DNA of 64,000 nucleotides from Rickettsiales bacterium (lineage in GTDB: Bacteria; Pseudomonadota; Alphaproteobacteria; Rickettsiales; UBA3002). Made by a program: the position numbers and the translations under genes. The notes beneath the pieces are model-generated. The model had not been told where the DNA came from. It saw only the letters and a list, made by a program, of their open reading frames with translations, and searched no databases. Positions 1 to 64,000 of the stretch are shown here, in pieces (the stretch's first letter is position 1; the number at the start of each line of letters is the position of its first letter). The DNA lies in contig JALEGK010000020.1 in assembly GCA_022763105.1 (NCBI GenBank), positions 492-64,491 of the forward strand, given 5' to 3'.

Positions 1-1
1 A

Positions 2-604
2 TCCTCTGCTGCGATTTATGGAAATCCGGATTTTTCGCATCTTCCGATTAAAGAATCGACGCCATCCAAGCCTCTTACACCATATGGGGCGGATAAACGC
101 TCAATGGAGCTTTATGCGGCGGTGGCGCGCTCCATGTTCAATATTCCGACGTTATCTTTAAGGTTTTTCAATGTGTTCGGGCCAAGACAAGACCCTCATT
201 CGCCCTATTCTGGCGTAATCTCAGTCTTTGCTCAGCGCATTAGTAACGATCAAACCATTAAGATCTTTGGTGATGGCACCCAAACGCGTGATTTTATTTA
301 TGTTTCTGATGTGGCTCAGCAATTAATGAGGGCGATCAGGCGCTTAGAGGAGGGCGTTACTGGCGATGTGCAGGCGGTCAATATCTGTACGGGAAAAGCT
401 ATTTCTATCAATAAGTTGGCTGAGACGATTGGCATGATCGCTGGCAAAGAGAATTATAAGAAACAACATGTTGACCCTCGTCCTGGTGATATTCATCAAT
501 CGGTGGGGGACGTGACACTTGCTAAAGAAGGCTTTGGTATGAAGGTGATGACCTCTTTTGATGAGGGGCTTAAGCAGACCCTTCAATGGCTTAAAGAGGC
601 ATGA
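2..604 (+). CDS. NAD-dependent sugar epimerase/dehydratase (extended SDR), C-terminal part; 5' end outside window
   Basis: Frame is open from the window edge (SSAAIYGNP...PLTPYGADKRSMELY, the catalytic YxxxK region). It continues into track ORF 104..604 (FFNVFGPRQDP, ICTG). Stop at 602-604. Confidence 0.8.
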   Translation, partial: SSAAIYGNPDFSHLPIKESTPSKPLTPYGADKRSMELYAAVARSMFNIPTLSLRFFNVFGPRQDPHSPYSGVISVFAQRISNDQTIKIFGDGTQTRDFIYVSDVAQQLMRAIRRLEEGVTGDVQAVNICTGKAISINKLAETIGMIAGKENYKKQHVDPRPGDIHQSVGDVTLAKEGFGMKVMTSFDEGLKQTLQWLKEA

Positions 605-664
605 ATGCTGGCACGGTTTGTGCATATTTCCCACATAATCGATTACTAGACGAGGAGCAGACCG

Positions 665-1444
665 ATGAGTGCACAGCTATCTTTAGAGCAGTATGAGCGT
701 ATTAATCCTGCGCTTACTGTAAACCATAATGGGCAACAGGTTCATTACGGAACCCCTAACTCTATGACCGCTTGGCGGGTTAAATCCATCTTTGATAAAG
801 AGCCGGATACGATGGCATGGCTGGAGACATTTACAGCCGATGATATCATGCTGGATGTGGGTGCTAATGTCGGTATGTACTCGATTTGGGCGGCAAAAAT
901 TGCCGGAACGCGCGTTTTTGCGTTTGAACCAGAATCTCAAAATTTCGCGCAGCTATGTCGTAACATTGCTCTGAATCAGCTAGATAATATGGTGACGGCC
1001 TACTGCTTGGCGCTCAGCGATGAAACAAAGCTCGATATTTTACATTTAAGCCAATTTGCTATCGGTGGGTCGTGCCACAGCTTTAAAGATTGTGTTGATT
1101 TTCACCTGAAAGAACGTGGAACAGCTTTTGAGCAAGGTTGCTTTGCCATGAGTTATGATCAATTGATTGCAGAGCAAGACATGCCGGTTCCAACACGCAT
1201 CAAAATTGATGTAGATGGGATTGAGCACAAAGTGATTGCTGGTTTGCAGAATACGTTGGAAAATTCTGTTGTTAAAGATGTCTTGATCGAAATCAATACC
1301 AATATCGAAGAGCATGCTAGCTTGATCGAGCATATGCGATCTTTGAACTTTGAATATGATGAGGAAGACACCAATAAATATATTCGTAAAGAAGGCGCAT
1401 TTACTGGTGTTGGTAACTTTATCTTTAAACGGAGCGAAACCTAA
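665..1444 (+). CDS. FkbM-family SAM-dependent methyltransferase
   Basis: 259 aa. DVGANVGMYS glycine-rich SAM motif, FAFEPESQNF and IKIDVDGIE match the typical FkbM methyltransferase layout. Confidence 0.75.
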   Translation: MSAQLSLEQYERINPALTVNHNGQQVHYGTPNSMTAWRVKSIFDKEPDTMAWLETFTADDIMLDVGANVGMYSIWAAKIAGTRVFAFEPESQNFAQLCRNIALNQLDNMVTAYCLALSDETKLDILHLSQFAIGGSCHSFKDCVDFHLKERGTAFEQGCFAMSYDQLIAEQDMPVPTRIKIDVDGIEHKVIAGLQNTLENSVVKDVLIEINTNIEEHASLIEHMRSLNFEYDEEDTNKYIRKEGAFTGVGNFIFKRSET

Positions 1445-2184
1445 TGACCCCTGAACTTCAGCAAGAAATTTTGTATAGCATGTTGCGAAGCCCGTTTAGG
1501 GAGTATCCAAGTCCTCATTTTTTCTCTGAATCGGTTTTTCCCGAAGCTTTTTATGACGAGCTGCTTGAGAATCTGCCAGCTGACGATGAGTATTCTGGCA
1601 TTTATGAGCTTGGCCGTATTACCAACCCTGATAATCGGCCTGAAACACGCTATGTGTTTTCATTGAGCGATGATGTCGACAAGCTGGAAGGCAAGAAGCA
1701 TGAATTCTGGAGCAATATGGCAGGGCTAATGTTGGGTAAGCATTTCTTTGAAGCAGCGACGCGTAAATACATGCCTTACATTGTGCAACGATTCGGTAAT
1801 ACGATTAATAACTATAGTTTTAAAACCAAATGCGAGCTTTTCAGAGATGTGGAAGGCTATCACGTTGGGCCTCATACTGATCATAAGGCGCGATTGCTGA
1901 ATCTATTCTTCTATTTGCCTGAGGATGATTCTCGTGAGCATATGGGAACTAGTTTTTATGTCCCTAGAGATTTGAATCAATCATTCAATCATGCGCATCA
2001 TAATAGCTACGAAGATTTCATTAAGGTCGCAACGGCACCGTATAAACGTAATTGTGGTGCTGGCTTTATACGAACTGATCATTCTTTCCATGGCGTGGAG
2101 CCATTGACGGAGAAGGGTTATAAGCGCAATGCGTTAGCCTTCATGATCATGGTAGAGCCTAGGAACCCTCAAGTCGCTATGTAG
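1444..2184 (+). CDS. Hypothetical protein, possibly 2OG-Fe(II) oxygenase/cupin-like
   Basis: 246 aa. The start overlaps the upstream stop (TAATG at 1442-1446). GPHTDH ... SFHGVEP resembles an HxD...H facial triad. Family assignment is by eye only. Confidence 0.5.
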   Translation: MTPELQQEILYSMLRSPFREYPSPHFFSESVFPEAFYDELLENLPADDEYSGIYELGRITNPDNRPETRYVFSLSDDVDKLEGKKHEFWSNMAGLMLGKHFFEAATRKYMPYIVQRFGNTINNYSFKTKCELFRDVEGYHVGPHTDHKARLLNLFFYLPEDDSREHMGTSFYVPRDLNQSFNHAHHNSYEDFIKVATAPYKRNCGAGFIRTDHSFHGVEPLTEKGYKRNALAFMIMVEPRNPQVAM

Positions 2185-3022
2185 TTAGCTGCGTGTGATG
2201 GTGGGTAAGGTGTTTATCCATAAAACTTTGGATGAAGAAATACCCGTGATCGTATCCTTCATGCTTTTGCAGTGAAAGTGGGTGCCCCACTTGCTTACAT
2301 GCCTGTTCGAATGTATCTGGAAATAGCTGATGGCTTAAGAAGCTATCTGCCAACCCCTGATCAATTACAATAGGTGCGCGTTGATCTGTCGCTATATCTG
2401 ATTGCAGCATTAACTCGCTTGCATCATGTGCAGACCAATTCGTGCGATCATCTCCGAGATAGGCGCTGAACACTTTCTCGCCCCAAGGACATTGGGTGGG
2501 AGCACAGATAGGGGCGAAGGCAGAAACTGATTTGAATAGCTCAGGGTATTTGAGGTGCAGGGTGAGCGCACCGTGGCCGCCCATGGAATGTCCAAAGATG
2601 CCTATTTTGTTTTTTGCGATTGGGAATTCCGCTAGAACTAATTGATAGAGTTCTTTGGCGATGTAATCTTCCATCTGGTAATGCGCGGCCCACGGCTCTT
2701 GCGTGGCGTTGATATAAAAGCCAGCGCCTTTACCTATGTCGTATCCTTCTGCATCTGCGACATCATCGCCGCGAGGTGATGTATCAGGTGCAATGAGAAT
2801 AAGGCCAAGCTCCGCGGCCATTTTGTAGGCGTTGGCTTTGGTCGTGAAATTTTCTTCGGTGCAGGTGAGTCCTGCGAGATAGAAAAGGGCAGGGCACGGG
2901 CTCTTCTCTGCTTGAGGTGGCAGGAAGATGGTGAATGTCATGGTGCAATTAGTGGTTGCAGCTTCATGCTCACAATAGATGATTTTGCCGCTGTGGCAGA
3001 GATGGGTAGCGTTTTCTTTCAT
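2177..3022 (-). CDS. fghA: S-formylglutathione hydrolase (esterase D / FrmB family)
   Basis: 281 aa from ATG 3022; the track ORF 2177..3091 carries an in-frame upstream extension that overlaps adhC. GHSMGGHGAL nucleophile elbow. The start lies 1 nt after the adhC stop, giving an adhC-fghA operon. Confidence 0.9.
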   Translation of the reverse strand: MKENATHLCHSGKIIYCEHEAATTNCTMTFTIFLPPQAEKSPCPALFYLAGLTCTEENFTTKANAYKMAAELGLILIAPDTSPRGDDVADAEGYDIGKGAGFYINATQEPWAAHYQMEDYIAKELYQLVLAEFPIAKNKIGIFGHSMGGHGALTLHLKYPELFKSVSAFAPICAPTQCPWGEKVFSAYLGDDRTNWSAHDASELMLQSDIATDQRAPIVIDQGLADSFLSHQLFPDTFEQACKQVGHPLSLQKHEGYDHGYFFIQSFMDKHLTHHHTQLTT

Positions 3023-3023
3023 G

Positions 3024-4130
3024 CTAGTACACGACCACGCTACGGATGCTCTCACCTTCCTGCATGAGATCAAATGCTTTGTTGATGTCATCTAACGGCA
3101 TGGTGTGGGTGATGAGTGAATCGATATCGATTTTACCATCCATATACCAATCGACGATTTTGGGCACATCGGTTCGGCCTCTGGCACCACCGAATGCAGA
3201 GCCGCGCCAGACGCGACCGGTGACGAGCTGGAACGGACGGGTGCTGATTTCTTTGCCGGCACCCGCGACGCCGATGATAATGCTTTCGCCCCAACCTTTG
3301 TGGCAGCATTCGAGCGCTTGGCGCATCAGGTCGGTATTGCCGACACATTCAAAGCTATAGTCGGCCCCGCCATCGGTGAGGTCTAAAATGGCTTCGACGA
3401 CTTGCGGCGTTTCTTTTGGGTTGATGAAATCAGTCATGCCGAATTTGCGGGCGATCTCGACTTTATCGGGGTTGATGTCGATGCCGATGATTTTATCGGC
3501 TCCTACCATTTTTGCGCCCTGTATAACGTTCAGGCCAATGCCGCCCAGTCCAAATACGACGACATTTGAACCCGGCTCGACTTTGGCATCGAATACGACA
3601 GCGCCGACGCCAGTGGTGACACCGCAGCCGATATAGCATGATTTATCAAACGGTGCGTCTTTGCGGATTTTGGCAAGTGCAATCTCTGGCAGCACCGTGA
3701 AGTTTGAGAAGGTCGAGCAGCCCATATAATGCAGGATAGGTTCGCCATTAAGCGAGAAGCGGCTAGAGCCGTCTGGCATCACACCTTGACCTTGCGTCGA
3801 ACGGATCGATTGGCAGAGGTTGGTTTTTGGGTTGAGGCAGAAATTACATTCACGGCATTCTGGGGTGTAGAGTGGAATGACATGGTCACCGACCTCTACG
3901 GAGGTAACGCCCGCACCAATCTCAACGACTACACCTGCCCCCTCATGCCCTAAAATGGCAGGGAATGCTCCTTCTGGGTCTTCACCGCTGAGGGTGAATG
4001 CGTCAGTATGGCACACGCCGGTTGCCTTGATTTCGACTAACACTTCTCCGGCTTTTGGGCCTTCTAGATCAACGGTTTCGATAGAGAGTGGTGCTCCGGC
4101 TTTGGTGGCAATAGCAGCGCGGGTTTTCAT
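3024..4130 (-). CDS. adhC: S-(hydroxymethyl)glutathione dehydrogenase / class III alcohol dehydrogenase
   Basis: 368 aa from ATG 4130, preceded by GGAGG (complement of 4136-4140). [25 protein letters not shown], and GLGGIG Rossmann motif. Confidence 0.92.
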
Positions 4131-4410
4131 GAAGGCCTCCTTAAACATGTTTGGCATTGATGTAGTGGCTTTGCCGATCAGAAACAAGCGTTCTGTTCAA
4201 TAAGATTAGGGTATTCTTAGGGTTTTTAGTTGTGGCTTTTGGGCAGATTTGTTGCATTCATGTCATTATGAATCCGTAACAACACGCTCTGAGCCTTTCT
4301 TAGCTCTGTCCCAAAAATAATGTCATTTTTTTAATGATTTCAAAGGGCATCTTACTATAATCCCATCCCAGTATATTCGCACAATAGTCTAGATAAAAAG
4401 GAAACATCTT

Positions 4411-7400
4411 ATGACTACACTCACCTCCGGAAATGACATCCAAGATTCTTCTGCTGAAACTGACCCGCTAGATATCACTGCTGATGCAGGCGATGATAGC
4501 GTGGTTGCTGGCTCTGGCGATGACCGCCTGCTAGGTAGTGAAGGTAACGACACTTTGCTAGGTGGCGAAGGCAGCGACACCATCTTTGGTAATGACGGTT
4601 CTGACGCATCAGGTTCTGATGATGACGTGCTTTATGGTGGTAACGGCAATGACTCTGTAGCTGGTGACGGTGGTGCAGACATCATTTACGGTGGTGACGG
4701 TATTGTAGATACAGATGATGGTGATGATACGCTTCGCGGCGGTACCGGCAATGACTCGATTCTGGGTAACGCAGGTGATGATGAGATTACCGGTAATAAC
4801 GGTGCTGACACCATTTATGGTGGTGCTGGTAACAACCTGATCTATGGTGGTAACGACGCTGACGGTGCAGGCGATGGTAGCGACCTAATCTATGGTGGTA
4901 CCGGAACGGACACTGTATATGGTGGTGAAGGTGATGACACCATTTTCGGTGGTGGCGGTCCAACCGCTCCAACCGATACGAACGATCAGCTATATGGTGG
5001 TGCTGGTAATGATGCGATTTACGGTAACGGTGGTGCTGACATCATTGATGGTGGTGCTGGTAACGACACGATCTATGGTGGTATTGGTGCGGATACCCTG
5101 ACTGGTGGTGCTGGTAACGATACCTTCTTCTTCTTTGATGGTGACACCACAGAAAACAAGGTGATTACGGATTTCGATGTGGATGAGGATTCGATCGGTA
5201 TTACCTCTAGCACGATTACAAGCACGAGCCAGATTGTGGTTTCTGAGGAAGCTAGCTCTGCACTTGCAGCCCCTGGCGATGTAACTATTACCATTGGTGG
5301 CATTACGCTAACATTGAATGGCGTTACTACGAGTCAGTTTAACGCGGTATTCGGCAGTAATCCTGGCAATCTATTTGGCTTCAACACTCCAGGTACGACG
5401 CCAACTGGCGGTACCAATACCGGCGGTTCTGGTTCTGATACCACGTCTGGCGGCGACGACACCACCTCTGGTGGCGGCGGCGGTGGTGGCGGCGGTGGTG
5501 GCGGCGGAGGTTCTACCTCTGTAACCCGTACCTTCACTGCAACGGCTGGTGAGACCCTAACCGGTGGTAGCGGTGCTGATTTCTTTGATGGCACGGCTGC
5601 AAATATTCAGGCAACTGACGTAGTTAACGGTGGTAGCGGTGCTGACATCGTGCGTTTGTATGGTGGTGGTAACTTTGATATCTCTGGTGTTACGTTAAAC
5701 TCCATCTCTGCTGTTCGTGAATCTGATGATGCTGCGGTGACGATTACTGCTGGTACCTTCAACGGTGATGTTGTTGGTGGTGGTGCTGCTGACACCTTTG
5801 TGTATGCACTCAGCGAACTAAGTAACTCTGATCTTATCACCGGTGGTGGTGGTACCGATACGCTGAACATTACCGGTGGTGGTACGATTGATCTGGGTAC
5901 GGCAGGAAGTAACGTATCTGGCGTTGAGTTGCTAACACTTGGTGCTGCAACGACCCTGACCGCAGGTGATGATACCTACACGATTACCGGTTCTGCTGGT
6001 AACGATCAATTCAACTACACCGCAGCTCGTATGACCTCTGCAGATAGCATTGATGGTAACGGTGGTGTTGATACTTTAAACATCACGGATGCTGGTTCTG
6101 CGATCGACACAACCAACGTGACCGATGTTGACAATATTAACCTGTCTAGCGCGGGCAACAACACGATCACTGCCGCGGATGACACTTACTCTCTAACGGG
6201 TGGTACCGCGAATGATCTGGTCAATGTTGCGGGTTCTGCACTTGATGGCGATGTGACCATCGACGGTAACGGTGGTACCGATACGGTGAACATTACCGGT
6301 GGTGGCGCGACTGTAGATGTGACCAATGTTGGTGACATTGATGCGATTACGTTGGCAGCGGCTACGACCATTACTGCAGGTCTAGATGATAACATTACCA
6401 TTACGGGTTCTACCGGTAATGACGAGTTAAACTACACTGCAGCGAATCTAACCTCTGCTGATACCATTGACGGTAACGGTGGTACCGATACGATTGATGT
6501 AACCACAGTAGGTGTGGCTATCAACACGACCAACGTGTCTGACGTTGATAATCTAAATCTTGCGGATGGTGGTGCAAACACCGTGACGGTTGGTACCAAC
6601 AACTTCAATGTGACCGGTGGTGATAATGATGACACGCTGATTTATGCGGCTGGTGCACTGACCTCTGATGACACCATTGACGGTGGTGCGCATGCAGGTT
6701 CGGATACGATTAGCGTAACCGGTGCCGGTTCGATTGACCTAACCAATGTAACCAACATCGAAGCATTGGATCTGACTGCAATGACCGGTGGTATTAACCT
6801 AACGGTGAACGCATCTGACTTTGCGATTGCTGGTACGGCTAATGACGATACCATCACCTATGATGATGCGAACTTCTCTGGCGCTGACTCTGTGGATGCG
6901 AATGCAGGCGATGATACATTGATTATCAATGATGCTAACAATGGTGGCTTTACACTGGATGCAACCAACCTTGATGGTACCAACACCCGTGAGATCGAAA
7001 ATATCGAACTTGGCGGTACTGGTGGTGCTAACATCACGCTGGTGGATGCGTTTGTTTCTACCGCGACAGGTACGAATGTAGATCTGAGCCTGGGTAGCCA
7101 AAACATCAACCTAGATACCGATGGTCTAACTGGTGCGAACACCGTGGATATTACTGGTGCAGGTTCAAACGTGATCACATTGACGGGTACGAATAACGCC
7201 AATATCAACCTGCTAGACGGGTTTAGCAGTAAAGTGATCTTGGCGAACGGTTCTAACGATGAAGTGACCGATGGCAATGGTAACGTGACTGTTACTGCCG
7301 ATGATGATGCGCGTTTGGATACCAACGATTCTATCGATGGTGGAACCGGAACGGATGTGCTTCAGCTAACCGATAGCGGCACGAACGGTATTTCCATTAC

Positions 7401-10400
7401 TGGTGCTGTGTTTGATGGTACGGGCGTAGACAGCTTCGAGCGTATCGAATTGTCTGGTACCGCTGGTCAAACCAACAATGTTGAGCTGGTCGATGGTTAT
7501 GTCACCACGACCACCAGTAACTCTGTGACTGTTGATCTTGGTGGTGCACTAGACATCGATGAGCTTGTGACCGTTGGTGTTACCGGTAGCGTTGTGCTTA
7601 GCGATGACACTGATGGTACCGTAGACGCCGCTACGGGTAACGGTAACAATGCCAACATTCAGGTGTTGGCTGGTGATGTGCTGAACGTAACGCTTGGCTC
7701 TGGTGCGAACACCATTGCTGGTAACGATCAGGATGATACCTTCACTGTTCAAGATAACCAGTTGGCTGCTACTGACAGCATCTCTGGTTCGACCGAAAGC
7801 ACCGAAGATACGCTTGTGATTACTGGTGCTAACGGTAACGTCGACTTCAGCGTAGCAACCAATGTTTCTGGCTTTGAAGTGATTGAGATTACCGCTGACC
7901 GTATTACAGGTACAGATACATTGCTTATCACTGATGCGTTGGTTGACTCTGCAACCGGTGATAGCATTGATATCCGCACCTCAGGTGCAGGTACCGTTTT
8001 TGACCTTGATACCACCAATGTAAACTCTGCTCGCTCTGTTGTGATTGATACGGGCGATGCCGTGGAGTTGGCAGATGGTGCAGGTAACAAAGTGTTCGCT
8101 GGTGCAGGTAACGATGTTGATATTACTGGTGGTTCTGGTGATGACACGATTTCTGTGGCTGATGCTGATCTGACAACCGATGATTCCATTGATGGTGGAA
8201 CCGGCGATGACGATACCTTGGCTATCACCGGTGCTGCGGTTACCTTGACTGCGGGTGAGCAAACCAATGTAGACGGCATTGAAGTGCTTTCATTTGATGC
8301 TGGTACTCATGTGATCAATGTTCAGGATGCTACGGTAACGGATGCTTCTGCGGATGCGCATGGCGCTGCATTGAACGGCCAGCAGGTTGTCTCTATCCTA
8401 GGTAATGGCTCGACCCTGAATCTGGATGCGAGCAACGTAACCACTGCAGGTAACTATGTTAAAGTCGGTGAAACCAGCGATACGGTGAATCTGACAGCAG
8501 CGGCAACGAATATCTTTACCGCAACCGGTAACAACAATATTACTGGTAATGCAGCGGCTGGCGATACCATTTACTCTGCTAATGGTTTGCTAGATACCAA
8601 CGATACCATTGATGCAGGTGCATCAACGGGTGATGCGTTGATCTTCTTAGATGCTACCACGATTGATACGGGTGACATTGCTAACGTAGGCGGCTTCGAG
8701 CAGTTATTCTTTGCGGCTGATGGTAACGCTGTCACGTTGACCAGCGCGTTTGTCGATGACACGAACGGCTTGAACGTTTCGGCTGTGACTAACACGCATG
8801 ATATCGATCTGGATCTGACCGAGCTGGCGACCGAGATCGTTGGTACGGTAACCGAGCTGGTGACCTTAACCGATGATGCAGGTGATATTGGCGAAGTGAC
8901 CATGCTTGGTGGTGCTTCTGAAGTGAACATTCTTCGTATCGAAGATATGACTCAGAACGTCAGTGTTGCCGGTGGTGATGCTGATGACATCTATGTCTTT
9001 GATGCCATCACGCAACTAGATACCAATGATGCGATTACCGGTGGTAACGGTACCGATGCTGCGGTCTTCACCGCAACTGGCGTGACGATGGACCTAAATG
9101 CAGACTTTAACGCCTTTACTGGTGCTGGTTTTGAAAACCTGATCTTCACCGGAACCGGTGCGAATGTGACGGCTGTCGATAACAGCGCTGAGAATGCCGC
9201 GGGCCTAACGCTTGTTGCTGCTGAGGGTATTGATAGTGTTACCACTGGCGCAAACGCGGTTGGCTTACTATCGTTGGATACGACCGATGGTGTGATTCTG
9301 GCGAATGGTAGTGATAACAATGTGACCATTGCTGATCTGAACACCACATTGGCGGGTGGCGATGATACCACCACGGGTGGCGCATCTCGCATTCTGGATA
9401 TTAGCGGTTATGTGGGTACGAAAGTAACCTCAGGTACTGGTGATGACACGATTATCGGTGGTACCGGTGCTGATACCATTATCGCAGGTGCGGCAGCAGC
9501 CGGTACTGGCCACGAACGCTTCTATGGTGGTGCGGGTAACGATGTGATTACTCTGATCACTGGTGCTGCGGATGGTAACGCAACCATTCAAGGTGATGCA
9601 GGTGACGATACTATTACGGCGCTAGATGAGCACATCAATAACACGGTGACCATCGGTGGTGGTGCTGATAGTGATGTGCTTGCAATCACTGATGATCTGG
9701 ATGCTCAGTCAGCAGACTGGGGTGAAGTGACCGGTTTTGAGCGTATCGAGCTAAACAACGCTACCAACACTCAGCTGATTTTGGGTGCGGGTGATGCAGC
9801 AGCCGTTTCTGGTGCGATCAATACACTTGTGATCGACTCTAACGGTAATGCAGTGTCTAGCTTACGTATTGCTGATGGCGGCGCAACCGTTGCTGGCGGT
9901 GTGAATGCAACGCTAGATGGTGCAGTAACCAACAACTTTACAGTGACTGATGGTAGTACGCTGGATATTGCTTCTACCGGTGGTAACGACACCATTACTG
10001 GTTCGGGTGCATTCGCTGATACTTGGACGATTCTGGAAGCGAATCTGGCAGCAACTGACCAGCTAAACTTCGGTGACGGTACCGATAAACTGATCATCGA
10101 TGAGAGCGGTGGTAACGGTATTACCTTTGCCGATGCTCTGGGTACGGTTGCTGGTAATCTGGAAGAGATTGAAGTGGGTACGATTACCGCTGGTCAAACC
10201 TCTACCTTCACCTTCGAGACCAATGCAGATACCTTTATCGGTGCTGGTAACAGCATCATTCTGGATATCAATGGTCAGGAAGTGAGCGGCTTTACGGTTG
10301 ATACTTCTAACCTGTCTTCTGATCGTACGGTCTACCTATCGGATAACACCGGTCAGGCTGATGTGACGCTGGATAACACTGCGGATAACGCCTCTGGTTC

Positions 10401-10920
10401 TCGCGTTGCTATCTCTGATGGTACCGATGGTAACATCACTGGTAGCGCAGAAGATGATACCATTATCGGTGGTGACGGTGACGACACCATGGTTGGTGGC
10501 GACGGTGATGATAGCTTGATCGGTGGTGCCGGTCAGGATTCCTTCACCGGTGGTAACGGTAACGATGAGTATGTTGTGAATGATCTGTCTGAGATTATTG
10601 TGACTGACTTCAAAGTAGCGGGTGCAGATAAGATTACCTTCTCTGACGCTGTCTTTGATTTCAACGCAGCATTCCCAGGTCTGGCGTTCACCGCGTCTGA
10701 TATCACGGCTGTAACCACGTTCGATAGTGGTGCACAAGACTTCACGGATAACATCGCACCAGGTAGTGTTCCGGTGACGACCAACTTCCTATTCGATGTA
10801 GCGGATAAAGAAGTTTGGTACGATGCAACGCCTCTAGTGGCGGGTGGTGAAGTGTTAGTTGTGACCATCGAGAATGGTTCTTACAGCTTCTCTGCTGCTG
10901 ACTTCGCGGCTGTTGCATAA
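4411..10920 (+). CDS. Giant acidic RTX-type (hemolysin-type Ca-binding repeat) repeat protein; putative T1SS-secreted adhesin/surface protein
   Basis: 2169 aa. There is no N-terminal signal peptide. GGxGxD nonapeptide runs occur at the N-terminus (LLGSEGNDTLLGGEGSDTIFG...) and near the C-terminus (IIGGDGDDTMVGGDGDDSLIGGAGQDSFTGGNGND). The core is built of roughly 70-aa units with recurring IDGNGGTDT and TNV(T/S)D(V/I)DN(I/L)NL motifs. A 14-Gly tract is present. RBS AAGGA lies upstream of ATG 4411. Confidence 0.85.
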   Translation: MTTLTSGNDIQDSSAETDPLDITADAGDDSVVAGSGDDRLLGSEGNDTLLGGEGSDTIFGNDGSDASGSDDDVLYGGNGNDSVAGDGGADIIYGGDGIVDTDDGDDTLRGGTGNDSILGNAGDDEITGNNGADTIYGGAGNNLIYGGNDADGAGDGSDLIYGGTGTDTVYGGEGDDTIFGGGGPTAPTDTNDQLYGGAGNDAIYGNGGADIIDGGAGNDTIYGGIGADTLTGGAGNDTFFFFDGDTTENKVITDFDVDEDSIGITSSTITSTSQIVVSEEASSALAAPGDVTITIGGITLTLNGVTTSQFNAVFGSNPGNLFGFNTPGTTPTGGTNTGGSGSDTTSGGDDTTSGGGGGGGGGGGGGGSTSVTRTFTATAGETLTGGSGADFFDGTAANIQATDVVNGGSGADIVRLYGGGNFDISGVTLNSISAVRESDDAAVTITAGTFNGDVVGGGAADTFVYALSELSNSDLITGGGGTDTLNITGGGTIDLGTAGSNVSGVELLTLGAATTLTAGDDTYTITGSAGNDQFNYTAARMTSADSIDGNGGVDTLNITDAGSAIDTTNVTDVDNINLSSAGNNTITAADDTYSLTGGTANDLVNVAGSALDGDVTIDGNGGTDTVNITGGGATVDVTNVGDIDAITLAAATTITAGLDDNITITGSTGNDELNYTAANLTSADTIDGNGGTDTIDVTTVGVAINTTNVSDVDNLNLADGGANTVTVGTNNFNVTGGDNDDTLIYAAGALTSDDTIDGGAHAGSDTISVTGAGSIDLTNVTNIEALDLTAMTGGINLTVNASDFAIAGTANDDTITYDDANFSGADSVDANAGDDTLIINDANNGGFTLDATNLDGTNTREIENIELGGTGGANITLVDAFVSTATGTNVDLSLGSQNINLDTDGLTGANTVDITGAGSNVITLTGTNNANINLLDGFSSKVILANGSNDEVTDGNGNVTVTADDDARLDTNDSIDGGTGTDVLQLTDSGTNGISITGAVFDGTGVDSFERIELSGTAGQTNNVELVDGYVTTTTSNSVTVDLGGALDIDELVTVGVTGSVVLSDDTDGTVDAATGNGNNANIQVLAGDVLNVTLGSGANTIAGNDQDDTFTVQDNQLAATDSISGSTESTEDTLVITGANGNVDFSVATNVSGFEVIEITADRITGTDTLLITDALVDSATGDSIDIRTSGAGTVFDLDTTNVNSARSVVIDTGDAVELADGAGNKVFAGAGNDVDITGGSGDDTISVADADLTTDDSIDGGTGDDDTLAITGAAVTLTAGEQTNVDGIEVLSFDAGTHVINVQDATVTDASADAHGAALNGQQVVSILGNGSTLNLDASNVTTAGNYVKVGETSDTVNLTAAATNIFTATGNNNITGNAAAGDTIYSANGLLDTNDTIDAGASTGDALIFLDATTIDTGDIANVGGFEQLFFAADGNAVTLTSAFVDDTNGLNVSAVTNTHDIDLDLTELATEIVGTVTELVTLTDDAGDIGEVTMLGGASEVNILRIEDMTQNVSVAGGDADDIYVFDAITQLDTNDAITGGNGTDAAVFTATGVTMDLNADFNAFTGAGFENLIFTGTGANVTAVDNSAENAAGLTLVAAEGIDSVTTGANAVGLLSLDTTDGVILANGSDNNVTIADLNTTLAGGDDTTTGGASRILDISGYVGTKVTSGTGDDTIIGGTGADTIIAGAAAAGTGHERFYGGAGNDVITLITGAADGNATIQGDAGDDTITALDEHINNTVTIGGGADSDVLAITDDLDAQSADWGEVTGFERIELNNATNTQLILGAGDAAAVSGAINTLVIDSNGNAVSSLRIADGGATVAGGVNATLDGAVTNNFTVTDGSTLDIASTGGNDTITGSGAFADTWTILEANLAATDQLNFGDGTDKLIIDESGGNGITFADALGTVAGNLEEIEVGTITAGQTSTFTFETNADTFIGAGNSIILDINGQEVSGFTVDTSNLSSDRTVYLSDNTGQADVTLDNTADNASGSRVAISDGTDGNITGSAEDDTIIGGDGDDTMVGGDGDDSLIGGAGQDSFTGGNGNDEYVVNDLSEIIVTDFKVAGADKITFSDAVFDFNAAFPGLAFTASDITAVTTFDSGAQDFTDNIAPGSVPVTTNFLFDVADKEVWYDATPLVAGGEVLVVTIENGSYSFSAADFAAVA

Positions 10921-10944
10921 GAAGTCTTAAGCAAACCAAATCGG

Positions 10945-10974
10945 AAAAGGCGGGGTTATTTCCCCGCCTTTTTT
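10945..10974. terminator. Rho-independent terminator between convergent genes (A-tract and T-tract on either side, so possibly bidirectional)
   Basis: aaaaGGCGGGG-ttattt-CCCCGCCtttttt: a 7-bp GC stem followed by a T6 run, 25 nt after the stop of the giant gene. Confidence 0.8.
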
Positions 10975-10978
10975 GTAT

Positions 10979-11839
10979 CTAGTGAATGGTAGGGGAAATA
11001 TTTCTATTAGCGGCGCTTTCTTGCAACTTAGCGCTATACCCACCACTTAACTGTGACGTGCGCAATTGTGCATGTTCTTGAGCCTGAGTGGTGATGCCAT
11101 CGATTAGTTTTGCGCTGGTTGGGCTGGCACCAAACTCCGGATGCCATTGCACGCCGATCATTTTAGCATTTGCGTAGGGACCATTAGGGTCAGGTTCGAT
11201 GGCTTCGACAATGCCATCATCCGAAATGGCAGAGGCGATAAAACCTCGGCGCACTTCTTTGATAGCCTGGTGGTGAAATGCATTCTCGTTGATGAGCTGT
11301 GCGTTAGGCTGGTCATGCCCCAGTGTGATCATTTGTGATGCACCATCGACCATGTGAGACAGGTGTGTGCCATCTAGAATGGCGACTGGCTGAACGGCGA
11401 CATAATTCGGCTCATTCTGCCAATGATTCTGGCCCGTGACATCCGGTATATGTTGATGCAGGCTGCCTCCATCTTTTGCATGGTTTGCGATATTGATTCG
11501 TTGCATGCCAGCGCATATGCCCATTAGTGGTACATCGTAAAATAATGCCGCTTCAATCAGCCCATTTTCGTATAATGCGCGAGAGTGATCTGGATTGATT
11601 TTGGTTTCGGGGTGATTCGTTGTTTCACCATATTCGCGCGGGTCGATGTCATCATCGCTGCCCATAATGACAAAGGCGTCGAAGCTGCGGATATCGGTGC
11701 CGATATCGCGTGTAGACGGGTCTGATAAAAAGACTGGCTCGGCCCCTGATGCCCATAGGCGATGCATCATGGCCTGCACCGATTTTGAGTCGATTGCTGA
11801 GCCACTTACGCCGATTTTTACCTTTGGTTGCTTTGCCAT
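10979..11839 (-). CDS. Class I glutamine amidotransferase / peptidase C26 (gamma-glutamyl-GABA hydrolase PuuD-like)
   Basis: 286 aa. GICAGMQ nucleophile Cys, FHHQAI, and GVQWHPEF. Confidence 0.8.
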   Translation of the reverse strand: MAKQPKVKIGVSGSAIDSKSVQAMMHRLWASGAEPVFLSDPSTRDIGTDIRSFDAFVIMGSDDDIDPREYGETTNHPETKINPDHSRALYENGLIEAALFYDVPLMGICAGMQRINIANHAKDGGSLHQHIPDVTGQNHWQNEPNYVAVQPVAILDGTHLSHMVDGASQMITLGHDQPNAQLINENAFHHQAIKEVRRGFIASAISDDGIVEAIEPDPNGPYANAKMIGVQWHPEFGASPTSAKLIDGITTQAQEHAQLRTSQLSGGYSAKLQESAANRNISPTIH

Positions 11840-12328
11840 AGTCTCTCCAGCCTATATTGTAGCGGCTGAGTTCTAAAATCGTGTGACAATTCGATTAAAG
11901 TTTAAGAGGTTAGATGGGGATTGGTGGCGCAGCCTAGTTGACCGATACCGAACCTGTCTAGAGGAAAGAACGCTGGTAGTTCATTATCCTAAGATGGCTA
12001 TTTAGGCTGAACTTTAAGCCCTCACCCAGATGTGTGGTGTGGAGGGAGGGTATGCCTCCAACACCAAATCAGCGTGTGTATCAAACATTCTGTGGTACAT
12101 ATATATTACTGCTTATATACGTTGCGGCTTGGGGGGGGCACACCACCCCTCATTTCCAGCCACGCATTCCCGTGATGGCGGAAATAATTTCATAATTCAA
12201 ATGCTTAATTTGATGCTCTTGAGGGTGAGTAAGGTGTTTTAGGGCATTCATTTTCACAATAGCTTCATACATTTACTGGAGCATTAATTGTAGAATTGAG
12301 AAGGTGCAATAATCACGGAGGCGTACCA

Positions 12329-12985
12329 GTGACTGAGACTTACAAGGCTATTAATAGTAATGCTGAATTACAAACTGCGATCACCGATCTCTTTGGTGAA
12401 GATGCGGGGTGGGTTAAAGAATATTTTGACAGTGGAAGCATAGGCATGCTGGGCGGTACTTTTGCTGGTGATGATCGTAAAGCATTTGCCGATGGTATGA
12501 CAACAATCATACGCGGTTTATTAAAACCTGGTGTCGGAGGGGATCAAACCTTACGTATTAAGCAGGGTCGTGATCCGATTGATAGTTTTATCTTTGCATC
12601 TTTTCTTAGTGATGGTCGTGTGGATGTTGAGGAATTCAGGAAATTAACCACCCGCTATGATCTAGGGCCGATGAAATTAAAAGAGCGCATGGGTGATGAA
12701 CTCTATGCGAAATTTGAGGCGCTTAGCATTGGAGTTTTAAATGGTATTGCTGATAAAGACCCTAATTCCAGAACCAACACTTATTCTAGACCGGAATTTA
12801 GTCAAATTTTTTCCAGAGGTTATATCAGTCATGCATATAAGCCATTATTTGGGGATGCAGTTCAGTTTGAAGCGGCGATTGGGGATATGAACGCTATTTG
12901 TAGTTCAACGCCACAAGCAGATATGAAAGACGCACTCCCTATTACGGACGCTTTGAAGAAAGCAGGAGAAGGTATTGCACGGTAA
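12329..12985 (+). CDS. Hypothetical protein (orphan, no family recognised)
   Basis: Track ORF 12296..12985. I prefer the GTG at 12329, 7 nt after GGAGG (12317-12321). 218 aa with no TM or signal peptide. Lies in the lower-GC block. Confidence 0.55.
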   Translation: MTETYKAINSNAELQTAITDLFGEDAGWVKEYFDSGSIGMLGGTFAGDDRKAFADGMTTIIRGLLKPGVGGDQTLRIKQGRDPIDSFIFASFLSDGRVDVEEFRKLTTRYDLGPMKLKERMGDELYAKFEALSIGVLNGIADKDPNSRTNTYSRPEFSQIFSRGYISHAYKPLFGDAVQFEAAIGDMNAICSSTPQADMKDALPITDALKKAGEGIAR

Positions 12986-13013
12986 TCACCGACAATCTAC
13001 ATCACCGGAACGG

Positions 13014-14711
13014 ATGGTAGATGATATGGGCAAAGGCTTTGGGGCTTTTGTTGATAGCGTGTTGCGTGGTCGTGATAGTAAAATGCTACTAAATAGTAGT
13101 ATCGGTGCGGGAGCATTAGAAATTGGTTGGCCGAAGCCTATTACGGTTGAAGGATTTGATGGAGAAGCCATCACTTCGACTCTGCCATTTGATATTACCA
13201 AGATGATCACGAATAATAAGCAAGTGGTTGATAGTAATAGCCAGAATTGGAGTGATGGTCTATTTAACGATCAGCATCCGTTGTTTGACTTTGACGCTAA
13301 TAATTTCACACTGTTTGGTCTTGATTTGCCTGATATGTGGAATCAGATTCAGGCTGGGTTAGGCTATCTTAGTACCGAGCAGATTGATGCTTTAAAGAAA
13401 TCTGGTGAACTAGGTGGTCACGGCAGTCCCATCTATACCAACCAAGAAGGTGGTGTATCGAATATCGCGACGGAACTTGGCCTACCCGATCTGCCATATG
13501 GTGGTATTGCGCATTTTGCGATGATGGGAGCGGCTTTGTACGACACAGGGCGGACATTCCACGATCTATGGAAAGAGCCAGCACTCAAGCATAATGTGCT
13601 GAAGATTATGACGCACCCTGAAATGACGGAAACATTGCTACATCGTGGCGTGATGTTAACCGTTATGGGCTTGCTCCACCCGCTGGGACCGTTGGTGTCG
13701 ATTGGGGTTTCATTCCTTTGTGCACATTTGGTGCATAGTGCCTTTAAAATGCTTGAGGGGAATAAAAATATCGTGAAGCGAGTCGCTGATGTTCCTGTGC
13801 TAGGAGCAATCTATAACGCGAGTGGTTTCAAAGAATGGGCGGAGAACGAAACGTATGATCAGGAAGATTTAGGGTCAATTGCAGATATTGGAGAAGATGA
13901 GATCAGCAACCTCGAGCCGACTGTTGTGACTTTGCCTAATGAACCAGTCACAGCTGGTAATCCACATGAATTACGTTTTCGTCTTGTCGATAAAGATAGT
14001 GGTCAATTATTGAGTGACCAAGATTTGTTGCGTACTCATGAAGAACTTATTCATACGATGGTCGTTAATAGCAGTCTAACGGATTATCACCACTTGCATC
14101 CAATATATGACCCTAAGAGCCAGAGTTTTGTTTGTCATTTTACCCCTAATAGTAACGAGCCTTATCATGCGTGGCATGACTTTGCACCACTTAAGGGTGC
14201 ACGAACATTTCATGTTAAAACTGAACTAGAATCGTCTCAGAGAAAAGCCGTTCAGATGCAATTTAACCCTAGCAATAAGGCGTTATCAGGCAGCTATCAG
14301 ATGGAGGCAGAGTTTTCACCACCACTTAGAACCGGTGTTGATACTACTCTCACTATTCGGGTGCGAGATGAGGAAGGAAATATTGTTACGAATCTTGAAC
14401 CTATGATGGGTGCGTTTGCCCATTTAGTTGGGTTCAGTGATGATGGATTGCATTATATTCACGCCCACCCTATGGGAGATGAGCCGGTAAGTGCAGATGA
14501 ACGTGGTACGGGTGTTCTACAGTTTCATATTAAGTCACAGAGCGATAAGCCAATTCGCTTCTTCCTTCAAAGTAGGATGGAAGGAAAAGAGCATATTTTT
14601 ACGTTCGATCAGAAATCCCAAGGGAAAGCACAAGGTCAACCTAACCATTCTATTTATTCAGTAAAACACATGCACCATGAGTTAGTATCTTCAGAATACA
14701 GACTCATATAA
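13014..14711 (+). CDS. Hypothetical membrane protein with duplicated C-terminal His-rich (H-x-H-P) beta-sandwich-like modules
   Basis: Track ORF 12975..14711 (TTG). ATG 13014 or 13026 is the more likely start. Hydrophobic segments: GIAHFAMMGAALY and VMLTVMGLLHPLGPLVSIGVSFLCAHLV. Internal duplication: ELRFRLVDKDSGQLL..DYHHLHP versus TLTIRVRDEEGNIV..LHYIHAHP. Confidence 0.6.
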   Translation: MVDDMGKGFGAFVDSVLRGRDSKMLLNSSIGAGALEIGWPKPITVEGFDGEAITSTLPFDITKMITNNKQVVDSNSQNWSDGLFNDQHPLFDFDANNFTLFGLDLPDMWNQIQAGLGYLSTEQIDALKKSGELGGHGSPIYTNQEGGVSNIATELGLPDLPYGGIAHFAMMGAALYDTGRTFHDLWKEPALKHNVLKIMTHPEMTETLLHRGVMLTVMGLLHPLGPLVSIGVSFLCAHLVHSAFKMLEGNKNIVKRVADVPVLGAIYNASGFKEWAENETYDQEDLGSIADIGEDEISNLEPTVVTLPNEPVTAGNPHELRFRLVDKDSGQLLSDQDLLRTHEELIHTMVVNSSLTDYHHLHPIYDPKSQSFVCHFTPNSNEPYHAWHDFAPLKGARTFHVKTELESSQRKAVQMQFNPSNKALSGSYQMEAEFSPPLRTGVDTTLTIRVRDEEGNIVTNLEPMMGAFAHLVGFSDDGLHYIHAHPMGDEPVSADERGTGVLQFHIKSQSDKPIRFFLQSRMEGKEHIFTFDQKSQGKAQGQPNHSIYSVKHMHHELVSSEYRLI

Positions 14712-14804
14712 TAATGCAAATAAACTGGTAAGCTTGTACCGCGGTACGCCCCTACCTTGCGAAAACCGTTTGATGGGTTCGCAGAATGCTCGAAAATCGA
14801 AGAT

Positions 14805-14818
14805 TGGCGCGCCCGGCA
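14805..14818. repeat. 14-bp remnant of the tRNA-Arg 3'-end att core (TGGCGCGCCCGGCA)
   Basis: Identical to the first 14 nt of the 47-bp repeat at 14919 and 23849. It lies 100 bp to the left of the complete distal repeat. Confidence 0.6.
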
Positions 14819-14918
14819 AACGCTAAGTTCACTTTGTTCACTAAGCTTTTTGTCGAAGAGATTCTCATCATGAGAGTGCTTCAGTATTTCATCAGTCTTT
14901 GAGCAGACTTAGAAATAC

Positions 14919-14965
14919 TGGCGCGCCCGGCAGGACTCGAACCTGCAACCTTCAGATTAGAAGTC
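14919..14965. repeat. Distal att direct repeat (displaced 3' part of tRNA-Arg)
   Basis: 47/47 identity with 23849-23895 (tggcgcgcccggcaggactcgaacctgcaaccttcagattagaagtc). Confidence 0.95.
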
Positions 14966-15076
14966 TAACGCTCGTAATGTATATCAAAGTATCTCTGTGT
15001 ATGCAATAGCATATATTTCATTGAGTTATTGGCCTTTATCGGATATGAGGGTATTTAGAAATATCTAAAAATATCG

Positions 15077-15107
15077 CCCAAGAAGGGCACGAAAAGGGCA
15101 CGATAAA
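15077..15107 (+). promoter_or_regulatory. Paired GGGCACG motifs (11-bp phasing) just upstream of int; candidate integrase arm-type / autoregulatory sites
   Basis: cccaagaaGGGCACGaaaaGGGCACGataaa. A near-identical roughly 30-bp copy sits at 23777-23806 in the same orientation. This copy ends 7 nt before the int ATG. Confidence 0.5.
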
Positions 15108-15113
15108 GTAGCG

Positions 15114-16295
15114 ATGGAAGCTAAGAATCGATTTAATTTTACTAAGAAAGCTATCCAAAAATTACCGGTTGCTGATAAGGGAAAACGCCCTGCTTACTTT
15201 GACACGCAAATGAAAAACCTATGCGTGACGGTAACAGATAAGGGCAGCAAAATCTTTTGGGTTCGTAAAGTGATAGAAGGTCGTTCACGAAGAGTGAGAT
15301 TAGGAGCGTTCCCTGACTTATCAATAGAAAACGCCAGAGAGATGGCGTTAGAAGTAAAAAATCAAATTGCGAAGGGAGGAAATCCCTTTGAGCATCGCCA
15401 ACGCTTCAAACTAGAGCCCACTTTTTCTCAAATGTTTGCACAATACTTGGAGAAGCATGCGAAGCCGTATAAGAAGCCTTCGTCACTACGTGCTGATGAA
15501 TATAATTTTCATAAGTATATTGATAAAGATATAGGTCACATCAAGCTGTCGGCTGTCACAGGTGATGACATTCAGCGTTTACACAGTAAGACAGCAAAGA
15601 ACCATGGAAAGTACGTTGCAAACCGGATTTTGGCTTTAGTTCGTATCGTGTTCTCAAAAGCGATTGAGTGGAATATTACCGATAAAAAGAATCCAGCATC
15701 ACACATTAAGCCATTCAAAGAACACTCTCGTGATCGATTCCTTCAAAAAGATGAACTTCCACGCTTTATAGAAGCATTGGAAGCCGAGCCTAACCGAGAT
15801 ATTAGAGATTATGTATGGGTAAGCCTTTTAACAGGCGCAAGGCGTGGGAATGTTCAGGCAATGCGTTGGAAAGATATTAGTTTAGACCGCATGGAATGGC
15901 GTATTGAAGATACGAAAAACAATGAGCCGCAGGTGATACCACTTGTGCCCTTCTTGTGCGATTTACTCAGTCACCGCAAAAAACAAAATAAGAATGGTTC
16001 ACCTTTCGTATTTGCAAGTCGTGGAAAGACAGGTCATTTAACCGAGCCAAAGTCTGGTTGGAAGCGTATATTGAAGCGTGCAAATATTGATAATTTTCGT
16101 ATTCATGACTTGCGCCGGACGTCTGGTAGTTATCAGGCTGCACTAGGTACAAGTTTACCGATTATAGGAAAATCTTTAGGGCATAAAAGTTTGGCAGCAA
16201 CGCAGATATATTCTCGGCTCGATATTGACCCTGTTCGTGATTCTTTAACTCAAACTGCTGATGTTATATTGGCCTTAGGTAAGAAAAATGCCTAG
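15114..16295 (+). CDS. int: Tyrosine recombinase, P4/CP4-57-type integrase with N-terminal arm-binding (DUF4102-like) domain
   Basis: 393 aa. The N-terminus (FTKKAIQKLP..YFDTQMKNLCVTVTDKGSKIFWVR..LGAFPDLSIENAREMA) matches the arm-binding domain pattern. Catalytic motifs: TGARRGN, HDLRRT, LGHKSLAATQIYSR. Confidence 0.9.
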   Translation: MEAKNRFNFTKKAIQKLPVADKGKRPAYFDTQMKNLCVTVTDKGSKIFWVRKVIEGRSRRVRLGAFPDLSIENAREMALEVKNQIAKGGNPFEHRQRFKLEPTFSQMFAQYLEKHAKPYKKPSSLRADEYNFHKYIDKDIGHIKLSAVTGDDIQRLHSKTAKNHGKYVANRILALVRIVFSKAIEWNITDKKNPASHIKPFKEHSRDRFLQKDELPRFIEALEAEPNRDIRDYVWVSLLTGARRGNVQAMRWKDISLDRMEWRIEDTKNNEPQVIPLVPFLCDLLSHRKKQNKNGSPFVFASRGKTGHLTEPKSGWKRILKRANIDNFRIHDLRRTSGSYQAALGTSLPIIGKSLGHKSLAATQIYSRLDIDPVRDSLTQTADVILALGKKNA

Positions 16296-17100
16296 CTCAT
16301 CACTTAAATATAACTTTTCTGGTGTTCATGCAGTCTTTCCTGAATTTACATTTGATGAAGCCGCTTCAGTAGAAGAGGATCTTGTTGGAGTGTTAGGCGG
16401 AGGGCTGCCAGAAACCACTCACTGCTTTATCAGAAATTTTGTAAACAAATACCGAGAGCGGACCTTTGTTTATTACGAACGTCCTGCGCGAGATAGTGTA
16501 GACAGAATGTTACAAGAGGCAGAAAGCGCTCTTGATAATATTTATCAGGTTTTCGGTGAATCAAATCGGTTCATAGTAGATCAAGAGATGCTAGATAAAA
16601 ACGGTCAACCAAGCAGGGCACTGGATTATATTAGCTCTAAGTTAATTGCAGCGGCATTTAGTTCTGAAGATGGCCCTGCTATCCCACTAGCCTCTTACAA
16701 TGCTGCACTTCATCAGCTCGTATATTCTGCTGATGCAATTAAGCAAGCCGTTGCAAGTGCTCGTCAAAGCCTAAGCAAGCAAGAGTACGAAGAAGCACTG
16801 GTTGGCCCTGTAAATAAAGCAGATGTAAGAGAGATTGCGATTGCAGAGTTTTGCGGGGTTTGGAAGTATGCTTTTAATAGGTCAATTAGCGCTCATGTGG
16901 ACGGCGATTTCAAGAAGTGTGTAGAGGTTCTGTTAAAGGCAGTCGAATGGAGCGACAACAGAGCAACTTACAGCATTGCATTACCTAACGAAGAAAGTGG
17001 GATTAGAAAAACACTGGTAGCGGCTCGTGACTACTTTGATCGATTTGGGCCGAGCAAAGACTATACATTAGCCTGTTGGGATTTTGAGGAGATTTCATAA
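16288..17100 (+). CDS. Hypothetical protein (island-borne)
   Basis: 270 aa. The ATG overlaps the int stop by 8 nt. No recognisable motifs, TM or signal peptide. Confidence 0.55.
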   Translation: MPSSSLKYNFSGVHAVFPEFTFDEAASVEEDLVGVLGGGLPETTHCFIRNFVNKYRERTFVYYERPARDSVDRMLQEAESALDNIYQVFGESNRFIVDQEMLDKNGQPSRALDYISSKLIAAAFSSEDGPAIPLASYNAALHQLVYSADAIKQAVASARQSLSKQEYEEALVGPVNKADVREIAIAEFCGVWKYAFNRSISAHVDGDFKKCVEVLLKAVEWSDNRATYSIALPNEESGIRKTLVAARDYFDRFGPSKDYTLACWDFEEIS

Positions 17101-17201
17101 CAGGAAAAAATCCATCCGAAAAAATGAATTATTCTTCCTCTAAAAGATTTTGCCGTATCTGACAGTATCTGCTTGTAACTAAAAAGCAGAAAGGCCGATA
17201 A

Positions 17202-17399
17202 ATGTCAGACCTACTTACCCCCGAAGAAACTGCCGAATTGTTAGGCATTAGCGTGAATACCTTGCGTATGTGGCGTTGTGCCAAACGCTATGATTTACCA
17301 TACGTTAAGGTTGGGCGATTAGTGCGCTACAGAGAGAAAGAGATACAGGATTTTATTCTAAGAAATCAGAAGCAGGGCCAGAGTTTAGAGGCTTTGTAA
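17202..17399 (+). CDS. AlpA/excisionase-family helix-turn-helix protein
   Basis: 65 aa. LLTPEETAELLGISVNTLRMWR...LPYVKVGRLVRYREKEIQDFI is the typical MerR-like Xis/AlpA HTH. Confidence 0.8.
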   Translation: MSDLLTPEETAELLGISVNTLRMWRCAKRYDLPYVKVGRLVRYREKEIQDFILRNQKQGQSLEAL

Positions 17400-17407
17400 T
17401 ATAAAAA

Positions 17408-17426
17408 CGCCACTACGAGAGTGGCG
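17408..17426 (+). terminator. Hairpin after the alpA-like gene (weak terminator candidate, no T-run)
   Basis: CGCCACT-acgag-AGTGGCG, 9 nt after the stop. Confidence 0.3.
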
Positions 17427-17485
17427 CTTCCAACCTTCCACAAATCACTAACAGTAAACTGCCAGTATTATCTTTAAGCTAGTCT

Positions 17486-17869
17486 ATGACGTTTCATAAG
17501 ACAAGCACCGAAGATGGCTCTGGCACACAGGAGAGCTATATCGTGAAAAAGGAAAAACTAGACTTCGAGTATATTGAAAGAACGGCCTATGCCAGCCGAC
17601 TACAAATAGTAGAACGTTGGTTGCCAGGTGGTAAATTCCATGCGCATGCTTCAGATGAGTATGTAGCCCTTAACCCCAAGCGGTCAGATAATCGCCTTGG
17701 CTCATTCAAGGTTAATATGAGCTCATTGCTCTGGGCAGACTTTGCGACTTCGGATAGTGGCAAAGGGCTCATTAGTCTTGCGGCTTATTTATTCGATTTG
17801 TCATCATATCAGGCTGCATTGCAGTTGGCACAGATGATCGGCGTGGAGGAGCTAGCATATGTCAAATAG
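17486..17869 (+). CDS. Small protein resembling the N-terminal module often fused to plasmid/phage primases
   Basis: 127 aa. LNPKRSDNRLGSFKVNMSSLLWADFATSDSGKGLISLAAYLF matches the NPxRxDxxxGSFxxN...WxDFA...GDxISL pattern. Overlaps the next gene by 11 nt. Confidence 0.6.
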   Translation: MTFHKTSTEDGSGTQESYIVKKEKLDFEYIERTAYASRLQIVERWLPGGKFHAHASDEYVALNPKRSDNRLGSFKVNMSSLLWADFATSDSGKGLISLAAYLFDLSSYQAALQLAQMIGVEELAYVK

Positions 17870-20252
17870 CTTGCCCGATGCGTTTGCTCCGTTATCTGAT
17901 GAGGAGAGGCAGCGCCCTGCACCTATGCCTCATGTGAAAGAAGAATGGGTAAGGATAGAATCTGTACCTGCTAATGAAATTGAACGCCTTAAGCCGCAAG
18001 GACATCCTGAGAAAACGCACCGATATTATGATAGGGAAGGGCGTATTGAGCAGATTATATTTCGATACGTAAATAAAGACGGTAGCAAACGATTTACTCC
18101 TTATACGTTCTGTAAGAACATCGCCACAAATGAGCGTGGGTGGCGAAAGAAAGGAGTAGAGGGGAAGCGCTCTCTATATAATCTCCCAGAACTGTTAGAG
18201 AGAGTAAGCGCGCCTGTAATTGTTACAGAAGGTGAGAAAGCAGCCGATGCCATAAAAGAGTTGGGATTAGACTATGTGGCTGTCACATCTAGTAATGGTT
18301 ATGCATCGCCAGCAAAAAGCGATTGGATGCCCCTCAAAGGTCGTCATGCCGTTATCTGGGGTGATAATGATGATGCGGGCCGTAAGTACGTCAGGTCAGT
18401 TAAGGAGCTGCTTCTTCAGGCGGGTGTATTATCCCTCTCTATTGTTGAGTATGACGATAGCTTTGCAGATAAATGGGATGCAGCTGACGCATTAGAAGAA
18501 GGGTGGAGTAAAGAGAAAGCCGAAAAGCTCTTAAAGTCTGCAAAGCGTATTTCTATTGAGACACTCTATCCAAAAGGATTTAATCGTAACGATGGTGGGG
18601 TGTTTTGGACTCCGGAAGGAGAAGACAAAGACCCTATTAAGATTTGCTCGCCACTAGATATTATCGCGCATACTCATGATGAGAATGGAGAGAACAGTGG
18701 CCTATTACTACAATGGGTATCGCCTCGTTCTAATATGCCCCACGAGTGGGCCATGCCTGTCAAATTGCTTTCTGGGGATGGTAGAGAGATACGAGAATAT
18801 CTTCTGGATCGAGGACTTGTACTGCATAACGGATCGAAGCAAAAGCAGAAGCTGTTAGAGTATTTGCAAGAGTCTCAGCCTGTACGCCAAATGACGAGTG
18901 TGTCTCGGATTGGGTGGCATAATGATTACTATGTAATGCCCGGCGGCACTTTTCCTGAATCTGAGAATCTAGTGCTTCAAACCAAGATGGATGACTATCG
19001 TGTTTATCAAAGCAAAGGATCGTTAAATGATTGGCAGTCGTATATCGCTCGATATACGGAGGGTAACTCAAGGCTTGTTTTCGCAGTTTCATGTGCATTT
19101 GCTGCACCGCTGATGAGGCTTATTGGTAATAATGATAGCGGTGGTTTTCATTTCATTGGAAATAGCTCGATCGGAAAATCCACTACATTGAAAGTAGCAG
19201 CAAGCGTATGGGGTGGTAATGATGAAAGAGATTTCATTGAGCAATGGAGAGCGACGTCAAACGCACTAGAACGTTTGGCTGAAACGCATACTGACAGCCT
19301 ATTGTTGCTTGATGAGCTGGGACAGGCAGACTCACGTGATATTGCTGATACGATTTATATGCTGGCAAATAATCAGGGCAAGAAACGTATGTCTAAGGAT
19401 GCTGCATTAAAAGACTCGTACCGTTGGCGGCTATTATTTATTTCGACTGGCGAAGTGTCGTTAGAGAGTAAAATTATTGAAGCAGGGAAACGGCTAAATG
19501 CAGGGCTTGAAGTGCGATTCATCAATATTCCAGCTGATGCTGGACAAGGTTATGGGGCGTTCGAGAAAATTCATGATGAATTTGAGCATCCAGCTGAATT
19601 TGCACGCTACCTTAATGAACGCAGCGTAAAATATTATGGTGTGCCAATCCGCGCCTTCTTAAAGCGTTTGGTAAACAATAAAGAGCCTTACTTAGAAAGC
19701 GTTGCGCAAACAATGGATGCCTTCAAGCAAGAAGTGCTACATGAAAGTTATGATGGTCAAGTGGCGAGAGCAGCAGAACGATTCGCTATGGTGGCCGCAG
19801 GGGGAGAGCTGGCAATTCGTATGGGCGTATACACGCTTGAACAAGGAGCAGCACTTGAGGCCGCAGAGCGTTGCTTCAATGATTGGATGCAGTATCGTGG
19901 TACATCTGGTCGCTTAGAAGATGCTCAGATTATCAAAGCCGTGCGTTTGTATCTGGAGAAATATTTGGATAGTCGATTTTCACTAGAAGGCGATGAAGTG
20001 AGGGGAGAGCGTGCGGGGTGGAAACAAAAGAATGTCTTAGTCGACGGCACTCCCTGTGAGGAAATTTTTTATGTTTCTAAAGAGATGTTTCGTAACGAGA
20101 TATGCAAGGGCTTTGATTATAAAAATGCCGAAGCTGTACTAATTAAAGAGGGTTTTCTTTTTCCCGATGGTGCAGGTAATGCAACGCGTAACAAAACGAT
20201 ACAAAGCGCTAAAGGAAGACGCTATTGGATTAACGGAAACATATTATCTTAG
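17859..20252 (+). CDS. Toprim-domain primase fused to a DUF927-like SF3-type helicase/NTPase
   Basis: 797 aa. Toprim: VIVTEGEKAADA ... VIWGDNDDAGRKY. Walker A: GNSSIGKST. Walker B: LLLLDELGQ. Confidence 0.85.
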   Translation: MSNSLPDAFAPLSDEERQRPAPMPHVKEEWVRIESVPANEIERLKPQGHPEKTHRYYDREGRIEQIIFRYVNKDGSKRFTPYTFCKNIATNERGWRKKGVEGKRSLYNLPELLERVSAPVIVTEGEKAADAIKELGLDYVAVTSSNGYASPAKSDWMPLKGRHAVIWGDNDDAGRKYVRSVKELLLQAGVLSLSIVEYDDSFADKWDAADALEEGWSKEKAEKLLKSAKRISIETLYPKGFNRNDGGVFWTPEGEDKDPIKICSPLDIIAHTHDENGENSGLLLQWVSPRSNMPHEWAMPVKLLSGDGREIREYLLDRGLVLHNGSKQKQKLLEYLQESQPVRQMTSVSRIGWHNDYYVMPGGTFPESENLVLQTKMDDYRVYQSKGSLNDWQSYIARYTEGNSRLVFAVSCAFAAPLMRLIGNNDSGGFHFIGNSSIGKSTTLKVAASVWGGNDERDFIEQWRATSNALERLAETHTDSLLLLDELGQADSRDIADTIYMLANNQGKKRMSKDAALKDSYRWRLLFISTGEVSLESKIIEAGKRLNAGLEVRFINIPADAGQGYGAFEKIHDEFEHPAEFARYLNERSVKYYGVPIRAFLKRLVNNKEPYLESVAQTMDAFKQEVLHESYDGQVARAAERFAMVAAGGELAIRMGVYTLEQGAALEAAERCFNDWMQYRGTSGRLEDAQIIKAVRLYLEKYLDSRFSLEGDEVRGERAGWKQKNVLVDGTPCEEIFYVSKEMFRNEICKGFDYKNAEAVLIKEGFLFPDGAGNATRNKTIQSAKGRRYWINGNILS

Positions 20253-20254
20253 GT

Positions 20255-20473
20255 TGTTCTGCCTGTTCCGATTGTTCTAACGCCATAACAGGCTGAATAT
20301 CATGAATTATATCTGCTGTTGCGCAGGAACAAGTCACTAAGATGCGATTGTTCTGTTTGTTCTCTGGAACAATGGGAACAGTGGGTGGATGGGTTTTTGT
20401 TCTTGACCCAATTTATTTAAGTCTGTGTAATTCCTTCGATTTCTGTTTGGGAACGATGAGAACAACAAGAACA
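20255..20473. promoter_or_regulatory. Iteron array: 11 perfect and 1 imperfect TGTTC/GAACA motifs, 9-bp phased, dyad-symmetric; putative island replication origin
   Basis: TGTTC at 20255, 20264, 20273, 20349, 20358 and 20398. GAACA at 20327, 20367, 20376, 20460 and 20469. GAACG at 20451. The arrangement is mirror-symmetric about roughly 20364. It starts 3 nt after the primase-helicase stop. Confidence 0.6.
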
Positions 20474-20507
20474 GGGAGTTCGACAAGCATAGGAGAGAGC
20501 TTACGCT

Positions 20508-21362
20508 ATGAGATATGAGCATCAAGACGACTGGCGTTTTAAGTTAATGCTTTTTGTCTACGAGAATTTTTCAAAGATTTTATTAACCGCCTTCAGCCTG
20601 TTTGTGGCGTATGTCGAGTTAAGTGCATTTCTCGCAAATATACCTTGGTTTAATGAAGATGTTGTGTTGATGGAGGGGGTTTCAACATCAAAGGGCGCGA
20701 TCAGTGAATATATTGTTTTGGCGATTTTATTGTTCGCGAATGTTCACTTATGGCTAAATGATGCGACACGCTCTAGAGAGATCAAGCTGTATAAAGGTCT
20801 TTTGCTATCTAGCAGTCCTGCGGAGGATAAACTAAATGTATACTTGGCGCATTTAAGTAAGCGGCGATTTAATTTTGGCCACTCGCATAGAGTTAGCATT
20901 TATAAATACGACAAAGACTTAAAGTGCTTCTTCAGAGTAGCGCGCCATTGCCAGAGAGTTGACTGGAGTGACGGTGGGCATCGGGAAAGCTATTTGAGTG
21001 ATAAAGGTATAATCAGCAAGGTTTGGAAGGATGAGGACTTTAAAATCAAGGGGCTGCCAGATAGAGAGAAAAATTTTTATGGGTACAGTATGGAATTGGA
21101 TCGTGAAGGAGTTGGGCTTCCCGATGACGTGTTAAAGAAAATGAGGATGCCTAGCCGCTCTTATTGCGGGTTTAAGGTTCACGACCCAAACGAACCCCAC
21201 AGCCTTGGAGTGATTATATTTGAAAGTACGAAGCCAAATGGGTTAAAATATCGCAGGCTAAAAAGATTCATGCATTCTTCAGAAGGTAAGTTGTTAGCCC
21301 AGTTGACAGAAAGCAGGAAGTTAACGCAGAATGACAGTGAGGTAGGTTTATGGCCGCTTTAG
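20508..21362 (+). CDS. 2-TM membrane protein with C-terminal GAF-like soluble domain; candidate toxin/effector
   Basis: 284 aa. AGGAG at 20491-20495. Hydrophobic helices: ILLTAFSLFVAYVELSAFLANI and YIVLAILLFANVHLWL. C-terminal pattern: RVSIYKYDKDLKCFFRVARH..GIISKVW..YCGFKVHDPNEPHSLGVIIFEST. Confidence 0.6.
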   Translation: MRYEHQDDWRFKLMLFVYENFSKILLTAFSLFVAYVELSAFLANIPWFNEDVVLMEGVSTSKGAISEYIVLAILLFANVHLWLNDATRSREIKLYKGLLLSSSPAEDKLNVYLAHLSKRRFNFGHSHRVSIYKYDKDLKCFFRVARHCQRVDWSDGGHRESYLSDKGIISKVWKDEDFKIKGLPDREKNFYGYSMELDREGVGLPDDVLKKMRMPSRSYCGFKVHDPNEPHSLGVIIFESTKPNGLKYRRLKRFMHSSEGKLLAQLTESRKLTQNDSEVGLWPL

Positions 21363-21838
21363 GTGACATAATTGCGTATTTGTATCACGAATATCCTCTT
21401 AAGACTGACCTCTCTAAGGCTCGGGTTAATAAGCTTATTTATTTGGCGGACTGGATCTCTGTATTAAACAGAGGGCATCAGGTTTCAGATATACAGTGGG
21501 TGTTTAATAGATATGGTCCTTATGTGGACGATATAATTGAAGCTGTGGTATGTGACGATAAGCTGCATGTGCAGTCCACAAGAAATTATTTCGGAGACTT
21601 AAAAGAGATAATTTCAGCGGATGAAGATTATATTCCTGAAACACTGAGTGATGAAGATAAAGATTACCTCAGTGATGTTATCAAAGAGACTTCAGCGATG
21701 AGTTTTAAACCCTTCATCGATTTTGTGTACTCCACATATCCTGTTAAGTCACAGCCTCGAGGTGCTTCGTTAAACTTGCCTCAGTTGGCCGATCAGTTAA
21801 AATCCCTTATTAGTCGCGCGGCTAGTTCTGTAGTCTAG
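21350..21838 (+). CDS. Panacea/DUF4065 (SocA-like) domain protein; candidate antitoxin
   Basis: 162 aa. KARVNKLIYLADWISVL..IQWVFNRYGPYVDDI fits the KLxKLLYxA...W..GPV core of the domain. Overlaps the upstream gene by 13 nt. Confidence 0.6.
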   Translation: MAALGDIIAYLYHEYPLKTDLSKARVNKLIYLADWISVLNRGHQVSDIQWVFNRYGPYVDDIIEAVVCDDKLHVQSTRNYFGDLKEIISADEDYIPETLSDEDKDYLSDVIKETSAMSFKPFIDFVYSTYPVKSQPRGASLNLPQLADQLKSLISRAASSVV

Positions 21839-21928
21839 TATTAAGCACCCCTATAAGGCGTTTGATTCTGTTTCTCTCTGCTTTTTCTAAACAGTATAAT
21901 ACAGCATTAAAACTGTTTAGGGGGAGTT

Positions 21929-22270
21929 ATGCCGATACCATATTTATTGATGGGTGCTCTAGGGCTTGGTGCTGCACTATTGCTGAAATCTGAGGCTGAT
22001 AATCAGCAGCCAGCGGCAGATGATGAGAAGTTATGGGAAGAAGAAAAGGAAAAGGTTTCGACTGCCATGGCTATAGATATAGGAACGGAAGATGGCTCAG
22101 AAACAGTAAGCGAAACAGAAAAAGATGGTGCTGTTTCCCCTTATAGGGAAAATCAAACAGTTTCTGAACCAAATGCATTACGCCGTGGTGACCGCTTTAC
22201 ATGCCCTGATACAGGACAAGAATTGCAGGTTCGTGCGGTCGGTGGTCGTGGAAGAAAAGCGGTTCACTAA
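21929..22270 (+). CDS. Small hypothetical protein with one N-terminal TM helix and an acidic tail
   Basis: 113 aa. GGGGAG RBS at 21921-21926. IPYLLMGALGLGAALLL TM helix followed by a Glu/Asp-rich region. Preceded by TATAAT flanked by an 8-bp inverted repeat. Confidence 0.5.
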   Translation: MPIPYLLMGALGLGAALLLKSEADNQQPAADDEKLWEEEKEKVSTAMAIDIGTEDGSETVSETEKDGAVSPYRENQTVSEPNALRRGDRFTCPDTGQELQVRAVGGRGRKAVH

Positions 22271-23181
22271 CTCGCCTGTGGGTGACACTCCCTATATACC
22301 TTCATTGCGTGTTCATTACTGACCTTAGTGTAAATTTGGGTGTTACTGATACTGGTATGCCCAAGCAGCTTTTGCAGAGATATGATATCTGTTCCGTTTT
22401 CCATCATGTGAGTGGCAAAGCTATGTCTAAAAGCATGCGGTGTTACCGTGTGGGCCAATCCTAGTTCTTTTCGCACTTTTACAACGATGCGTTGAAAGAC
22501 TGCCATCTGCAATCTGTCGCCATGTGCACCTATAAACAAGGGGCAGCCGCCTATGACTTGCCGAGGGCGTAAAGCAATATAGCACTCTAGTGTTTTTTGA
22601 GCGATTGGTAAGAGGTAGGCCATACGTTGGCGATTACCTTTCCCTGTTATACGGATATTTTCTTTAATCGTGCTACCACTGAGTACATCGCGGTCATTTA
22701 GCTTGAGTGCCTCTCCTATACGCATGCCTGTGCTATAGAGCAATGTGAGCAAAGCTCGATCTCGAATACCTATCCATGGTTTGCGCGAAACAAAAGTGAT
22801 AGCTTCTAAGCAATGAAGGGCTTCATCAACGGTTAGGGGGCGGGGTAGCGGCCTTTCTGCTCTGGGCAGTGGCAAGAAATGTGGTTCTGAGTTTGTGATG
22901 CCATGGCAATCTTCTAAGAAAAGATAGAATGAGCGGATTGAAGCAATCACTTTTCGCGTTGAATATGCTTCATAACCTTGAGCATGACGGTAACTAAGCC
23001 ATCTCCTAAATGACTTACGATCTAGCAACGCTAGAGACTCAAGGCTAATAGGAAGCCCTAGTTGTTGCTCGATAAAGCAAAGAAACTGTCTAGTGTCGCT
23101 TAGGTAACTGTTTGCTGTTAGAGGTGCTTTCTGTTTGCAATGAAGCAGCCATTCAGCCCATTCGTGAAGTAAATTATCCAT
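22267..23181 (-). CDS. XerC/XerD-like tyrosine recombinase (second recombinase of the island)
   Basis: 304 aa. Catalytic motifs: YSTGMRIGEAL, HAFRHSFATHMMENG, LLGHTSISNTQIYTKV. Confidence 0.85.
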   Translation of the reverse strand: MDNLLHEWAEWLLHCKQKAPLTANSYLSDTRQFLCFIEQQLGLPISLESLALLDRKSFRRWLSYRHAQGYEAYSTRKVIASIRSFYLFLEDCHGITNSEPHFLPLPRAERPLPRPLTVDEALHCLEAITFVSRKPWIGIRDRALLTLLYSTGMRIGEALKLNDRDVLSGSTIKENIRITGKGNRQRMAYLLPIAQKTLECYIALRPRQVIGGCPLFIGAHGDRLQMAVFQRIVVKVRKELGLAHTVTPHAFRHSFATHMMENGTDIISLQKLLGHTSISNTQIYTKVSNEHAMKVYRECHPQAS

Positions 23182-23743
23182 GGCTAGCCTCGACTTGAAT
23201 TTGCGGGGTGATGAGGGGTAGCCATTGATCGAGTGTGCGATTGACTACCCAGACAGATACACCGAAACGTTTGGCAATTACGCCCTTTGGGGTTTTAGCG
23301 ATATGAAGCCGGCACATGGCGCGTGACCGCAGGTGATGCAGTCTTTTTTGTATTCGTTGATGTAGATAAGTGTAGTGGCCTCGTAATCTCTCGGGGGACA
23401 CATCATGCAGCATGGCGCGTGCTGTTATGATTTCATCTATAGGGCACTTACTCTTTCTGCCTTCTCTATGGATGTTGAGAGTGATCCAGAACATACGAGA
23501 GCTTTCTGTTTTCCAGATATTCAAACGTTCAAGGCGTTCGTGATCTATGTCCTTTTGACGTTCGATACTCCGAGCTAAATCGCGCATGAGTGGCGCAGCA
23601 AGCAATGTAAGCTGCTCGGCCATGGCTCGTGACAGGTTAAGAGTAATCTCAATACGATCATTGCCTGCTGATGTGACGTTGCTTATAGAAATAGGGGATG
23701 AATGAGAGAATAAGTCTGGAATATCGGGCATTTGAGCCTCCAT
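23174..23743 (-). CDS. Hypothetical protein with C-terminal HTH; partner of the XerC/D-like recombinase
   Basis: 189 aa. Its stop overlaps the recombinase start by 8 nt. KGVIAKRFGVSVWVVNRTLDQW is HTH-like. Confidence 0.55.
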   Translation of the reverse strand: MEAQMPDIPDLFSHSSPISISNVTSAGNDRIEITLNLSRAMAEQLTLLAAPLMRDLARSIERQKDIDHERLERLNIWKTESSRMFWITLNIHREGRKSKCPIDEIITARAMLHDVSPERLRGHYTYLHQRIQKRLHHLRSRAMCRLHIAKTPKGVIAKRFGVSVWVVNRTLDQWLPLITPQIQVEASHG

Positions 23744-23776
23744 CTAACGTAGGTTAAACCAAGCGTTAGACTGCAT

Positions 23777-23806
23777 CCCAGAAGGGCACGGCAAGGGCAC
23801 GAAAAA
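23777..23806 (+). promoter_or_regulatory. Second copy of the paired GGGCACG motif (tRNA-proximal arm)
   Basis: cccagaaGGGCACGgcaaGGGCACGaaaaa. GGGCACG at 23784 and 23795 (11-bp phasing). It lies 42 bp from the att core. Confidence 0.5.
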
Positions 23807-23848
23807 TATCTCGGAGGATGACAAAAGCCATCAACCCATTGATATGTT

Positions 23849-23925
23849 TGGCGCGCCCGGCAGGACTCGAACCTGCAACCTTCAGATTAGAAGTCAGATG
23901 CTCTATCCAGTTGAGCTACGGGCGC
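23849..23925 (-). tRNA. tRNA-Arg (anticodon TCT)
   Basis: 77-nt cloverleaf. Acceptor stem GCGCCCG/CGGGCGC. D arm GCTC/GAGC. Anticodon arm TCTGA-CTTCTAA-TCTGA with one T-T mismatch. T arm GCAGG-TTCGAGT-CCTGC. CCA is encoded. Confidence 0.9.
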
Positions 23926-24010
23926 AACCCGTTTCATAGTGGGCAAAATTGGTTAATAAGTAAATAAGCATCGCAGCTTTTTTGACAAAGATGTGCGTTT
24001 ATTGCGAGGC

Positions 24011-25426
24011 TCAGACGTTTATTTCCACGCCGGATTGGCTGAGTTGGTCTTTGAGCTGGGCGATGAGTGTTTGCAGATTCTGCTCATTTCGTGCCTCGCA
24101 GCGGGCGATGATGGCGGCTTGCGTGTTGGATGCACGCAGCAACCACCAGCCATGCTCGGTATTGACTCTTACTCCGTCAATATCGGCGAAATCAGCGCCT
24201 TGCTGCTCTAGGCGGACACGTACCTCATCGATGATCACGAATTTACGTTCTTCGGTGCAATCAATTCGAATTTCTGGTGTTGCGTGCTGAATCGGCAGTT
24301 CGTCAATGAGCGTGCTAAGTGGTGCATTTACGCTAGATGCAATTTCAATGAGGCGTAGGGCTGCATATAGCCCATCATCGAAGCCATAGTAACGGTCCGC
24401 AAAGAAGATATGGCCGCTGGCTTCACCGGCAAAGGCGGCGCCGGTTTCTTTCATCTTGCTTTTGATATGGCTGTGGCCCGTCTTCCACATCAGCGGTTGG
24501 CCGCCATTATCTTCAATGAGTGAGAAGAAATCCTGGCTAGTCTTCACATCGGCAATGATGGTCGCATTACTATTGTCGCGCAGCACACGCAGCGCCAAAC
24601 ACATGAGCATGTGATCGGATAAGATCATTTTGCCCTGATCATCGACCGCGCCTAAGCGGTCGCCATCACCGTCAAAGGCGAGGCCCAAATCGCATTTTTC
24701 TTTATTCACCACATCGATCAGTTGCTGCATGTTTTGCGGCACGGATGGGTCTGGATGGTGATTGGGGAAGGTGCCGTCAATCGTTTCATTGAGCAGGATA
24801 TGCTCCATATGAGGCAGCTTCTTGGTGATGGCTTGGCAGACTTCACCAGCGGCACCATTGCCTGGGTCCCATGCGATTTTGAGTGATTTATCGTTATCGA
24901 TACCAGTGCTTTCAATCAGCGTGTCGACATAGCGGTCGAATACAGAAAGTTCTTCAGAGGTGCCATCTGCATGAATCCAGTCACCTGCGGCGGCCAGCTC
25001 GCCCATCTCGCGGATTTGCTGCCCGAAGAAGCTCTGCTTGCCCAGCATCATTTTAAAGCCATTATGCGTTGGTGGGTTATGCGAGCCCGTGATCATGATG
25101 CCTGCATCGGCCTCTAGTTCGTAGACGGCAAAATAAAGCATGGGGGTTGGGCCAACACCGGTATCAACCACATGCGCACCCGCAGCCATTAGGCCGTTGC
25201 GTAGCGCTTCGGATAACTCTGGCGAGCTGAGTCGACCATCGCGTGCAATCGCAATTTTTGGTGCGGCTTTGCCTGTGGTGCGTGCAGCAATCGTTGCGAA
25301 AGATTGCCCAAGAACAAAGGCGTCATCCGCGGATAGGGTTTCGTCTAAGATGCCGCGTACATCATATTCGCGCAAAATAGACGGATGGAATTGATACGCA
25401 TCATGGCGTTTGGCTGCTTGCGTCAT
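24011..25426 (-). CDS. Phosphomannomutase/phosphoglucomutase
   Basis: 471 aa. TGSHNPPTHNGFK active-site Ser loop, FDGDGDR Mg site, GEASGH. Confidence 0.9.
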   Translation of the reverse strand: MTQAAKRHDAYQFHPSILREYDVRGILDETLSADDAFVLGQSFATIAARTTGKAAPKIAIARDGRLSSPELSEALRNGLMAAGAHVVDTGVGPTPMLYFAVYELEADAGIMITGSHNPPTHNGFKMMLGKQSFFGQQIREMGELAAAGDWIHADGTSEELSVFDRYVDTLIESTGIDNDKSLKIAWDPGNGAAGEVCQAITKKLPHMEHILLNETIDGTFPNHHPDPSVPQNMQQLIDVVNKEKCDLGLAFDGDGDRLGAVDDQGKMILSDHMLMCLALRVLRDNSNATIIADVKTSQDFFSLIEDNGGQPLMWKTGHSHIKSKMKETGAAFAGEASGHIFFADRYYGFDDGLYAALRLIEIASSVNAPLSTLIDELPIQHATPEIRIDCTEERKFVIIDEVRVRLEQQGADFADIDGVRVNTEHGWWLLRASNTQAAIIARCEARNEQNLQTLIAQLKDQLSQSGVEINV

Positions 25427-25442
25427 GTGAAGCTCCTTACTC

Positions 25443-25763
25443 TTAGCCGCGTTGGCGATGAGCGCCCTTTATTAGCACTTCTTTTGCCTGATTGATTTGA
25501 CTAGCCAGATAGGCTGACCCGCCTCTATCGGGGTGAATATGCCGCATTAAGCGGCGATGTGCAGCAATTATTTCACGTTTATTGGCTTCAGCATTTATGC
25601 CTAGCACCTCGCGGGCTGTGTTGCGGTCCATCGCATTTTTTAGAATGTCGTTGCTTACCTCTTGTTCGGCGTCTGGCTGAGGGGTGGGTCTGCGAGTGCT
25701 TTTGCGAGCACGCATGATCAACATGAGCGACAAAACAGATACGCAAAAAGAGATGATCCACAT
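25443..25763 (-). CDS. Membrane-anchored J-domain (DnaJ-like) protein
   Basis: ATG 25763 gives 106 aa (MWIISFCVSVLSLMLIM TM helix ... IAAHRRLMRHIHPDRGG with the HPD motif). The track ORF 25443..25985 is an upstream extension that overlaps the previous gene. Confidence 0.75.
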   Translation of the reverse strand: MWIISFCVSVLSLMLIMRARKSTRRPTPQPDAEQEVSNDILKNAMDRNTAREVLGINAEANKREIIAAHRRLMRHIHPDRGGSAYLASQINQAKEVLIKGAHRQRG

Positions 25764-25773
25764 GGCTACACCC

Positions 25774-26868
25774 TTAGGTGGTGGCGAGCGCAGAGGTAGC
25801 TTTCGTTTCTGTGTAAGATGAGGAAGCTGGCGTAGAAGGTGACTCTGTCTGCTCTGCAACGGTTGAACTCGAAGATGAGGTTGTCGCACTAGCTGAGTCT
25901 GTCGATTCTGATTTAGGTTTGCTGTCAGATATTTGTTTTTCTGCTTTGTAGCCATGAATCGCCTGACCGCCATGACGGATATCATTGATGCGGCGATCGA
26001 CTTCAGGGATACGAAGAATTTTGAGCAGGTCGCGCACTTCTTGTCGTGCGGCTACGTGCGACATGGAGAGTTTGGCGTTACTGCCAATATCCATGACATC
26101 TAGCACGGTTAGACCTTGCGGGAACATTTCGCGGTAAATGACACGCTCGCTGAAGCCGGGTGCTAGGCGGAAGCCAATGCGGCGCGATAATTCTTCGGTC
26201 GCTTTTTTCATCAGGCGTTTATTGCGCGCATCCAGATTGCTGAGGCGGTTACGCATGACAATCCATTCCATGTTTTTACCGCCGCGCTTGGCTTTGGAAA
26301 TTTTCTGCTCCCAGACCATTTCGCTGTAAATACTTGGGCGGATAATTTTCATGGTTTTACCGTCTACGGTTGCCAGAACATCCAGATCAACGAAGCTGTC
26401 ATTGATAGGGGTGATGACCGTATCGGCGAATGAATGTGCCAGACGCGACAGGAAGGTATCATTACCCGGGCTATCAACCATAATGAAGTCGCAATTTTGT
26501 AGGCGACGTAGGCCCATGCTGAAACGCTCGCGCTCATCTTCTTGCGCTTCTTCTGTTACGTTGAACGGGCTGCGCGTAATGACGATATGTTGAGGGACAG
26601 GCAAAGACACGCCTTCGCGCTCCATGGTTTTGCGGCGATTCTCGATATAGCGAGAGAGTGAACGTTGGCGCGAATCAATGTCGATACTGCCGACTTTGAA
26701 ACCTAAACGAAGCAGGGCGACCAGAATATGCATGCTGGTGGTGGTTTTACCGCAGCCACCTTTTTCGTTACCGATCACAATAATGTGCGGTCCGGTACGG
26801 GCGTTATCTTGTTCTGACGGGTCTTGCTTTGCGCCAGAACGCATCCCAAAGAGGCTTGCCATGCTCAT
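25774..26868 (-). CDS. ParA-family ATPase, MipZ-like, with Ser/Thr-rich C-terminal tail
   Basis: ATG 26868 (MSMASLFG...). IIVIGNEKGGCGKTT deviant Walker A, IDIDSRQRSLSRYIENRR. The roughly 60-aa tail is SKPKSESTDSASATTSSSSSTVAEQTESPSTPASSS. Confidence 0.75.
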   Translation of the reverse strand: MSMASLFGMRSGAKQDPSEQDNARTGPHIIVIGNEKGGCGKTTTSMHILVALLRLGFKVGSIDIDSRQRSLSRYIENRRKTMEREGVSLPVPQHIVITRSPFNVTEEAQEDERERFSMGLRRLQNCDFIMVDSPGNDTFLSRLAHSFADTVITPINDSFVDLDVLATVDGKTMKIIRPSIYSEMVWEQKISKAKRGGKNMEWIVMRNRLSNLDARNKRLMKKATEELSRRIGFRLAPGFSERVIYREMFPQGLTVLDVMDIGSNAKLSMSHVAARQEVRDLLKILRIPEVDRRINDIRHGGQAIHGYKAEKQISDSKPKSESTDSASATTSSSSSTVAEQTESPSTPASSSYTETKATSALATT

Positions 26869-27055
26869 ATAAATTTGTCCTATCTGCGGTCTATTTGCAA
26901 CAATGCTAAACAAAAGCCGTAGGGCTGTAAAGCGCTTGTTTGCACCATCCACGCAGATATTAACAGTTTTCGTTAACCTTTGAACATGCAGGATTAGTGC
27001 CAATCAACGCATATCATTCTTGCCTTGATGAGAAGGGGCACCATACTCTTTGCCC

Positions 27056-27553
27056 ATGGAGCTTGCGATACAGTTGATTTTAACCGCATTTATGCTGGCG
27101 GTGGTGGTCTATGATGTGACGCGCTATATCATCCCAAACAAGCTCAACCTGCTGTTTTTATGTTTTTTTGTGATAATGGCCGCTTGGTTGTACCCATCCG
27201 TTGATTTGGCAAGCTCTGCCATGGCGTTTGGCATACTTTTGGTCATTGGATTTACTGCATTTGCCGCCCATGTGGTTGGCGGTGGCGATGTGAAATTGCT
27301 GGCAGTATGCGGATTATACCTAGGTTTGAGCACGATTTTGGTAAAATTTACCGTCTATATGGGTCTTCTTGGTGGTGCATTGTCGCTGATTCTGCTGGTT
27401 GGGCGGTGGATTGCGCCCATGATTGGCAGCAAAATGGGTGCGACATCGATCCCAAGATTGTTTAGCCAAGGTGAGCCGGTCCCCTATGGCCTAGCAATAG
27501 CTGGTGCGTTTATGATTATCGTGTGGGGTGTGGGGCTGCCGTATCTGGGCTAG
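27056..27553 (+). CDS. A24-family prepilin peptidase (CpaA-like, short form)
   Basis: 165 aa polytopic membrane protein. YDVTRYIIPN and GGGDVKLL aspartyl-protease motifs. Confidence 0.75.
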   Translation: MELAIQLILTAFMLAVVVYDVTRYIIPNKLNLLFLCFFVIMAAWLYPSVDLASSAMAFGILLVIGFTAFAAHVVGGGDVKLLAVCGLYLGLSTILVKFTVYMGLLGGALSLILLVGRWIAPMIGSKMGATSIPRLFSQGEPVPYGLAIAGAFMIIVWGVGLPYLG

Positions 27554-28446
27554 CTAGTCAGCGAGATATCTTCTGATTTCTCGGAATGCTCTCTTTCTTC
27601 TACTTTGGTGCCGATGGCTAGGTTGAGCATGTGGTTAAATTCTGCACCGTAAATGAAAATCACATTCATGATAAAGAAGAACAGCATGGTCGCGATAAAA
27701 CCTCCCAAACTGCCATAGATGATATTCACCTGATCAACATTTTGGATGTAGAGCGAGAATAAGCCTGCGCCTCCGACCCATAAGAAAACAACGATAATGG
27801 CACCGGGAATGACTGCCAGTAGGTTCTGCTTAATGTTGGGTAAGAAATAATAGAGGTTGGCGACGATAAAGAACATCGCGACACCACCAATATAGAAGAA
27901 ATACTGGTTCCAGATGCTAGCAATATTGGCTGGTAGTGGGCGCCCGAGCAGCCATTCAACCCATTCAATGACAACGGGAGATAAGACCATTACCGACATT
28001 ACGATGATAACCACCACTGTGAATAATATTAGCTGCAGAATGCTCATCATCCGGCGCAGAATATAAGTGGGTGGGTTGCTCACTTGATAGGCGCGGTTAA
28101 GCACGGTGCGCATGCCTTCTACGGCGGAAGAGGACGTCCAGATGGCGCCCAGAATCGAGATGGTAAGAAGTGCCTGAGGTGGGCCTGACATAATCTCTTC
28201 GACGCGCGGGCGGATGGCTTGTACGGCTTCTGTGGGTAGGTTGGTGATCAGTAGCTCAATAAAGCGAGTGCCAACCTCGCCCTGACCGATAAAACCGGCG
28301 GTCGCAACGATCAGAACCATGAAAGGAAATAGGGCTAAAAGGCTCAAAAATGTGAGGTAGCCAGCCATTTCAATCCCGTCATTATCTACGAGGTTATCGC
28401 CAGCTTTATAGATAATATGTAAGGCTTTTTTAAGCTTATTGATCAT
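27550..28446 (-). CDS. YihY/BrkB-family membrane protein
   Basis: 298 aa. N-terminal GIEMAGYLTFLSLLALFPF, multiple TM helices, GAEFN near the C-terminus. Confidence 0.8.
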   Translation of the reverse strand: MINKLKKALHIIYKAGDNLVDNDGIEMAGYLTFLSLLALFPFMVLIVATAGFIGQGEVGTRFIELLITNLPTEAVQAIRPRVEEIMSGPPQALLTISILGAIWTSSSAVEGMRTVLNRAYQVSNPPTYILRRMMSILQLILFTVVVIIVMSVMVLSPVVIEWVEWLLGRPLPANIASIWNQYFFYIGGVAMFFIVANLYYFLPNIKQNLLAVIPGAIIVVFLWVGGAGLFSLYIQNVDQVNIIYGSLGGFIATMLFFFIMNVIFIYGAEFNHMLNLAIGTKVEEREHSEKSEDISLTS

Positions 28447-28552
28447 GCGTTCCTTCTGCCTGATTGCGCGAGATTTGTCCAGCCTTCGCTTGCATGAGGG
28501 TGTAGATGTGATATGCCATTGTTAGCTCTAATATACTTATCAGGAGGACCCC

Positions 28553-30163
28553 ATGACGGCACAGCCAAATCTTTCAGAATCTCCACTTTCTATTCAAAAC
28601 CCTGTGAATGCCGCAGGACAAGAAATCCTGACCGATGATGCGCTGGCATTTGTTGCTGCGCTTGCCGAAAAATTTCAGGCACGACGCGACGCACTGCTTG
28701 TAGATCGTGTGGCGTATCAGAAGAAGCTGGATGAGGGCTTCATGCCTGATTTTCTGGAAGAGACCAAAGCGATTCGTGAGGGTGATTGGAAAGTGGCACC
28801 GATTCCCGAGGACCTCCAGAACCGCCGTGTAGAGATTACCGGCCCGGCGGAACCAAAGATGATTATCAACGCGCTGAATTCAGGTGCGAAAGTCTTTATG
28901 GCGGATATTGAGGATTCGCTTAGCCCGACTTGGGAGAAGGTAGTAGAGGCGCAGGTGGCACTCCGCGATGCAGTGCGTCGTGAGCTGACCTTCACGAGCC
29001 CTGAGGGTAAAAAATACGAGCTGAAATCGGCGGATGAGCTGGCCGTGATGATTGTGCGTCCGCGCGGCTGGCACTTGGATGAGAAACATGTGCTGTTTAA
29101 TGGTAAGCCATTGGCAGGGGCGTTGCTCGATTTTGGTTTGTTCTTCTATCATAATGCCAAAGAGCAACTCGCGCGCGGCACAGGCCCATACTTCTATATT
29201 CCTAAGTTAGAGAATCATAAAGAGGCGCAGCTATGGGCGGATATCTTTGCCTTTGGTGAAGAGTATATTGGTCTGGAGAAAGGCTCAATCAAGGCGACAA
29301 TTCTGATTGAGGTGATCACTGCCGTTTTTGAGATGGATGAAATTTTGCATGCGTTGAAAGATTATATTGTTGGTCTGAATTGCGGTCGTTGGGATTATAT
29401 CTTCAGCTTTATTAAAAAGTTTGCGAAGCGCGGTGACTTTGTGCTGCCAGATCGCGCACAAGTGACGATGCGCGTGCCGTTCTTGCAAGCATATTCCGAC
29501 CTACTCATTCACACCTGCCATAAGCGCGGTGCGTTTGCGATGGGAGGCATGGCGCCGCAAATTCCGATTAAGGGCGATGATGCAGCCAATGAGAAAGCGC
29601 TGGGCTTGGTGAAAGCTGATAAAGAGCGCGAAGCAGGTTGGGGGCATGATGGTACCTGGGTGGCGCATCCGGGTTTGATTCCGATTGCCATGGAAGTGTT
29701 TGATCGCATGATGCCCGCTGCAAATCAGGTTGATAATCTACGCCCGGAAGTGAGCGTTGATGCCGCTGATTTGCTGGCGATTCCTGAGGGCACTATTACG
29801 GAAGCCGGCATCCGCAATAACATCAATGTGTCGATTCAATATATGGCGGCATGGTTGGATGGAAATGGCTGTGTGCCGATCAATAACCTCATGGAAGATG
29901 CAGCAACGGCTGAGATCTCTCGTACACAGCTTTGGCAGTGGGCACATCATGATGATGTGAAGCGCGATGATGGCGCTGAGGTGAGCATGGATATGATTCG
30001 TGGCATGTTCCCAGAAGAGATGGATGCGATTAAAGCGCAAGTTGGTGAAGCGGCGTTTAGTGCGGGTAAGTACAAGGCGGCGGCTGATTTATTATTAGAG
30101 CTGATTGAAAAAGACGAGTTCATCGAATTCTTGACGCTACCCGCTTATGAGCAACTTGCATGA
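28553..30163 (+). CDS. aceB: Malate synthase A
   Basis: 536 aa. EITGP, RPRGWHLDEKH, GLNCGRWDYIFS, and EDAATAEISR. Confidence 0.92.
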   Translation: MTAQPNLSESPLSIQNPVNAAGQEILTDDALAFVAALAEKFQARRDALLVDRVAYQKKLDEGFMPDFLEETKAIREGDWKVAPIPEDLQNRRVEITGPAEPKMIINALNSGAKVFMADIEDSLSPTWEKVVEAQVALRDAVRRELTFTSPEGKKYELKSADELAVMIVRPRGWHLDEKHVLFNGKPLAGALLDFGLFFYHNAKEQLARGTGPYFYIPKLENHKEAQLWADIFAFGEEYIGLEKGSIKATILIEVITAVFEMDEILHALKDYIVGLNCGRWDYIFSFIKKFAKRGDFVLPDRAQVTMRVPFLQAYSDLLIHTCHKRGAFAMGGMAPQIPIKGDDAANEKALGLVKADKEREAGWGHDGTWVAHPGLIPIAMEVFDRMMPAANQVDNLRPEVSVDAADLLAIPEGTITEAGIRNNINVSIQYMAAWLDGNGCVPINNLMEDAATAEISRTQLWQWAHHDDVKRDDGAEVSMDMIRGMFPEEMDAIKAQVGEAAFSAGKYKAAADLLLELIEKDEFIEFLTLPAYEQLA

Positions 30164-30651
30164 GCGAAGTAGTCATCTCTCCACTCAAGCGAGAGGAGTT
30201 TGAACGTGTTTGGCCTATCTTTCACACCATTATTGGTGATGGGAAGACCTATTCATACGACCCTGATCTGACGATTGAAGAGGCGCGCGCGATCTGGTGC
30301 GCCGATGAGAAGACCCCGTACATTGCCGAGGTGGATGGCGTCCCCGTTGGTACGTTTTACCTACGTGCAAATCAGTTGGGGTTGGGAAACCATGTGGCGA
30401 ATGGTGGTTTTATGGTGGCCCCTGAACATGCGGGCAAAGGCTATGGTCGTCAGATGGGGCAGCGCATGATCGATGAAGCCAAGGCAACGGGCTATCACGG
30501 CATGCAGTTCAATTTTGTGGTTGAAGATAATGTGCCGTCACTCAAAATCTGGACGAGCTTAGGCTTTGAGATTGTCGGAACCGTGCCGGATGCAATGCGC
30601 CATCGCGAAAAAGGGCTGATGGCCGTTCATATCATGTATAAAAAGCTATAG
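30160..30651 (+). CDS. GNAT-family N-acetyltransferase
   Basis: 163 aa. GKGYGRQMGQRMIDEAK acetyl-CoA loop. 4-nt overlap with aceB. Confidence 0.8.
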   Translation: MSEVVISPLKREEFERVWPIFHTIIGDGKTYSYDPDLTIEEARAIWCADEKTPYIAEVDGVPVGTFYLRANQLGLGNHVANGGFMVAPEHAGKGYGRQMGQRMIDEAKATGYHGMQFNFVVEDNVPSLKIWTSLGFEIVGTVPDAMRHREKGLMAVHIMYKKL

Positions 30652-31455
30652 TGCGTTTTGCTTGCGGCACGCGAATAGGCGTGCCTCATCGACTAAGCGT
30701 TTCATGATTGATTTACTTAGCTCATCGGCACTGAATTCTGGATGCCACATCACGCCTAATACAAACTGATCGGCATAAGGTCCGGTTGGTGTTGGTTCAA
30801 TTGCTTCAATCGTTCCGTATTCAGATTTAGCGGTTGCGCGAAAGCCATCACGAACTTTATCAGGCACCTGATGATGGTAGCTATTCACCTCAATGCGTGT
30901 GCGCTCATCGGGCATCAATGCTTCAAGAGTGGTGTTGCGTGTGATGGTAATGCGTTCGGTTGGAATGTAGGGAGGAATCGGTGGTTCATGTATCCCTTGA
31001 TTCTGGTCTTCTACATGTTGTTTTAGGCTGCCTCTGGTTTGCTCGTCACCGGATAGGTTGATGCGTTGCAGGCCGCCGCAAATGCCAAGCATGGGTACGT
31101 GTTTAGCGAGCGCCTGTTCGATCAGGTTATATTCGTAAATGCCGCGCAGCGGGCTTTTCTCTGTTTTGGTTTTTGGGTGCGGTTCTTGGCCGTAACGTGC
31201 TGGGTCGATGTCTTCGCTATTGCCCGCAATGATGATCGCATCAAGCTTATGTATATCTTTTGCCGGGTCGCGACCTTTATATTGATCGAGGTAAATCACC
31301 TCCGCGCCCAAGGTTCTGAGCACGGTCATAATCGGCACAACGGTGCGCGATGTGGGAGATTGACCAGAGACACCAATGGTTGGTGTTAGCTCGCAGCTGG
31401 CATAGGAAACGGAATAGCTAAGAAGAAAAGTAAGGGCTGCGAGAAGCAGTCGCAT
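30646..31455 (-). CDS. Signal-peptide-bearing class I glutamine amidotransferase / peptidase C26 (paralogue of 10979..11839)
   Basis: 269 aa. MRLLLAALTFLLSYSVSYASC signal peptide (possible lipobox), GICGGLQ, YHHQ, and GVMWHPEF. Confidence 0.75.
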   Translation of the reverse strand: MRLLLAALTFLLSYSVSYASCELTPTIGVSGQSPTSRTVVPIMTVLRTLGAEVIYLDQYKGRDPAKDIHKLDAIIIAGNSEDIDPARYGQEPHPKTKTEKSPLRGIYEYNLIEQALAKHVPMLGICGGLQRINLSGDEQTRGSLKQHVEDQNQGIHEPPIPPYIPTERITITRNTTLEALMPDERTRIEVNSYHHQVPDKVRDGFRATAKSEYGTIEAIEPTPTGPYADQFVLGVMWHPEFSADELSKSIMKRLVDEARLFACRKQNAL

Positions 31456-31988
31456 TACTTATGCCACCAACGTTTTTGCTGCTGCTTTGGCGCGCTGCCA
31501 AACCAGTTTAGCGGGTGTTGGTATATTACAAGCAGGGTTTCCGCACCTGGGTTGTGCTTACCAATACTTGCATTAGAGATGTGGTTGAACGCAACCCCCA
31601 AGCGTGTGCCGTATGGGAATTGGTAGCTCAGCTCCAGACCAGAGCGGAACTCTAGGCCGTGATGAAGTTTTTTACCGTCGCCACTGTGATAAGCACCGGC
31701 TACGACATTGGGGGTGAGAATAAAATTCATACCCAAAGGGATATCCCAGAAGAAACCACCATAGCCATATACGGAGCCGTCGGTGGTGGCATTGATACCC
31801 AAGCCAGGACGTAAACCATGATAGATATCTTCATAGCGATATTCTGCACCAAATTGAGTTGCGCTGTTATCATCTTGTGTCACGTCAAAATAACCGGCAT
31901 AAACACCTAAATAATCAGATGCATTGGCAGGGGTGTGAGCAAATAAAATGATCGCTAAAGCAATAGGGTGCAAAAATGTAAGTCGCAT
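31455..31988 (-). CDS. Acyloxyacyl hydrolase / lipid A deacylase (PagL-like) outer-membrane protein
   Basis: 177 aa. Signal peptide, beta-barrel-like alternating pattern, and FNHISNASIG (HxSN catalytic motif). Its stop overlaps the next ATG (TAATG). Confidence 0.7.
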   Translation of the reverse strand: MRLTFLHPIALAIILFAHTPANASDYLGVYAGYFDVTQDDNSATQFGAEYRYEDIYHGLRPGLGINATTDGSVYGYGGFFWDIPLGMNFILTPNVVAGAYHSGDGKKLHHGLEFRSGLELSYQFPYGTRLGVAFNHISNASIGKHNPGAETLLVIYQHPLNWFGSAPKQQQKRWWHK

Positions 31989-32062
31989 AACTATCTCCTT
32001 GGGTATCAGATGTACCCTTAAGTGCCTGTGGCTGCAAGAAACAAAGCCAACCTGAGGATGAT

Positions 32063-32737
32063 ATGCGCTTAAGCTTGTTGATGTTGGTTCTAATTAGTCA
32101 TCTTTTTGTGACGATTGATGCGTCTGCGGAAATACGACAGGATCATGTTGAGTCTATTGAAGGCGCGATCATTAAAACGGCTCATGGTGTGCCGCTGAAG
32201 CTGGCGGCGATTCATATTTTAGATGTGAAAGCTTTTGAGCAATATGCCAAGCGGTGGGTAGGTCAAGAGATAGCCTATGAGGTGGTTCACCGTGATCGGT
32301 ATGGTGATGCTCTAGTGATCGCTCACATTGATGACGAAAAATTACAAGCGGCAATAATCCGTCAAGGGTTGGCGCTGGCCTATGATACGCGATCAAGCGG
32401 ACAGTTGAGCGAGTTGCTCGCGATGGAAGACGCATTGACTTTGTTATCTCGCACGCATCAGGCAGATGAAGCAGAAGCATGCGTGGGCACGTGGTGTGTG
32501 GTATCGGGTAAAATACACGAGGTTGCGGTTAAGGGTAAAAAAGCATACTTAAATTTCGCCGATGATTGGAAACGTGATTTTACGATCTATATAGAAGGTG
32601 CTGTATTGTCTCAGATTGGAGAGGATACTTTGTTGGAACTTAAAGGCAAAGATGTAACGGTGCGAGGCCATGTTGATTGGTATTACGGCCCACGCATTGT
32701 ATTGCACGCCAAGGAGATGATGGATTATGCGCGCTGA
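32063..32737 (+). CDS. Secreted thermonuclease (SNase)-like domain protein
   Basis: 224 aa. Signal peptide. LAAIHILD...DRYGDALVIAHI...IIRQGLALAY resembles the SNase-fold pattern. By eye only. Confidence 0.5.
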   Translation: MRLSLLMLVLISHLFVTIDASAEIRQDHVESIEGAIIKTAHGVPLKLAAIHILDVKAFEQYAKRWVGQEIAYEVVHRDRYGDALVIAHIDDEKLQAAIIRQGLALAYDTRSSGQLSELLAMEDALTLLSRTHQADEAEACVGTWCVVSGKIHEVAVKGKKAYLNFADDWKRDFTIYIEGAVLSQIGEDTLLELKGKDVTVRGHVDWYYGPRIVLHAKEMMDYAR

Positions 32738-33359
32738 TCAGACCGCTATTGACCACTATATACATGAAACCTTTGCACCTGAAGATGCGCTGCTAAAAAG
32801 CATCCGCGAGGTGGGGGAGCGGTTGCATCCGGGGATGCAGGTCAGCCCTTATGAGGGGAAAATGCTGCAGGTGTTTTTGCAGATGATTGGTGCGAAACGC
32901 GTGTTAGAAATCGGCAGTTTTGTTGGGTATTCGACAGTATGTATGGCGCGTGCGCTACCCGCAGATGGGGCGCTAATTAGTCTGGAGTTTAACCGTGAGC
33001 ATGCAGATTATGCTGCACAACATACGAGCGATTTTCCTCAAGTGGAAATTCGCCAAGGCGATGCGTTGCAGCTCATTCCCGATGTGGAAGGCCCGCTGGA
33101 TGCGATCTTTATTGATGCAGAGAAGCGCAGTTACCTGAAATATCTTGCGGCAGCTTTGCCTAAATTACGCAAAGGCGGATTGGTGATGGCAGATAATAGC
33201 TTGCTGTTTGGCGCAATGGTTGGCGAGCCGAAGATTAAAGTGTCAGAGGAAGCCACAGAAGTGATGCGCCAGCTTAATTTGAAGTTGGCGAATGATGAGG
33301 TCTTTTGCGGAATTATGATTCCGACGATTGAAGGGCTGACAATAGCCGTGAAGCGTTAG
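32727..33359 (+). CDS. Class I SAM-dependent O-methyltransferase (family 3, CCoAOMT-like)
   Basis: 210 aa. VLEIGSFVGYS, FIDAEKRSY. Confidence 0.8.
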   Translation: MRADQTAIDHYIHETFAPEDALLKSIREVGERLHPGMQVSPYEGKMLQVFLQMIGAKRVLEIGSFVGYSTVCMARALPADGALISLEFNREHADYAAQHTSDFPQVEIRQGDALQLIPDVEGPLDAIFIDAEKRSYLKYLAAALPKLRKGGLVMADNSLLFGAMVGEPKIKVSEEATEVMRQLNLKLANDEVFCGIMIPTIEGLTIAVKR

Positions 33360-33802
33360 GCTTCTTTTTTCCAGCCGCCATCGGGCTGTTGTTTGATGTA
33401 GCTCAGATTGGCGTCTGTTTCGCTATATTGCTTCCAACGCGCCCGCGCGGCTTTGACGCTTTCTTCATTATGACCGTCGAAAATATCGAGTAGTTTTTTT
33501 GTGCCATCAGAAAGACCAATGGTTCTGCCGTCGGTGACGACTTGGACTTCTGCACCGTTAGGTGTTTCATCACCCTGCGTGATATAAATCGGCTGAAGTT
33601 CTGGGGCAGGGTCATCGGCAGAGCCATGCGGCATGAATGACGCGGGGTCGTAACTCCAAAGTAATTCATTGAGGGATTGCATGGCCGTCTGATCGCCGAC
33701 ACGGATAACCGATTGCATGCCAGCAGCGCGCGCCTTATCCAAGAGTTTTGGCAGCGCGCGCTCTAGCGGTGTGGTTAGCAGATGATAGAACTGCACATCC
33801 AC
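33356..33802 (-). CDS. holC: DNA polymerase III subunit chi
   Basis: 148 aa. MDVQFYHLLTTPLERALPKLL N-terminus. Sits in the conserved position next to pepA. Confidence 0.8.
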   Translation of the reverse strand: MDVQFYHLLTTPLERALPKLLDKARAAGMQSVIRVGDQTAMQSLNELLWSYDPASFMPHGSADDPAPELQPIYITQGDETPNGAEVQVVTDGRTIGLSDGTKKLLDIFDGHNEESVKAARARWKQYSETDANLSYIKQQPDGGWKKEA

Positions 33803-33808
33803 GTGATA

Positions 33809-35308
33809 TTATCCTTCGTAATGATCGCGGACGAGTTGGTCTAGCAGACGTACGCCGAATCCGGTTGCACCTTTGGTGGCAGTTGGGATGCCTTTGCCAC
33901 TCCATGTGACACCTGCGATATCGAGGTGTGCCCAAGGCGTGTCATTGACGAAGCGCTGTAAGAATTGTGCAGCCGTGATACTTCCTGCGCCGCGGCCATC
34001 ACCAATATTTTTCATGTCGGCAATGTCGCTATCGATCATTTTGTCGTAACGATCGGCCAGTGGGAAGCGCCAGATGAGTTCGTTGGTTTTAGCACTCGCA
34101 TCCTCTAGCTGCTTGCTTAGTTTGTCATTGTTCGAGAACAGACCCGCGCATGAATCACCAAGCGCTACCAGAATGGCACCAGTTAGAGTGGCAAGGTTGA
34201 CCATGAATTTTGGTTTGTATTTGCTTTGGGTGTACCATAGCGCATCGGCTAGCACCAAGCGGCCCTCGGCATCCGTGTTCAGAATCTCGATCGTTTGACC
34301 CGACATAGAGGTGACAACGTCGCCTGGGCGTTGTGCGTTACCGTCTGGCATGTTTTCAACCAGACCCACGACACCAATTGCATTCACTTTGGCTTTACGG
34401 CCAGAGAGGGCTTTCATGAGGCCAATCACCACGCCTGCGCCGCCCATATCATATTTCATGTCACCCATATTGGCGGATGGCTTGATGCTGATACCGCCCG
34501 TATCGAAGGTGACACCTTTACCGACAAAGGCGACCGGCTTTTCTGATTTTTTGCCACCGTCCCATTGCATGATCACCATTTTAGATGGGCGGGTACTGCC
34601 TTGACCAACGCCGAGTAATGCACCCATGCCTAGCTTTTTCATCTGTGCTTCGGACAGCACTTCAACCTTCACGCCAAGTGCGCTTAGTTTTTTGCATTCA
34701 GCGGCAAAGGTTTCTGGGTAGATGATGTTAGCTGGCTCGGTGACGACATCGCGTGTCAGCTCCACACCTGCGGCTACTTTTTCTAAATCAGCATAAAGTT
34801 TTTTTGCGGCCTTATCCTCTTTTAGTACAAAGCTCAGGCTGGTAAGGGTGGGCTTCACCTCTTCCTTACGCTTGGTGTAATATTTATCGAAGAAATAGTT
34901 ACGCAAGCGGCCGCTTAGTGCCAGTTGTGCTGCGACATTGGCAATGTCTTGCTTCTTGATAAGATCAAGCACCACCTGTGCGGTTTTCACGCCAGCAGCA
35001 TTTAAGTGTGCCACAATCGCGCCACCTACTTCGTGAAGTGCGTTGTTATCGATATCTGATTCTTTGCCTAACCCGACGACCACCACTCGGTCAGCAGGTG
35101 CGACCTCTAGGCCGGGAATGGAGAAAATCTCACCCTTTTTACCTTTAAACTTTGAAGCAGAAATGGCGCGTGTGATAGCTGATTTCGCTTTTTTATTGAT
35201 CGCGCTGGCCTGACTGCCAAGCTTTAGGCTGTCATTTACCGTTACAACTAGCGCTGATTTTGCTTTGGTTTTACCGCTTGCTGCTTTCGCAGTGAATTGG
35301 ACTTTCAT
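33809..35308 (-). CDS. pepA: Leucyl aminopeptidase
   Basis: 499 aa. VGKGVTFDTGG, NTDAEGRLVLAD. Confidence 0.92.
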   Translation of the reverse strand: MKVQFTAKAASGKTKAKSALVVTVNDSLKLGSQASAINKKAKSAITRAISASKFKGKKGEIFSIPGLEVAPADRVVVVGLGKESDIDNNALHEVGGAIVAHLNAAGVKTAQVVLDLIKKQDIANVAAQLALSGRLRNYFFDKYYTKRKEEVKPTLTSLSFVLKEDKAAKKLYADLEKVAAGVELTRDVVTEPANIIYPETFAAECKKLSALGVKVEVLSEAQMKKLGMGALLGVGQGSTRPSKMVIMQWDGGKKSEKPVAFVGKGVTFDTGGISIKPSANMGDMKYDMGGAGVVIGLMKALSGRKAKVNAIGVVGLVENMPDGNAQRPGDVVTSMSGQTIEILNTDAEGRLVLADALWYTQSKYKPKFMVNLATLTGAILVALGDSCAGLFSNNDKLSKQLEDASAKTNELIWRFPLADRYDKMIDSDIADMKNIGDGRGAGSITAAQFLQRFVNDTPWAHLDIAGVTWSGKGIPTATKGATGFGVRLLDQLVRDHYEG

Positions 35309-35426
35309 AGGATTTGCCTCTCCGGTTTGAATCGATTGAAGGTTCAGTTGCGGCAGAGTGTAATGTTAGCGTCGGCTGGCGTAAAGCCTAGATTGCACAT
35401 TTGCGTGCATGTGCTATGAACAGGGC

Positions 35427-36527
35427 ATGCGATATTACATCATTTATCTCATGAAGCACTTAGCGTGGCCGACCTTGCTGATTACCGCGTCGCTGACCTG
35501 TATTATTTGGTTAACGCAAGCGCTGCGATTTATTGATTTTATTATCAATCGCGGTTTGTCGATTGGTGACTTTATTTATATCACCTCGCTGCTATTCCCA
35601 TCGCTGCTAATGTTGCTAATTCCTGTATCGCTGTTTGTAGCGGTGACATTTACCTACAACAAGTTACTGGTCGATAGCGAGTTGATTGTCTTGCGTGCCG
35701 CAGGGCTGAGTCGATGGCAGCTAGCCAAGCCCGCCATTTTGGTGGCGTTAGTGATGACCTTATTCTGCTATGCGCTATCGCTTTATTTCTTGCCGCTTTC
35801 TAACCGTCAGTTCAATGATATGCGCACCTTCCTGCGCGATAATTATACCTCTGTGCTGTTACAAGAAGAGGTGTTTAACACGCCGGTTGAAGGCTTGACT
35901 GTATTTGTAAGAGAGCGTGATTCTGAAGGTCAGCTTTACGGTATTTTGGTGCATGATAACCGAGCCCAGCTCAACCCGGTGACGATGATGGCGGAAGAAG
36001 GCAGGCTGGTTCAGACCGATAGCGGGCCGAAATTCTTCCTTGTGAAGGGCATGCGCCAAGAGGTGCGTAAGGGGCGTATTTCGTGGCTTAATTTTGATGA
36101 ATATACGCTGGATATTCGCTTCTATACTGGTGTGATGCGACAACGTGACCGTGATGCGGATGAGAAATATTTAGGCGAACTGTTTGATACGGAGGGGATG
36201 ACGTCCAAAGAGAAGGCGCATCATGAGGCCGAAGGGCATCAGCGCTTGGTGTGGCCTTTGTATAATTTGGCTTTAACGCTGTTGGCGGTCACCATTTTGC
36301 TGTCTGGCGAGTTTAACCGCAGGGGGCAGTGGAAGCGCATATTAATGGCAGGAATTTCCGCAATTGTCGTGGCACTATGCGGCGTGGGCTTGCGTAATTT
36401 GGTGGTGAAAGAACCGATGATGATTCCGCTCATGTATGTGTTTGTGATTGGCATTTTTGTAGGCTCGGCCTTCTTCTTGTTCTGGCACCGAAAGCCTAGC
36501 CTTAAAGCCGCGCCGGAGGGGGTGTAG
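35427..36527 (+). CDS. lptF: LPS export ABC permease LptF
   Basis: YjgP/YjgQ-family layout, divergent from pepA. The track ORF starts at 35409; ATG 35427 (MRYYIIYLMKHL) is preferred. Confidence 0.85.
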   Translation: MRYYIIYLMKHLAWPTLLITASLTCIIWLTQALRFIDFIINRGLSIGDFIYITSLLFPSLLMLLIPVSLFVAVTFTYNKLLVDSELIVLRAAGLSRWQLAKPAILVALVMTLFCYALSLYFLPLSNRQFNDMRTFLRDNYTSVLLQEEVFNTPVEGLTVFVRERDSEGQLYGILVHDNRAQLNPVTMMAEEGRLVQTDSGPKFFLVKGMRQEVRKGRISWLNFDEYTLDIRFYTGVMRQRDRDADEKYLGELFDTEGMTSKEKAHHEAEGHQRLVWPLYNLALTLLAVTILLSGEFNRRGQWKRILMAGISAIVVALCGVGLRNLVVKEPMMIPLMYVFVIGIFVGSAFFLFWHRKPSLKAAPEGV

Positions 36528-37652
36528 ATGCGACTACCACTCACGCTTTCATACTATATTGCGCGTCATTTCTTCTTTGCGTTTTTGATTGCGTTAACCG
36601 TGATTCTGGTGGTGATTGGTTTGATCGAGTTGGTCGAGTTGATCCGCCGTGCATCGCATAAAGAATATAGCGTGCCATTTCATATTATTTTAGAGATGAC
36701 GCTGCTGAAAATCCCGCACACGGCTGAGAAGATTTTGCCGTTTGGTGTGCTCATTGGCTCGATGGTGTCGCTTTCGAAACTAGCGAAAAGCTCTGAGCTG
36801 GTTGTGGTGCGTGCCTCTGGCGTGTCGGTATGGCAGTTCCTGATGCCTCAATTGATTAGTGCCGTTCTCATTGGGTTTTTCTTTGCGGCTGTATTTAATC
36901 CGATCTCATCTGCGATGATTTCGCGTTATGAGAAGCTGGAAGGTAAGTATATCACGAACCGTCCAAGTATTTTATCGGTGTCGCCATCTGGGCTATGGTT
37001 GCGTCAGGTGGAAACGCTGGATGTAACGTTCAACAAAAAGCGCATCGAAGAATATATCATTCAGGCGCGTCGTATCTCTCAGAGTGATATGTCCTTGTCG
37101 CAGGTGATTATATTCGTCTTTGGCGAAGATAGTAAGTTTATCGGGCGGATTGATGCGCCAATGGCCAAGCTTGAGACGGGGTATTGGAAAATCAGCTCGC
37201 CAACCATGTCGTCCCCCGGATTAACGCCGGTGCGTCGTGATGTGTATCATCTGGAGACCGAGTTGAGCATTAACCAGATTAAAGAGAGCTTTGCCTCGCC
37301 TAAGACACTGTCTTTCTGGGAGTTGCCTGGATTTATTCAAGCGCTGGAGAAAGCTGGGTTTTCGGCGCTTCGTCATAAGCTGCATTGGAATACATTGCTC
37401 TCTATGCCGGTGATGCTGAGTGCGATGGTGCTGATCGCTTCCATCTTCTCGCTTCGTCATCACCGCAGAGGTGGGGTGGCGGTGCTGATTACCGCTGGGA
37501 TTATTTCCGGCTTTTTGGTCTATTTTGTCTCGAATCTTGTTTACGCGCTCGGATTTTCTGGCAGTTTACCAGTAGGTTTGGCGGCATGGACGCCTCCGAT
37601 GGTGGCCATTATGGTCGCCACAACGCTCCTGCTACATTTCGAAGATGGCTAA
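36528..37652 (+). CDS. lptG: LPS export ABC permease LptG
   Basis: 374 aa YjgP/YjgQ family protein. Its start directly abuts the lptF stop. Confidence 0.88.
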   Translation: MRLPLTLSYYIARHFFFAFLIALTVILVVIGLIELVELIRRASHKEYSVPFHIILEMTLLKIPHTAEKILPFGVLIGSMVSLSKLAKSSELVVVRASGVSVWQFLMPQLISAVLIGFFFAAVFNPISSAMISRYEKLEGKYITNRPSILSVSPSGLWLRQVETLDVTFNKKRIEEYIIQARRISQSDMSLSQVIIFVFGEDSKFIGRIDAPMAKLETGYWKISSPTMSSPGLTPVRRDVYHLETELSINQIKESFASPKTLSFWELPGFIQALEKAGFSALRHKLHWNTLLSMPVMLSAMVLIASIFSLRHHRRGGVAVLITAGIISGFLVYFVSNLVYALGFSGSLPVGLAAWTPPMVAIMVATTLLLHFEDG

Positions 37653-37750
37653 TTAAGCTGAGGATGGATTGGCGAAAGGTTTTGCCGTGAATTTCCGTAG
37701 ATTCTACTACTATTAGGTTTAGAAAAATAACGGAAAGCTACCTCGCTCGC

Positions 37751-39874
37751 ATGAATATAAGGCTCACCATCTGTGCCCTGATAGCATTTTGCTACACTAT
37801 CAGTGGTTCGGCGTTTGCTCAGCCCCAGCTTAGCAAGGATAGCCCTGTGTATATGCAGGCTGACCAGTTGGGCTATGATCAGAAGAACGCGATTGTGGTG
37901 GCGCAGGGCAATGTTGAGGTGGCGCAAGGCCAGACGAAGCTTCTTGCGCAGCGTATTACCTATTATCAGAATTACAATGTGGTACGGGCGGATGGTAATG
38001 TCCGCGTGATCGATGCGAAGGGTGAAGTGTATTACGCTGATCAGGTGCAATTGCGCGATGATTTGATGGAGGGTGTGGTAAAGCGCTTTAGAGCGCTGAT
38101 GTCCGATAATTCGCAGTTTACTGCACATGAAGCGCGCCGTTTATCAGAAGATTATGTCGAGCTAACCAAAGCGCTCTATACCCCATGCGAGGTGTGCGAA
38201 GGCGAGTCGCCCTTCTGGCAGATTAAAGCTGATAAGATTGCTGTCGATGGCAAGAAACAGCGCGTTTACTATGATGATGTGACACTAGAATTTATGGGGG
38301 TACCGGTTGCTTACGCACCGTATTTCTTCCACCCGACGCCAGAGGCGGAGCGCAAGTCCGGATTCTTGAAGCCCGAATATTCGCAAAGCTCGAATTTGGG
38401 CACCATGGTCAAAGTGCCATATTACTGGAACATCTCGCCAGATATGGATGCAACGATCACGCCGATCTTTACCTCGGAAGAGGGCATTATCATGCAGGGT
38501 GAATACCGCCAAATGTTTGATGACGGCCAGATGCAATTCAATGGCAGTATTACCTATCCGGATAAGCGTGATGCGCAAGGTCTGGTCATTGATGACCGAG
38601 AGATTCGTGGTCATATCTTTGCGCAAGGCTATTACAATTTAGATGAGCATTGGCGCAGTGGTTTTGATGTTCAGCGCAGTACCGATGACACGTATTTACG
38701 CAAATATCGCTACGGTAATCACGAGAGCTTAAACTCGCGTATTTATACCGAAGGGGTGTATGGCCGCAGCTATATCGATATTGAGGCGATGGCATTCCAA
38801 GGCTTGCGAAGCACCGATGATCCAGACCGTGAGCCGCTGATTTTACCGTTAGCGACGGGCTATTATGAGTCTGATCCGATGTGGCATGGTTCACGTTATT
38901 TTCTATCAGCTAATACGCAAGTGGTGACACGCGATGAAGGTGATAAGTCGGCACGTTTCTCGACCTCTGCGGGGTATAAGCTTCCCCATGTGACAGAGGG
39001 CGGCCATGTGTTTGAAAGCGAGATGAAGGTGCGAACGGATGTGTATTCTATCTCGGAGACAACGCTTAATAATGGGCAATCATACGAGGGCGAAGAGGTG
39101 CGGGTGATTCCGCAGGCATCGCTTAAATGGCGCTACCCGTTGCTTAAACAATGGAATGAGTCGAGTCTGATTTTAGAGCCAACCGTCTTAGCGGTGGCGA
39201 GCACGAATGGTAATAATCCGGATGAAATTCCGAATGAAGATAACCGGATTGTTGAATTCAGCGATGCGGTGCTGTTTAGCACTGAGCGATTCCCCGGCTA
39301 TGACACGGTCGATGAAGGTAGCCGGATTGCTTATGGCATGCGTGGTCAGTGGTTGATGGATGATGACACCAATGTGCAATTCATGTTTGGTCAGAATTTC
39401 AGTTTCGAAGATGACACGCCTTACCCATACAATAACGAGCCGGGCGAGAGTTTCTCGGATTATGTGGGGCGCTTAGCGGTTAGCTATAACCCTGTCACGG
39501 TTGCGTATCGTTTCCGTTTGGACCAGCATGATTTCAAACCAAATACCAATGCGCTTGAAGTGGCTTATACGAGCAGCTCTTTCAGCTTCCGTACGCATTA
39601 TGTGTCGCTTGATAATGATAATTTCTTGCTGGAGCGTGAAGAGATTCTCATGGCGCTGCAACTAGCGCTCAGCGATGAATGGAGCATCAATGGCTCGATG
39701 CGCCGAGATTTGCTGACCGAATCAATGATTTATGCCGGTGGCGGACTGACCTACCAGAATGATTGTTTTATGCTTCAAACCGGTGTAAACCGTTCCTACA
39801 TACGTGATAGAGATGTTGAACCCGATACCAATTTTACGGTGCGTGTTGCCTTTAAGAACCTGAATTCCCTATGA
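37751..39874 (+). CDS. lptD: LPS-assembly outer-membrane protein LptD
   Basis: 707 aa. Signal peptide, OstA-like N-terminus (ADQLGYDQKNAIVVAQGNVEV) and a large beta-barrel. Confidence 0.9.
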   Translation: MNIRLTICALIAFCYTISGSAFAQPQLSKDSPVYMQADQLGYDQKNAIVVAQGNVEVAQGQTKLLAQRITYYQNYNVVRADGNVRVIDAKGEVYYADQVQLRDDLMEGVVKRFRALMSDNSQFTAHEARRLSEDYVELTKALYTPCEVCEGESPFWQIKADKIAVDGKKQRVYYDDVTLEFMGVPVAYAPYFFHPTPEAERKSGFLKPEYSQSSNLGTMVKVPYYWNISPDMDATITPIFTSEEGIIMQGEYRQMFDDGQMQFNGSITYPDKRDAQGLVIDDREIRGHIFAQGYYNLDEHWRSGFDVQRSTDDTYLRKYRYGNHESLNSRIYTEGVYGRSYIDIEAMAFQGLRSTDDPDREPLILPLATGYYESDPMWHGSRYFLSANTQVVTRDEGDKSARFSTSAGYKLPHVTEGGHVFESEMKVRTDVYSISETTLNNGQSYEGEEVRVIPQASLKWRYPLLKQWNESSLILEPTVLAVASTNGNNPDEIPNEDNRIVEFSDAVLFSTERFPGYDTVDEGSRIAYGMRGQWLMDDDTNVQFMFGQNFSFEDDTPYPYNNEPGESFSDYVGRLAVSYNPVTVAYRFRLDQHDFKPNTNALEVAYTSSSFSFRTHYVSLDNDNFLLEREEILMALQLALSDEWSINGSMRRDLLTESMIYAGGGLTYQNDCFMLQTGVNRSYIRDRDVEPDTNFTVRVAFKNLNSL

Positions 39875-41232
39875 TAAATGTGATTAAAACCCTGTTTGCC
39901 CTATTGGTGCTATTCATTGCGCTTCCTGCCTTTGCTGAAGAAGAGGCGGGGGGAGAAGTGATGGAAGAAGCGGCAGAAGAAAGCGCAGCTGAGGCAGAAG
40001 AAGAGCAGGTTATCGCATCGGTTCAAAAGCAGGCTCCGAGTAATCACTACACCGTGATGGCTGTGGTCAATGATGATGTGATTTCATCGTTGGATGTAGA
40101 AGAGCGTTTGCGTCTGATTATTTCGACAAGTGGGCGTCCGGATACGCCAGAGACGCGCCGCATGATCGCGCCGCGTATTGTGAGTTCACTGGTGGAGGAG
40201 CGTCTAAAGCTTCAAGCGGCGCGCCAACAGAATATCATGATCTCTAAGAAAGACATCGATGCGGCGATTTCTCGCATTGAGCAGGCGCAAGGTAAAGATA
40301 AAGGAAGTTTAGAATCTTTGCTTGAGCAGAATGATCTGTCGCTCGTTTCATTCCATCAGCAGGTGAAAAGCGAAGTGGCGTGGAATAAAATTCTGGCACG
40401 CAAGATTCGCCGTAATGTCATCATCTCAGAAGAAGAGATTACGCGTTCTCAAAAGCGTTTGGCGGCGGGAAAGAAAGTTGAAGAATGGCAGATTGCTAGT
40501 TTGAGCTTTCCAGCAGCTAGCGCCGAAGAATTATCTGTTATTGAACCGGCGGTGGTGGGGTTGCGCGAAGAGCTGATTAAAGGCAAAGCCCTGACCGAAG
40601 TGGTTCAGGATTACCCTAAGCTAAAAATGCAGGTGGCGCCTTCGGCATGGATTCGCCGAGATATGCTGAATCCAATGGTAGAGAAAGTGCTGCAAACCCT
40701 AGAGAAGGGGGGTATTGCGCCGCCAGCTCGTACGCCTGAAGGCTTACAGCTGATTCGCTTGTTAGATCGTCGTTCGCGTTTGGTGAAACCGAATGCCAAT
40801 GCGGAAGTAGCGCTGAAGCAGATCATTTTGAAAATGGGTGAGAAATCGAGTGATTTTGAAATTGATGTGATGATGGATGTTGCACGTTCTATTGCGAAAT
40901 ATCCGGGTAGTTGCTTGCACAAAGGCGTTGCAGGGACCGAGAATTTTGAAGGGCTGGATATTGATGTGAATTACATTCGCACGACACTCGCCAATATGTC
41001 TGCTGAGTTGCGTCCAATGGTTGAGCCGATGAATGTCTCACAAATTACCGAGCCATTTGCTGCACCTGATGGCATTCACATGCTGATGTTATGCGAGCGT
41101 ATCGAAATGCCGGCACCACTGCCTGAAAAAGAAGAGGTGCGCCAAGTGCTATTCCAAGAAAAGCTTCAGCTAGAAGCGGAGAAATATTTGCGCAGTCTTA
41201 AGCGCGATGCGTTTATTGATATTCGAGTCTAG
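39871..41232 (+). CDS. surA: SurA-like periplasmic chaperone
   Basis: 453 aa. Signal peptide, acidic linker and SurA N-domain pattern. 4-nt overlap with lptD. Confidence 0.75.
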   Translation: MINVIKTLFALLVLFIALPAFAEEEAGGEVMEEAAEESAAEAEEEQVIASVQKQAPSNHYTVMAVVNDDVISSLDVEERLRLIISTSGRPDTPETRRMIAPRIVSSLVEERLKLQAARQQNIMISKKDIDAAISRIEQAQGKDKGSLESLLEQNDLSLVSFHQQVKSEVAWNKILARKIRRNVIISEEEITRSQKRLAAGKKVEEWQIASLSFPAASAEELSVIEPAVVGLREELIKGKALTEVVQDYPKLKMQVAPSAWIRRDMLNPMVEKVLQTLEKGGIAPPARTPEGLQLIRLLDRRSRLVKPNANAEVALKQIILKMGEKSSDFEIDVMMDVARSIAKYPGSCLHKGVAGTENFEGLDIDVNYIRTTLANMSAELRPMVEPMNVSQITEPFAAPDGIHMLMLCERIEMPAPLPEKEEVRQVLFQEKLQLEAEKYLRSLKRDAFIDIRV

Positions 41233-41234
41233 CA

Positions 41235-42065
41235 TTGGCTGATTCACTTCCACCGATTGAAGATGTGATACGTCAGCACCGTTTGCTGACCAAGAAAAGC
41301 TTAGGGCAGCACTTCCTGCTCGATAGTCATCTGACCGATCAGATTGTGGCGCTTGCCGGCGATTTGTCAGATACTCATGTAATTGAGATTGGTCCCGGCC
41401 CGGGTGGGCTTAGCCGTTCTATTTTAGCGGCAGGTGCGAAGCAACTAACCGTGATTGAAAAAGATGCACGCTGCATTCCTATTCTGCAGCAAATCAAGTC
41501 GCATGAGCCGGAGCGTTTTCATTTCATTGATGCGGATGCACTTACACTTGATCTAACTGAAATTGCTTCTGCACCGCGCGCCATTATTGCGAACCTGCCA
41601 TATAATGTTGGCACCGATATGCTGCTGCGTTGGTTGGACAAGATCGCTTCTGATTCGCGCGTGTTTAGTTCACTCACTTTGATGTTTCAAAAGGAAGTGG
41701 CCGAAAGAGTGGCGGCACGCTTGGGTACATCGGCGTATGGGCGCCTGTCGATTTTTGCGCAATGGCTCTGTCATGTAGAGCTGCGCATGTTAGTGCCGGC
41801 AGAAGCATTTAGCCCGCCGCCCAAAGTGGATTCTGCGATTGTGCAATTGGTGCCGCGTGAGGTGCCGCTCTTTGAGGCAGATAAATCGCGGCTAGAAAAA
41901 GTCGTGCAGGTGGCGTTTCAGCAGCGCCGAAAAATGCTGCGCTCTGCATTAAAACCGATGGGTGCTGATTTTATTGCTAAGACTGAAGATGCAGGGATTG
42001 ATGTGAGTTTGCGCGCCGAGCAATTAAGCCCAGAGCAATTTGGGGTATTGGCGCGAATTAGCTAG
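41235..42065 (+). CDS. rsmA: 16S rRNA (adenine1518/1519-N6)-dimethyltransferase
   Basis: 276 aa with a TTG start. KKSLGQHFL, VIEIGPGPGGLS, and NLPYN. Confidence 0.9.
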   Translation: MADSLPPIEDVIRQHRLLTKKSLGQHFLLDSHLTDQIVALAGDLSDTHVIEIGPGPGGLSRSILAAGAKQLTVIEKDARCIPILQQIKSHEPERFHFIDADALTLDLTEIASAPRAIIANLPYNVGTDMLLRWLDKIASDSRVFSSLTLMFQKEVAERVAARLGTSAYGRLSIFAQWLCHVELRMLVPAEAFSPPPKVDSAIVQLVPREVPLFEADKSRLEKVVQVAFQQRRKMLRSALKPMGADFIAKTEDAGIDVSLRAEQLSPEQFGVLARIS

Positions 42066-42714
42066 CTTTGGCTTTTGGGTTGCACAGACTATCGATGAAG
42101 TGAGGCAGGTTGGTTTGACGAATGCGCTTGGAGCGCTCGGCTTCTAGAATGTGCACGATCTTTGCCAGCGCGACATCGAGATCTTCATTGACGACGACGT
42201 AATCATATTCTTCCCAATGGCTGATTTCCGCCGCGGCTTTCGCCATGCGGTGTTTCACCACGTCTTCACTATCTTGCCCACGGCCACGCAGGCGGCGCTC
42301 TAATTCATCGAGTGATGGTGGAAGGATAAAGACACTTACCAGATCATCACGGCGTTTTTCTTTTAGCTGGCGCGTGCCTTGCCAGTCGATGTCGAACAAT
42401 ACATCGACGCCTTTGATGAGCGAAGACTCAACCAATTCATTGGGCGTGCCATAATAATGCTCAAAGACTTTGGCGTGCTCGAGTAGTTTGTTCTCATCGA
42501 CCATTTGGTTGAAGGTATCAACATCTTCGAAATAGTAATCTTTGCCGTCGATCTCGCCGGGACGTTTGGGGCGTGTGGTAACGGAGATTGACATGGTCAG
42601 CCCGTCATGGCTGCCAAGCAGTCGTCGTGACAAGGTGGTTTTACCTGCTCCCGAAGGAGAGGAAAGCACGAACATAAAGCCGCGTCGTATTTCCGATGCG
42701 TTACTAGTTTCCAT
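42058..42714 (-). CDS. gmk: Guanylate kinase
   Basis: 218 aa. SSPSGAGKTTL P-loop. Confidence 0.92.
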   Translation of the reverse strand: METSNASEIRRGFMFVLSSPSGAGKTTLSRRLLGSHDGLTMSISVTTRPKRPGEIDGKDYYFEDVDTFNQMVDENKLLEHAKVFEHYYGTPNELVESSLIKGVDVLFDIDWQGTRQLKEKRRDDLVSVFILPPSLDELERRLRGRGQDSEDVVKHRMAKAAAEISHWEEYDYVVVNEDLDVALAKIVHILEAERSKRIRQTNLPHFIDSLCNPKAKAS

Positions 42715-43129
42715 CCGCCTTTACAATAAATCTAGCTGTTATACTTCCGCCATCCTGAAACCCGAAGGTGACAGGAAATGCCGTGTCTTTACGTAGCTCT
42801 TTCTCCAGGCCGATAAACATAATATGCACGCTGCCAGGCTCGGCTCTGATGATCGCGCCGGGCGGGATGGTCAGGCCACCTAGTTGGCGCATCTGCATGA
42901 CATCGCCTTCTTTTACATGGGTATGAATTTCAACGCGTTCACTGACCGGGCTGCTAACGCTCACCAATGTGCGATTGGTGGTGCCGCGATTCTGAATAAG
43001 GAAATAGGCGGCTCCGACATCTGCACCCACAAGCGTTGATTTCGCCCAAGGCTCGAGGATGTCGATGGTTTCGGCGTGCGCGATGGAACTTATCAGGCTG
43101 AGCGCGATGAATGCAATAAAGTGTCGCAT
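42704..43129 (-). CDS. Periplasmic copper chaperone PCu(A)C (DUF461)
   Basis: 141 aa. Signal peptide and HTHVKEGDVMQMR H(M)x10Mx21HxM-type motif region. Confidence 0.8.
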   Translation of the reverse strand: MRHFIAFIALSLISSIAHAETIDILEPWAKSTLVGADVGAAYFLIQNRGTTNRTLVSVSSPVSERVEIHTHVKEGDVMQMRQLGGLTIPPGAIIRAEPGSVHIMFIGLEKELRKDTAFPVTFGFQDGGSITARFIVKADGN

Positions 43130-43130
43130 A

Positions 43131-43736
43131 TTAGTCTCCCGATTGGATGGTACGCTTGAGCGTATCTGCTAATGTTTTCTCCGCTACATTATGAGGGAAA
43201 TGGGTTAGATATTCACCCTTTTTATTCATTAAAAACAAATATCCAGAGTGATCGACCATATAGCCTAGCGCAGAATCTTTTTGTTCTACTTTAGCGAAAT
43301 AGACTTTATAGGCATTTGCCGCCACTTTGACCTGTTTTGTGGTGCCGGTTAGGCCAATGAATGACGAATGAAAATTAGAGACGTATAATTTCAGTGTTTC
43401 GACCGTATCCCGCTCTGGGTCTACCGTAATGAAGACAGGCTGGAATTGCTCAGCTAAGTCACCAATTTGCTCAAGTGCATTCGATACGACCAGTAGCGAG
43501 GTTGGGCAGATATCTGGGCAGTAGGTAAAGCCGAAATAGACAAGGCTATATTTGCCTTCTAGATCTTTGTTGGTAAATGGTTTTCCATGATGGTCTGTGA
43601 GTGAAAAATCGCCACCAATCAGCGCCTTACCGGAATATTTAGTGTTGTTTGGCGTTAAAAAGTCGCTCGTGCCAAGGTATAACATGGCAAAAATGCCAAC
43701 GATGACCACGACCATGAGAATTGCTAATGTGCGCAT
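43131..43736 (-). CDS. SCO1/SenC-family copper-binding thioredoxin-like protein
   Basis: 201 aa. N-terminal TM helix and FGFTYCPDICP CxxxC motif. Confidence 0.88.
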   Translation of the reverse strand: MRTLAILMVVVIVGIFAMLYLGTSDFLTPNNTKYSGKALIGGDFSLTDHHGKPFTNKDLEGKYSLVYFGFTYCPDICPTSLLVVSNALEQIGDLAEQFQPVFITVDPERDTVETLKLYVSNFHSSFIGLTGTTKQVKVAANAYKVYFAKVEQKDSALGYMVDHSGYLFLMNKKGEYLTHFPHNVAEKTLADTLKRTIQSGD

Positions 43737-43846
43737 GGGGTAGCTTTAGCCAGTGAATGGGTAAAAGTAAAGCCGCTTTGGCCTGCTTTTTAGGTTGTTA
43801 TGTGTCGTGGAATAAATCTGTAAGCATTTAATAAACTTGATAAAAA

Positions 43847-43875
43847 TTGACAAATCCTCGTTTTTTTGCTAGCAT
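43847..43875 (+). promoter_or_regulatory. Sigma70-like promoter candidate
   Basis: TTGACA (43847-43852), a 17-nt spacer, then TAGCAT (43870-43875). The -10 element ends 32 nt upstream of ATG 43908. Confidence 0.45.
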
Positions 43876-43907
43876 GGTTCTGTAATAATAAATGCAACAG
43901 GTAGGAC

Positions 43908-44651
43908 ATGATTGTTCCAGTAGCTGCAGTTTCTGCGACTCAGCCTGTTCAGCAAAATGCTAACACGGCTGTTTTAGGAGTACCCACGGAGACGTCATTA
44001 TTGGCGCGGATTCCGTTTCGTGCGGTACCGGCAACGATTTCTAATTCTGAAGTTTTCAATAATACCAAAACGTCTGTTCCCGTGCGCGATAGTCAGAACA
44101 GTGCGCCGCAAGCATCGTTTGCACAGGCGGCGACGACCACTTCTGCGCTCAGACGTGCGAGCACCGCACCGCGCTATGGATTCTCTACGCTATTCATGAC
44201 GCAGGTGATGGGGCAGAGTAATGCCAATGATAATGCGTTGGTACGTGCATTCTATGATGCGGAATCACTCTTTCAGGCGCCGGGCAGCGAGGTGAAACAT
44301 CTGCCAAGTAATGCGTCTAAGCCAGACCCTGTGCCGCATGGTAACGCCAAGCTGAGCATGCCGATTGACCGGCCAGTCGTTGATCAGGAATTTGCAAAAG
44401 TGCAACCAAGTGTGAAGCCGATTACGGTGAACATACCGGACGTACCCGCACCGAAAATTGCAAACACGAGCAGCTCTCAGGTGGCTGCGGTGGTGCCGAA
44501 AATACAAGTGCCTGAAGCGCCGCAACCTGCGATTAAAACAGAAGGCTCACTGGTGCGCTCTTCGGGCACGCAAGCCTATCAAGATACGTTCTCGCGTAAT
44601 ATGCTTAGCATGGGTGAGATTGAACCGGACACGGTTGAGGTGTCTGTTTAA
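43908..44651 (+). CDS. Low-complexity Ala/Pro/Ser/Val/Gln-rich hypothetical protein
   Basis: 247 aa. AGGTAGGA RBS. No TM or signal peptide recognised. Confidence 0.5.
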   Translation: MIVPVAAVSATQPVQQNANTAVLGVPTETSLLARIPFRAVPATISNSEVFNNTKTSVPVRDSQNSAPQASFAQAATTTSALRRASTAPRYGFSTLFMTQVMGQSNANDNALVRAFYDAESLFQAPGSEVKHLPSNASKPDPVPHGNAKLSMPIDRPVVDQEFAKVQPSVKPITVNIPDVPAPKIANTSSSQVAAVVPKIQVPEAPQPAIKTEGSLVRSSGTQAYQDTFSRNMLSMGEIEPDTVEVSV

Positions 44652-45191
44652 TTAGCCAATCTTCGGCCAGCTAAGTTCACCCATTAAAATGATATCCATT
44701 GATTGTTCCGATAAATGCGCGATGCAATGATTTGTGTAATCGGCAAAGGCATTGAGCGTCTTATCTGACACCTCTTTTTCACGAAACAGATTATGCTTAA
44801 TGGCTTGCTTAATATTCTCTTGGGAATCGATGGCGTCAGCATAGACTGTGAGGCGGCCATTGAGTGCCTCGCCCATTTTCTTCATGCGGCGGGCAATGCC
44901 CGTATCACCTACGCCCAGCTCCCTCAATGAGCGATCCATATCTGAGATAAAGGTCTCGAGTACGGTTCTGGAAATGAGGTCTGCCTCTTCCGATTTGGCA
45001 TCTTTGAGTCGGTGCGATAGCAAAAACAAATGCAACAGAATCATGTCGAAGCGGCCATCGAGCGAATCTTCGACTTCGAGGTCCGTGTAAAAAAAAGGCT
45101 GACGCGCCTGAGCAACCAGTGTTATATACAGCCGGTGAGACGCCTCTTTTTCGAGGGATGGTTGAAACCAACGTGTCAATTGAGCAAACAT
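44652..45191 (-). CDS. Ubiquinol-cytochrome c chaperone (Cbp3-like) family protein
   Basis: 179 aa from ATG 45191 (MFAQLTRWF..); the track ORF extends to 45344. LYITLVAQARQPFFY..DSLDGRFDMILLHLFLL. Confidence 0.7.
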   Translation of the reverse strand: MFAQLTRWFQPSLEKEASHRLYITLVAQARQPFFYTDLEVEDSLDGRFDMILLHLFLLSHRLKDAKSEEADLISRTVLETFISDMDRSLRELGVGDTGIARRMKKMGEALNGRLTVYADAIDSQENIKQAIKHNLFREKEVSDKTLNAFADYTNHCIAHLSEQSMDIILMGELSWPKIG

Positions 45192-45198
45192 ACGGGGA

Positions 45199-45678
45199 AT
45201 GTACGTGCGCCACCGCCAAATGCAATCTTTATCCCTTCTTTTGAGCATTTTTTTGCTTAGCGCATGCGAAGCAATGGTGTCGCAGCGTGGCCATGTAGAT
45301 GAAAAGAATATGCTGGAAGAAGTGAAAGTGGGGGAGACCAGCAAATCGCAATTGGTCAGAGCCTTTGGTTCTCCATCCAGTGTTTCTAGCTTTGGCGAGA
45401 AGAGCTGGTATTACATTCGCTCTCGTAAAGTATCTGAGGCATTCTTTAAACCAGATATTACCGAACAAGAGGTGATCGAGGTTCGCTTTGATGATCAGGA
45501 TGTGGTGTCTGAGATTAAAACCTTTGATAAAGCAGATGCGACGCAGGTGGTGTCGGTGGAAAAAACCACACCAACAGAAGGGCACTCGCTTGGCTTCTTC
45601 GAGCAATTGTTGGGTAATCTGGGCCGCTTTAATAAAGGTCGGGATGCGACCACCGCTCCACGTCCGGGCGGCTTCTAA
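45199..45678 (+). CDS. bamE: Outer-membrane assembly lipoprotein BamE (SmpA/OmlA)
   Basis: Lipobox LLSAC. GETSKSQLVRAFGSPS...SWYYI. An alternative start is ATG 45220. Confidence 0.8.
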   Translation: MYVRHRQMQSLSLLLSIFLLSACEAMVSQRGHVDEKNMLEEVKVGETSKSQLVRAFGSPSSVSSFGEKSWYYIRSRKVSEAFFKPDITEQEVIEVRFDDQDVVSEIKTFDKADATQVVSVEKTTPTEGHSLGFFEQLLGNLGRFNKGRDATTAPRPGGF

Positions 45679-46629
45679 TCAGACGTGCTGATAGCCTTTT
45701 CGCTCTAACATTAGTTCTGTGCCATCGTCATGTTTGAATGTGATGGTTCGATCTTGTGTGGTGTTACCAATTTTCGTGATAGCAACATTATGCGTGTTTG
45801 CAATTTGCATGAGGGTGTCATGCATGTCAGGTTTGGCGGTAAATAATAATTCATAATCATCGCCACCCGAAATTAACTCAGTGATACTCAAGGCAATCTG
45901 ATCTGTCGGCTCGGCGACTGGGATGCCGTCGGCTTGAATGATGGCGCCTACTTCAGATGCGGTGCAGATATGTTCCAGATCTTGGGCAAGTCCGTCTGAA
46001 ATATCCATGCATGAAGAGGCGAGGTCGATTAGCGCTGTTGCAAAACCCAACCGTGGTTCTGGCAATAGATAGCGAGCGATGACTGCGTGATGTGCATCAT
46101 CATTCACCCCTTTCCTGATGGCTTCTAATCCCATGCGCGATTCACCGATGGTGCCGGTGACATAGATATTGTCTTTTGCCTTTGCGTGTCTGCGGGTGAG
46201 TTTTTTGCCTTTAGCGACAATGCCATATAGGGTGATGGTAAGCGTGAGTGGGCCACTGGTTTTGGTGGTGTCACCGCCAATCAGCGAGATGCCATATAAC
46301 TCTTGATCGTGTTTCAACCCCTCGCAAAAACCACGTATCCAGTTTTCATCGATTGCGTCGGTTACGCTAAGCGCCAGTGTGTAATATGTGGCGCGTGCGC
46401 CAGATGCGGCGATGTCTGACAGATTCACACGCAATGCTTTTTGTGCAATCAAATGGGGTGTTGTATGTTCAAAAAAATGCACTGACTCAATGAGTGTGTC
46501 AGTGGTGATGACCAGCTCTTCACCTTCAAGCAGTGTCAGTGATGCCGTATCGTCTTTGAGGTCGGCCGAAACAGAATGGTCAGTACAGAGTGGTGCGAAA
46601 TGCTGGCGAATCCAATCGAACTCAGCCAT
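45679..46629 (-). CDS. thiL: Thiamine-monophosphate kinase
   Basis: 316 aa from ATG 46629 (MAEFDWIRQHF); the track ORF extends upstream into nusB. AIR-synthase-like fold motifs: DTASL, GGDT. Confidence 0.88.
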   Translation of the reverse strand: MAEFDWIRQHFAPLCTDHSVSADLKDDTASLTLLEGEELVITTDTLIESVHFFEHTTPHLIAQKALRVNLSDIAASGARATYYTLALSVTDAIDENWIRGFCEGLKHDQELYGISLIGGDTTKTSGPLTLTITLYGIVAKGKKLTRRHAKAKDNIYVTGTIGESRMGLEAIRKGVNDDAHHAVIARYLLPEPRLGFATALIDLASSCMDISDGLAQDLEHICTASEVGAIIQADGIPVAEPTDQIALSITELISGGDDYELLFTAKPDMHDTLMQIANTHNVAITKIGNTTQDRTITFKHDDGTELMLERKGYQHV

Positions 46630-47119
46630 TGCTCGCAGTCGATTCTTCGGGGCGGATATTGGCGGCGAGTTGTTGGATTGCGCTATGCATAAACCCGAGC
46701 TCCGGGTTTTCGCTAAAGCCACTGGCGATGTGGGTGTATTCATCGATGATAATGGCGCTGGCACGGTTAGGCTGTTCTAGCAGCTCGATAGCGGCACAGC
46801 GCAGACATGCAACGAGTACCGGGTCCATGCGATCGATCTTCCAATCATCATGCAGCACTTTCTCAATCATCGGGTCGATGGTTTCTAGCTGAGAGCACAC
46901 ACCAGAGATTAAGCGCTTTAGCAGTGATGGCTCCGGCAAGTCATCGGTGGGCCATTCATCATCTTGCGATGCAATACTGTCTTTCCATTGCGCTAAAATC
47001 GTATCAACCATCTGGTCGATGGAGTGTTTGCGCTCTGTGATCTGTTCGGAATACAGGCTTTGGATAGCGGCTAAGCGGGCGCTGCGTTTGCGCCGTAAGG
47101 ATTCACGTTCTTGTTTCAC
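46622..47119 (-). CDS. nusB: Transcription antitermination factor NusB
   Basis: 165 aa. ARLAAIQSLYS, and conserved position after ribH. Confidence 0.88.
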   Translation of the reverse strand: MKQERESLRRKRSARLAAIQSLYSEQITERKHSIDQMVDTILAQWKDSIASQDDEWPTDDLPEPSLLKRLISGVCSQLETIDPMIEKVLHDDWKIDRMDPVLVACLRCAAIELLEQPNRASAIIIDEYTHIASGFSENPELGFMHSAIQQLAANIRPEESTASNG

Positions 47120-47560
47120 TTAGGTGCTAACCTTGAAATGTTCGCGAAGTGTTGCCATACGCATGGCGGCTTCTGCGGCGTCTTTACCTTTGTTCAGCAC
47201 GTTGACGCTGGCGCGGTAATTGGCTTGTTCGCGATTCTCTACCGTTAAAATGCCAAAGCCGAGTGCTAATGCATTTTCGTAAGCGAGTGTTTGTAGGCCG
47301 CGGCTTACTTCGTTGCAGACATGGTCGTAATGCGAGGTCTCGCCGCGAATGACGCAGCCAAGTGCGATATAACCATCGTAATGTTTGCCGTCTTTATTGC
47401 GCATGGCAACGGCAAGTGCAGCAGGAATTTCGAAGGTGCCGGGCACCATAACTAACTCATGGGTGTGTTCACCGACATCTAAATGAGTGCGGCAGCCGAG
47501 CAGCAGCTCGTTGCAGACATCTTCATAATAATTCGAGGCGATGATTAAAAAATGTCCCAT
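47120..47560 (-). CDS. ribH: 6,7-dimethyl-8-ribityllumazine synthase
   Basis: 146 aa from ATG 47560, 1 nt after the ribBA stop. VPGTFEIP, GCVIRGETSHYD. Confidence 0.9.
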   Translation of the reverse strand: MGHFLIIASNYYEDVCNELLLGCRTHLDVGEHTHELVMVPGTFEIPAALAVAMRNKDGKHYDGYIALGCVIRGETSHYDHVCNEVSRGLQTLAYENALALGFGILTVENREQANYRASVNVLNKGKDAAEAAMRMATLREHFKVST

Positions 47561-47561
47561 G

Positions 47562-48674
47562 CTATTCCTTGATCGGTTTGAAATCATGTATGGTCAGGCC
47601 ATACCCTTCTAACCCTACCACGCTTTTTGGCGTGTTGGTAAGTAATACCATGTCTTTTATGCCTAAATCCAGAAGGATTTGGGCACCGATGCCGTAATCA
47701 CGCAAATTTGGGTCAGAAACGGGCGCTTCACCCATGCGCATGCGCAACATATCGGACACAGAAGTCTTGCGTGGCTCGCGTATGAGCACGATCACGCCGG
47801 AGCCTTCTTCGTCAATTTGCTGCATGGCTTTGCGCAGCTGTGAGGAGCGGCCAGAAAGGTTGTCGCCCAGCACGTCTGACAATACGTTAAAAGCGTGCAT
47901 GCGAACCAGCGTGGGCTTAGATGTATCTAACTCGCCTTTAATTAGCACTAAATGTTCCGCGTAATTCACTAGCTGAGTGACATAGATTTGCATGGTGAAG
48001 TCGCCCGCAAAGTCGCTGGTGAAGGGGTGCGAAAGCACAGGCTCTACCAAACGCTCAGAGCGGCGGCGATAGGCAATTAAATCGGCGATGGTCGCAATTT
48101 TCAGATCATGCTCTTTGGCGAATTCGATCAGGTCTGGCATGCGTGCCATTGATCCATCATCATTCATGATCTCGCAGATGACACCTGCGGGCTTAAGCCC
48201 CGCTAGGCGCGAAATATCGACAGCGGCTTCGGTGTGTCCTGCACGTACTAATACGCCACCATCGCGCGCTTCGAGCGGGAAGACATGGCCGGGGCTGACA
48301 ATATCGGCAGCGGTGCTAAGCGGGTTGATGGCTGCGGCAATGGTGGTTGCGCGATCTGCTGCAGAAATACCGGTGGTAATGCCTTGGCGTGCCTCGATTG
48401 ATACGGTGAAGGCGGTCTGATGACGTGAATTGTTGGTTTTCGCCATAGGGGGCAGGCCCAAGCGGCGTACCTGATCGCCATCGAGCGTTAAACAGATCAG
48501 TCCGCGTCCGTATTTCGCCATAAAATTGACGGCGTCCGCATCGGCCATTTCGGCAGGGATGACCAAATCGCCTTCATTCTCGCGGTCTTCATCATCGACC
48601 AGAATGAACATACGCCCGGCTTTGGCGTCTTCGATAATCTCTTCGATGGTTGATAGATGTGCGTTCTCGCTCAT
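47562..48674 (-). CDS. ribBA: Bifunctional DHBP synthase / GTP cyclohydrolase II
   Basis: 370 aa. [18 protein letters not shown]. Confidence 0.92.
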
Positions 48675-49264
48675 GCAGCGACCTCCATTTGTCGTGCAAT
48701 ATAACGTGCGAACAGATCAACCTCAATATTGAGTGCATCACCGGCGTTTAGTGTCTGTAAATTGGTGTTTTCCCATGTGTGCGGGATGATATTCACGTCA
48801 AAATGCTCAGCTTCTACAGCGTTCACGGTGAGTGAGATGCCGTTTAGCGCCACCGAGCCTTTAGGGGCGATGAATTTGGCGAGCGCCTTTGGGGCATTGA
48901 TAGTAAGCTGATAGGACAGATCAATCGGCGCGATGGATTGGATGGTAGCGATGCCATCCACATGACCAGAAACCAAATGTCCGCCCAGCTCGTCACCCAT
49001 GCGCAGGGCGCGTTCTAGATTGATGACATCTCCCGCACGCCACGCGCCAAGCGTGGTTTTGGTAATGGTTTCCGCACTTGCAGTGGCGTGGAAATTGTCA
49101 TCTGATTTTTCGGTGACGGTAAGGCAAATGCCGTTGCAGGCAATGGATGCACCAATGGCGACATCATCCAGATCATAGCATGTCTGGATGCTTAAATGCT
49201 TTGCGCCCGCCTCATCGTGAACATGTGTGAGCGTGCCGCTATCGGTTATGATGCCAGTAAACAT
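48671..49264 (-). CDS. ribE: Riboflavin synthase
   Basis: 197 aa. MFTGII start and a duplicated lumazine-binding repeat (NGICLTV / NGISLTV). Confidence 0.92.
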   Translation of the reverse strand: MFTGIITDSGTLTHVHDEAGAKHLSIQTCYDLDDVAIGASIACNGICLTVTEKSDDNFHATASAETITKTTLGAWRAGDVINLERALRMGDELGGHLVSGHVDGIATIQSIAPIDLSYQLTINAPKALAKFIAPKGSVALNGISLTVNAVEAEHFDVNIIPHTWENTNLQTLNAGDALNIEVDLFARYIARQMEVAA

Positions 49265-50349
49265 GGGGCTATCCTATACACGCGCAGGCGGTCATCGCCA
49301 ATAAAAATGCTGTTTTGTGGCGTTTGCGTGGCGATTGAGGCCAATGTTAGCGGCGGCTTGTTTTGGCTTTTATGTGTGTCTTGGCCTAACGGTGTAGGTG
49401 CTTGATACCAGTAAAGCGCATCGACGAGACCCGCTTGCATAAAGGCGTTGGTGAGGGTGGGGCCTGCCTCTAGCAGTAAGCGGGTGACGCCTGCTTTTGC
49501 TAGCTCTGATAGTAGGGTAGGCAACGATTCTGGCATCTCAAGCACGTTTACCCCTGCATTTGCCAACTCGTCTGCTGCGGCGTTTTTTAGGTTTTTCGAT
49601 TGGGTGAAAACCCAAAGCGGATATTGCTTGGCTGATGTGACCAGCTTGCTATCAGGCGGTATGCGCAACTGACGATCAAGCACGATGCGGATAGGTGAAT
49701 CAGATTCGCGGCCTGCAATGCGGCAGGTGAGCATGGGCTCATCATCGAGTACCGTGCCAATGCCCGTTAGAATCGCATCATGATTGGCGCGCAGCAAATG
49801 ACCATGATGTTGTGCCGCGCCAGATGTGATAGCCGGTGGTTCGTCTTGCGGGGTGAGCATTTGTTGATCGGCAGAGGTCGCAATTTTGGCAGTCACATAC
49901 GGTTTGTTATGCGTCTGCGTTAAGAAAAAGCCTTCATTGAGTGCCAGCGCTTCCGCTTCGCATAGCCCAACATGTACGTTTATTTTTTGCTCTTTTAGAT
50001 ATGCAATGCCCTTGCCATTCACCTCTGCATTCGGATCTTGGCAGGCGATATAGATATCACTGATGCCGGCTTTGGCAATGGCTTCGCAGCAGGGTGGAGT
50101 TTGACCATGATGCGAACAAGGCTCAAGCGTGACATACATGGTGGCACCTTTGGCTTGTGTGCCAGCCATTTCTATGGCTTGTGTTTCGGCATGCGGGCGC
50201 CCGCCTCGCTCAGTGGCACCAATGCCTATGATGGCGCTGTCTTTAACGATAACGCAGCCAACAGCAGGGTTGGGTGCGGTACGGCCAAGCTGACGCGCGG
50301 CGAGGCGCAATGCGTACTGCATGGCGCGAATGTGCGTTTCTTCATTCAT
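49246..50349 (-). CDS. ribD: Bifunctional riboflavin deaminase/reductase
   Basis: 367 aa. HAETQAI ... TLEPCSHHGQTPPC zinc deaminase motif. Confidence 0.92.
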   Translation of the reverse strand: MNEETHIRAMQYALRLAARQLGRTAPNPAVGCVIVKDSAIIGIGATERGGRPHAETQAIEMAGTQAKGATMYVTLEPCSHHGQTPPCCEAIAKAGISDIYIACQDPNAEVNGKGIAYLKEQKINVHVGLCEAEALALNEGFFLTQTHNKPYVTAKIATSADQQMLTPQDEPPAITSGAAQHHGHLLRANHDAILTGIGTVLDDEPMLTCRIAGRESDSPIRIVLDRQLRIPPDSKLVTSAKQYPLWVFTQSKNLKNAAADELANAGVNVLEMPESLPTLLSELAKAGVTRLLLEAGPTLTNAFMQAGLVDALYWYQAPTPLGQDTHKSQNKPPLTLASIATQTPQNSIFIGDDRLRVYRIAPCLLAS

Positions 50350-50354
50350 GGAAA

Positions 50355-50819
50355 TTAGCTGGCCGTTGGAGCAATCGCCAGTTTCTCGACGAAGTCTTCA
50401 AAGTCTTTTGCTTCGCGGAAGTTTCGGTACACGCTGGCATAGCGAATGTAAGCGACTTTATCGATGGTGATTAGCTCATCCATCACCAACTCACCAATTT
50501 GCGATGATTCGATTTCGCTTTCGCCTTGGCTTTCTAATTTTTGCACGATGCGGTTGATGGTTTGCTCAACCACTTCCTGATCGACATTGCGTTTGCGCAA
50601 AGCAATATTCAGTGAGCGCGCGATCTTATCGCGATCGAAAGGTCGGCGCTCACCGTTAGATTTGATCACGGTTAATTCGCGTAATTGCACCCGCTCAAAC
50701 GTGGTGAATCGAGAATTACAAGCAGGGCAAAAACGTCTGCGGCGAATGGTAGAACCATCTTCACTCGGACGTGAATCCTTTACTTGTGTATCTTGATTAC
50801 TGCAAAACGGGCAACGCAT
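50355..50819 (-). CDS. nrdR: Transcriptional repressor NrdR
   Basis: 154 aa. MRCPFCS..CPAC zinc ribbon plus ATP-cone. Confidence 0.92.
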
Positions 50820-50824
50820 ACGAA

Positions 50825-52180
50825 TTATCCAATGTCGTTATAAATAGGGAATCTGGTGCACAATTCGCGCACTTTTGCATTCACGGTTTTTTCATTCTCG
50901 GCGTTGGCTTCTGGGCTTGCTGCCAAACCGTCCAACACATCGCCAATGAATTCACCCACCTGTTTGAACTCTTCGACACCAAATCCGCGCGTGGTACCCG
51001 CAGGTGTGCCCAAACGTACGCCAGAGGTGACCATTGGTGGCTGAGGATCAAATGGGATCGCGTTTTTATTACAGGTCAGACCTGCACGCTCCAGGCTTTC
51101 TTCTGCATCTTTACCGGTTAGGTTTTTCGGGCGTAGATCAACCAGCACCAAGTGGTTATCTGTACCGCCAGAGACGATGTCGAAGCCGCGTGCTTTTAGC
51201 GTGTCTGCCAATGCGCGTGCATTATCGATCACGGCTTGGCCGTAATTGGTAAATGATGGCTGAAGCGCCTCGCCGAAAGCAACGGCTTTTGCTGCAATGA
51301 CGTGCATTAGTGGGCCGCCTTGAATACCAGGGAAGATCGCAGAGTTAATCGCTTGACCCAGCGTGATGTCTTTACCTGATTTGGTCTGGCGAACGACTTT
51401 GTCTGGGTTGTTCGACAGAATCAGACCACCGCGAGGACCGCGTAGGGTTTTGTGTGTGGTGGTGGTGACGACATCGGCATGCTCGATTGGGCTTGGGTAT
51501 GAACCAGCAGCCACGAGGCCTGCAATATGCGCCATATCGACCATGAAATACGCGCCGACTTCATCGGCAATTTTACGGAAGCGCGCCCAGTCGATCACGC
51601 GTGGGTAAGCGGAGAAACCCGCGATGATAAGCTGTGGCTTGTGCTCTTTTGCAAGCGCTTCGATTTGATCGTAATCGATAAGGTGATCGTCTTCGCGCAC
51701 ACCATATTGTACGGCGTTGAACCATTTACCAGACTGGTTAGGTGCTGCACCATGGGTGAGGTGACCACCAGCAGCCAGTGACTGACCAAGGATGGTGTCG
51801 CCCGGTTTTAGAATGGCGTTGAACACACCTTGGTTGGCTTGAGAACCTGAGTTTGGTTGCACGTTTGCGTAAGCCGCACCGAATAGTTTTTTCGCACGAT
51901 CAATGGCTAGCTCTTCGGCGATATCGACGAATTCGCAACCACCATAATAGCGTTTGCCCGGATAGCCTTCAGCGTATTTGTTGGTGAGCACGGTGCCTTG
52001 TGCTTGGAGTACTGCGTGGCTTGCAATATTCTCTGATGCAATCAGCTCCACTTGATATTGCTGACGCTCTAGCTCTTTTTCCATCGCTTTAAATAGCTCT
52101 GGATCGCTGGTGCGAATATCACGGGTGAAGAAATCTTCGTTGCTGTTTTCGTTGCCGATGGAAACCACGGATGCTGACAT
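50825..52180 (-). CDS. glyA: Serine hydroxymethyltransferase
   Basis: 451 aa. [24 protein letters not shown]-Lys motif. Confidence 0.93.
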
Positions 52181-52207
52181 AATCTTTGTTACTCCTAATA
52201 AATAAAC

Positions 52208-52657
52208 TTAACCTAATTTTTCAACGCGTCGCTCGTGTCTGCCGCCCTCATATTCTGTATTGAGGAATTGGCGGACACAGTCTTTAGCTTCTTCTTCGCC
52301 AATCAGCCGTGCACCTAGTGCCAGAATGTTGGCGTTGTTATGTCGTCTTGATAATGCTGCTGCTAGACCGGTTTGGCACAGCGCGGCACGTATTCCTTTG
52401 TGGCGGTTGGCGGCAATGGAAATACCGATACCTGAACCGCAGACGATAATGGCTTGATTGGCCTTTCCCTCGAGCACAGCAAGTGCGGCGGCATTGCCAA
52501 AATCCGGATAATCCACGGAGGAATCCGAATCGGTCCCCAGATCGAGCGCATCGAACCCTAACGCTTCCACCTCTGCGACTAACGCCTGCTTTAGAGCAAA
52601 CCCTGCATGATCACTTGCAAGTGCAATGGTGGTTCTGGACACTAAATTACTCGCCAT
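52208..52657 (-). CDS. rpiB: Ribose-5-phosphate isomerase B
   Basis: 149 aa. IVCGSGIGISIAANR. Confidence 0.9.
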   Translation of the reverse strand: MASNLVSRTTIALASDHAGFALKQALVAEVEALGFDALDLGTDSDSSVDYPDFGNAAALAVLEGKANQAIIVCGSGIGISIAANRHKGIRAALCQTGLAAALSRRHNNANILALGARLIGEEEAKDCVRQFLNTEYEGGRHERRVEKLG

Positions 52658-52846
52658 TTGCTATGTTGGGTGGTTATCAACCACAATATCTAGTGGGTCA
52701 GTCATACAGCCAAGGGTGGAATATGCAACAAAATTATCACTAGATTCAAATGCTACGCGTGGTCATACACAGAAAGGCGTGTATTTATGTAACGCATAAT
52801 TTGTGTGCGTGTTAGCAGTGGGTAGGGCTTTAGTTCAGGTAAGAGT

Positions 52847-53617
52847 ATGACATGGATTGATAATCCGGCGATCATGACGCCATTATTTTTCGTCTTTGGG
52901 GCGTGTATTGGCAGCTTTGTCACCATGCTGGTCTATCGCTTGCCAAGGGGTGAATCGATTATCAGACGCCCGTCTCACTGCACGATTTGCGATCACCGTC
53001 TGGGCATTATCGATTTGATTCCGCTTCTGTCCTATTTGCTTGTGCGTGGCTCTTGTCGCTACTGCAAAGCCAAGATTTCCTTTGCGTATGGATGGATTGA
53101 ATGGTTATGCGCGGGCATTTATCTAGGGCTGTATCTGTTCAGCGCGTCATGGGAATACAGTCTTTTATATGGCACGATGCTGTGCCTGCTTTTAGCAATG
53201 ATCGTTATTGATCTGGCGCATTATATCATTCCTGACTTTATTCAATGGTGCTTGCTGGCGTTAGGCGCAGTGCATATTCATTTGTTAGATTTGGATTGGG
53301 TAGCGCAATTAAGTGGTGCAGCACTGGGCTTGGGCGTTGGATTGCTGCTTCATTATGGCTTTCGCGTGTTGCGTAAGAAAGAGGGGCTTGGCTTTGGCGA
53401 TGTGAAGTTTTTTGCGGTCGCTGGCCTATGGGTAGGGATGTATGGCTGGGTGCCATTCATTTTCATCGCTGGTGTGCTTGGTATTGTTCATGCGCTCATC
53501 TGGCGTGCTATTCATAAAACGGAGCGCTTTCCATTTGGCCCGGCATTAGCCATCTCGTTGGCGGTTATTGTTTTGATTCCGGAAGCCTCTATGTGGTTTT
53601 GGTGGCTTTACCAATAA
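52847..53617 (+). CDS. PilD-type prepilin peptidase (A24 family) with N-terminal Cys-rich zinc motif
   Basis: 256 aa. HCTICDHRL...CRYCKAKI, and GFGDVKFF. Confidence 0.8.
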   Translation: MTWIDNPAIMTPLFFVFGACIGSFVTMLVYRLPRGESIIRRPSHCTICDHRLGIIDLIPLLSYLLVRGSCRYCKAKISFAYGWIEWLCAGIYLGLYLFSASWEYSLLYGTMLCLLLAMIVIDLAHYIIPDFIQWCLLALGAVHIHLLDLDWVAQLSGAALGLGVGLLLHYGFRVLRKKEGLGFGDVKFFAVAGLWVGMYGWVPFIFIAGVLGIVHALIWRAIHKTERFPFGPALAISLAVIVLIPEASMWFWWLYQ

Positions 53618-53762
53618 TCTTTATTGGACGAACGTATCATAATTACAACATTTCAAGGATTAACAAAAAAACTCTGTTGTTAACCAAGCATTAATCTTTG
53701 TTTCCATCTGTTACCATACATAATCTAGTGTTATAACAACGTTAATAATACTAAGAGTGGTA

Positions 53763-55646
53763 ATGTTACACAAAGTTACAACTATGAAAGCACTTTTATC
53801 AGGGATCTCACTCACCTTCCTTGCAACCTTTTTGTTAACCGGCTGTACCGATGGCGGTATCTTTGATCGTTCATCTTACGATCATATTGACCGTGAATAT
53901 GAGTTAAGCCGTGATGACTATTTGCAGATGGCGCGTCCAACGCCGAAGCAAGAGGAGAAGCTGGCGCAACAGAAATCACGCCGCAAGCCACCTCCTGTTC
54001 CAGAGATTGCGCAGATTCTGGCCGCTCCAAAGCGCCCTAAAGTAGGTAAGAACAAATTGGTGACCGTTTCGGTAACCGATGATGTCCCGTTAAAAGATGT
54101 ATTGATCGAGCTGGCACGTCTCGCTGATGTCGATATTGAATTGGGAAGCGGTATTGAAGGTGGTATTTCATTCCGCGCAAAAGATAAGCCATTCAGTGAT
54201 GTGATTGAGCGCATCGCCAATCTGGCAGGGTTACGCTATAAAATGCACAATGGCACGCTTCGTATTGAGCGCGATTTGCCATATGTCAAAAACTACTCCA
54301 TCGACTTTTTGAACATGATTCGTAACAGTACGTCTCAGGTCAGCATCGCGACTGACGTGCTGACTGCTGGTTCTGACAGTGGTTCAGGCGGCGGTGGAGG
54401 CGGCGGTGGCTCCGGTGGCGGTGGCTCCGGTGGCGGTAGTCAAGAAGGTCTGTCGACTGGAACGACCTCTAGTATCACTTCGAATAGTGAGAGTGATTTC
54501 TGGGCATCTTTGCAAGCTGGCCTGACCGAGATTTTGGGTTACGTGCCGGGTACTGGTTTGCCAGATATGCGCAGCGAGAATGAAAGACAATCAACGGGCA
54601 GTGGCGACACGAATAAGGGTGCTAACGGCGCATTCTACGTGGTTAACCGCCAAGCAGGTATTTTGTCTGTCTCTGGTTCTGAGCGTCAGCACCTCATGGT
54701 GAATGAGTATCTGAAGATGCTAGAGCGCAACGCCTCAGCGCAGGTGCTGATTGAAGCGAAAATTATCGAAGTCGAGTTGGATCGCCAATATCAAAGTGGT
54801 GTGAACTGGACGGCAGTGTTGGGTAATTCTGATTTTGCGCTTAACCTGCCGCAAACATCGATTACTAACGGCCTAAGCTGGTCTATGCTTGGCCCTGGTT
54901 TTGATGATGACGGGGTAGGTGCGCTGAACCCAACCGGTGATAATAACCTTGGCGTTGATCTGGATTCGGTGGTGCAATTGACGGAGCGTTTTGGTACCTC
55001 GCGCACGCTATCTAGTCCACGTCTGCATGCGATTAATAACCAGCAATCGGTACTGACCTTTGCTGAGAATAAGATCTTCTTTGAAGTGGATGTTGAGCGC
55101 GAAGACGACCAGATCGTTGATGGTACGGTGATTCCCGGAACCACAACGGTTGAGTCGACCCGACGTTCTGTACCAATCGGTATTATCCTGAGCATTCTGC
55201 CTTCGATAAATCTGGACCGCAGTGAAGTAACATTAAGTGTACGCCCAACCTTATCACGTCAGGTGAGCACCGTTACTGACCCTGGTTCGGCGGTAGCTAA
55301 CAGCATTTTGACCGCGACTGACCCTAACGCTGAAGGCTTTACTAACGAAGTGCCAGTGGTTGAGGTTCGCGAGCTAGATTCTGTCATGAAAGTCAGAAGC
55401 GGTGGTGTGATGATTATTGGTGGTTTGATGGAAGATGTGAACACCAATGTTGACGAGGGTGTGCCTTGGGTGAGCGAAGTGCCGTTTATTGGTAATGCAT
55501 TCAAGCGTACCAATAAGGTGACGCAGAAGCGCGAGCTGATCATCTTGATTAAGGCATCTATTGTTGGGCCTGATGGTCACTATGCACCAGCTGATCGTAC
55601 CATCTACGATAAATTCTCTGATGACCCACGTCCGTTAATGTTCTAA
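53763..55646 (+). CDS. Lipoprotein secretin (MshL/GspD/PilQ superfamily)
   Basis: Lipobox LLTGC. N0-like domain (VSVTDDVPLKDVLIELARLADVDIEL). Gly/Ser linker. C-terminal secretin core (GVPWVSEVPFIGNAFKR..RELIILIKASIV). Start is ATG 53763 or 53784; the track has GTG 53757. Confidence 0.8.
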   Translation: MLHKVTTMKALLSGISLTFLATFLLTGCTDGGIFDRSSYDHIDREYELSRDDYLQMARPTPKQEEKLAQQKSRRKPPPVPEIAQILAAPKRPKVGKNKLVTVSVTDDVPLKDVLIELARLADVDIELGSGIEGGISFRAKDKPFSDVIERIANLAGLRYKMHNGTLRIERDLPYVKNYSIDFLNMIRNSTSQVSIATDVLTAGSDSGSGGGGGGGGSGGGGSGGGSQEGLSTGTTSSITSNSESDFWASLQAGLTEILGYVPGTGLPDMRSENERQSTGSGDTNKGANGAFYVVNRQAGILSVSGSERQHLMVNEYLKMLERNASAQVLIEAKIIEVELDRQYQSGVNWTAVLGNSDFALNLPQTSITNGLSWSMLGPGFDDDGVGALNPTGDNNLGVDLDSVVQLTERFGTSRTLSSPRLHAINNQQSVLTFAENKIFFEVDVEREDDQIVDGTVIPGTTTVESTRRSVPIGIILSILPSINLDRSEVTLSVRPTLSRQVSTVTDPGSAVANSILTATDPNAEGFTNEVPVVEVRELDSVMKVRSGGVMIIGGLMEDVNTNVDEGVPWVSEVPFIGNAFKRTNKVTQKRELIILIKASIVGPDGHYAPADRTIYDKFSDDPRPLMF

Positions 55647-55656
55647 GCTGCTGCTC

Positions 55657-56421
55657 ATGAACACGACGATTCGATATGTCCTGCTTACCGCATTTCGTGA
55701 CAGGCTTTTCTTGGGCTTGCTGATTGGCCTGATTGCCGCCGCTGCTATTAGCACATCGCTTGGTCAGTTGGCGTTATTAGAGCCAGAACAAATGTCGCTT
55801 TCGTTCGCTGCAGCATCGTCGCGCTTTATTCTGGTGGTTGGTATTGTGGTGTTTACCTGTTTCCATTTACGCCAAGCGTTCGACAATAAAGAAATTGATG
55901 TTTTGCTCTCACGCCCCATTTCGCGCGTGAGCTTGGTACTTTCCTATTGGCTAGGCTTTGCCGTTGTCGCATCGCTGCTTAGTGTGATTGCGGTGGTGAC
56001 GTTGTTGGCGGTAGGCATTATCCACGAACAGGGTTTTATCGCATGGGCGATTAGCATGATGTTGGAATTGTGGCTGGTGGTTGCCTTGGCATTATTTATG
56101 GGATGCACACTGAAGAGTGCGGTGAGTGCGGTGCTGTCTAGCCTTGGCTTTTACTTACTGTCACGCATGATCGGGTTCTTTATTGCGACGGCACAAAACA
56201 GCATGCTGTTTGGTGAGAAAGACCTGAACAACACCTTCCGCTACATCACAGATGGCTTGGCGTTGTTTGTGCCACGTCTGGATTTCTTTGCGAAGAGTGA
56301 ATGGCTGATTTACGGTATTTCGCAAACACAAGATTGGGTGTTGTTTGTTGTGCAGCCCGCCATCTTTATTCCGGTGCTGCTGTTTGCCACCATGATCGAT
56401 TTTAAGCGTAAGCAGTTTTAA
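55657..56421 (+). CDS. ABC-2-type (NosY/GldF-like) permease-like membrane protein; no cognate ATPase adjacent
   Basis: 254 aa with about 6 TM helices. FDNKEIDVLLSRPISR resembles the E-x-G-T-x-E-x-L-L-S-x-P-x-S-R motif region. Confidence 0.55.
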   Translation: MNTTIRYVLLTAFRDRLFLGLLIGLIAAAAISTSLGQLALLEPEQMSLSFAAASSRFILVVGIVVFTCFHLRQAFDNKEIDVLLSRPISRVSLVLSYWLGFAVVASLLSVIAVVTLLAVGIIHEQGFIAWAISMMLELWLVVALALFMGCTLKSAVSAVLSSLGFYLLSRMIGFFIATAQNSMLFGEKDLNNTFRYITDGLALFVPRLDFFAKSEWLIYGISQTQDWVLFVVQPAIFIPVLLFATMIDFKRKQF

Positions 56422-56432
56422 TGTGAGGCATT

Positions 56433-57158
56433 ATGCTGAAGCTGATTGCTGGACTCCTTCTTTTTGTCGCGACGCAGACTGCCTTTTGGCATGAGACGAA
56501 TCGTATTTATCCAGACATGTCGGTGGTTCCCGACGTGCCGGGCCGACAAGCAATAGAAGCCATCTCGTTTGGTGATGCACAAAGCCTATTTCGTTTTTAC
56601 GGTCTGACCATTCAGAATGCTGGTGACACGTTTGGACGCTTCACGTCATTGCGCGACTATGACTATAACAAACTATATCACTGGTTTGGTTTGTTAGATG
56701 TGATGGATAAGGAGTCTGACTTCACACCGACGATGGCGAGTTACTATTTTGGTAACACGCCTAAAGTAGAGGATTTACAATATATTGTTGATTATTTGCT
56801 AGAGCATGTTGATGGGCGCGTGCAGCAGAAATGGTGGTGGGTGACACAGGCTGTGTATCTGAGTAATCATCGGCTAGAAGATAAGGAGCAGGCACTCAAA
56901 ATCGCCAATATGCTTCAGAACCAGCCGGGTATTCCATTTTGGGCGCAGCAAATGCCCGCCTTTATTTATGAGCAGCAGGGTGAATTTGAAATGGCAGCCA
57001 AGATCATTGATAATATCTTGCAGGAAGCCGAATCGATTCCTCCGCATGAATTACGCTTTATGGAGTATTTTGTGCAAGAACGCTTGAGTGCGCTTGATGA
57101 AGTGGTTAAAAAAAGCGCAGGCGAAAATGACGAATCACGTAAGCCAGAAGCACCATAA
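56433..57158 (+). CDS. Hypothetical exported protein (helical, TPR-like C-terminal half by eye)
   Basis: 241 aa. N-terminal hydrophobic signal/anchor MLKLIAGLLLFVATQTA. 11-nt gap from the upstream gene. Confidence 0.5.
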   Translation: MLKLIAGLLLFVATQTAFWHETNRIYPDMSVVPDVPGRQAIEAISFGDAQSLFRFYGLTIQNAGDTFGRFTSLRDYDYNKLYHWFGLLDVMDKESDFTPTMASYYFGNTPKVEDLQYIVDYLLEHVDGRVQQKWWWVTQAVYLSNHRLEDKEQALKIANMLQNQPGIPFWAQQMPAFIYEQQGEFEMAAKIIDNILQEAESIPPHELRFMEYFVQERLSALDEVVKKSAGENDESRKPEAP

Positions 57159-57164
57159 GGAATT

Positions 57165-58229
57165 GTGATGGAATTAACGGTCAGCTTACATCAAGCGATA
57201 CAATTGGTAGGGTTGCTGCCTTGTGTATTCATGATGGTATTGCTGGTTATCTTAACTGACTCCTACCAGAAGATCGTGATTGCGCTGGTGTATTTTCTAT
57301 GTCTTTGCGCATTCTTCATCGAACCGCTATTGCCGCTTATCGGCATGGCGACGTATCCGTTGCCTATCGCCATCCAGTGGTTGCAAACAGCGTATACGGC
57401 ATTCTGTTTTTTGTTGGTGGTACAGTTTTATCATTCGCGATTGCCTAAGGGGCGTGAATGGTTGATATGTTTTATCCCGCTATTTTTAGGTTCTATGGTG
57501 ACGCATGCGCAATTTGGTGCGGATGATTTTTGCCTGCCAACTGAATGGTGTTTCCCTAAAGAATCACTCCTGATGCTCTACCATATCTTTATTGGTGGCG
57601 GGGTCTTCTTACTTATCATGCTTTATCTGCTGCGCGGTTCGCTTAACCCGTTGTCAGGAGATTTGCAGCGCCGCCATAAATACTGGCTGATAATGGCGCT
57701 AACGTTTTTGAATGTCTTGCTGCTAGGCATTCGCTTGCTCATGTTCACCGATCATATTTCGATGAATGAAGGTGAGCTTGCAATCAGTGTCTTGCGCGTA
57801 TCATTCATTTACTTGGTGATGACATCACTGTTCCGTGTCTTCGATCAGTCGCAGCCATTTGGCGTGAAGCAGGCGCTTCGTAAGCAAAGCATTGATGCTG
57901 ACCTAATTGATAAGATTGAATCTGCAATGCGTGATAAACATATGTATCGCGAGCTTGGTATTAACCGCGAATCGTTGGCGCAGCATGTCGGTGTGAATGA
58001 GCAGGCGCTATCGAAAGCGCTCAATGGTCATTTTCAGAAGAGCTTTAATGAATATGTGAATCGTTACCGTATTGAGGAAGCGAAAGAGCGCCTGCTGAAT
58101 GAAAAGACAGCCGTGACGGTGATAGCGTTTGAAGTTGGCTTTAATAGTATTGCGTCGTTCAATCGCGTGTTCCGCGCAATGGTTGGCACGTCACCAACCG
58201 AATATAGACAAGACCAGAAGCCCGCTTAG
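57165..58229 (+). CDS. Membrane-embedded AraC-family transcriptional regulator
   Basis: 354 aa. About 230 aa of polytopic membrane domain are followed by an AraC HTH (ALSKALNGHFQKSFNEYVNRYRIEEAK...EVGFNSIASFNRVFRAMVGTSPTEYR). Confidence 0.8.
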   Translation: MMELTVSLHQAIQLVGLLPCVFMMVLLVILTDSYQKIVIALVYFLCLCAFFIEPLLPLIGMATYPLPIAIQWLQTAYTAFCFLLVVQFYHSRLPKGREWLICFIPLFLGSMVTHAQFGADDFCLPTEWCFPKESLLMLYHIFIGGGVFLLIMLYLLRGSLNPLSGDLQRRHKYWLIMALTFLNVLLLGIRLLMFTDHISMNEGELAISVLRVSFIYLVMTSLFRVFDQSQPFGVKQALRKQSIDADLIDKIESAMRDKHMYRELGINRESLAQHVGVNEQALSKALNGHFQKSFNEYVNRYRIEEAKERLLNEKTAVTVIAFEVGFNSIASFNRVFRAMVGTSPTEYRQDQKPA

Positions 58230-59044
58230 TCTTTTACTTCAAAGCAATGTTCTTCGGCTGGGAAACTACCATCGCGAACGTCGCTGGCATATTGCTTTAC
58301 GGCCTTATTGATGGTCTTGCGAATGCTCGCATATTCTTTGACAAAGCGTGGCGTGCTTTCAAATAGACCCAGCATATCTTCGGTTACCAATACCTGACCA
58401 TCACAAGCAGGCGATGCGCCAATACCGATCGTTGGAATGGCGACCTTCTTGGTGATCGTAGCAGAGACTGATTCGGATGTGCCTTCGATGAGAAGTGCAA
58501 ATGCTCCGGCATCTTGGAAAGCGAGGGCCTCTTTGAGCATCAATTTTGCTGCGTCATCGGTTTTGCCTTGGTATTTGTAGCCGCCCATTTGCTGAACATG
58601 CTGAGGCTTTAGGCCGATATGTGCCATTACAGGAATGCCGCGTGCGCATAAATAATCGACGGTTTCAACCATCTCCATGCCGCCTTCTAGCTTTACGCAT
58701 TGGGCGTTTGTCTCTTGCAAGATATGTGCAGCATTTTCAAAAGCTGCCTCTTTGCTCTGTTGGTAGCTGCCAAAGGGCATATCGATGAGGATACAGGCAT
58801 GTTGGGTTGCGTTTACGACTGCTTTACCGTGATCGATCATCATCTCTAAGCGAACGGGTAAGGTGCTTTCCATGCCGTAGCAGACCATGCCGAGCGAATC
58901 GCCCATGGTGATGAAATCAACATGTTGATCAATCAGTGCAGCCATAGGTGCAGAGTAGGCGGTGAGTGAGACGATCTTTTCCTTGCCCTTCATCGCTTTG
59001 AGTTTTGTGATGCTAGTCCGCTGCGTGTGCTTTGACTTAGACAT
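58226..59044 (-). CDS. panB: 3-methyl-2-oxobutanoate hydroxymethyltransferase
   Basis: 272 aa. MGDSLGMV, KLEGG. Confidence 0.92.
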   Translation of the reverse strand: MSKSKHTQRTSITKLKAMKGKEKIVSLTAYSAPMAALIDQHVDFITMGDSLGMVCYGMESTLPVRLEMMIDHGKAVVNATQHACILIDMPFGSYQQSKEAAFENAAHILQETNAQCVKLEGGMEMVETVDYLCARGIPVMAHIGLKPQHVQQMGGYKYQGKTDDAAKLMLKEALAFQDAGAFALLIEGTSESVSATITKKVAIPTIGIGASPACDGQVLVTEDMLGLFESTPRFVKEYASIRKTINKAVKQYASDVRDGSFPAEEHCFEVKD

Positions 59045-59062
59045 GCCGAGATTCCTTATGCT

Positions 59063-60460
59063 TTAGGCGCTTTGTGTGATTACAAGCTCTGAGGCTTGCG
59101 GGAAGGTGAGGGTGATAGTGGTGCCGACATTGACTTCACTATCCAGCTCAAAACTACCACCCATAATTTCAACAAACTTCTTAGAAAGCGGTAGGCCCAG
59201 ACCGGTGCCTTCATATTTGCGAGATAGTTTGCTATCGACCTGACCGAACGGTGTCATGACCGTTGCAATGTCTTTTGCGGCAATACCAATGCCGGTATCT
59301 TCGACTCGTATGCAGATCTCGTCGCGGTCTGCGGGCTGCCATGCGGAGACTTTGACCTCACCGCCGGGTGGCGTGAATTTCACGGCATTCGATAGCAGGT
59401 TGAGCAGTACCTGCTTAAATTTCTTCGCATCAATCGTGCCGATGATATGGTCTTTAGGCAGTCCTTTGATAAGGGTGACCTGAGCCGCTTCTGCGCGCGG
59501 GATGACCAAGCGCATGCTGTTGACGATCAGCTTGGTGATATCGGTTTCCACCATTTCAACTTCAAGCTTACCGGCTTCCGCTTTTGAGTAATCAAGGATG
59601 TCGTTGATGAGCGATAGCAGGTGGACGCCGGAGTTATGGATGTCTTCCATATATTCGGCGTGAGTTTCGTTTAATTGCTGCATGGCTTCTTTGCGAATGA
59701 TCTCAGAAAACCCAATGATCGCATTGAGCGGTGTGCGCAATTCGTGGCTAATATTTGCCAGGAAGAGAGATTTTTCACGGTTCTCTGCTTCTGCACTTGC
59801 GGCGGCTGCGGTTAGCTGAAGATTGACCTCATGCTGTTTCGCAATGATTTGTTCTGCGCGATGGCTGATGATCATCAGAATAATGATCAAGCCAATAAAT
59901 AATATAGCGATAGATAGTGTGATGACCCATTGAATGGTCCTCATCTCTTCTACGGATTTAGTAGTGTTGGAGGCAATCTCAATAAACCCTTTGCCTGGAA
60001 TATGAATCATGCTGATGACGATATGCATATGCTCATCTGTATTGGCACCGGCAATATCTGTGTCGGTTATCAGTTTGGATTCGATCCCCTTTTCAACCTG
60101 AAAATCTTTAACACGGTCTGAGATGAGCATGTGCTGGCGGTCAAACACTTCTCGGTTTTTGTGCGAGAATACGTGCTGCTTTTCATCATCATAAATAGAG
60201 AATTGGATAATCGACGAGTAGGCGATGAAATGACGGGAATCCTCTTTAAAGGCATCCATCTCTTCTGGCGTGGCGGTTAGCTTGTCAAAATCTTTCCAGA
60301 CGCTCGAATCATAGCTGTTAGCGATGGCGTGATGGTGCTGTTTGACGATGTATTTGATGTCTTCAATGCTCATCGTATAGACCCAATAGCCTACGCCATA
60401 GGCCGCAAGTACGACGATAAATATGCTGGCAAAATAAAAATAGCGCAGATACGTGAACAT
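59063..60460 (-). CDS. Sensor histidine kinase (two TM helices, periplasmic domain, HisKA + HATPase_c); no adjacent response regulator
   Basis: 465 aa. H-box SHELRTPLNAI, N-box LLNLLSNAVKF, G1 DTGIGI, and G2 GTGLGL. Confidence 0.88.
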   Translation of the reverse strand: MFTYLRYFYFASIFIVVLAAYGVGYWVYTMSIEDIKYIVKQHHHAIANSYDSSVWKDFDKLTATPEEMDAFKEDSRHFIAYSSIIQFSIYDDEKQHVFSHKNREVFDRQHMLISDRVKDFQVEKGIESKLITDTDIAGANTDEHMHIVISMIHIPGKGFIEIASNTTKSVEEMRTIQWVITLSIAILFIGLIIILMIISHRAEQIIAKQHEVNLQLTAAAASAEAENREKSLFLANISHELRTPLNAIIGFSEIIRKEAMQQLNETHAEYMEDIHNSGVHLLSLINDILDYSKAEAGKLEVEMVETDITKLIVNSMRLVIPRAEAAQVTLIKGLPKDHIIGTIDAKKFKQVLLNLLSNAVKFTPPGGEVKVSAWQPADRDEICIRVEDTGIGIAAKDIATVMTPFGQVDSKLSRKYEGTGLGLPLSKKFVEIMGGSFELDSEVNVGTTITLTFPQASELVITQSA

Positions 60461-60624
60461 AGGCTATTCATAACGGATTAAGGCTTCGATGACACCTGAA
60501 TTATCGGCATTAAACCCCGATTTATGTCTTTTTTTGGTAGATGCGCCAAAAAGATGTCGATGAGTGATTGACTTGGAGCCATGTGCTCGTTATATTCCCC
60601 CCTCTTTTTGGAAAGGAAAGAACT

Positions 60625-60759
60625 GTGAAACGTACATTTCAGCCAAGTAATCTGGTGCGCAAGCGTCGCCATGGATTCCGCTCTCGTATGGCTACCGTTG
60701 GTGGTCGTAAAGTGCTTGCTGCTCGTCGTGCTAAGGGACGTAAGCGTCTGAGCGCCTAA
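60625..60759 (+). CDS. rpmH: 50S ribosomal protein L34
   Basis: GTG 60625 gives the 44-aa [44 protein letters not shown]. The track ORF 60568.. is an upstream extension. Confidence 0.93.
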
Positions 60760-60768
60760 GCGTTTTGC

Positions 60769-61137
60769 GTGTCAAAACTGCGAATAGACCGGATCATTAA
60801 GCGATCTGACTTTGTCAGAGCGGCCCGTAATGGTGCGAGTTTTCGTACACGTAGTTTGGTTTTACAAGTCTTCCATCCATCTCCACAAGATGCTGAATTA
60901 TCTGGCGATATATTATGTTGCCGTGCTGGCTTTACCGTGACTAAAAAAGTGGGTAATGCGGTGGTGCGCAACCGTATTAAACGCCGTTTTCGTGCATTAG
61001 CCGCAGATATGTTGCCTGAATTGGGCCGAAATGGCTCAGATTATGTGCTAATTGGCAGAAAAGCAGCACTTACCACCCCTTATGATGAGCTTAAAGTAGA
61101 GTTTATGCGCGCTATACAAGAGGTGCATGCCTCATGA
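60769..61137 (+). CDS. rnpA: Ribonuclease P protein component
   Basis: 122 aa, GTG start. GFTVTKKVGNAVVRNRIKRRFR (RNR motif). Confidence 0.9.
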   Translation: MSKLRIDRIIKRSDFVRAARNGASFRTRSLVLQVFHPSPQDAELSGDILCCRAGFTVTKKVGNAVVRNRIKRRFRALAADMLPELGRNGSDYVLIGRKAALTTPYDELKVEFMRAIQEVHAS

Positions 61138-61376
61138 GTAAGCTATTAATTGGGCTGGTTAAGCTCTATCAGTGGGTGATTTCGCCGTGGTTTGCCAATG
61201 TGTGCCGGTTTCAGCCATCTTGTTCGCGCTATGCGATTGAAGCACTGCGCCTTCATGGGGCGTGGCGTGGCAGTTATCTAGCGATGAGGCGCATTTTATC
61301 GTGCCATCCGTGGGGAAGCTGTGGTATAGACCCAGTGCCGATGCCTAAGGCGTCTGAAATAAAGTCAAAAGATTAA
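61134..61376 (+). CDS. yidD: Membrane protein insertion efficiency factor YidD
   Basis: 80 aa. YQWVISP...CRFQPSCSRYA. Confidence 0.9.
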   Translation: MSKLLIGLVKLYQWVISPWFANVCRFQPSCSRYAIEALRLHGAWRGSYLAMRRILSCHPWGSCGIDPVPMPKASEIKSKD

Positions 61377-61385
61377 GGAATTACC

Positions 61386-63122
61386 ATGCATCAAGGCCAA
61401 CAAAATGCACCCGATATTCGCAATTTGATTTTAGCGGTTGTGCTATCCACGCTGATATTGCTGGGCTGGCAATGGTGGGTGGAAGAGCCTAAGCGCCAAG
61501 CGGCGATGGAGCAGGCTGCTCAAGAGCAGCCAGTGAGTGAAACCGTGCTGCCGGATACGACGGCTGAAGCGTTAGGTCTGGCTGATGCGAGTGCCATGGG
61601 AGAATCTCGCGAGAGCCGTATTGCATCGTCTGCGCGTGTCACCATTGATTCTCCTCGACTGCATGGGTCTATCAACCTTCAGGGCATGCGTATTGATGAT
61701 GTGACGCTCGCGAATTACCGTGAAAGCGTTGAAGAAGATTCGGATGAGGTGGTGTTACTCTCTCCGGCAAATGGCAAAGATGCGTATTTTGCAGAATTTG
61801 GTTGGTTGCCATCGGGTGATGTGAAAACCCCGACATCAAAGACTAATTGGAAGTCGACATCATCAAGCCTGACACCCGATACGCCATTGCAAGCCAATTG
61901 GACGAATGGTCAGGGCGTGCGTTTTGAAAAGACGGTATCGCTTGATAAGAATTACATGTTCTCTGTGCGCCAGAAAATTGAAAATAATTCCGGCAAAGCG
62001 ATTACAGTCTTTCCATATGGTTTGATTAGTCGCAGTTACGAAGATACGGGCGATCACTACTATATTCTGCATGAAGGGCCGCTGGGTGTGTTTAACCAGC
62101 AGCTGGAAGAGTTGGGCTACGAAGATTTACGCGACGATGAAAAGGCAAGCTATCAGAGTAAAGATGGTTGGTTGGGCATTACCGATAAATACTGGCTGAG
62201 CGCGATTGTGCCTTCTGGACAAGACGGCTTTAAGGCTAACTTTCAGTATTTCACGCGCAATGGTGCGGATAAATACCAGACCGACTATTTAGGCCAAGCG
62301 ATCACCATTCAGCCGGGCGAAAGTAAGTCTGTTACTAATTACTTCTTTGCTGGTGCGAAAGAAGTGTCGTTGCTTGATCACTACGCACAGAATTTAGAGA
62401 TTCCATTGTTCGACCGTGCGGTTGATTTTGGCATGCTGTATTTTCTGACAAAGCCGATTTTCCATGCGCTTGATTACTTCCATAATTTGTTGGGTAATTT
62501 CGGTTTGGCGATCATGTTGCTGACGGTTTGTATCAAGATTGTGCTCTTTCCATTGGCGAATAAATCCTATCGCTCGATGAGTCAGATGAAGGTTCATATG
62601 CCTAAGATTCAGGAGATTCGCGAACGCTATGCAGATGATCGTGTGCGCATGAATCAGGAGATGATGGAGTTTTACAAACGCGAGAAAGTGAATCCGGCTT
62701 CGGGTTGTTTGCCAATGCTACTACAAATTCCGATTTTCTTCGCACTGTATAAAGTGCTGTTTGTTACGATCGAGATGCGCCATGCGCCATTTTATGGTTG
62801 GATTGAAGATCTTTCTGCATCTGATCCGACCAATATATTTACCCTGTTTGGCTTGGTGCCGTGGGAAGCACCGCAGCTCTTCCATATTGGTGCATGGCCG
62901 TTGATTATGTGCGTGACGATGATTTTGCAGCAGCGTCTAAATCCTAAGCCAACCGATCCGATGCAAGCAGCGATTATGAACTGGCTGCCATTCATCTTCC
63001 TTGTGTTCTTTGCAGGATTCCCTGCTGGTCTGGTGATCTACTGGGCATGGAACAACTTGCTGTCGATCACGCAGCAATGGGTCATCACACGCGAGACGCG
63101 TGCGCAAATGAAGGCGGCGTAA
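61386..63122 (+). CDS. yidC: Membrane protein insertase YidC
   Basis: 578 aa. Large periplasmic P1 domain and C-terminal 60-kDa insertase core (GCLPMLLQIPIFFALY). Confidence 0.93.
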   Translation: MHQGQQNAPDIRNLILAVVLSTLILLGWQWWVEEPKRQAAMEQAAQEQPVSETVLPDTTAEALGLADASAMGESRESRIASSARVTIDSPRLHGSINLQGMRIDDVTLANYRESVEEDSDEVVLLSPANGKDAYFAEFGWLPSGDVKTPTSKTNWKSTSSSLTPDTPLQANWTNGQGVRFEKTVSLDKNYMFSVRQKIENNSGKAITVFPYGLISRSYEDTGDHYYILHEGPLGVFNQQLEELGYEDLRDDEKASYQSKDGWLGITDKYWLSAIVPSGQDGFKANFQYFTRNGADKYQTDYLGQAITIQPGESKSVTNYFFAGAKEVSLLDHYAQNLEIPLFDRAVDFGMLYFLTKPIFHALDYFHNLLGNFGLAIMLLTVCIKIVLFPLANKSYRSMSQMKVHMPKIQEIRERYADDRVRMNQEMMEFYKREKVNPASGCLPMLLQIPIFFALYKVLFVTIEMRHAPFYGWIEDLSASDPTNIFTLFGLVPWEAPQLFHIGAWPLIMCVTMILQQRLNPKPTDPMQAAIMNWLPFIFLVFFAGFPAGLVIYWAWNNLLSITQQWVITRETRAQMKAA

Positions 63123-63128
63123 CTTGCG

Positions 63129-64000
<872 letters not shown>

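Follow-up and report, generated by a model that had tools for sequence, protein, structure and literature searches.

The window (the whole 64-kb stretch of DNA analysed here) carries an island of 8.98 kb, located at positions 14919-23895 and integrated in a tRNA-Arg(TCT) gene. Its borders are marked by a pair of repeats (14919-14973 versus 23849-23903), which are identical across their first 47 nt, i.e. 47/47 nt of the att sequence. The integrase gene, the HTH_17 regulator gene, the Pri-Rep gene and the array of short repeats described below (starting at 15114, 17202, 17859 and 20255, respectively) all point in one direction, on the + strand, so that the core of the island reads int - alpA - primase module - Pri-Rep - ori, the last of these being a prediction. 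An orphan ORF of 270 aa lies between the integrase gene and the AlpA-like gene, also on the + strand. Beyond the toxin-antitoxin pair, a small ORF is followed by another recombinase operon, which is XerC-like and lies on the - strand, and a 189-aa HTH protein is encoded at 23174-23743. Searches against Pfam, PHROGs and NCBIfam identified neither capsid, terminase or related families nor a ParA/ParB homologue among the island ORFs. The coordinates of the features are collected in the table.

Features of the island and of its repeat array (positions refer to the window)
Feature	Position	Strand	Basis or remark
attL	14919..14965	.	47-bp direct repeat, duplicate of the tRNA-Arg 3' part
Tyrosine integrase with arm-binding domain	15114..16295	+	Pfam Phage_integrase 1.4e-22, Arm-DNA-bind_3 5.6e-14
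AlpA/excisionase-like HTH_17 regulator, 65 aa	17202..17399	+	Pfam HTH_17 9e-13; PHROG 66 excisionase/regulator; TIGR01764
127-aa ORF	17486..17869	+	overlaps the Pri-Rep gene by 11 nt
Pri-Rep, 797 aa, Toprim primase + DUF927 helicase	17859..20252	+	Pfam DUF927 2.5e-79, Toprim
Pri-Rep C-terminal domain, residues 690-797	19926..20249	+	predicted origin-binding, winged-helix-like
Whole origin (predicted)	20255..20473	.	12 yTGTTCy, dyad plan >>> < >> << > <<<
Left outer triplet, perfect direct iterons 20255/20264/20273	20255..20277	+	word search
Left 49-bp spacer	20278..20326	.	AT-rich core ~20290-20319, 70% AT; candidate melting site
Single inverted iteron, perfect	20327..20331	-	word search
Central block: perfect direct 20349, 20358 + perfect inverted 20367, 20376	20349..20380	.	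dyad centre 20364.5
Single direct iteron, perfect	20398..20402	+	word search
Right 48-bp spacer	20403..20450	.	67% AT; core 20400-20429 at 75-80% AT; candidate melting site
Right outer triplet, inverted 20451 (GAACG, degenerate), 20460 and 20469 (perfect)	20451..20473	-	word search
Cargo: 284-aa protein + SocA/Panacea-domain protein (toxin-antitoxin pair)	20508..21838	+	Pfam SocA_Panacea 9.8e-12
tRNA-Arg(TCT), intact; 3' 47 nt 23849-23895 = attR	23849..23925	-	ARAGORN + repeat

The 127-aa ORF in front of the Pri-Rep gene matches residues 4-99 of P0010, a homologue of the ~950-aa class (BLASTP, 37% identity, E 1e-20). As it corresponds to the first 100 residues of these longer homologues, the N-terminal primase module forms a separate, overlapping reading frame in this island. 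This arrangement could represent a frameshift that impairs the replicon.

The repeat array begins directly behind the Pri-Rep gene. The stop codon TAG occupies 20250-20252 and the first iteron starts 2 nt beyond it, i.e. at the third base, as the first-pass annotation of this DNA had described for its Toprim-DUF927 gene. A word search on both strands reproduced every coordinate that had been given for the array: 20255-20473 holds 11 perfect TGTTC/GAACA pentamers and one degenerate GAACG, in total 12 iterons, six per orientation. The start-to-start steps are 9, 9, 54, 22, 9, 9, 9, 22, 53, 9 and 9, in agreement with the exact 9-bp phasing claimed earlier for the blocks, and pyrimidines flank all 12 copies on both sides, which bears out the extended consensus (T/C)TGTTC(T/C), here written yTGTTCy. 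The mirror symmetry, formerly placed at about 20364 with a tolerance of 1 bp, was also recovered, with its centre at 20364.0 for the outer triplets and at 20364.5 for the inner sites. All of the sites (12/12) have a partner of opposite orientation within 1 bp of the mirrored position; 5000 random placements of 12 sites typically gave 4-6 such sites and never more than 10.

The base composition of the array is uneven. The central block of 2+2 iterons is 59% AT, and the AT-richer tracts (70-80%) are located in the two 48-49-bp spacers, although the AT-rich parts of the array are only moderately so (67-80% across 20-50 bp). A promoter and terminator scan of 19900-20700 found neither a sigma-70 promoter nor a terminator-like site. 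A TTGACC-N17-TGTAAT arrangement is visible by eye in the right spacer (20403-20431), at a place where the promoter scan reports no sigma-70 site. As regards a possible RNA, an Rfam search matched no family and returned only a sub-threshold chance hit.

Such a concentration of TGTTC is not a property of the surrounding DNA. The 64-kb window contains 115 matches to TGTTC/GAACA (0.39 per 219 bp). The word is not enriched there (115 observed versus 133 +/- 10 in shuffled sequences). The 2.06-Mb genome contains 3283 matches, i.e. 0.35 per 219 bp. The first-pass annotation had put the chance expectation at about 0.4 copies. By a Poisson estimate based on the mean of 0.35, 11 or more matches would occur with a probability of about 2e-13 per 219-bp stretch. 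The genome-wide motif statistics that had been proposed as a check revealed no other 219-bp stretch with at least 5 copies anywhere in the 2.06 Mb. In addition, an any-word scan was performed on 51,130 windows of 260 bp, in which a 5-mer had to occur in at least 7 copies with at least 3 same-strand steps of 8-10 bp. Just two sites were obtained, the array itself and, on another contig, a coding repeat rich in lysine. The array is the sole non-coding one of its kind in the genome; its existence is confirmed and lies far beyond chance.

The gene preceding the array codes for a fusion protein, in which a DnaG-type Toprim primase is joined to an MCM-like (DUF927) initiator helicase of the SaPIbov1-Rep/Cch type. 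A profile built from 30 homologues and compared with the PDB matched SaPIbov1 Rep (8tch, E 3e-28) and SCCmec Cch (5dgk, E 1e-22), NCBIfam gave a partial Cch1 match (1e-18), and no D5_N or Pox_D5 match was found in Pri-Rep by Pfam, its helicase part being DUF927. The AF2 model of the full-length protein (pLDDT 88) was used in a Foldseek search, in which Cch (TM 0.80) and SaPIbov1 Rep (TM 0.72), both matching helicase and tail, were followed by MCM proteins, and the N-terminal part matched DnaG primase cores. Pri-Rep keeps every invariant residue of the 30-sequence alignment, among them the Toprim acidic residues, those of Walker A (G439-K440) and Walker B, and D485-E486.

The C-terminal 108 residues were also modelled alone from a 27-sequence alignment (AF2 pLDDT 94). 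Among PDB structures this model comes closest to SaPIbov1 Rep in its C-terminal domain (8tch, TMq 0.72, rmsd 2.3 A), followed by an oriT-bound winged-helix protein (5vfx) and then by Cch. Judged by the fold of the model, this domain is of the SaPIbov1 Rep type and is predicted to bind the origin, with a putative recognition helix at about residues 754-763 and a putative wing at 776-792.

Pri-Rep is a very isolated protein: the best match among 5.8 billion proteins is 40% identical, and a megablast search against 5,426 E. coli genomes gave no match. Among 101 related genomes only one, belonging to the same family, contains a closer locus, which is a truncated pseudogene remnant with 54% identity. 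TGTTC iterons occur right after the stop codon there as well: a pair at an 18-bp step is followed by an AT-rich stretch, behind which two direct and three inverted copies succeed one another in steps of 9 bp. The spacers of this locus are unrelated to those of the island, and the genes that follow are encoded on the opposite strand. As no other close relatives were found, the expectation that motif positions are kept while spacers drift could be followed at short range on this one locus only.

Behind homologous genes the plan of the array is conserved while the iteron word changes. We compared 86 homologue loci, taken from a genome search, 80 named genome contigs and two plasmid records. In 31 of them a phased 5-mer array is present at or just after the stop codon, and in most of these 31 it is the best such array of the whole 6-8-kb locus. 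The iteron words differ among the array-bearing loci (GGGACA, GGTAAC, GTCAC, GGCAAC, TGTTCC and others). The plan >>><>><<><<<, with steps of 9, 9, ~54, 22-24 and 9, recurs in five loci, L026, L039, L087, L102 and L003, with the words GGCAACA, GTGTTCC, GGGGACA, GGTAACA and GGGTAAC, respectively. The full series of steps is 9, 9, 54, 24, 9, 27, 9, 24, 54, 9, 9 in L026 (Pseudobdellovibrionaceae), 9, 9, 55, 22, 9, 31, 9, 22, 54, 9, 9 in L039 (Gluconacetobacter, GTGTTCC) and 9, 9, 54, 24, 9, 17, 9, 25, 30, 9, 9 in L087. In the Salmonella record OX345456 the site order is identical to that of the island array.

About 25 Pseudomonas homologues (~970 aa) have no array within 3 kb, so that the gene is not accompanied by an array in every case. 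A dozen loci have their array 0.3-2.4 kb farther downstream or within the 3'-terminal part of the ORF. The small plasmid pTAO100, which has a DUF927 gene, is uninformative, as its best repeat array adjoins repM and not the DUF927 gene. A scan of IMG/VR for TGTTC-N4-TGTTC-N4-TGTTC yielded 120 contigs. Bidirectional arrays of at least 8 copies occur in 14 of these, none beside a Pri-Rep homologue. We also compared the identity of the C-terminal domains, corrected for the core, with the sharing of an iteron word, using hand-made word groups. The residual was ~0 (permutation p = 0.55), and direct co-variation of protein and DNA was therefore not demonstrated. Iteron specificity probably rests on few residues.

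Based on these observations, we suggest that the array is very probably the vegetative replication origin of the 8.98-kb integrative island, which follows the replicon design of SaPIs and Gram-negative PICIs. The earlier proposal of an island origin recognised by the adjacent primase-helicase is thereby supported by the homology of the protein, by the conserved plan and by the match with the origin of EcCICFT073 described below. Points against it are the iteron block at the dyad centre, where an AT-rich tract is described for SaPI origins, the moderate AT content of the AT-rich parts, the detached primase module, the Pseudomonas homologues that have no array and the absence of a co-variation signal. 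Judging from the work on SaPIs, binding of the iterons by the C-terminal domains of Pri-Rep would be independent of ATP. Each half of the array has six sites, a number that suits one hexamer, and two hexamers may thus assemble head to head. Melting would then take place in one or both of the ~48-bp spacers that set each outer triplet apart from the inner sites; these spacers are the most AT-rich parts of the array and the likely melting sites. The helicase would load itself (3'-5'), the Toprim domain would provide the primers and a host polymerase would copy the excised circle. By analogy with EcCICFT073, expression might be switched on via the AlpA-like regulator, probably by a helper phage.

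Three other explanations of the array have to be considered. It was suggested in the first-pass annotation that the TGTTC sites might form an operator, at which a repressor or activator controls the 20508 toxin-antitoxin operon. The array does end 35 nt short of the 20508 start codon (ATG), there is no terminator-like site between the upstream gene and the array, and the hexamers seen by eye in the right spacer would suit a promoter. However, the scan predicts no sigma-70 site in the region, and twelve sites spread over 219 bp in the plan of a tested origin are atypical of a toxin-antitoxin operator. What is more, the helicase gene is the constant neighbour of the array: it stays across the 31 array-bearing relatives, whereas the next ORF varies in identity, size and strand (17 minus, 11 plus and 3 none in a crude ORF-based tally), and it already lies on the opposite strand in the closest relative. 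We therefore regard control of this operon as a very improbable sole function of the array, which may nevertheless have a side role in transcription.

It is also conceivable that the array is an origin by descent, now out of use in a decaying island. The detached N-terminal primase module, the degenerate GAACG iteron, the lack of any relative above 54% identity among 5.8 billion proteins and 101 related genomes, and the fact that the closest relative is itself a pseudogene remnant would all be in line with such decay. We consider it unlikely, since 11 of the 12 iterons are perfect and the dyad is exact to 1 bp, the 797-aa frame is open and retains all family-invariant residues, including G439-K440 and D485-E486, the att repeats are identical and the integrase is intact. 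Finally, short phased repeat arrays also serve as partition centromeres and as arm sites of recombinases, and the island encodes further HTH proteins (the AlpA-like one and the 189-aa one) which might bind to such a site or to a packaging site. This explanation seems extremely remote: no ParA/ParB or terminase homologue is present in the island, the array is 5 kb away from either att end, its plan is that of a tested replication origin, and it always follows the initiator-helicase gene.

Assuming that the array is indeed the origin of the island, its layout invites a further suggestion, which we put forward tentatively and consider rather doubtful. The 3-1-2 / 2-1-3 plan, with its steps of 9, ~54, ~22 and 9, might be a fixed loading platform set by the geometry of a double hexamer, each C-terminal domain taking one iteron and each hexamer six, and might have been adopted independently by two unrelated classes of self-loading helicase, MCM-like DUF927 in the island and SF3/D5_N in EcCICFT073. 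As a speculation, the turn of about -51 degrees between sites 9 bp apart may correspond to the 60 degrees between neighbouring subunits of a hexamer ring. If the suggestion is true, the layout of the origin could be read as a structural ruler for helicase assembly and DNA melting.

The predicted origin marks the 9-kb island as a self-replicating element and not a passive insertion, and replication of the island bears on the upkeep and spread of its toxin-antitoxin cargo. Origins of this type have been proven before, in phage-inducible islands of staphylococci and of E. coli, and nothing in the present findings is conceptually new. The comparative result is more useful than the single origin. 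The mirror plan of 12 iterons, with fixed spacing and free words, is found behind DUF927 primase-helicase genes in Alpha-, Beta- and Gammaproteobacteria and in Bdellovibrio-like bacteria, and it is common to these loci and to an E. coli PICI with an unrelated helicase. It thus constitutes a simple sequence signature for the annotation of such origins, and the natural pairs of protein and iteron provide a defined set for studies of how self-loading helicases read DNA.

The first-pass annotation had likened the array to the sites bound by the alpha primase-helicase of phage P4, and this comparison holds in part. The octamer named there was right: in the P4 record, ori and crr carry sixteen annotated 'ori type 1 repeats', of which eleven read exactly TGTTCACC. 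The functional likeness also stands: alpha is a Toprim primase, helicase and C-terminal winged-helix origin-binding protein (PMC2777425), the type 1 repeat TGTTCACC contains TGTTC, and crr is located directly 3' of alpha, after the terminator of the alpha gene. On the other hand, TGTTCACC is found in none of the 12 island copies, in which the base following TGTTC is always a pyrimidine, and the helicase of alpha is of the SF3/D5 type (D5_N), whereas that of the island is DUF927/MCM-like. Moreover, P4 requires both ori and crr, which are ~4.7 kb apart, while the island and the genome show one TGTTC cluster. P4 genes such as sid, psu and delta were not found in the island. The analogy with P4 is therefore functional only, and membership in the P4 group fails on the helicase family, the octamer and the split origin.

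In the staphylococcal islands, SaPI Rep is a self-loading initiator helicase whose C-terminal winged-helix domain recognises the iterons, and it binds and melts the origin without ATP (PMC9371898; PMC7581432). The SaPI origins consist of 6-12 penta- or hexanucleotide iterons directly 3' of rep, arranged in opposed sets around an AT-rich region (PMC9371898; PMC7581432), and Cch, a DUF927 protein, is a relative of SaPIbov1 Rep (PMC7581432). The island shares with SaPIbov1 Rep-ori and with Cch the DUF927/MCM-like initiator helicase and the C-terminal fold, and with SaPIbov1 the position of the origin directly 3' of the gene, the 6-12 opposed iterons of 5 or 6 bases and a primase encoded alongside (PMC9371898; PMC7581432). 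It differs in the fusion of primase and helicase (Toprim-DUF927), in the Gram-negative type of the host genome and in sequence, as Pri-Rep is only about 15-18% identical to SaPIbov1 Rep and Cch. The centre of the island array is made of 2+2 iterons with two AT-richer flanking spacers, whereas SaPI origins, according to their published description, have one central AT-rich tract.

The Gram-negative PICIs carry int, alpA and pri-rep and then an origin in the same position (PMC6092414). One of them, EcCICFT073, has an experimentally tested origin: its rep-ori fragment allowed a temperature-sensitive plasmid to be maintained, for which both rep and ori were needed (Fillol-Salom 2018, PMC6092414). 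In the CFT073 chromosome, the sites of this origin have the same order as those of the island, with the word TCTACC and steps of 9, 46, 22, 11, 9, (10), 21, 11, 22, 46 and 9. In both elements the outer repeats are followed by a spacer of 46-55 bp, then by a single inverted site and, after a step of 22 bp, by a central block, beyond which the order is mirrored. The AT-rich tract of EcCICFT073 likewise lies in a spacer, in one only. The genes int - alpA - pri/rep - ori are likewise transcribed rightward, with the origin just past the pri-rep stop codon. The Pri-Rep of EcCICFT073, however, is a D5_N/DUF5906/Pox_D5 (SF3) protein without detectable similarity to that of the island, and, in contrast to the PICIs, the 9-kb island lacks recognisable genes for capsid, packaging or interference functions and has no known helper phage.

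Among the DUF927 loci, the Salmonella record OX345456 (6989 bp) and Gluconacetobacter aggeris NZ_JABEQD010000028 share with the island the architecture of the protein (35-40% identity) and the 12-iteron plan, and G. aggeris also the TGTTC core (GTGTTCC). They differ in iteron words or flanks, in their hosts and in their cargo. The island is thus a well-formed member of the SaPI/PICI pri-rep-ori group, with a very divergent protein.

The TGTTC array that follows the Toprim-DUF927 gene of the island is partly kept in a second genome of the same family, where locus L002 retains 2 + 5 copies. The helicase gene copy at this locus (54% identity) is truncated and interrupted by stops, and from this combination of a broken gene and a partial array L002 is read as a decaying sister island.

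In some other relatives the array is displaced or missing. For L076, L086 and L095 the best array falls inside the long reading frame, in its final 230-300 nt, whereas for L030, L038, L068, L073, L085, L091, L093 and L100 it is found 1-2.4 kb downstream, with a gene intervening. In a clade of Pseudomonas homologues of ~970 aa, no phased iteron array was found within 3 kb of the gene (L040-L042, L046-L049, L053-L056, L060-L062, L065, L066, L069, L070, L072, L075, L077, L080), and their origin must be located elsewhere or be differently constructed. On the 20-kb Methylobacterium nodulans plasmid pMNOD05 a DUF927 gene is followed by an array of GTCAC iterons, which falls within a CDS annotated as 'hypothetical protein'; this CDS may be a mis-call.

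The sole other phased 5-mer repeat of the source genome, made of AAAGC copies, was rejected as an iteron array, because it codes for the lysine-rich tail at the C-terminal end of a 612-aa frame and is thus a coding repeat. Bidirectional TGTTC arrays of 8-12 copies were present on 14 viral contigs from IMG/VR (L108, L124, L138, L152, L156, L179 and eight more), none of them adjoining a homologue of the primase-helicase; presumably, other initiators use the same core word.

The N-terminal primase module of the island has a separate 127-aa ORF of its own, which shares 11 nt with the Toprim-DUF927 gene and is read in a different frame. In the ~950-aa homologues this module is fused, and the ORF is 37% identical to residues 4-99 of one of them (P0010). 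The separation could be natural, involve a programmed frameshift or reflect damage.

Coordinates of the features compared (window positions unless a contig, locus or accession is named)
Feature	Location	Coordinates
Partial att copy (14 nt, start of repeat)	window	14805-14818
GTTCACT words	window	14827, 14836
127-aa ORF	window	17486-17869
Toprim-DUF927 gene	window	17859-20252
L002	G002:C9	32321-36586
AAAGC repeat	G000, C71	20740-20955
pMNOD05 CDS	L103, NC_011888.1	locus 5532-5921
EcCICFT073 origin	L105, E. coli CFT073 NC_004431.1	1383995-1384284
P4 ori	L106, NC_001609.1	9310-9413

Just beyond attL (14800-14918), the partial att copy precedes a pair of GTTCACT words at a 9-bp spacing, the second of which reads TGTTCACT and matches 7/8 of the P4 word TGTTCACC. 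These sequences may be remnants of a P4-like element that occupied the same tRNA site earlier.

The experimentally tested origin of EcCICFT073 is built of TCTACC iterons on the same mirror plan as the window array, despite the fact that its initiator is of the D5_N/SF3 type and unrelated to the one encoded here. In P4 ori the TGTTCACC copies are ordered <<< > <<, with steps of 10, 11, 22, 43 and 10, which corresponds to one 3-1-2 half of the plan, and every unit of P4 crr opens with two TGTTCACC copies at a 9-bp step.

Follow-up and report, generated by a model that had tools for sequence, protein, structure and literature searches.

A member of the toxFtsL:PanA toxin-antitoxin family on a small tRNA-Arg island of a Rickettsiales MAG

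The founding member of the Panacea/DUF4065 proteins is SocA of Caulobacter crescentus, which serves ClpXP as an adaptor and thereby promotes breakdown of the DnaN-binding toxin SocB. In the membrane-disrupting PanT:PanA pairs of E. coli STEC O31 (T3), Bartonella (T12/D11) and Helicobacter, the Panacea protein instead neutralizes its toxin directly, and passages of Kurata et al. 2022 describe these toxins as predicted small peptides with transmembrane (TM) helices that depolarize or permeabilize the membrane (PMC8832971). The same dataset contains a putative toxin cluster, pT13/T13, for which the gene order is given as T|A (PMC8832971). One pair of this kind, from Gelidibacter mesophilus, was validated as toxFtsL(D9):PanA by Ernits et al. 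2023 in PNAS (PMC10440598). According to passages of that paper, the toxin is toxic on plates in E. coli and is neutralized directly by its PanA; it causes filamentation, FtsZ delocalization and loss of divisome assembly, and the culture collapses or lyses after a delay without membrane depolarization or permeabilization (PMC10440598, including SI Fig. S12). The authors used HHpred to describe an alpha-helical, leucine-zipper-like stretch resembling FtsL that links the membrane anchor to the GAF domain, and they cite the CbtA-type toxins as TA toxins that inhibit cell division (PMC10440598).

How does the locus described here compare with these systems? The window, the whole 64,000-nucleotide stretch of Rickettsiales DNA that was analyzed, contains a pair of genes that is a further member of the described toxFtsL:PanA family, carried on a small mobile island, and is not an undescribed system. 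The pair and its parts are as follows.

20491 to 20499, plus strand: purine-rich Shine-Dalgarno-like AGGAGAGAG, 8 nt before the toxin ATG, read from the sequence
20508 to 21362, plus strand: toxin gene of the toxFtsL (NetFlax D9 / Kurata T13) family, an ORF of 284 aa
20568 to 20756, plus strand: two predicted TM helices, aa 21-48 and aa 64-83, separated by an acidic loop, from AF2 and a hydropathy scan
20757 to 20885, plus strand: helical linker of 44 aa between the second TM helix and the GAF-fold domain (AF2 helices to residue 100 and at 105-119)
20886 to 21317, plus strand: GAF-fold domain, aa 127-270 (AF2 pLDDT mostly 93-98; Foldseek)
21339 to 21342, plus strand: GAGG, a Shine-Dalgarno-like motif for PanA, 7 nt ahead of the panA ATG and still within the toxin gene, at its 3' end
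21350 to 21838, plus strand: panA antitoxin gene, an ORF of 162 aa encoding a stand-alone Panacea protein

The toxin gene ends with TAG at 21360-21362 and the panA ATG lies at 21350, giving two co-directional genes that overlap by 13 nt. This layout was described in the first-pass annotation, and both ORFs and the internal ATG reproduce; the ribosome-binding site of its own that the pair had been credited with is present as the purine-rich motif at 20491-20499. The overlap and the internal GAGG support translational coupling. A search of 20253-20507 for a sigma-70-like promoter gave none, and neither promoter nor terminator was found for the pair. In the current annotation the toxin is a 'hypothetical protein' and its partner a 'Panacea domain-containing protein'.

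Finding relatives of the toxin took a full phmmer search: a word-indexed homologue search returned the protein itself alone, and phmmer returned 542 representatives at E<=1e-3. BLASTP aligns the window toxin with the G. mesophilus prototype WP_027127282.1 at 27% identity over 149 aa (E=4e-11), an alignment that covers the GAF domain only. A leave-one-out family HMM that excludes the window protein scores the window toxin at 196.2 bits and the prototype at 198.7 bits, and the match of the prototype spans profile positions 2-258 of 273; the prototype, P0280, is exactly WP_027127282.1. The two toxins are of similar length (284 aa in the window, 281 aa in G. mesophilus) and share the same plan of TM helices, helical linker and GAF domain. 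Their partners are stand-alone Panacea proteins of 162 and 165 aa, with 34% identity between the window PanA and WP_027127283.1 (E=4e-29). The order of toxin then antitoxin is also the same, with a 4-nt overlap in G. mesophilus against 13 nt in the window, and the window linker is about 10 aa shorter. Unlike the G. mesophilus pair, the window pair belongs to an alphaproteobacterial (Rickettsiales) MAG, lies on a primase-encoding tRNA-Arg island, and is known from sequence. We judge it likely, mechanism included, that the pair belongs to this family (Kurata 2022 cluster T13; NetFlax D9) as a type II toxin-antitoxin module. The first-pass annotation had proposed a candidate undescribed toxin-antitoxin or abortive-infection module. 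A Panacea-antitoxin TA pair it is, but 'undescribed' is wrong, because the family was catalogued in 2022 (T13) and its G. mesophilus member was validated in 2023 (toxFtsL:PanA). The 284-aa protein belongs not to a housekeeping family but to that of a validated toxin, toxFtsL(D9), and matches no Pfam or NCBIfam model.

The AF2 model of the toxin (pLDDT 88.6, pTM 0.80) places helices at residues 9-44, 63-100 and 105-119 of the N-terminal part, and AF2 together with Foldseek gives an architecture in which a pair of TM helices is followed by the helical linker and then by the GAF-fold domain. By the positive-inside rule, the distribution of charges suggests an N-in/C-in topology, which would place the GAF domain in the cytoplasm. 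The linker probably takes the place of the coiled-coil, FtsL-like stretch of the prototype at a reduced length: 44 aa in the window toxin and 54 aa in the prototype, against a family median of 57 aa (range 42-182). Pfam finds FtsL/DivIC in neither the window toxin nor the prototype, with weak DivIC matches in 3 of 61 members, and this comparison is uninformative because the prototype itself gives no match. Within the GAF-fold domain one ten-residue block falls to pLDDT 80. All 50 PDB proteins among the Foldseek matches listed are GAF-domain or GAF-fold proteins (E ~2e-6, probability 1.0), and three residues of the domain, R128, R146 and E239, are invariant in the family; the window toxin keeps every family-invariant residue. 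Pfam GAF (PF01590 and PF13185) has no match in the window toxin at E<=1, and among 61 relatives the two models give only 4 and 3 weak matches, the best at E=0.0015. It is the modeled structure, rather than any sequence profile, that supports the GAF fold. Searches of Pfam, PADLOC, NCBIfam and PHROGs with the toxin returned nothing significant, and a profile search of PDB sequences returned coiled-coil and TM noise only. The two N-terminal hydrophobic helices and the GAF-like pattern noted at first pass both hold up against the predicted structure.

The 162-aa partner matches Pfam SocA_Panacea (PF13274) at 46.2 bits, above the gathering threshold of 25.7 (E=9.8e-12), over aa 27-128 (nt 21428-21733; profile positions 2-108 of 113), which bears out the initial Panacea/DUF4065 assignment. 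It has 879 homologues; its matches in PADLOC-DB v2 are marginal only (PDC-M19A, E=0.007; DarG, E=0.013). Is the partnership with the toxin a general one? In a survey seeded on the window-type PanA subfamily, the toxin lies directly upstream of PanA, usually overlapping it, in 99 of 102 further loci (77 of 80 genomic loci and all 22 viral contigs, the latter from IMG/VR); having been searched from the PanA side, the survey shows that this PanA subfamily nearly always occurs with the toxin, and not the converse. Given these homologous pairs, the pairing is not due to chance, and the recurrence of toxin homologues beside Panacea genes, a question raised by the first-pass annotation, is answered in the affirmative. 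The surveyed pairs span more than 10 bacterial phyla and one archaeal MAG. Where both genes are intact they overlap or lie within 10 nt of each other in 83 of 87 pairs, and 79 of the 87 have a Shine-Dalgarno-like motif at -15 to -4 of the PanA start. No third conserved gene was found beside the pair, the largest flanking cluster occurring in 7 of 81 loci.

The pair is cargo on an integrative island, the features of which are these.

14919 to 23925, no strand assigned: integrative island carrying the pair, 8.9 kb, with 55-nt direct repeats at 14919-14973 and 23849-23903
15114 to 16295: integrase with Arm-DNA-bind_3
17202 to 17399: HTH_17 gene
17859 to 20252: Toprim+DUF927 primase
20253 to 20480, no strand assigned: TGTTC/GAACA repeat block in the spacer between primase and pair, with 6 direct-repeat families and 13 inverted pairs
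22267 to 23181, minus strand: second tyrosine recombinase
23849 to 23925, minus strand: intact tRNA-Arg(TCT), at the island end

The repeat at 14919-14973 is a 55-nt copy of the 3' half of the tRNA-Arg gene, 95% identical to it, and GC content is 41-46% inside the island against 49-52% in the flanks. TGTTC/GAACA repeats in both orientations crowd the 256-nt spacer that precedes the pair, and the position of the pair as island cargo directly after iterons, as first described, reproduces in both the 55-nt repeats and this block. The block probably serves as the island's replication origin and, for the pair, as untranslated leader or promoter.

We propose that two helices would anchor the toxin in the inner membrane, with the helical linker and the GAF-fold domain facing the cytoplasm, and that the stand-alone PanA, by analogy with the prototype, would bind the toxin directly and hold it inactive. 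The 13-nt overlap and internal GAGG would couple translation of PanA to that of the toxin. Free toxin would be expected to stop the division machinery from assembling, with filaments and later a delayed lysis as the outcome instead of membrane holes. Toxicity, direct neutralization and the division-block phenotype are all expected of the window pair by homology; the prototype whose phenotype was measured, in E. coli, is a Bacteroidota protein, and the host of the window pair is a Rickettsiales MAG. On its 8.9-kb island the pair most likely stabilizes the element through addiction, serves as phage-triggered suicide cargo, or both. The expected block of division or morphogenesis is reminiscent of the CbtA-type toxins; however, CbtA, which binds FtsZ and MreB, is small and soluble, and it has neither TM helices nor a GAF domain nor a Panacea partner. 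The likeness to SocAB is confined to the antitoxin, SocA carrying the same Pfam domain, SocA_Panacea, as the window PanA; the SocAB toxin is unrelated and its antitoxin gene comes first.

Might the toxin damage the membrane itself, as the first-pass annotation supposed in calling it a membrane-acting effector? Once free of PanA, the two TM helices would then oligomerize, and the lesion would depolarize or permeabilize the inner membrane. The toxin does have two TM helices, other PanT toxins are membrane disruptors in the passages of Kurata 2022 (PMC8832971), and cultures expressing the prototype end in collapse (PMC10440598). Those PanT toxins, as described there, lack a GAF domain. The passages on the homologue report filamentation and loss of the divisome in place of depolarization or permeabilization (PMC10440598), a result that speaks against the membrane-acting effector. 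There is some structural encouragement for a holin: Foldseek matches in BFVD at E<=1e-3 are mostly phage proteins of ~190-260 aa, several named as membrane or GAF-domain proteins, and they include a 'Class III holin' (E=2.2e-4), followed more weakly by a 'T holin lysis mediator' (E=3.9e-3, TMt 0.57). T4 holin T crosses the membrane with a single TM helix and carries a periplasmic domain. Together with its antiholin RI it resembles the window pair in having a membrane anchor with an alpha/beta domain, a small inhibiting partner and delayed lysis, but it shows no sequence relationship, its single helix and periplasmic domain differ from the predicted N-in/C-in topology of the window toxin, and its partner is periplasmic. 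The family profile aligned to T4 holin T with hhalign gives a probability of 0.2%, and the T4 T structures 6pxe, 6px4 and 6psk are absent among the 50 PDB fold matches listed. Identity with a T4-type class III holin is rejected at the sequence level, leaving weak BFVD fold matches; in the literature searched, the periplasmic domain of holin T is nowhere described as GAF-like. One family member of 61 has a weak SLATT_6 match (E=0.0065), which would suit a membrane lesion. A CBASS-type SLATT 2TM effector was also considered and rejected, this one weak match being accompanied by no conserved cyclase or SMODS gene nearby. Overall, membrane damage is an improbable mode of action for this toxin.

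A different possibility is a ligand-gated abortive-infection module, primarily anti-phage, in which the GAF pocket or the Panacea protein would sense a phage-derived or alarm molecule and release the toxin. Such a role is a layer added to the toxin-antitoxin reading and is compatible with it. It would suit the GAF fold with invariant R128, R146 and E239, an island whose integrase and primase have P4-type domains, and the occurrence of the pair on 22 IMG/VR viral contigs. The commonest immediate neighbours are type I R-M subunits (HsdR 5-8 and HsdS 4 of 147), in several genomes the pair adjoins or sits inside type I R-M loci, and TIR_2 is a neighbour twice. Most neighbours, however, are unrelated housekeeping genes, and the survey found no nucleotide cyclase, SMODS or other signal-generating gene conserved near the pair. 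No PADLOC-DB v2 model matches the toxin, and tblastn with the window toxin found no match in 50,697 GenBank phage records; it did match a single conjugative plasmid, from Vibrio harveyi. In its main text Ernits 2023 reports phage screens for other systems only and none for toxFtsL:PanA (PMC10440598). A primarily anti-phage function is possible but unlikely. That the two proteins form a non-toxic membrane sensor with a Panacea partner, as a signaling or regulatory pair or a decayed TA locus, is very improbable. Ten NetFlax candidates and many Kurata candidates were without toxicity in E. coli, according to passages of both papers (PMC10440598, PMC8832971), and orphan PanA genes exist (locus L080), but a member of this family is demonstrably toxic and neutralized (PMC10440598), both window genes are intact with strong profile matches, and no family-invariant residue of the toxin has been lost.

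As a toxFtsL:PanA pair, two genes of a Rickettsiales MAG gain a name as a toxin-antitoxin system. Standard annotation pipelines miss the toxin because it is matched by none of the models in Pfam, NCBIfam, PHROG and PADLOC. The survey adds family context absent from the passages of Kurata 2022 and Ernits 2023 used here: the breadth of pairing seen from the PanA side, the viral contigs and the adjacency to type I R-M systems. We would offer only tentatively, as a doubtful extension, the view that the family, island copy included, defends by abortive infection: on sensing a phage cue, the GAF pocket or the Panacea protein would release the toxin, which would kill by blocking the divisome. If it were true, the family would represent a divisome-targeting defence effector spread by integrative islands, prophages and type I R-M islands, and the window member, on its compact mobile island, is a reasonable test case for the GAF ligand and the trigger.

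Is the toxin-PanA pair of the window an undescribed module, as the first-pass annotation proposed? The family is already on record, as the putative toxin cluster pT13/T13 in the dataset of Kurata et al. 2022 (order T, A; at least 19 occurrences; then untested), and as toxFtsL D9 in Ernits et al. 2023 (PMC10440598), a name that our literature search did not find outside that paper. The pT13/T13 entries include Gelidibacter mesophilus and Aliidiomarina maris, the latter also a locus of the present survey (L042). Ernits et al. validated the G. mesophilus toxin-antitoxin pair, WP_027127282.1 and WP_027127283.1, in which the 281-aa toxin is annotated "GAF; FtsL; transmembrane" and the antitoxin is the stand-alone Panacea protein PanA. 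A profile search seeded with surveyed Bacteroidota members led to P0280, a G. mesophilus protein of 281 aa (E=6e-53), which exact look-up identified as WP_027127282.1. On its contig the toxin gene (2380-3225) comes first and the Panacea gene (3222-3719) second, the same layout as in the window, although the overlap is 4 nt rather than 13 nt. Over 149 aa the window toxin and P0280 share 27% identity (E=4e-11). Scored with a family HMM from which the window toxin had been left out, P0280 reaches 198.7 bits (profile positions 2-258 of 273) and the window toxin 196.2 bits; between the two pairs, PanA identity is 34% over the whole length (E=4e-29). Judged by these alignments and scores, the window pair is a further member of the known, experimentally validated toxFtsL:PanA family.

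The sequence-level statements of the first-pass annotation were all confirmed, including a ribosome-binding site of the pair's own and two co-directional genes that are coupled and overlap by 13 nt, the toxin stop codon TAG (21360-21362) lying beyond the second ATG (21350).

Features of the gene pair, from sequence and ORF scan
20491-20499, + strand, AGGAGAGAG, 8 nt 5' of the first ATG (sequence)
20508..21362, + strand, toxin gene, 284 aa (ORF scan)
21339-21342, + strand, GAGG, 7 nt 5' of the second ATG (sequence)
21350..21838, + strand, panA, 162 aa (ORF scan)

The 162-aa product scores 46.2 bits against Pfam SocA_Panacea (cutoff 25.7 bits), covering nearly the full profile, which bears out its reading as a Panacea protein, and a word-indexed search returned 879 homologues at 40-55% identity. 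Downstream, 91 nt past panA, a co-directional 113-aa ORF (21929-22270) encodes a protein with a hydrophobic N-terminal helix and an acidic central part; Pfam gives no match, and the ORF is not kept beside the pair at other loci.

The 284-aa toxin has no significant match in Pfam, PADLOC, NCBIfam or PHROGs, and the word-indexed search retrieved nothing but its own entry, a "hypothetical protein" from a Rickettsiales MAG. With phmmer against 1.84 billion representatives, 542 relatives were recovered at E<=1e-3, of which 69 reach E<=1e-10; almost all have 260-310 aa, and the conserved part lies at about residues 105-275. In a 61-member alignment R128, R146 and E239 are invariant, and the motifs ERISvY, GRYS.NP, YP..G.IG.AW, LPDP, MKSRSY and AVIVFEST stand out. 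The AlphaFold2 model computed from this alignment is confident (pLDDT 88.6, pTM 0.80) and has the two N-terminal helices that had been read from the sequence (9-44 and 63-100, with a loop of low confidence between them), followed by a further helix (105-119) and an alpha/beta domain (127-270). All 50 PDB matches listed by Foldseek are GAF-domain or GAF-fold structures (E about 2e-6, probability 1.0), among them 4mcw, 3ci6, cAMP-bound 5w10, 1ykd, 1mc0 and the fRMsr 4mmn, so the description of the toxin as GAF-like is right at the level of fold; it does not hold at the level of Pfam sequence profiles, where the GAF family does not match the window toxin and weakly matches just 4 of the 61 relatives. 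Basic residues precede TM1 and follow TM2, with an acidic loop joining the two helices, a charge distribution that suggests an N-in/C-in topology in which linker and GAF domain are cytoplasmic and within reach of PanA, taken to be cytoplasmic as well. The helical linker has 44 aa, against 54 in the prototype and a family median of 57.

Surveyed from the PanA side, toxin homologues recurrently neighbour Panacea genes, as the earlier reading would predict. In the first three PanA-homologue neighbourhoods an unannotated gene of ~280-300 aa ends at the PanA start, its product matching the window toxin at 49% identity (E=2e-37), 26% (2e-14) and 20% (4e-9). A genome-wide scan with the PanA alignment gave 80 loci from Alpha-, Beta- and Gammaproteobacteria, Desulfobacterota, Campylobacterota, Actinomycetota, Bacillota, Bacteroidota, Planctomycetota, Spirochaetota, Verrucomicrobiota, Eremiobacterota and one archaeal Methanoregulaceae MAG, and by the toxin-family HMM a same-strand toxin homologue lies directly upstream of PanA in 77 of them. 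The exceptions include a locus whose contig ends before the gene (L045) and an orphan PanA in a Planctomycetaceae MAG (L080, 4386-5419), where a 530-nt ORF-free gap in the toxin's place suggests toxin loss; the contig of L003, one of four examined earlier, likewise ends before the toxin gene. In IMG/VR, every viral contig with this PanA subfamily (22/22) has the toxin upstream. Among 87 intact pairs, 51 overlap, mostly by 1, 4 or 8 nt, 83 have an overlap or a gap of at most 10 nt, and 79 carry a Shine-Dalgarno-like motif within the toxin 3' end. There is no third conserved gene, the largest flanking-ORF cluster occurring in 7 of 81 loci. Pairing, tight spacing and the lack of a third gene mark the pair as a two-gene module that is autonomous and moves horizontally. 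The archaeal pair (L077) is complete, which implies either transfer between domains or an artefact of binning. Many toxins of the family alignment (A1, L005-L108) share a conserved C-terminal tail, ..[KRE]-G-[FYL], which coincides at the DNA level with the panA Shine-Dalgarno motif (79/87 pairs); its conservation could reflect the RNA signal or a function of the peptide itself, for example in contacting PanA or as a degron.

The pair is cargo of a tRNA-Arg island, as had been proposed: two 55-nt repeats bracket an 8.9-kb element with a GC content of 41-46%, against 49-52% in the flanks.

Features of the island
14919-14973, 55-nt repeat, 95% identical copy of the tRNA-Arg 3' half (partner copy 23849-23903)
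15114-16295, P4-type integrase with Arm-DNA-bind_3 and Phage_integrase domains, at the island end far from the intact tRNA
17202-17399, HTH_17 protein
17859-20252, Toprim+DUF927 primase, 797 aa
22267-23181, - strand, second tyrosine recombinase, XerC/D-like (Phage_int_SAM_1), adjoining the tRNA
23849-23925, - strand, tRNA-Arg(TCT), the sole tRNA found (ARAGORN)

The presence of two tyrosine recombinases raises the possibility of a composite island. Between the primase gene and the pair lies a 256-nt spacer dense in TGTTC/GAACA repeats in both orientations (20253-20480), which fits the iteron block noted there before. The array resembles the TGTTCACC iterons in the origin of phage P4 and is probably the island's replication origin. 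GGGCACG(A) repeats just inside both ends (two to three copies at 15078-15118, two at 23777-23806) are candidate arm-type sites of the integrase, and 114 nt outside the left border the tRNA-Arg 3' end recurs a third time, over 19 nt (14800-14818), perhaps left behind by an earlier integration or a tandem one. A 189-aa ORF without a Pfam match precedes the XerC/D-like recombinase. Upstream of the island, a 2169-aa ORF (4411-10920) has Gly/Asp-rich GGxGxD-type repeats, as in RTX or haemolysin-type calcium-binding proteins, and bears no relation to the pair.

How might the toxin act? A pore or holin-like action would accord with fold matches in BFVD, which at E<=1e-3 are mostly phage proteins of ~190-260 aa, several named as membrane or GAF-domain proteins, and a few of which are annotated as class III or T holins (E=2e-4 to 5e-3). 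However, hhalign gives the family profile a probability of 0.2% against T4 holin T, which was rejected as a relative for want of any sequence relationship, the solved T structures are not among the 50 PDB matches listed, and the topology of the toxin differs from that of T. According to Ernits et al. (PMC10440598), the G. mesophilus toxin causes no early membrane damage and neither depolarises nor permeabilises the membrane, so that the homologue lends no support to the membrane-acting effector first proposed. The BFVD matches span most of the toxin and include proteins of Gordonia phage Finkle, Klebsiella RaK2, Cronobacter GAP32, Tenacibaculum phages and a crAss-like phage.

A role in defence, as ligand-gated abortive infection, is plausible. 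The GAF fold has an invariant Arg/Arg/Glu, the pair is carried by an integrative island here and by viral contigs elsewhere, and type I restriction-modification genes are frequent among the 147 immediate neighbours in the survey (HsdR 5-8, HsdS 4), with TIR_2 appearing twice; yet no PADLOC model matches, no signal-generating enzyme is conserved nearby, and the main text of Ernits et al. gives no phage test for the toxFtsL family (PMC10440598). A non-toxic sensor pair is unlikely, since a homologue is validated as toxic and both window genes are intact.

The G. mesophilus toxin prevents colonies from forming, and PanA neutralises it directly; liquid cultures grow for about 1 hour more, stop and then collapse, cells filament, and divisome assembly is inhibited (PMC10440598). 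By homology, PanA of the window would bind and directly neutralise its toxin, which when free would interfere with divisome assembly, leading to filamentation and late lysis. That the window pair is a functional toxin-antitoxin system of the toxFtsL:PanA type with direct neutralisation is likely. A division block by this particular member is an evenly balanced proposition, because it shares little identity with the tested protein, its linker is ~10 aa shorter, and Pfam is no guide to the FtsL resemblance, the prototype itself having no Pfam match. The earlier interpretation is thus supported in part, as to a Panacea protein partnering a transmembrane, GAF-fold toxin as island cargo, and the pair is of value for annotation, as its toxin is one that every Pfam, NCBIfam, PHROG and PADLOC model misses.
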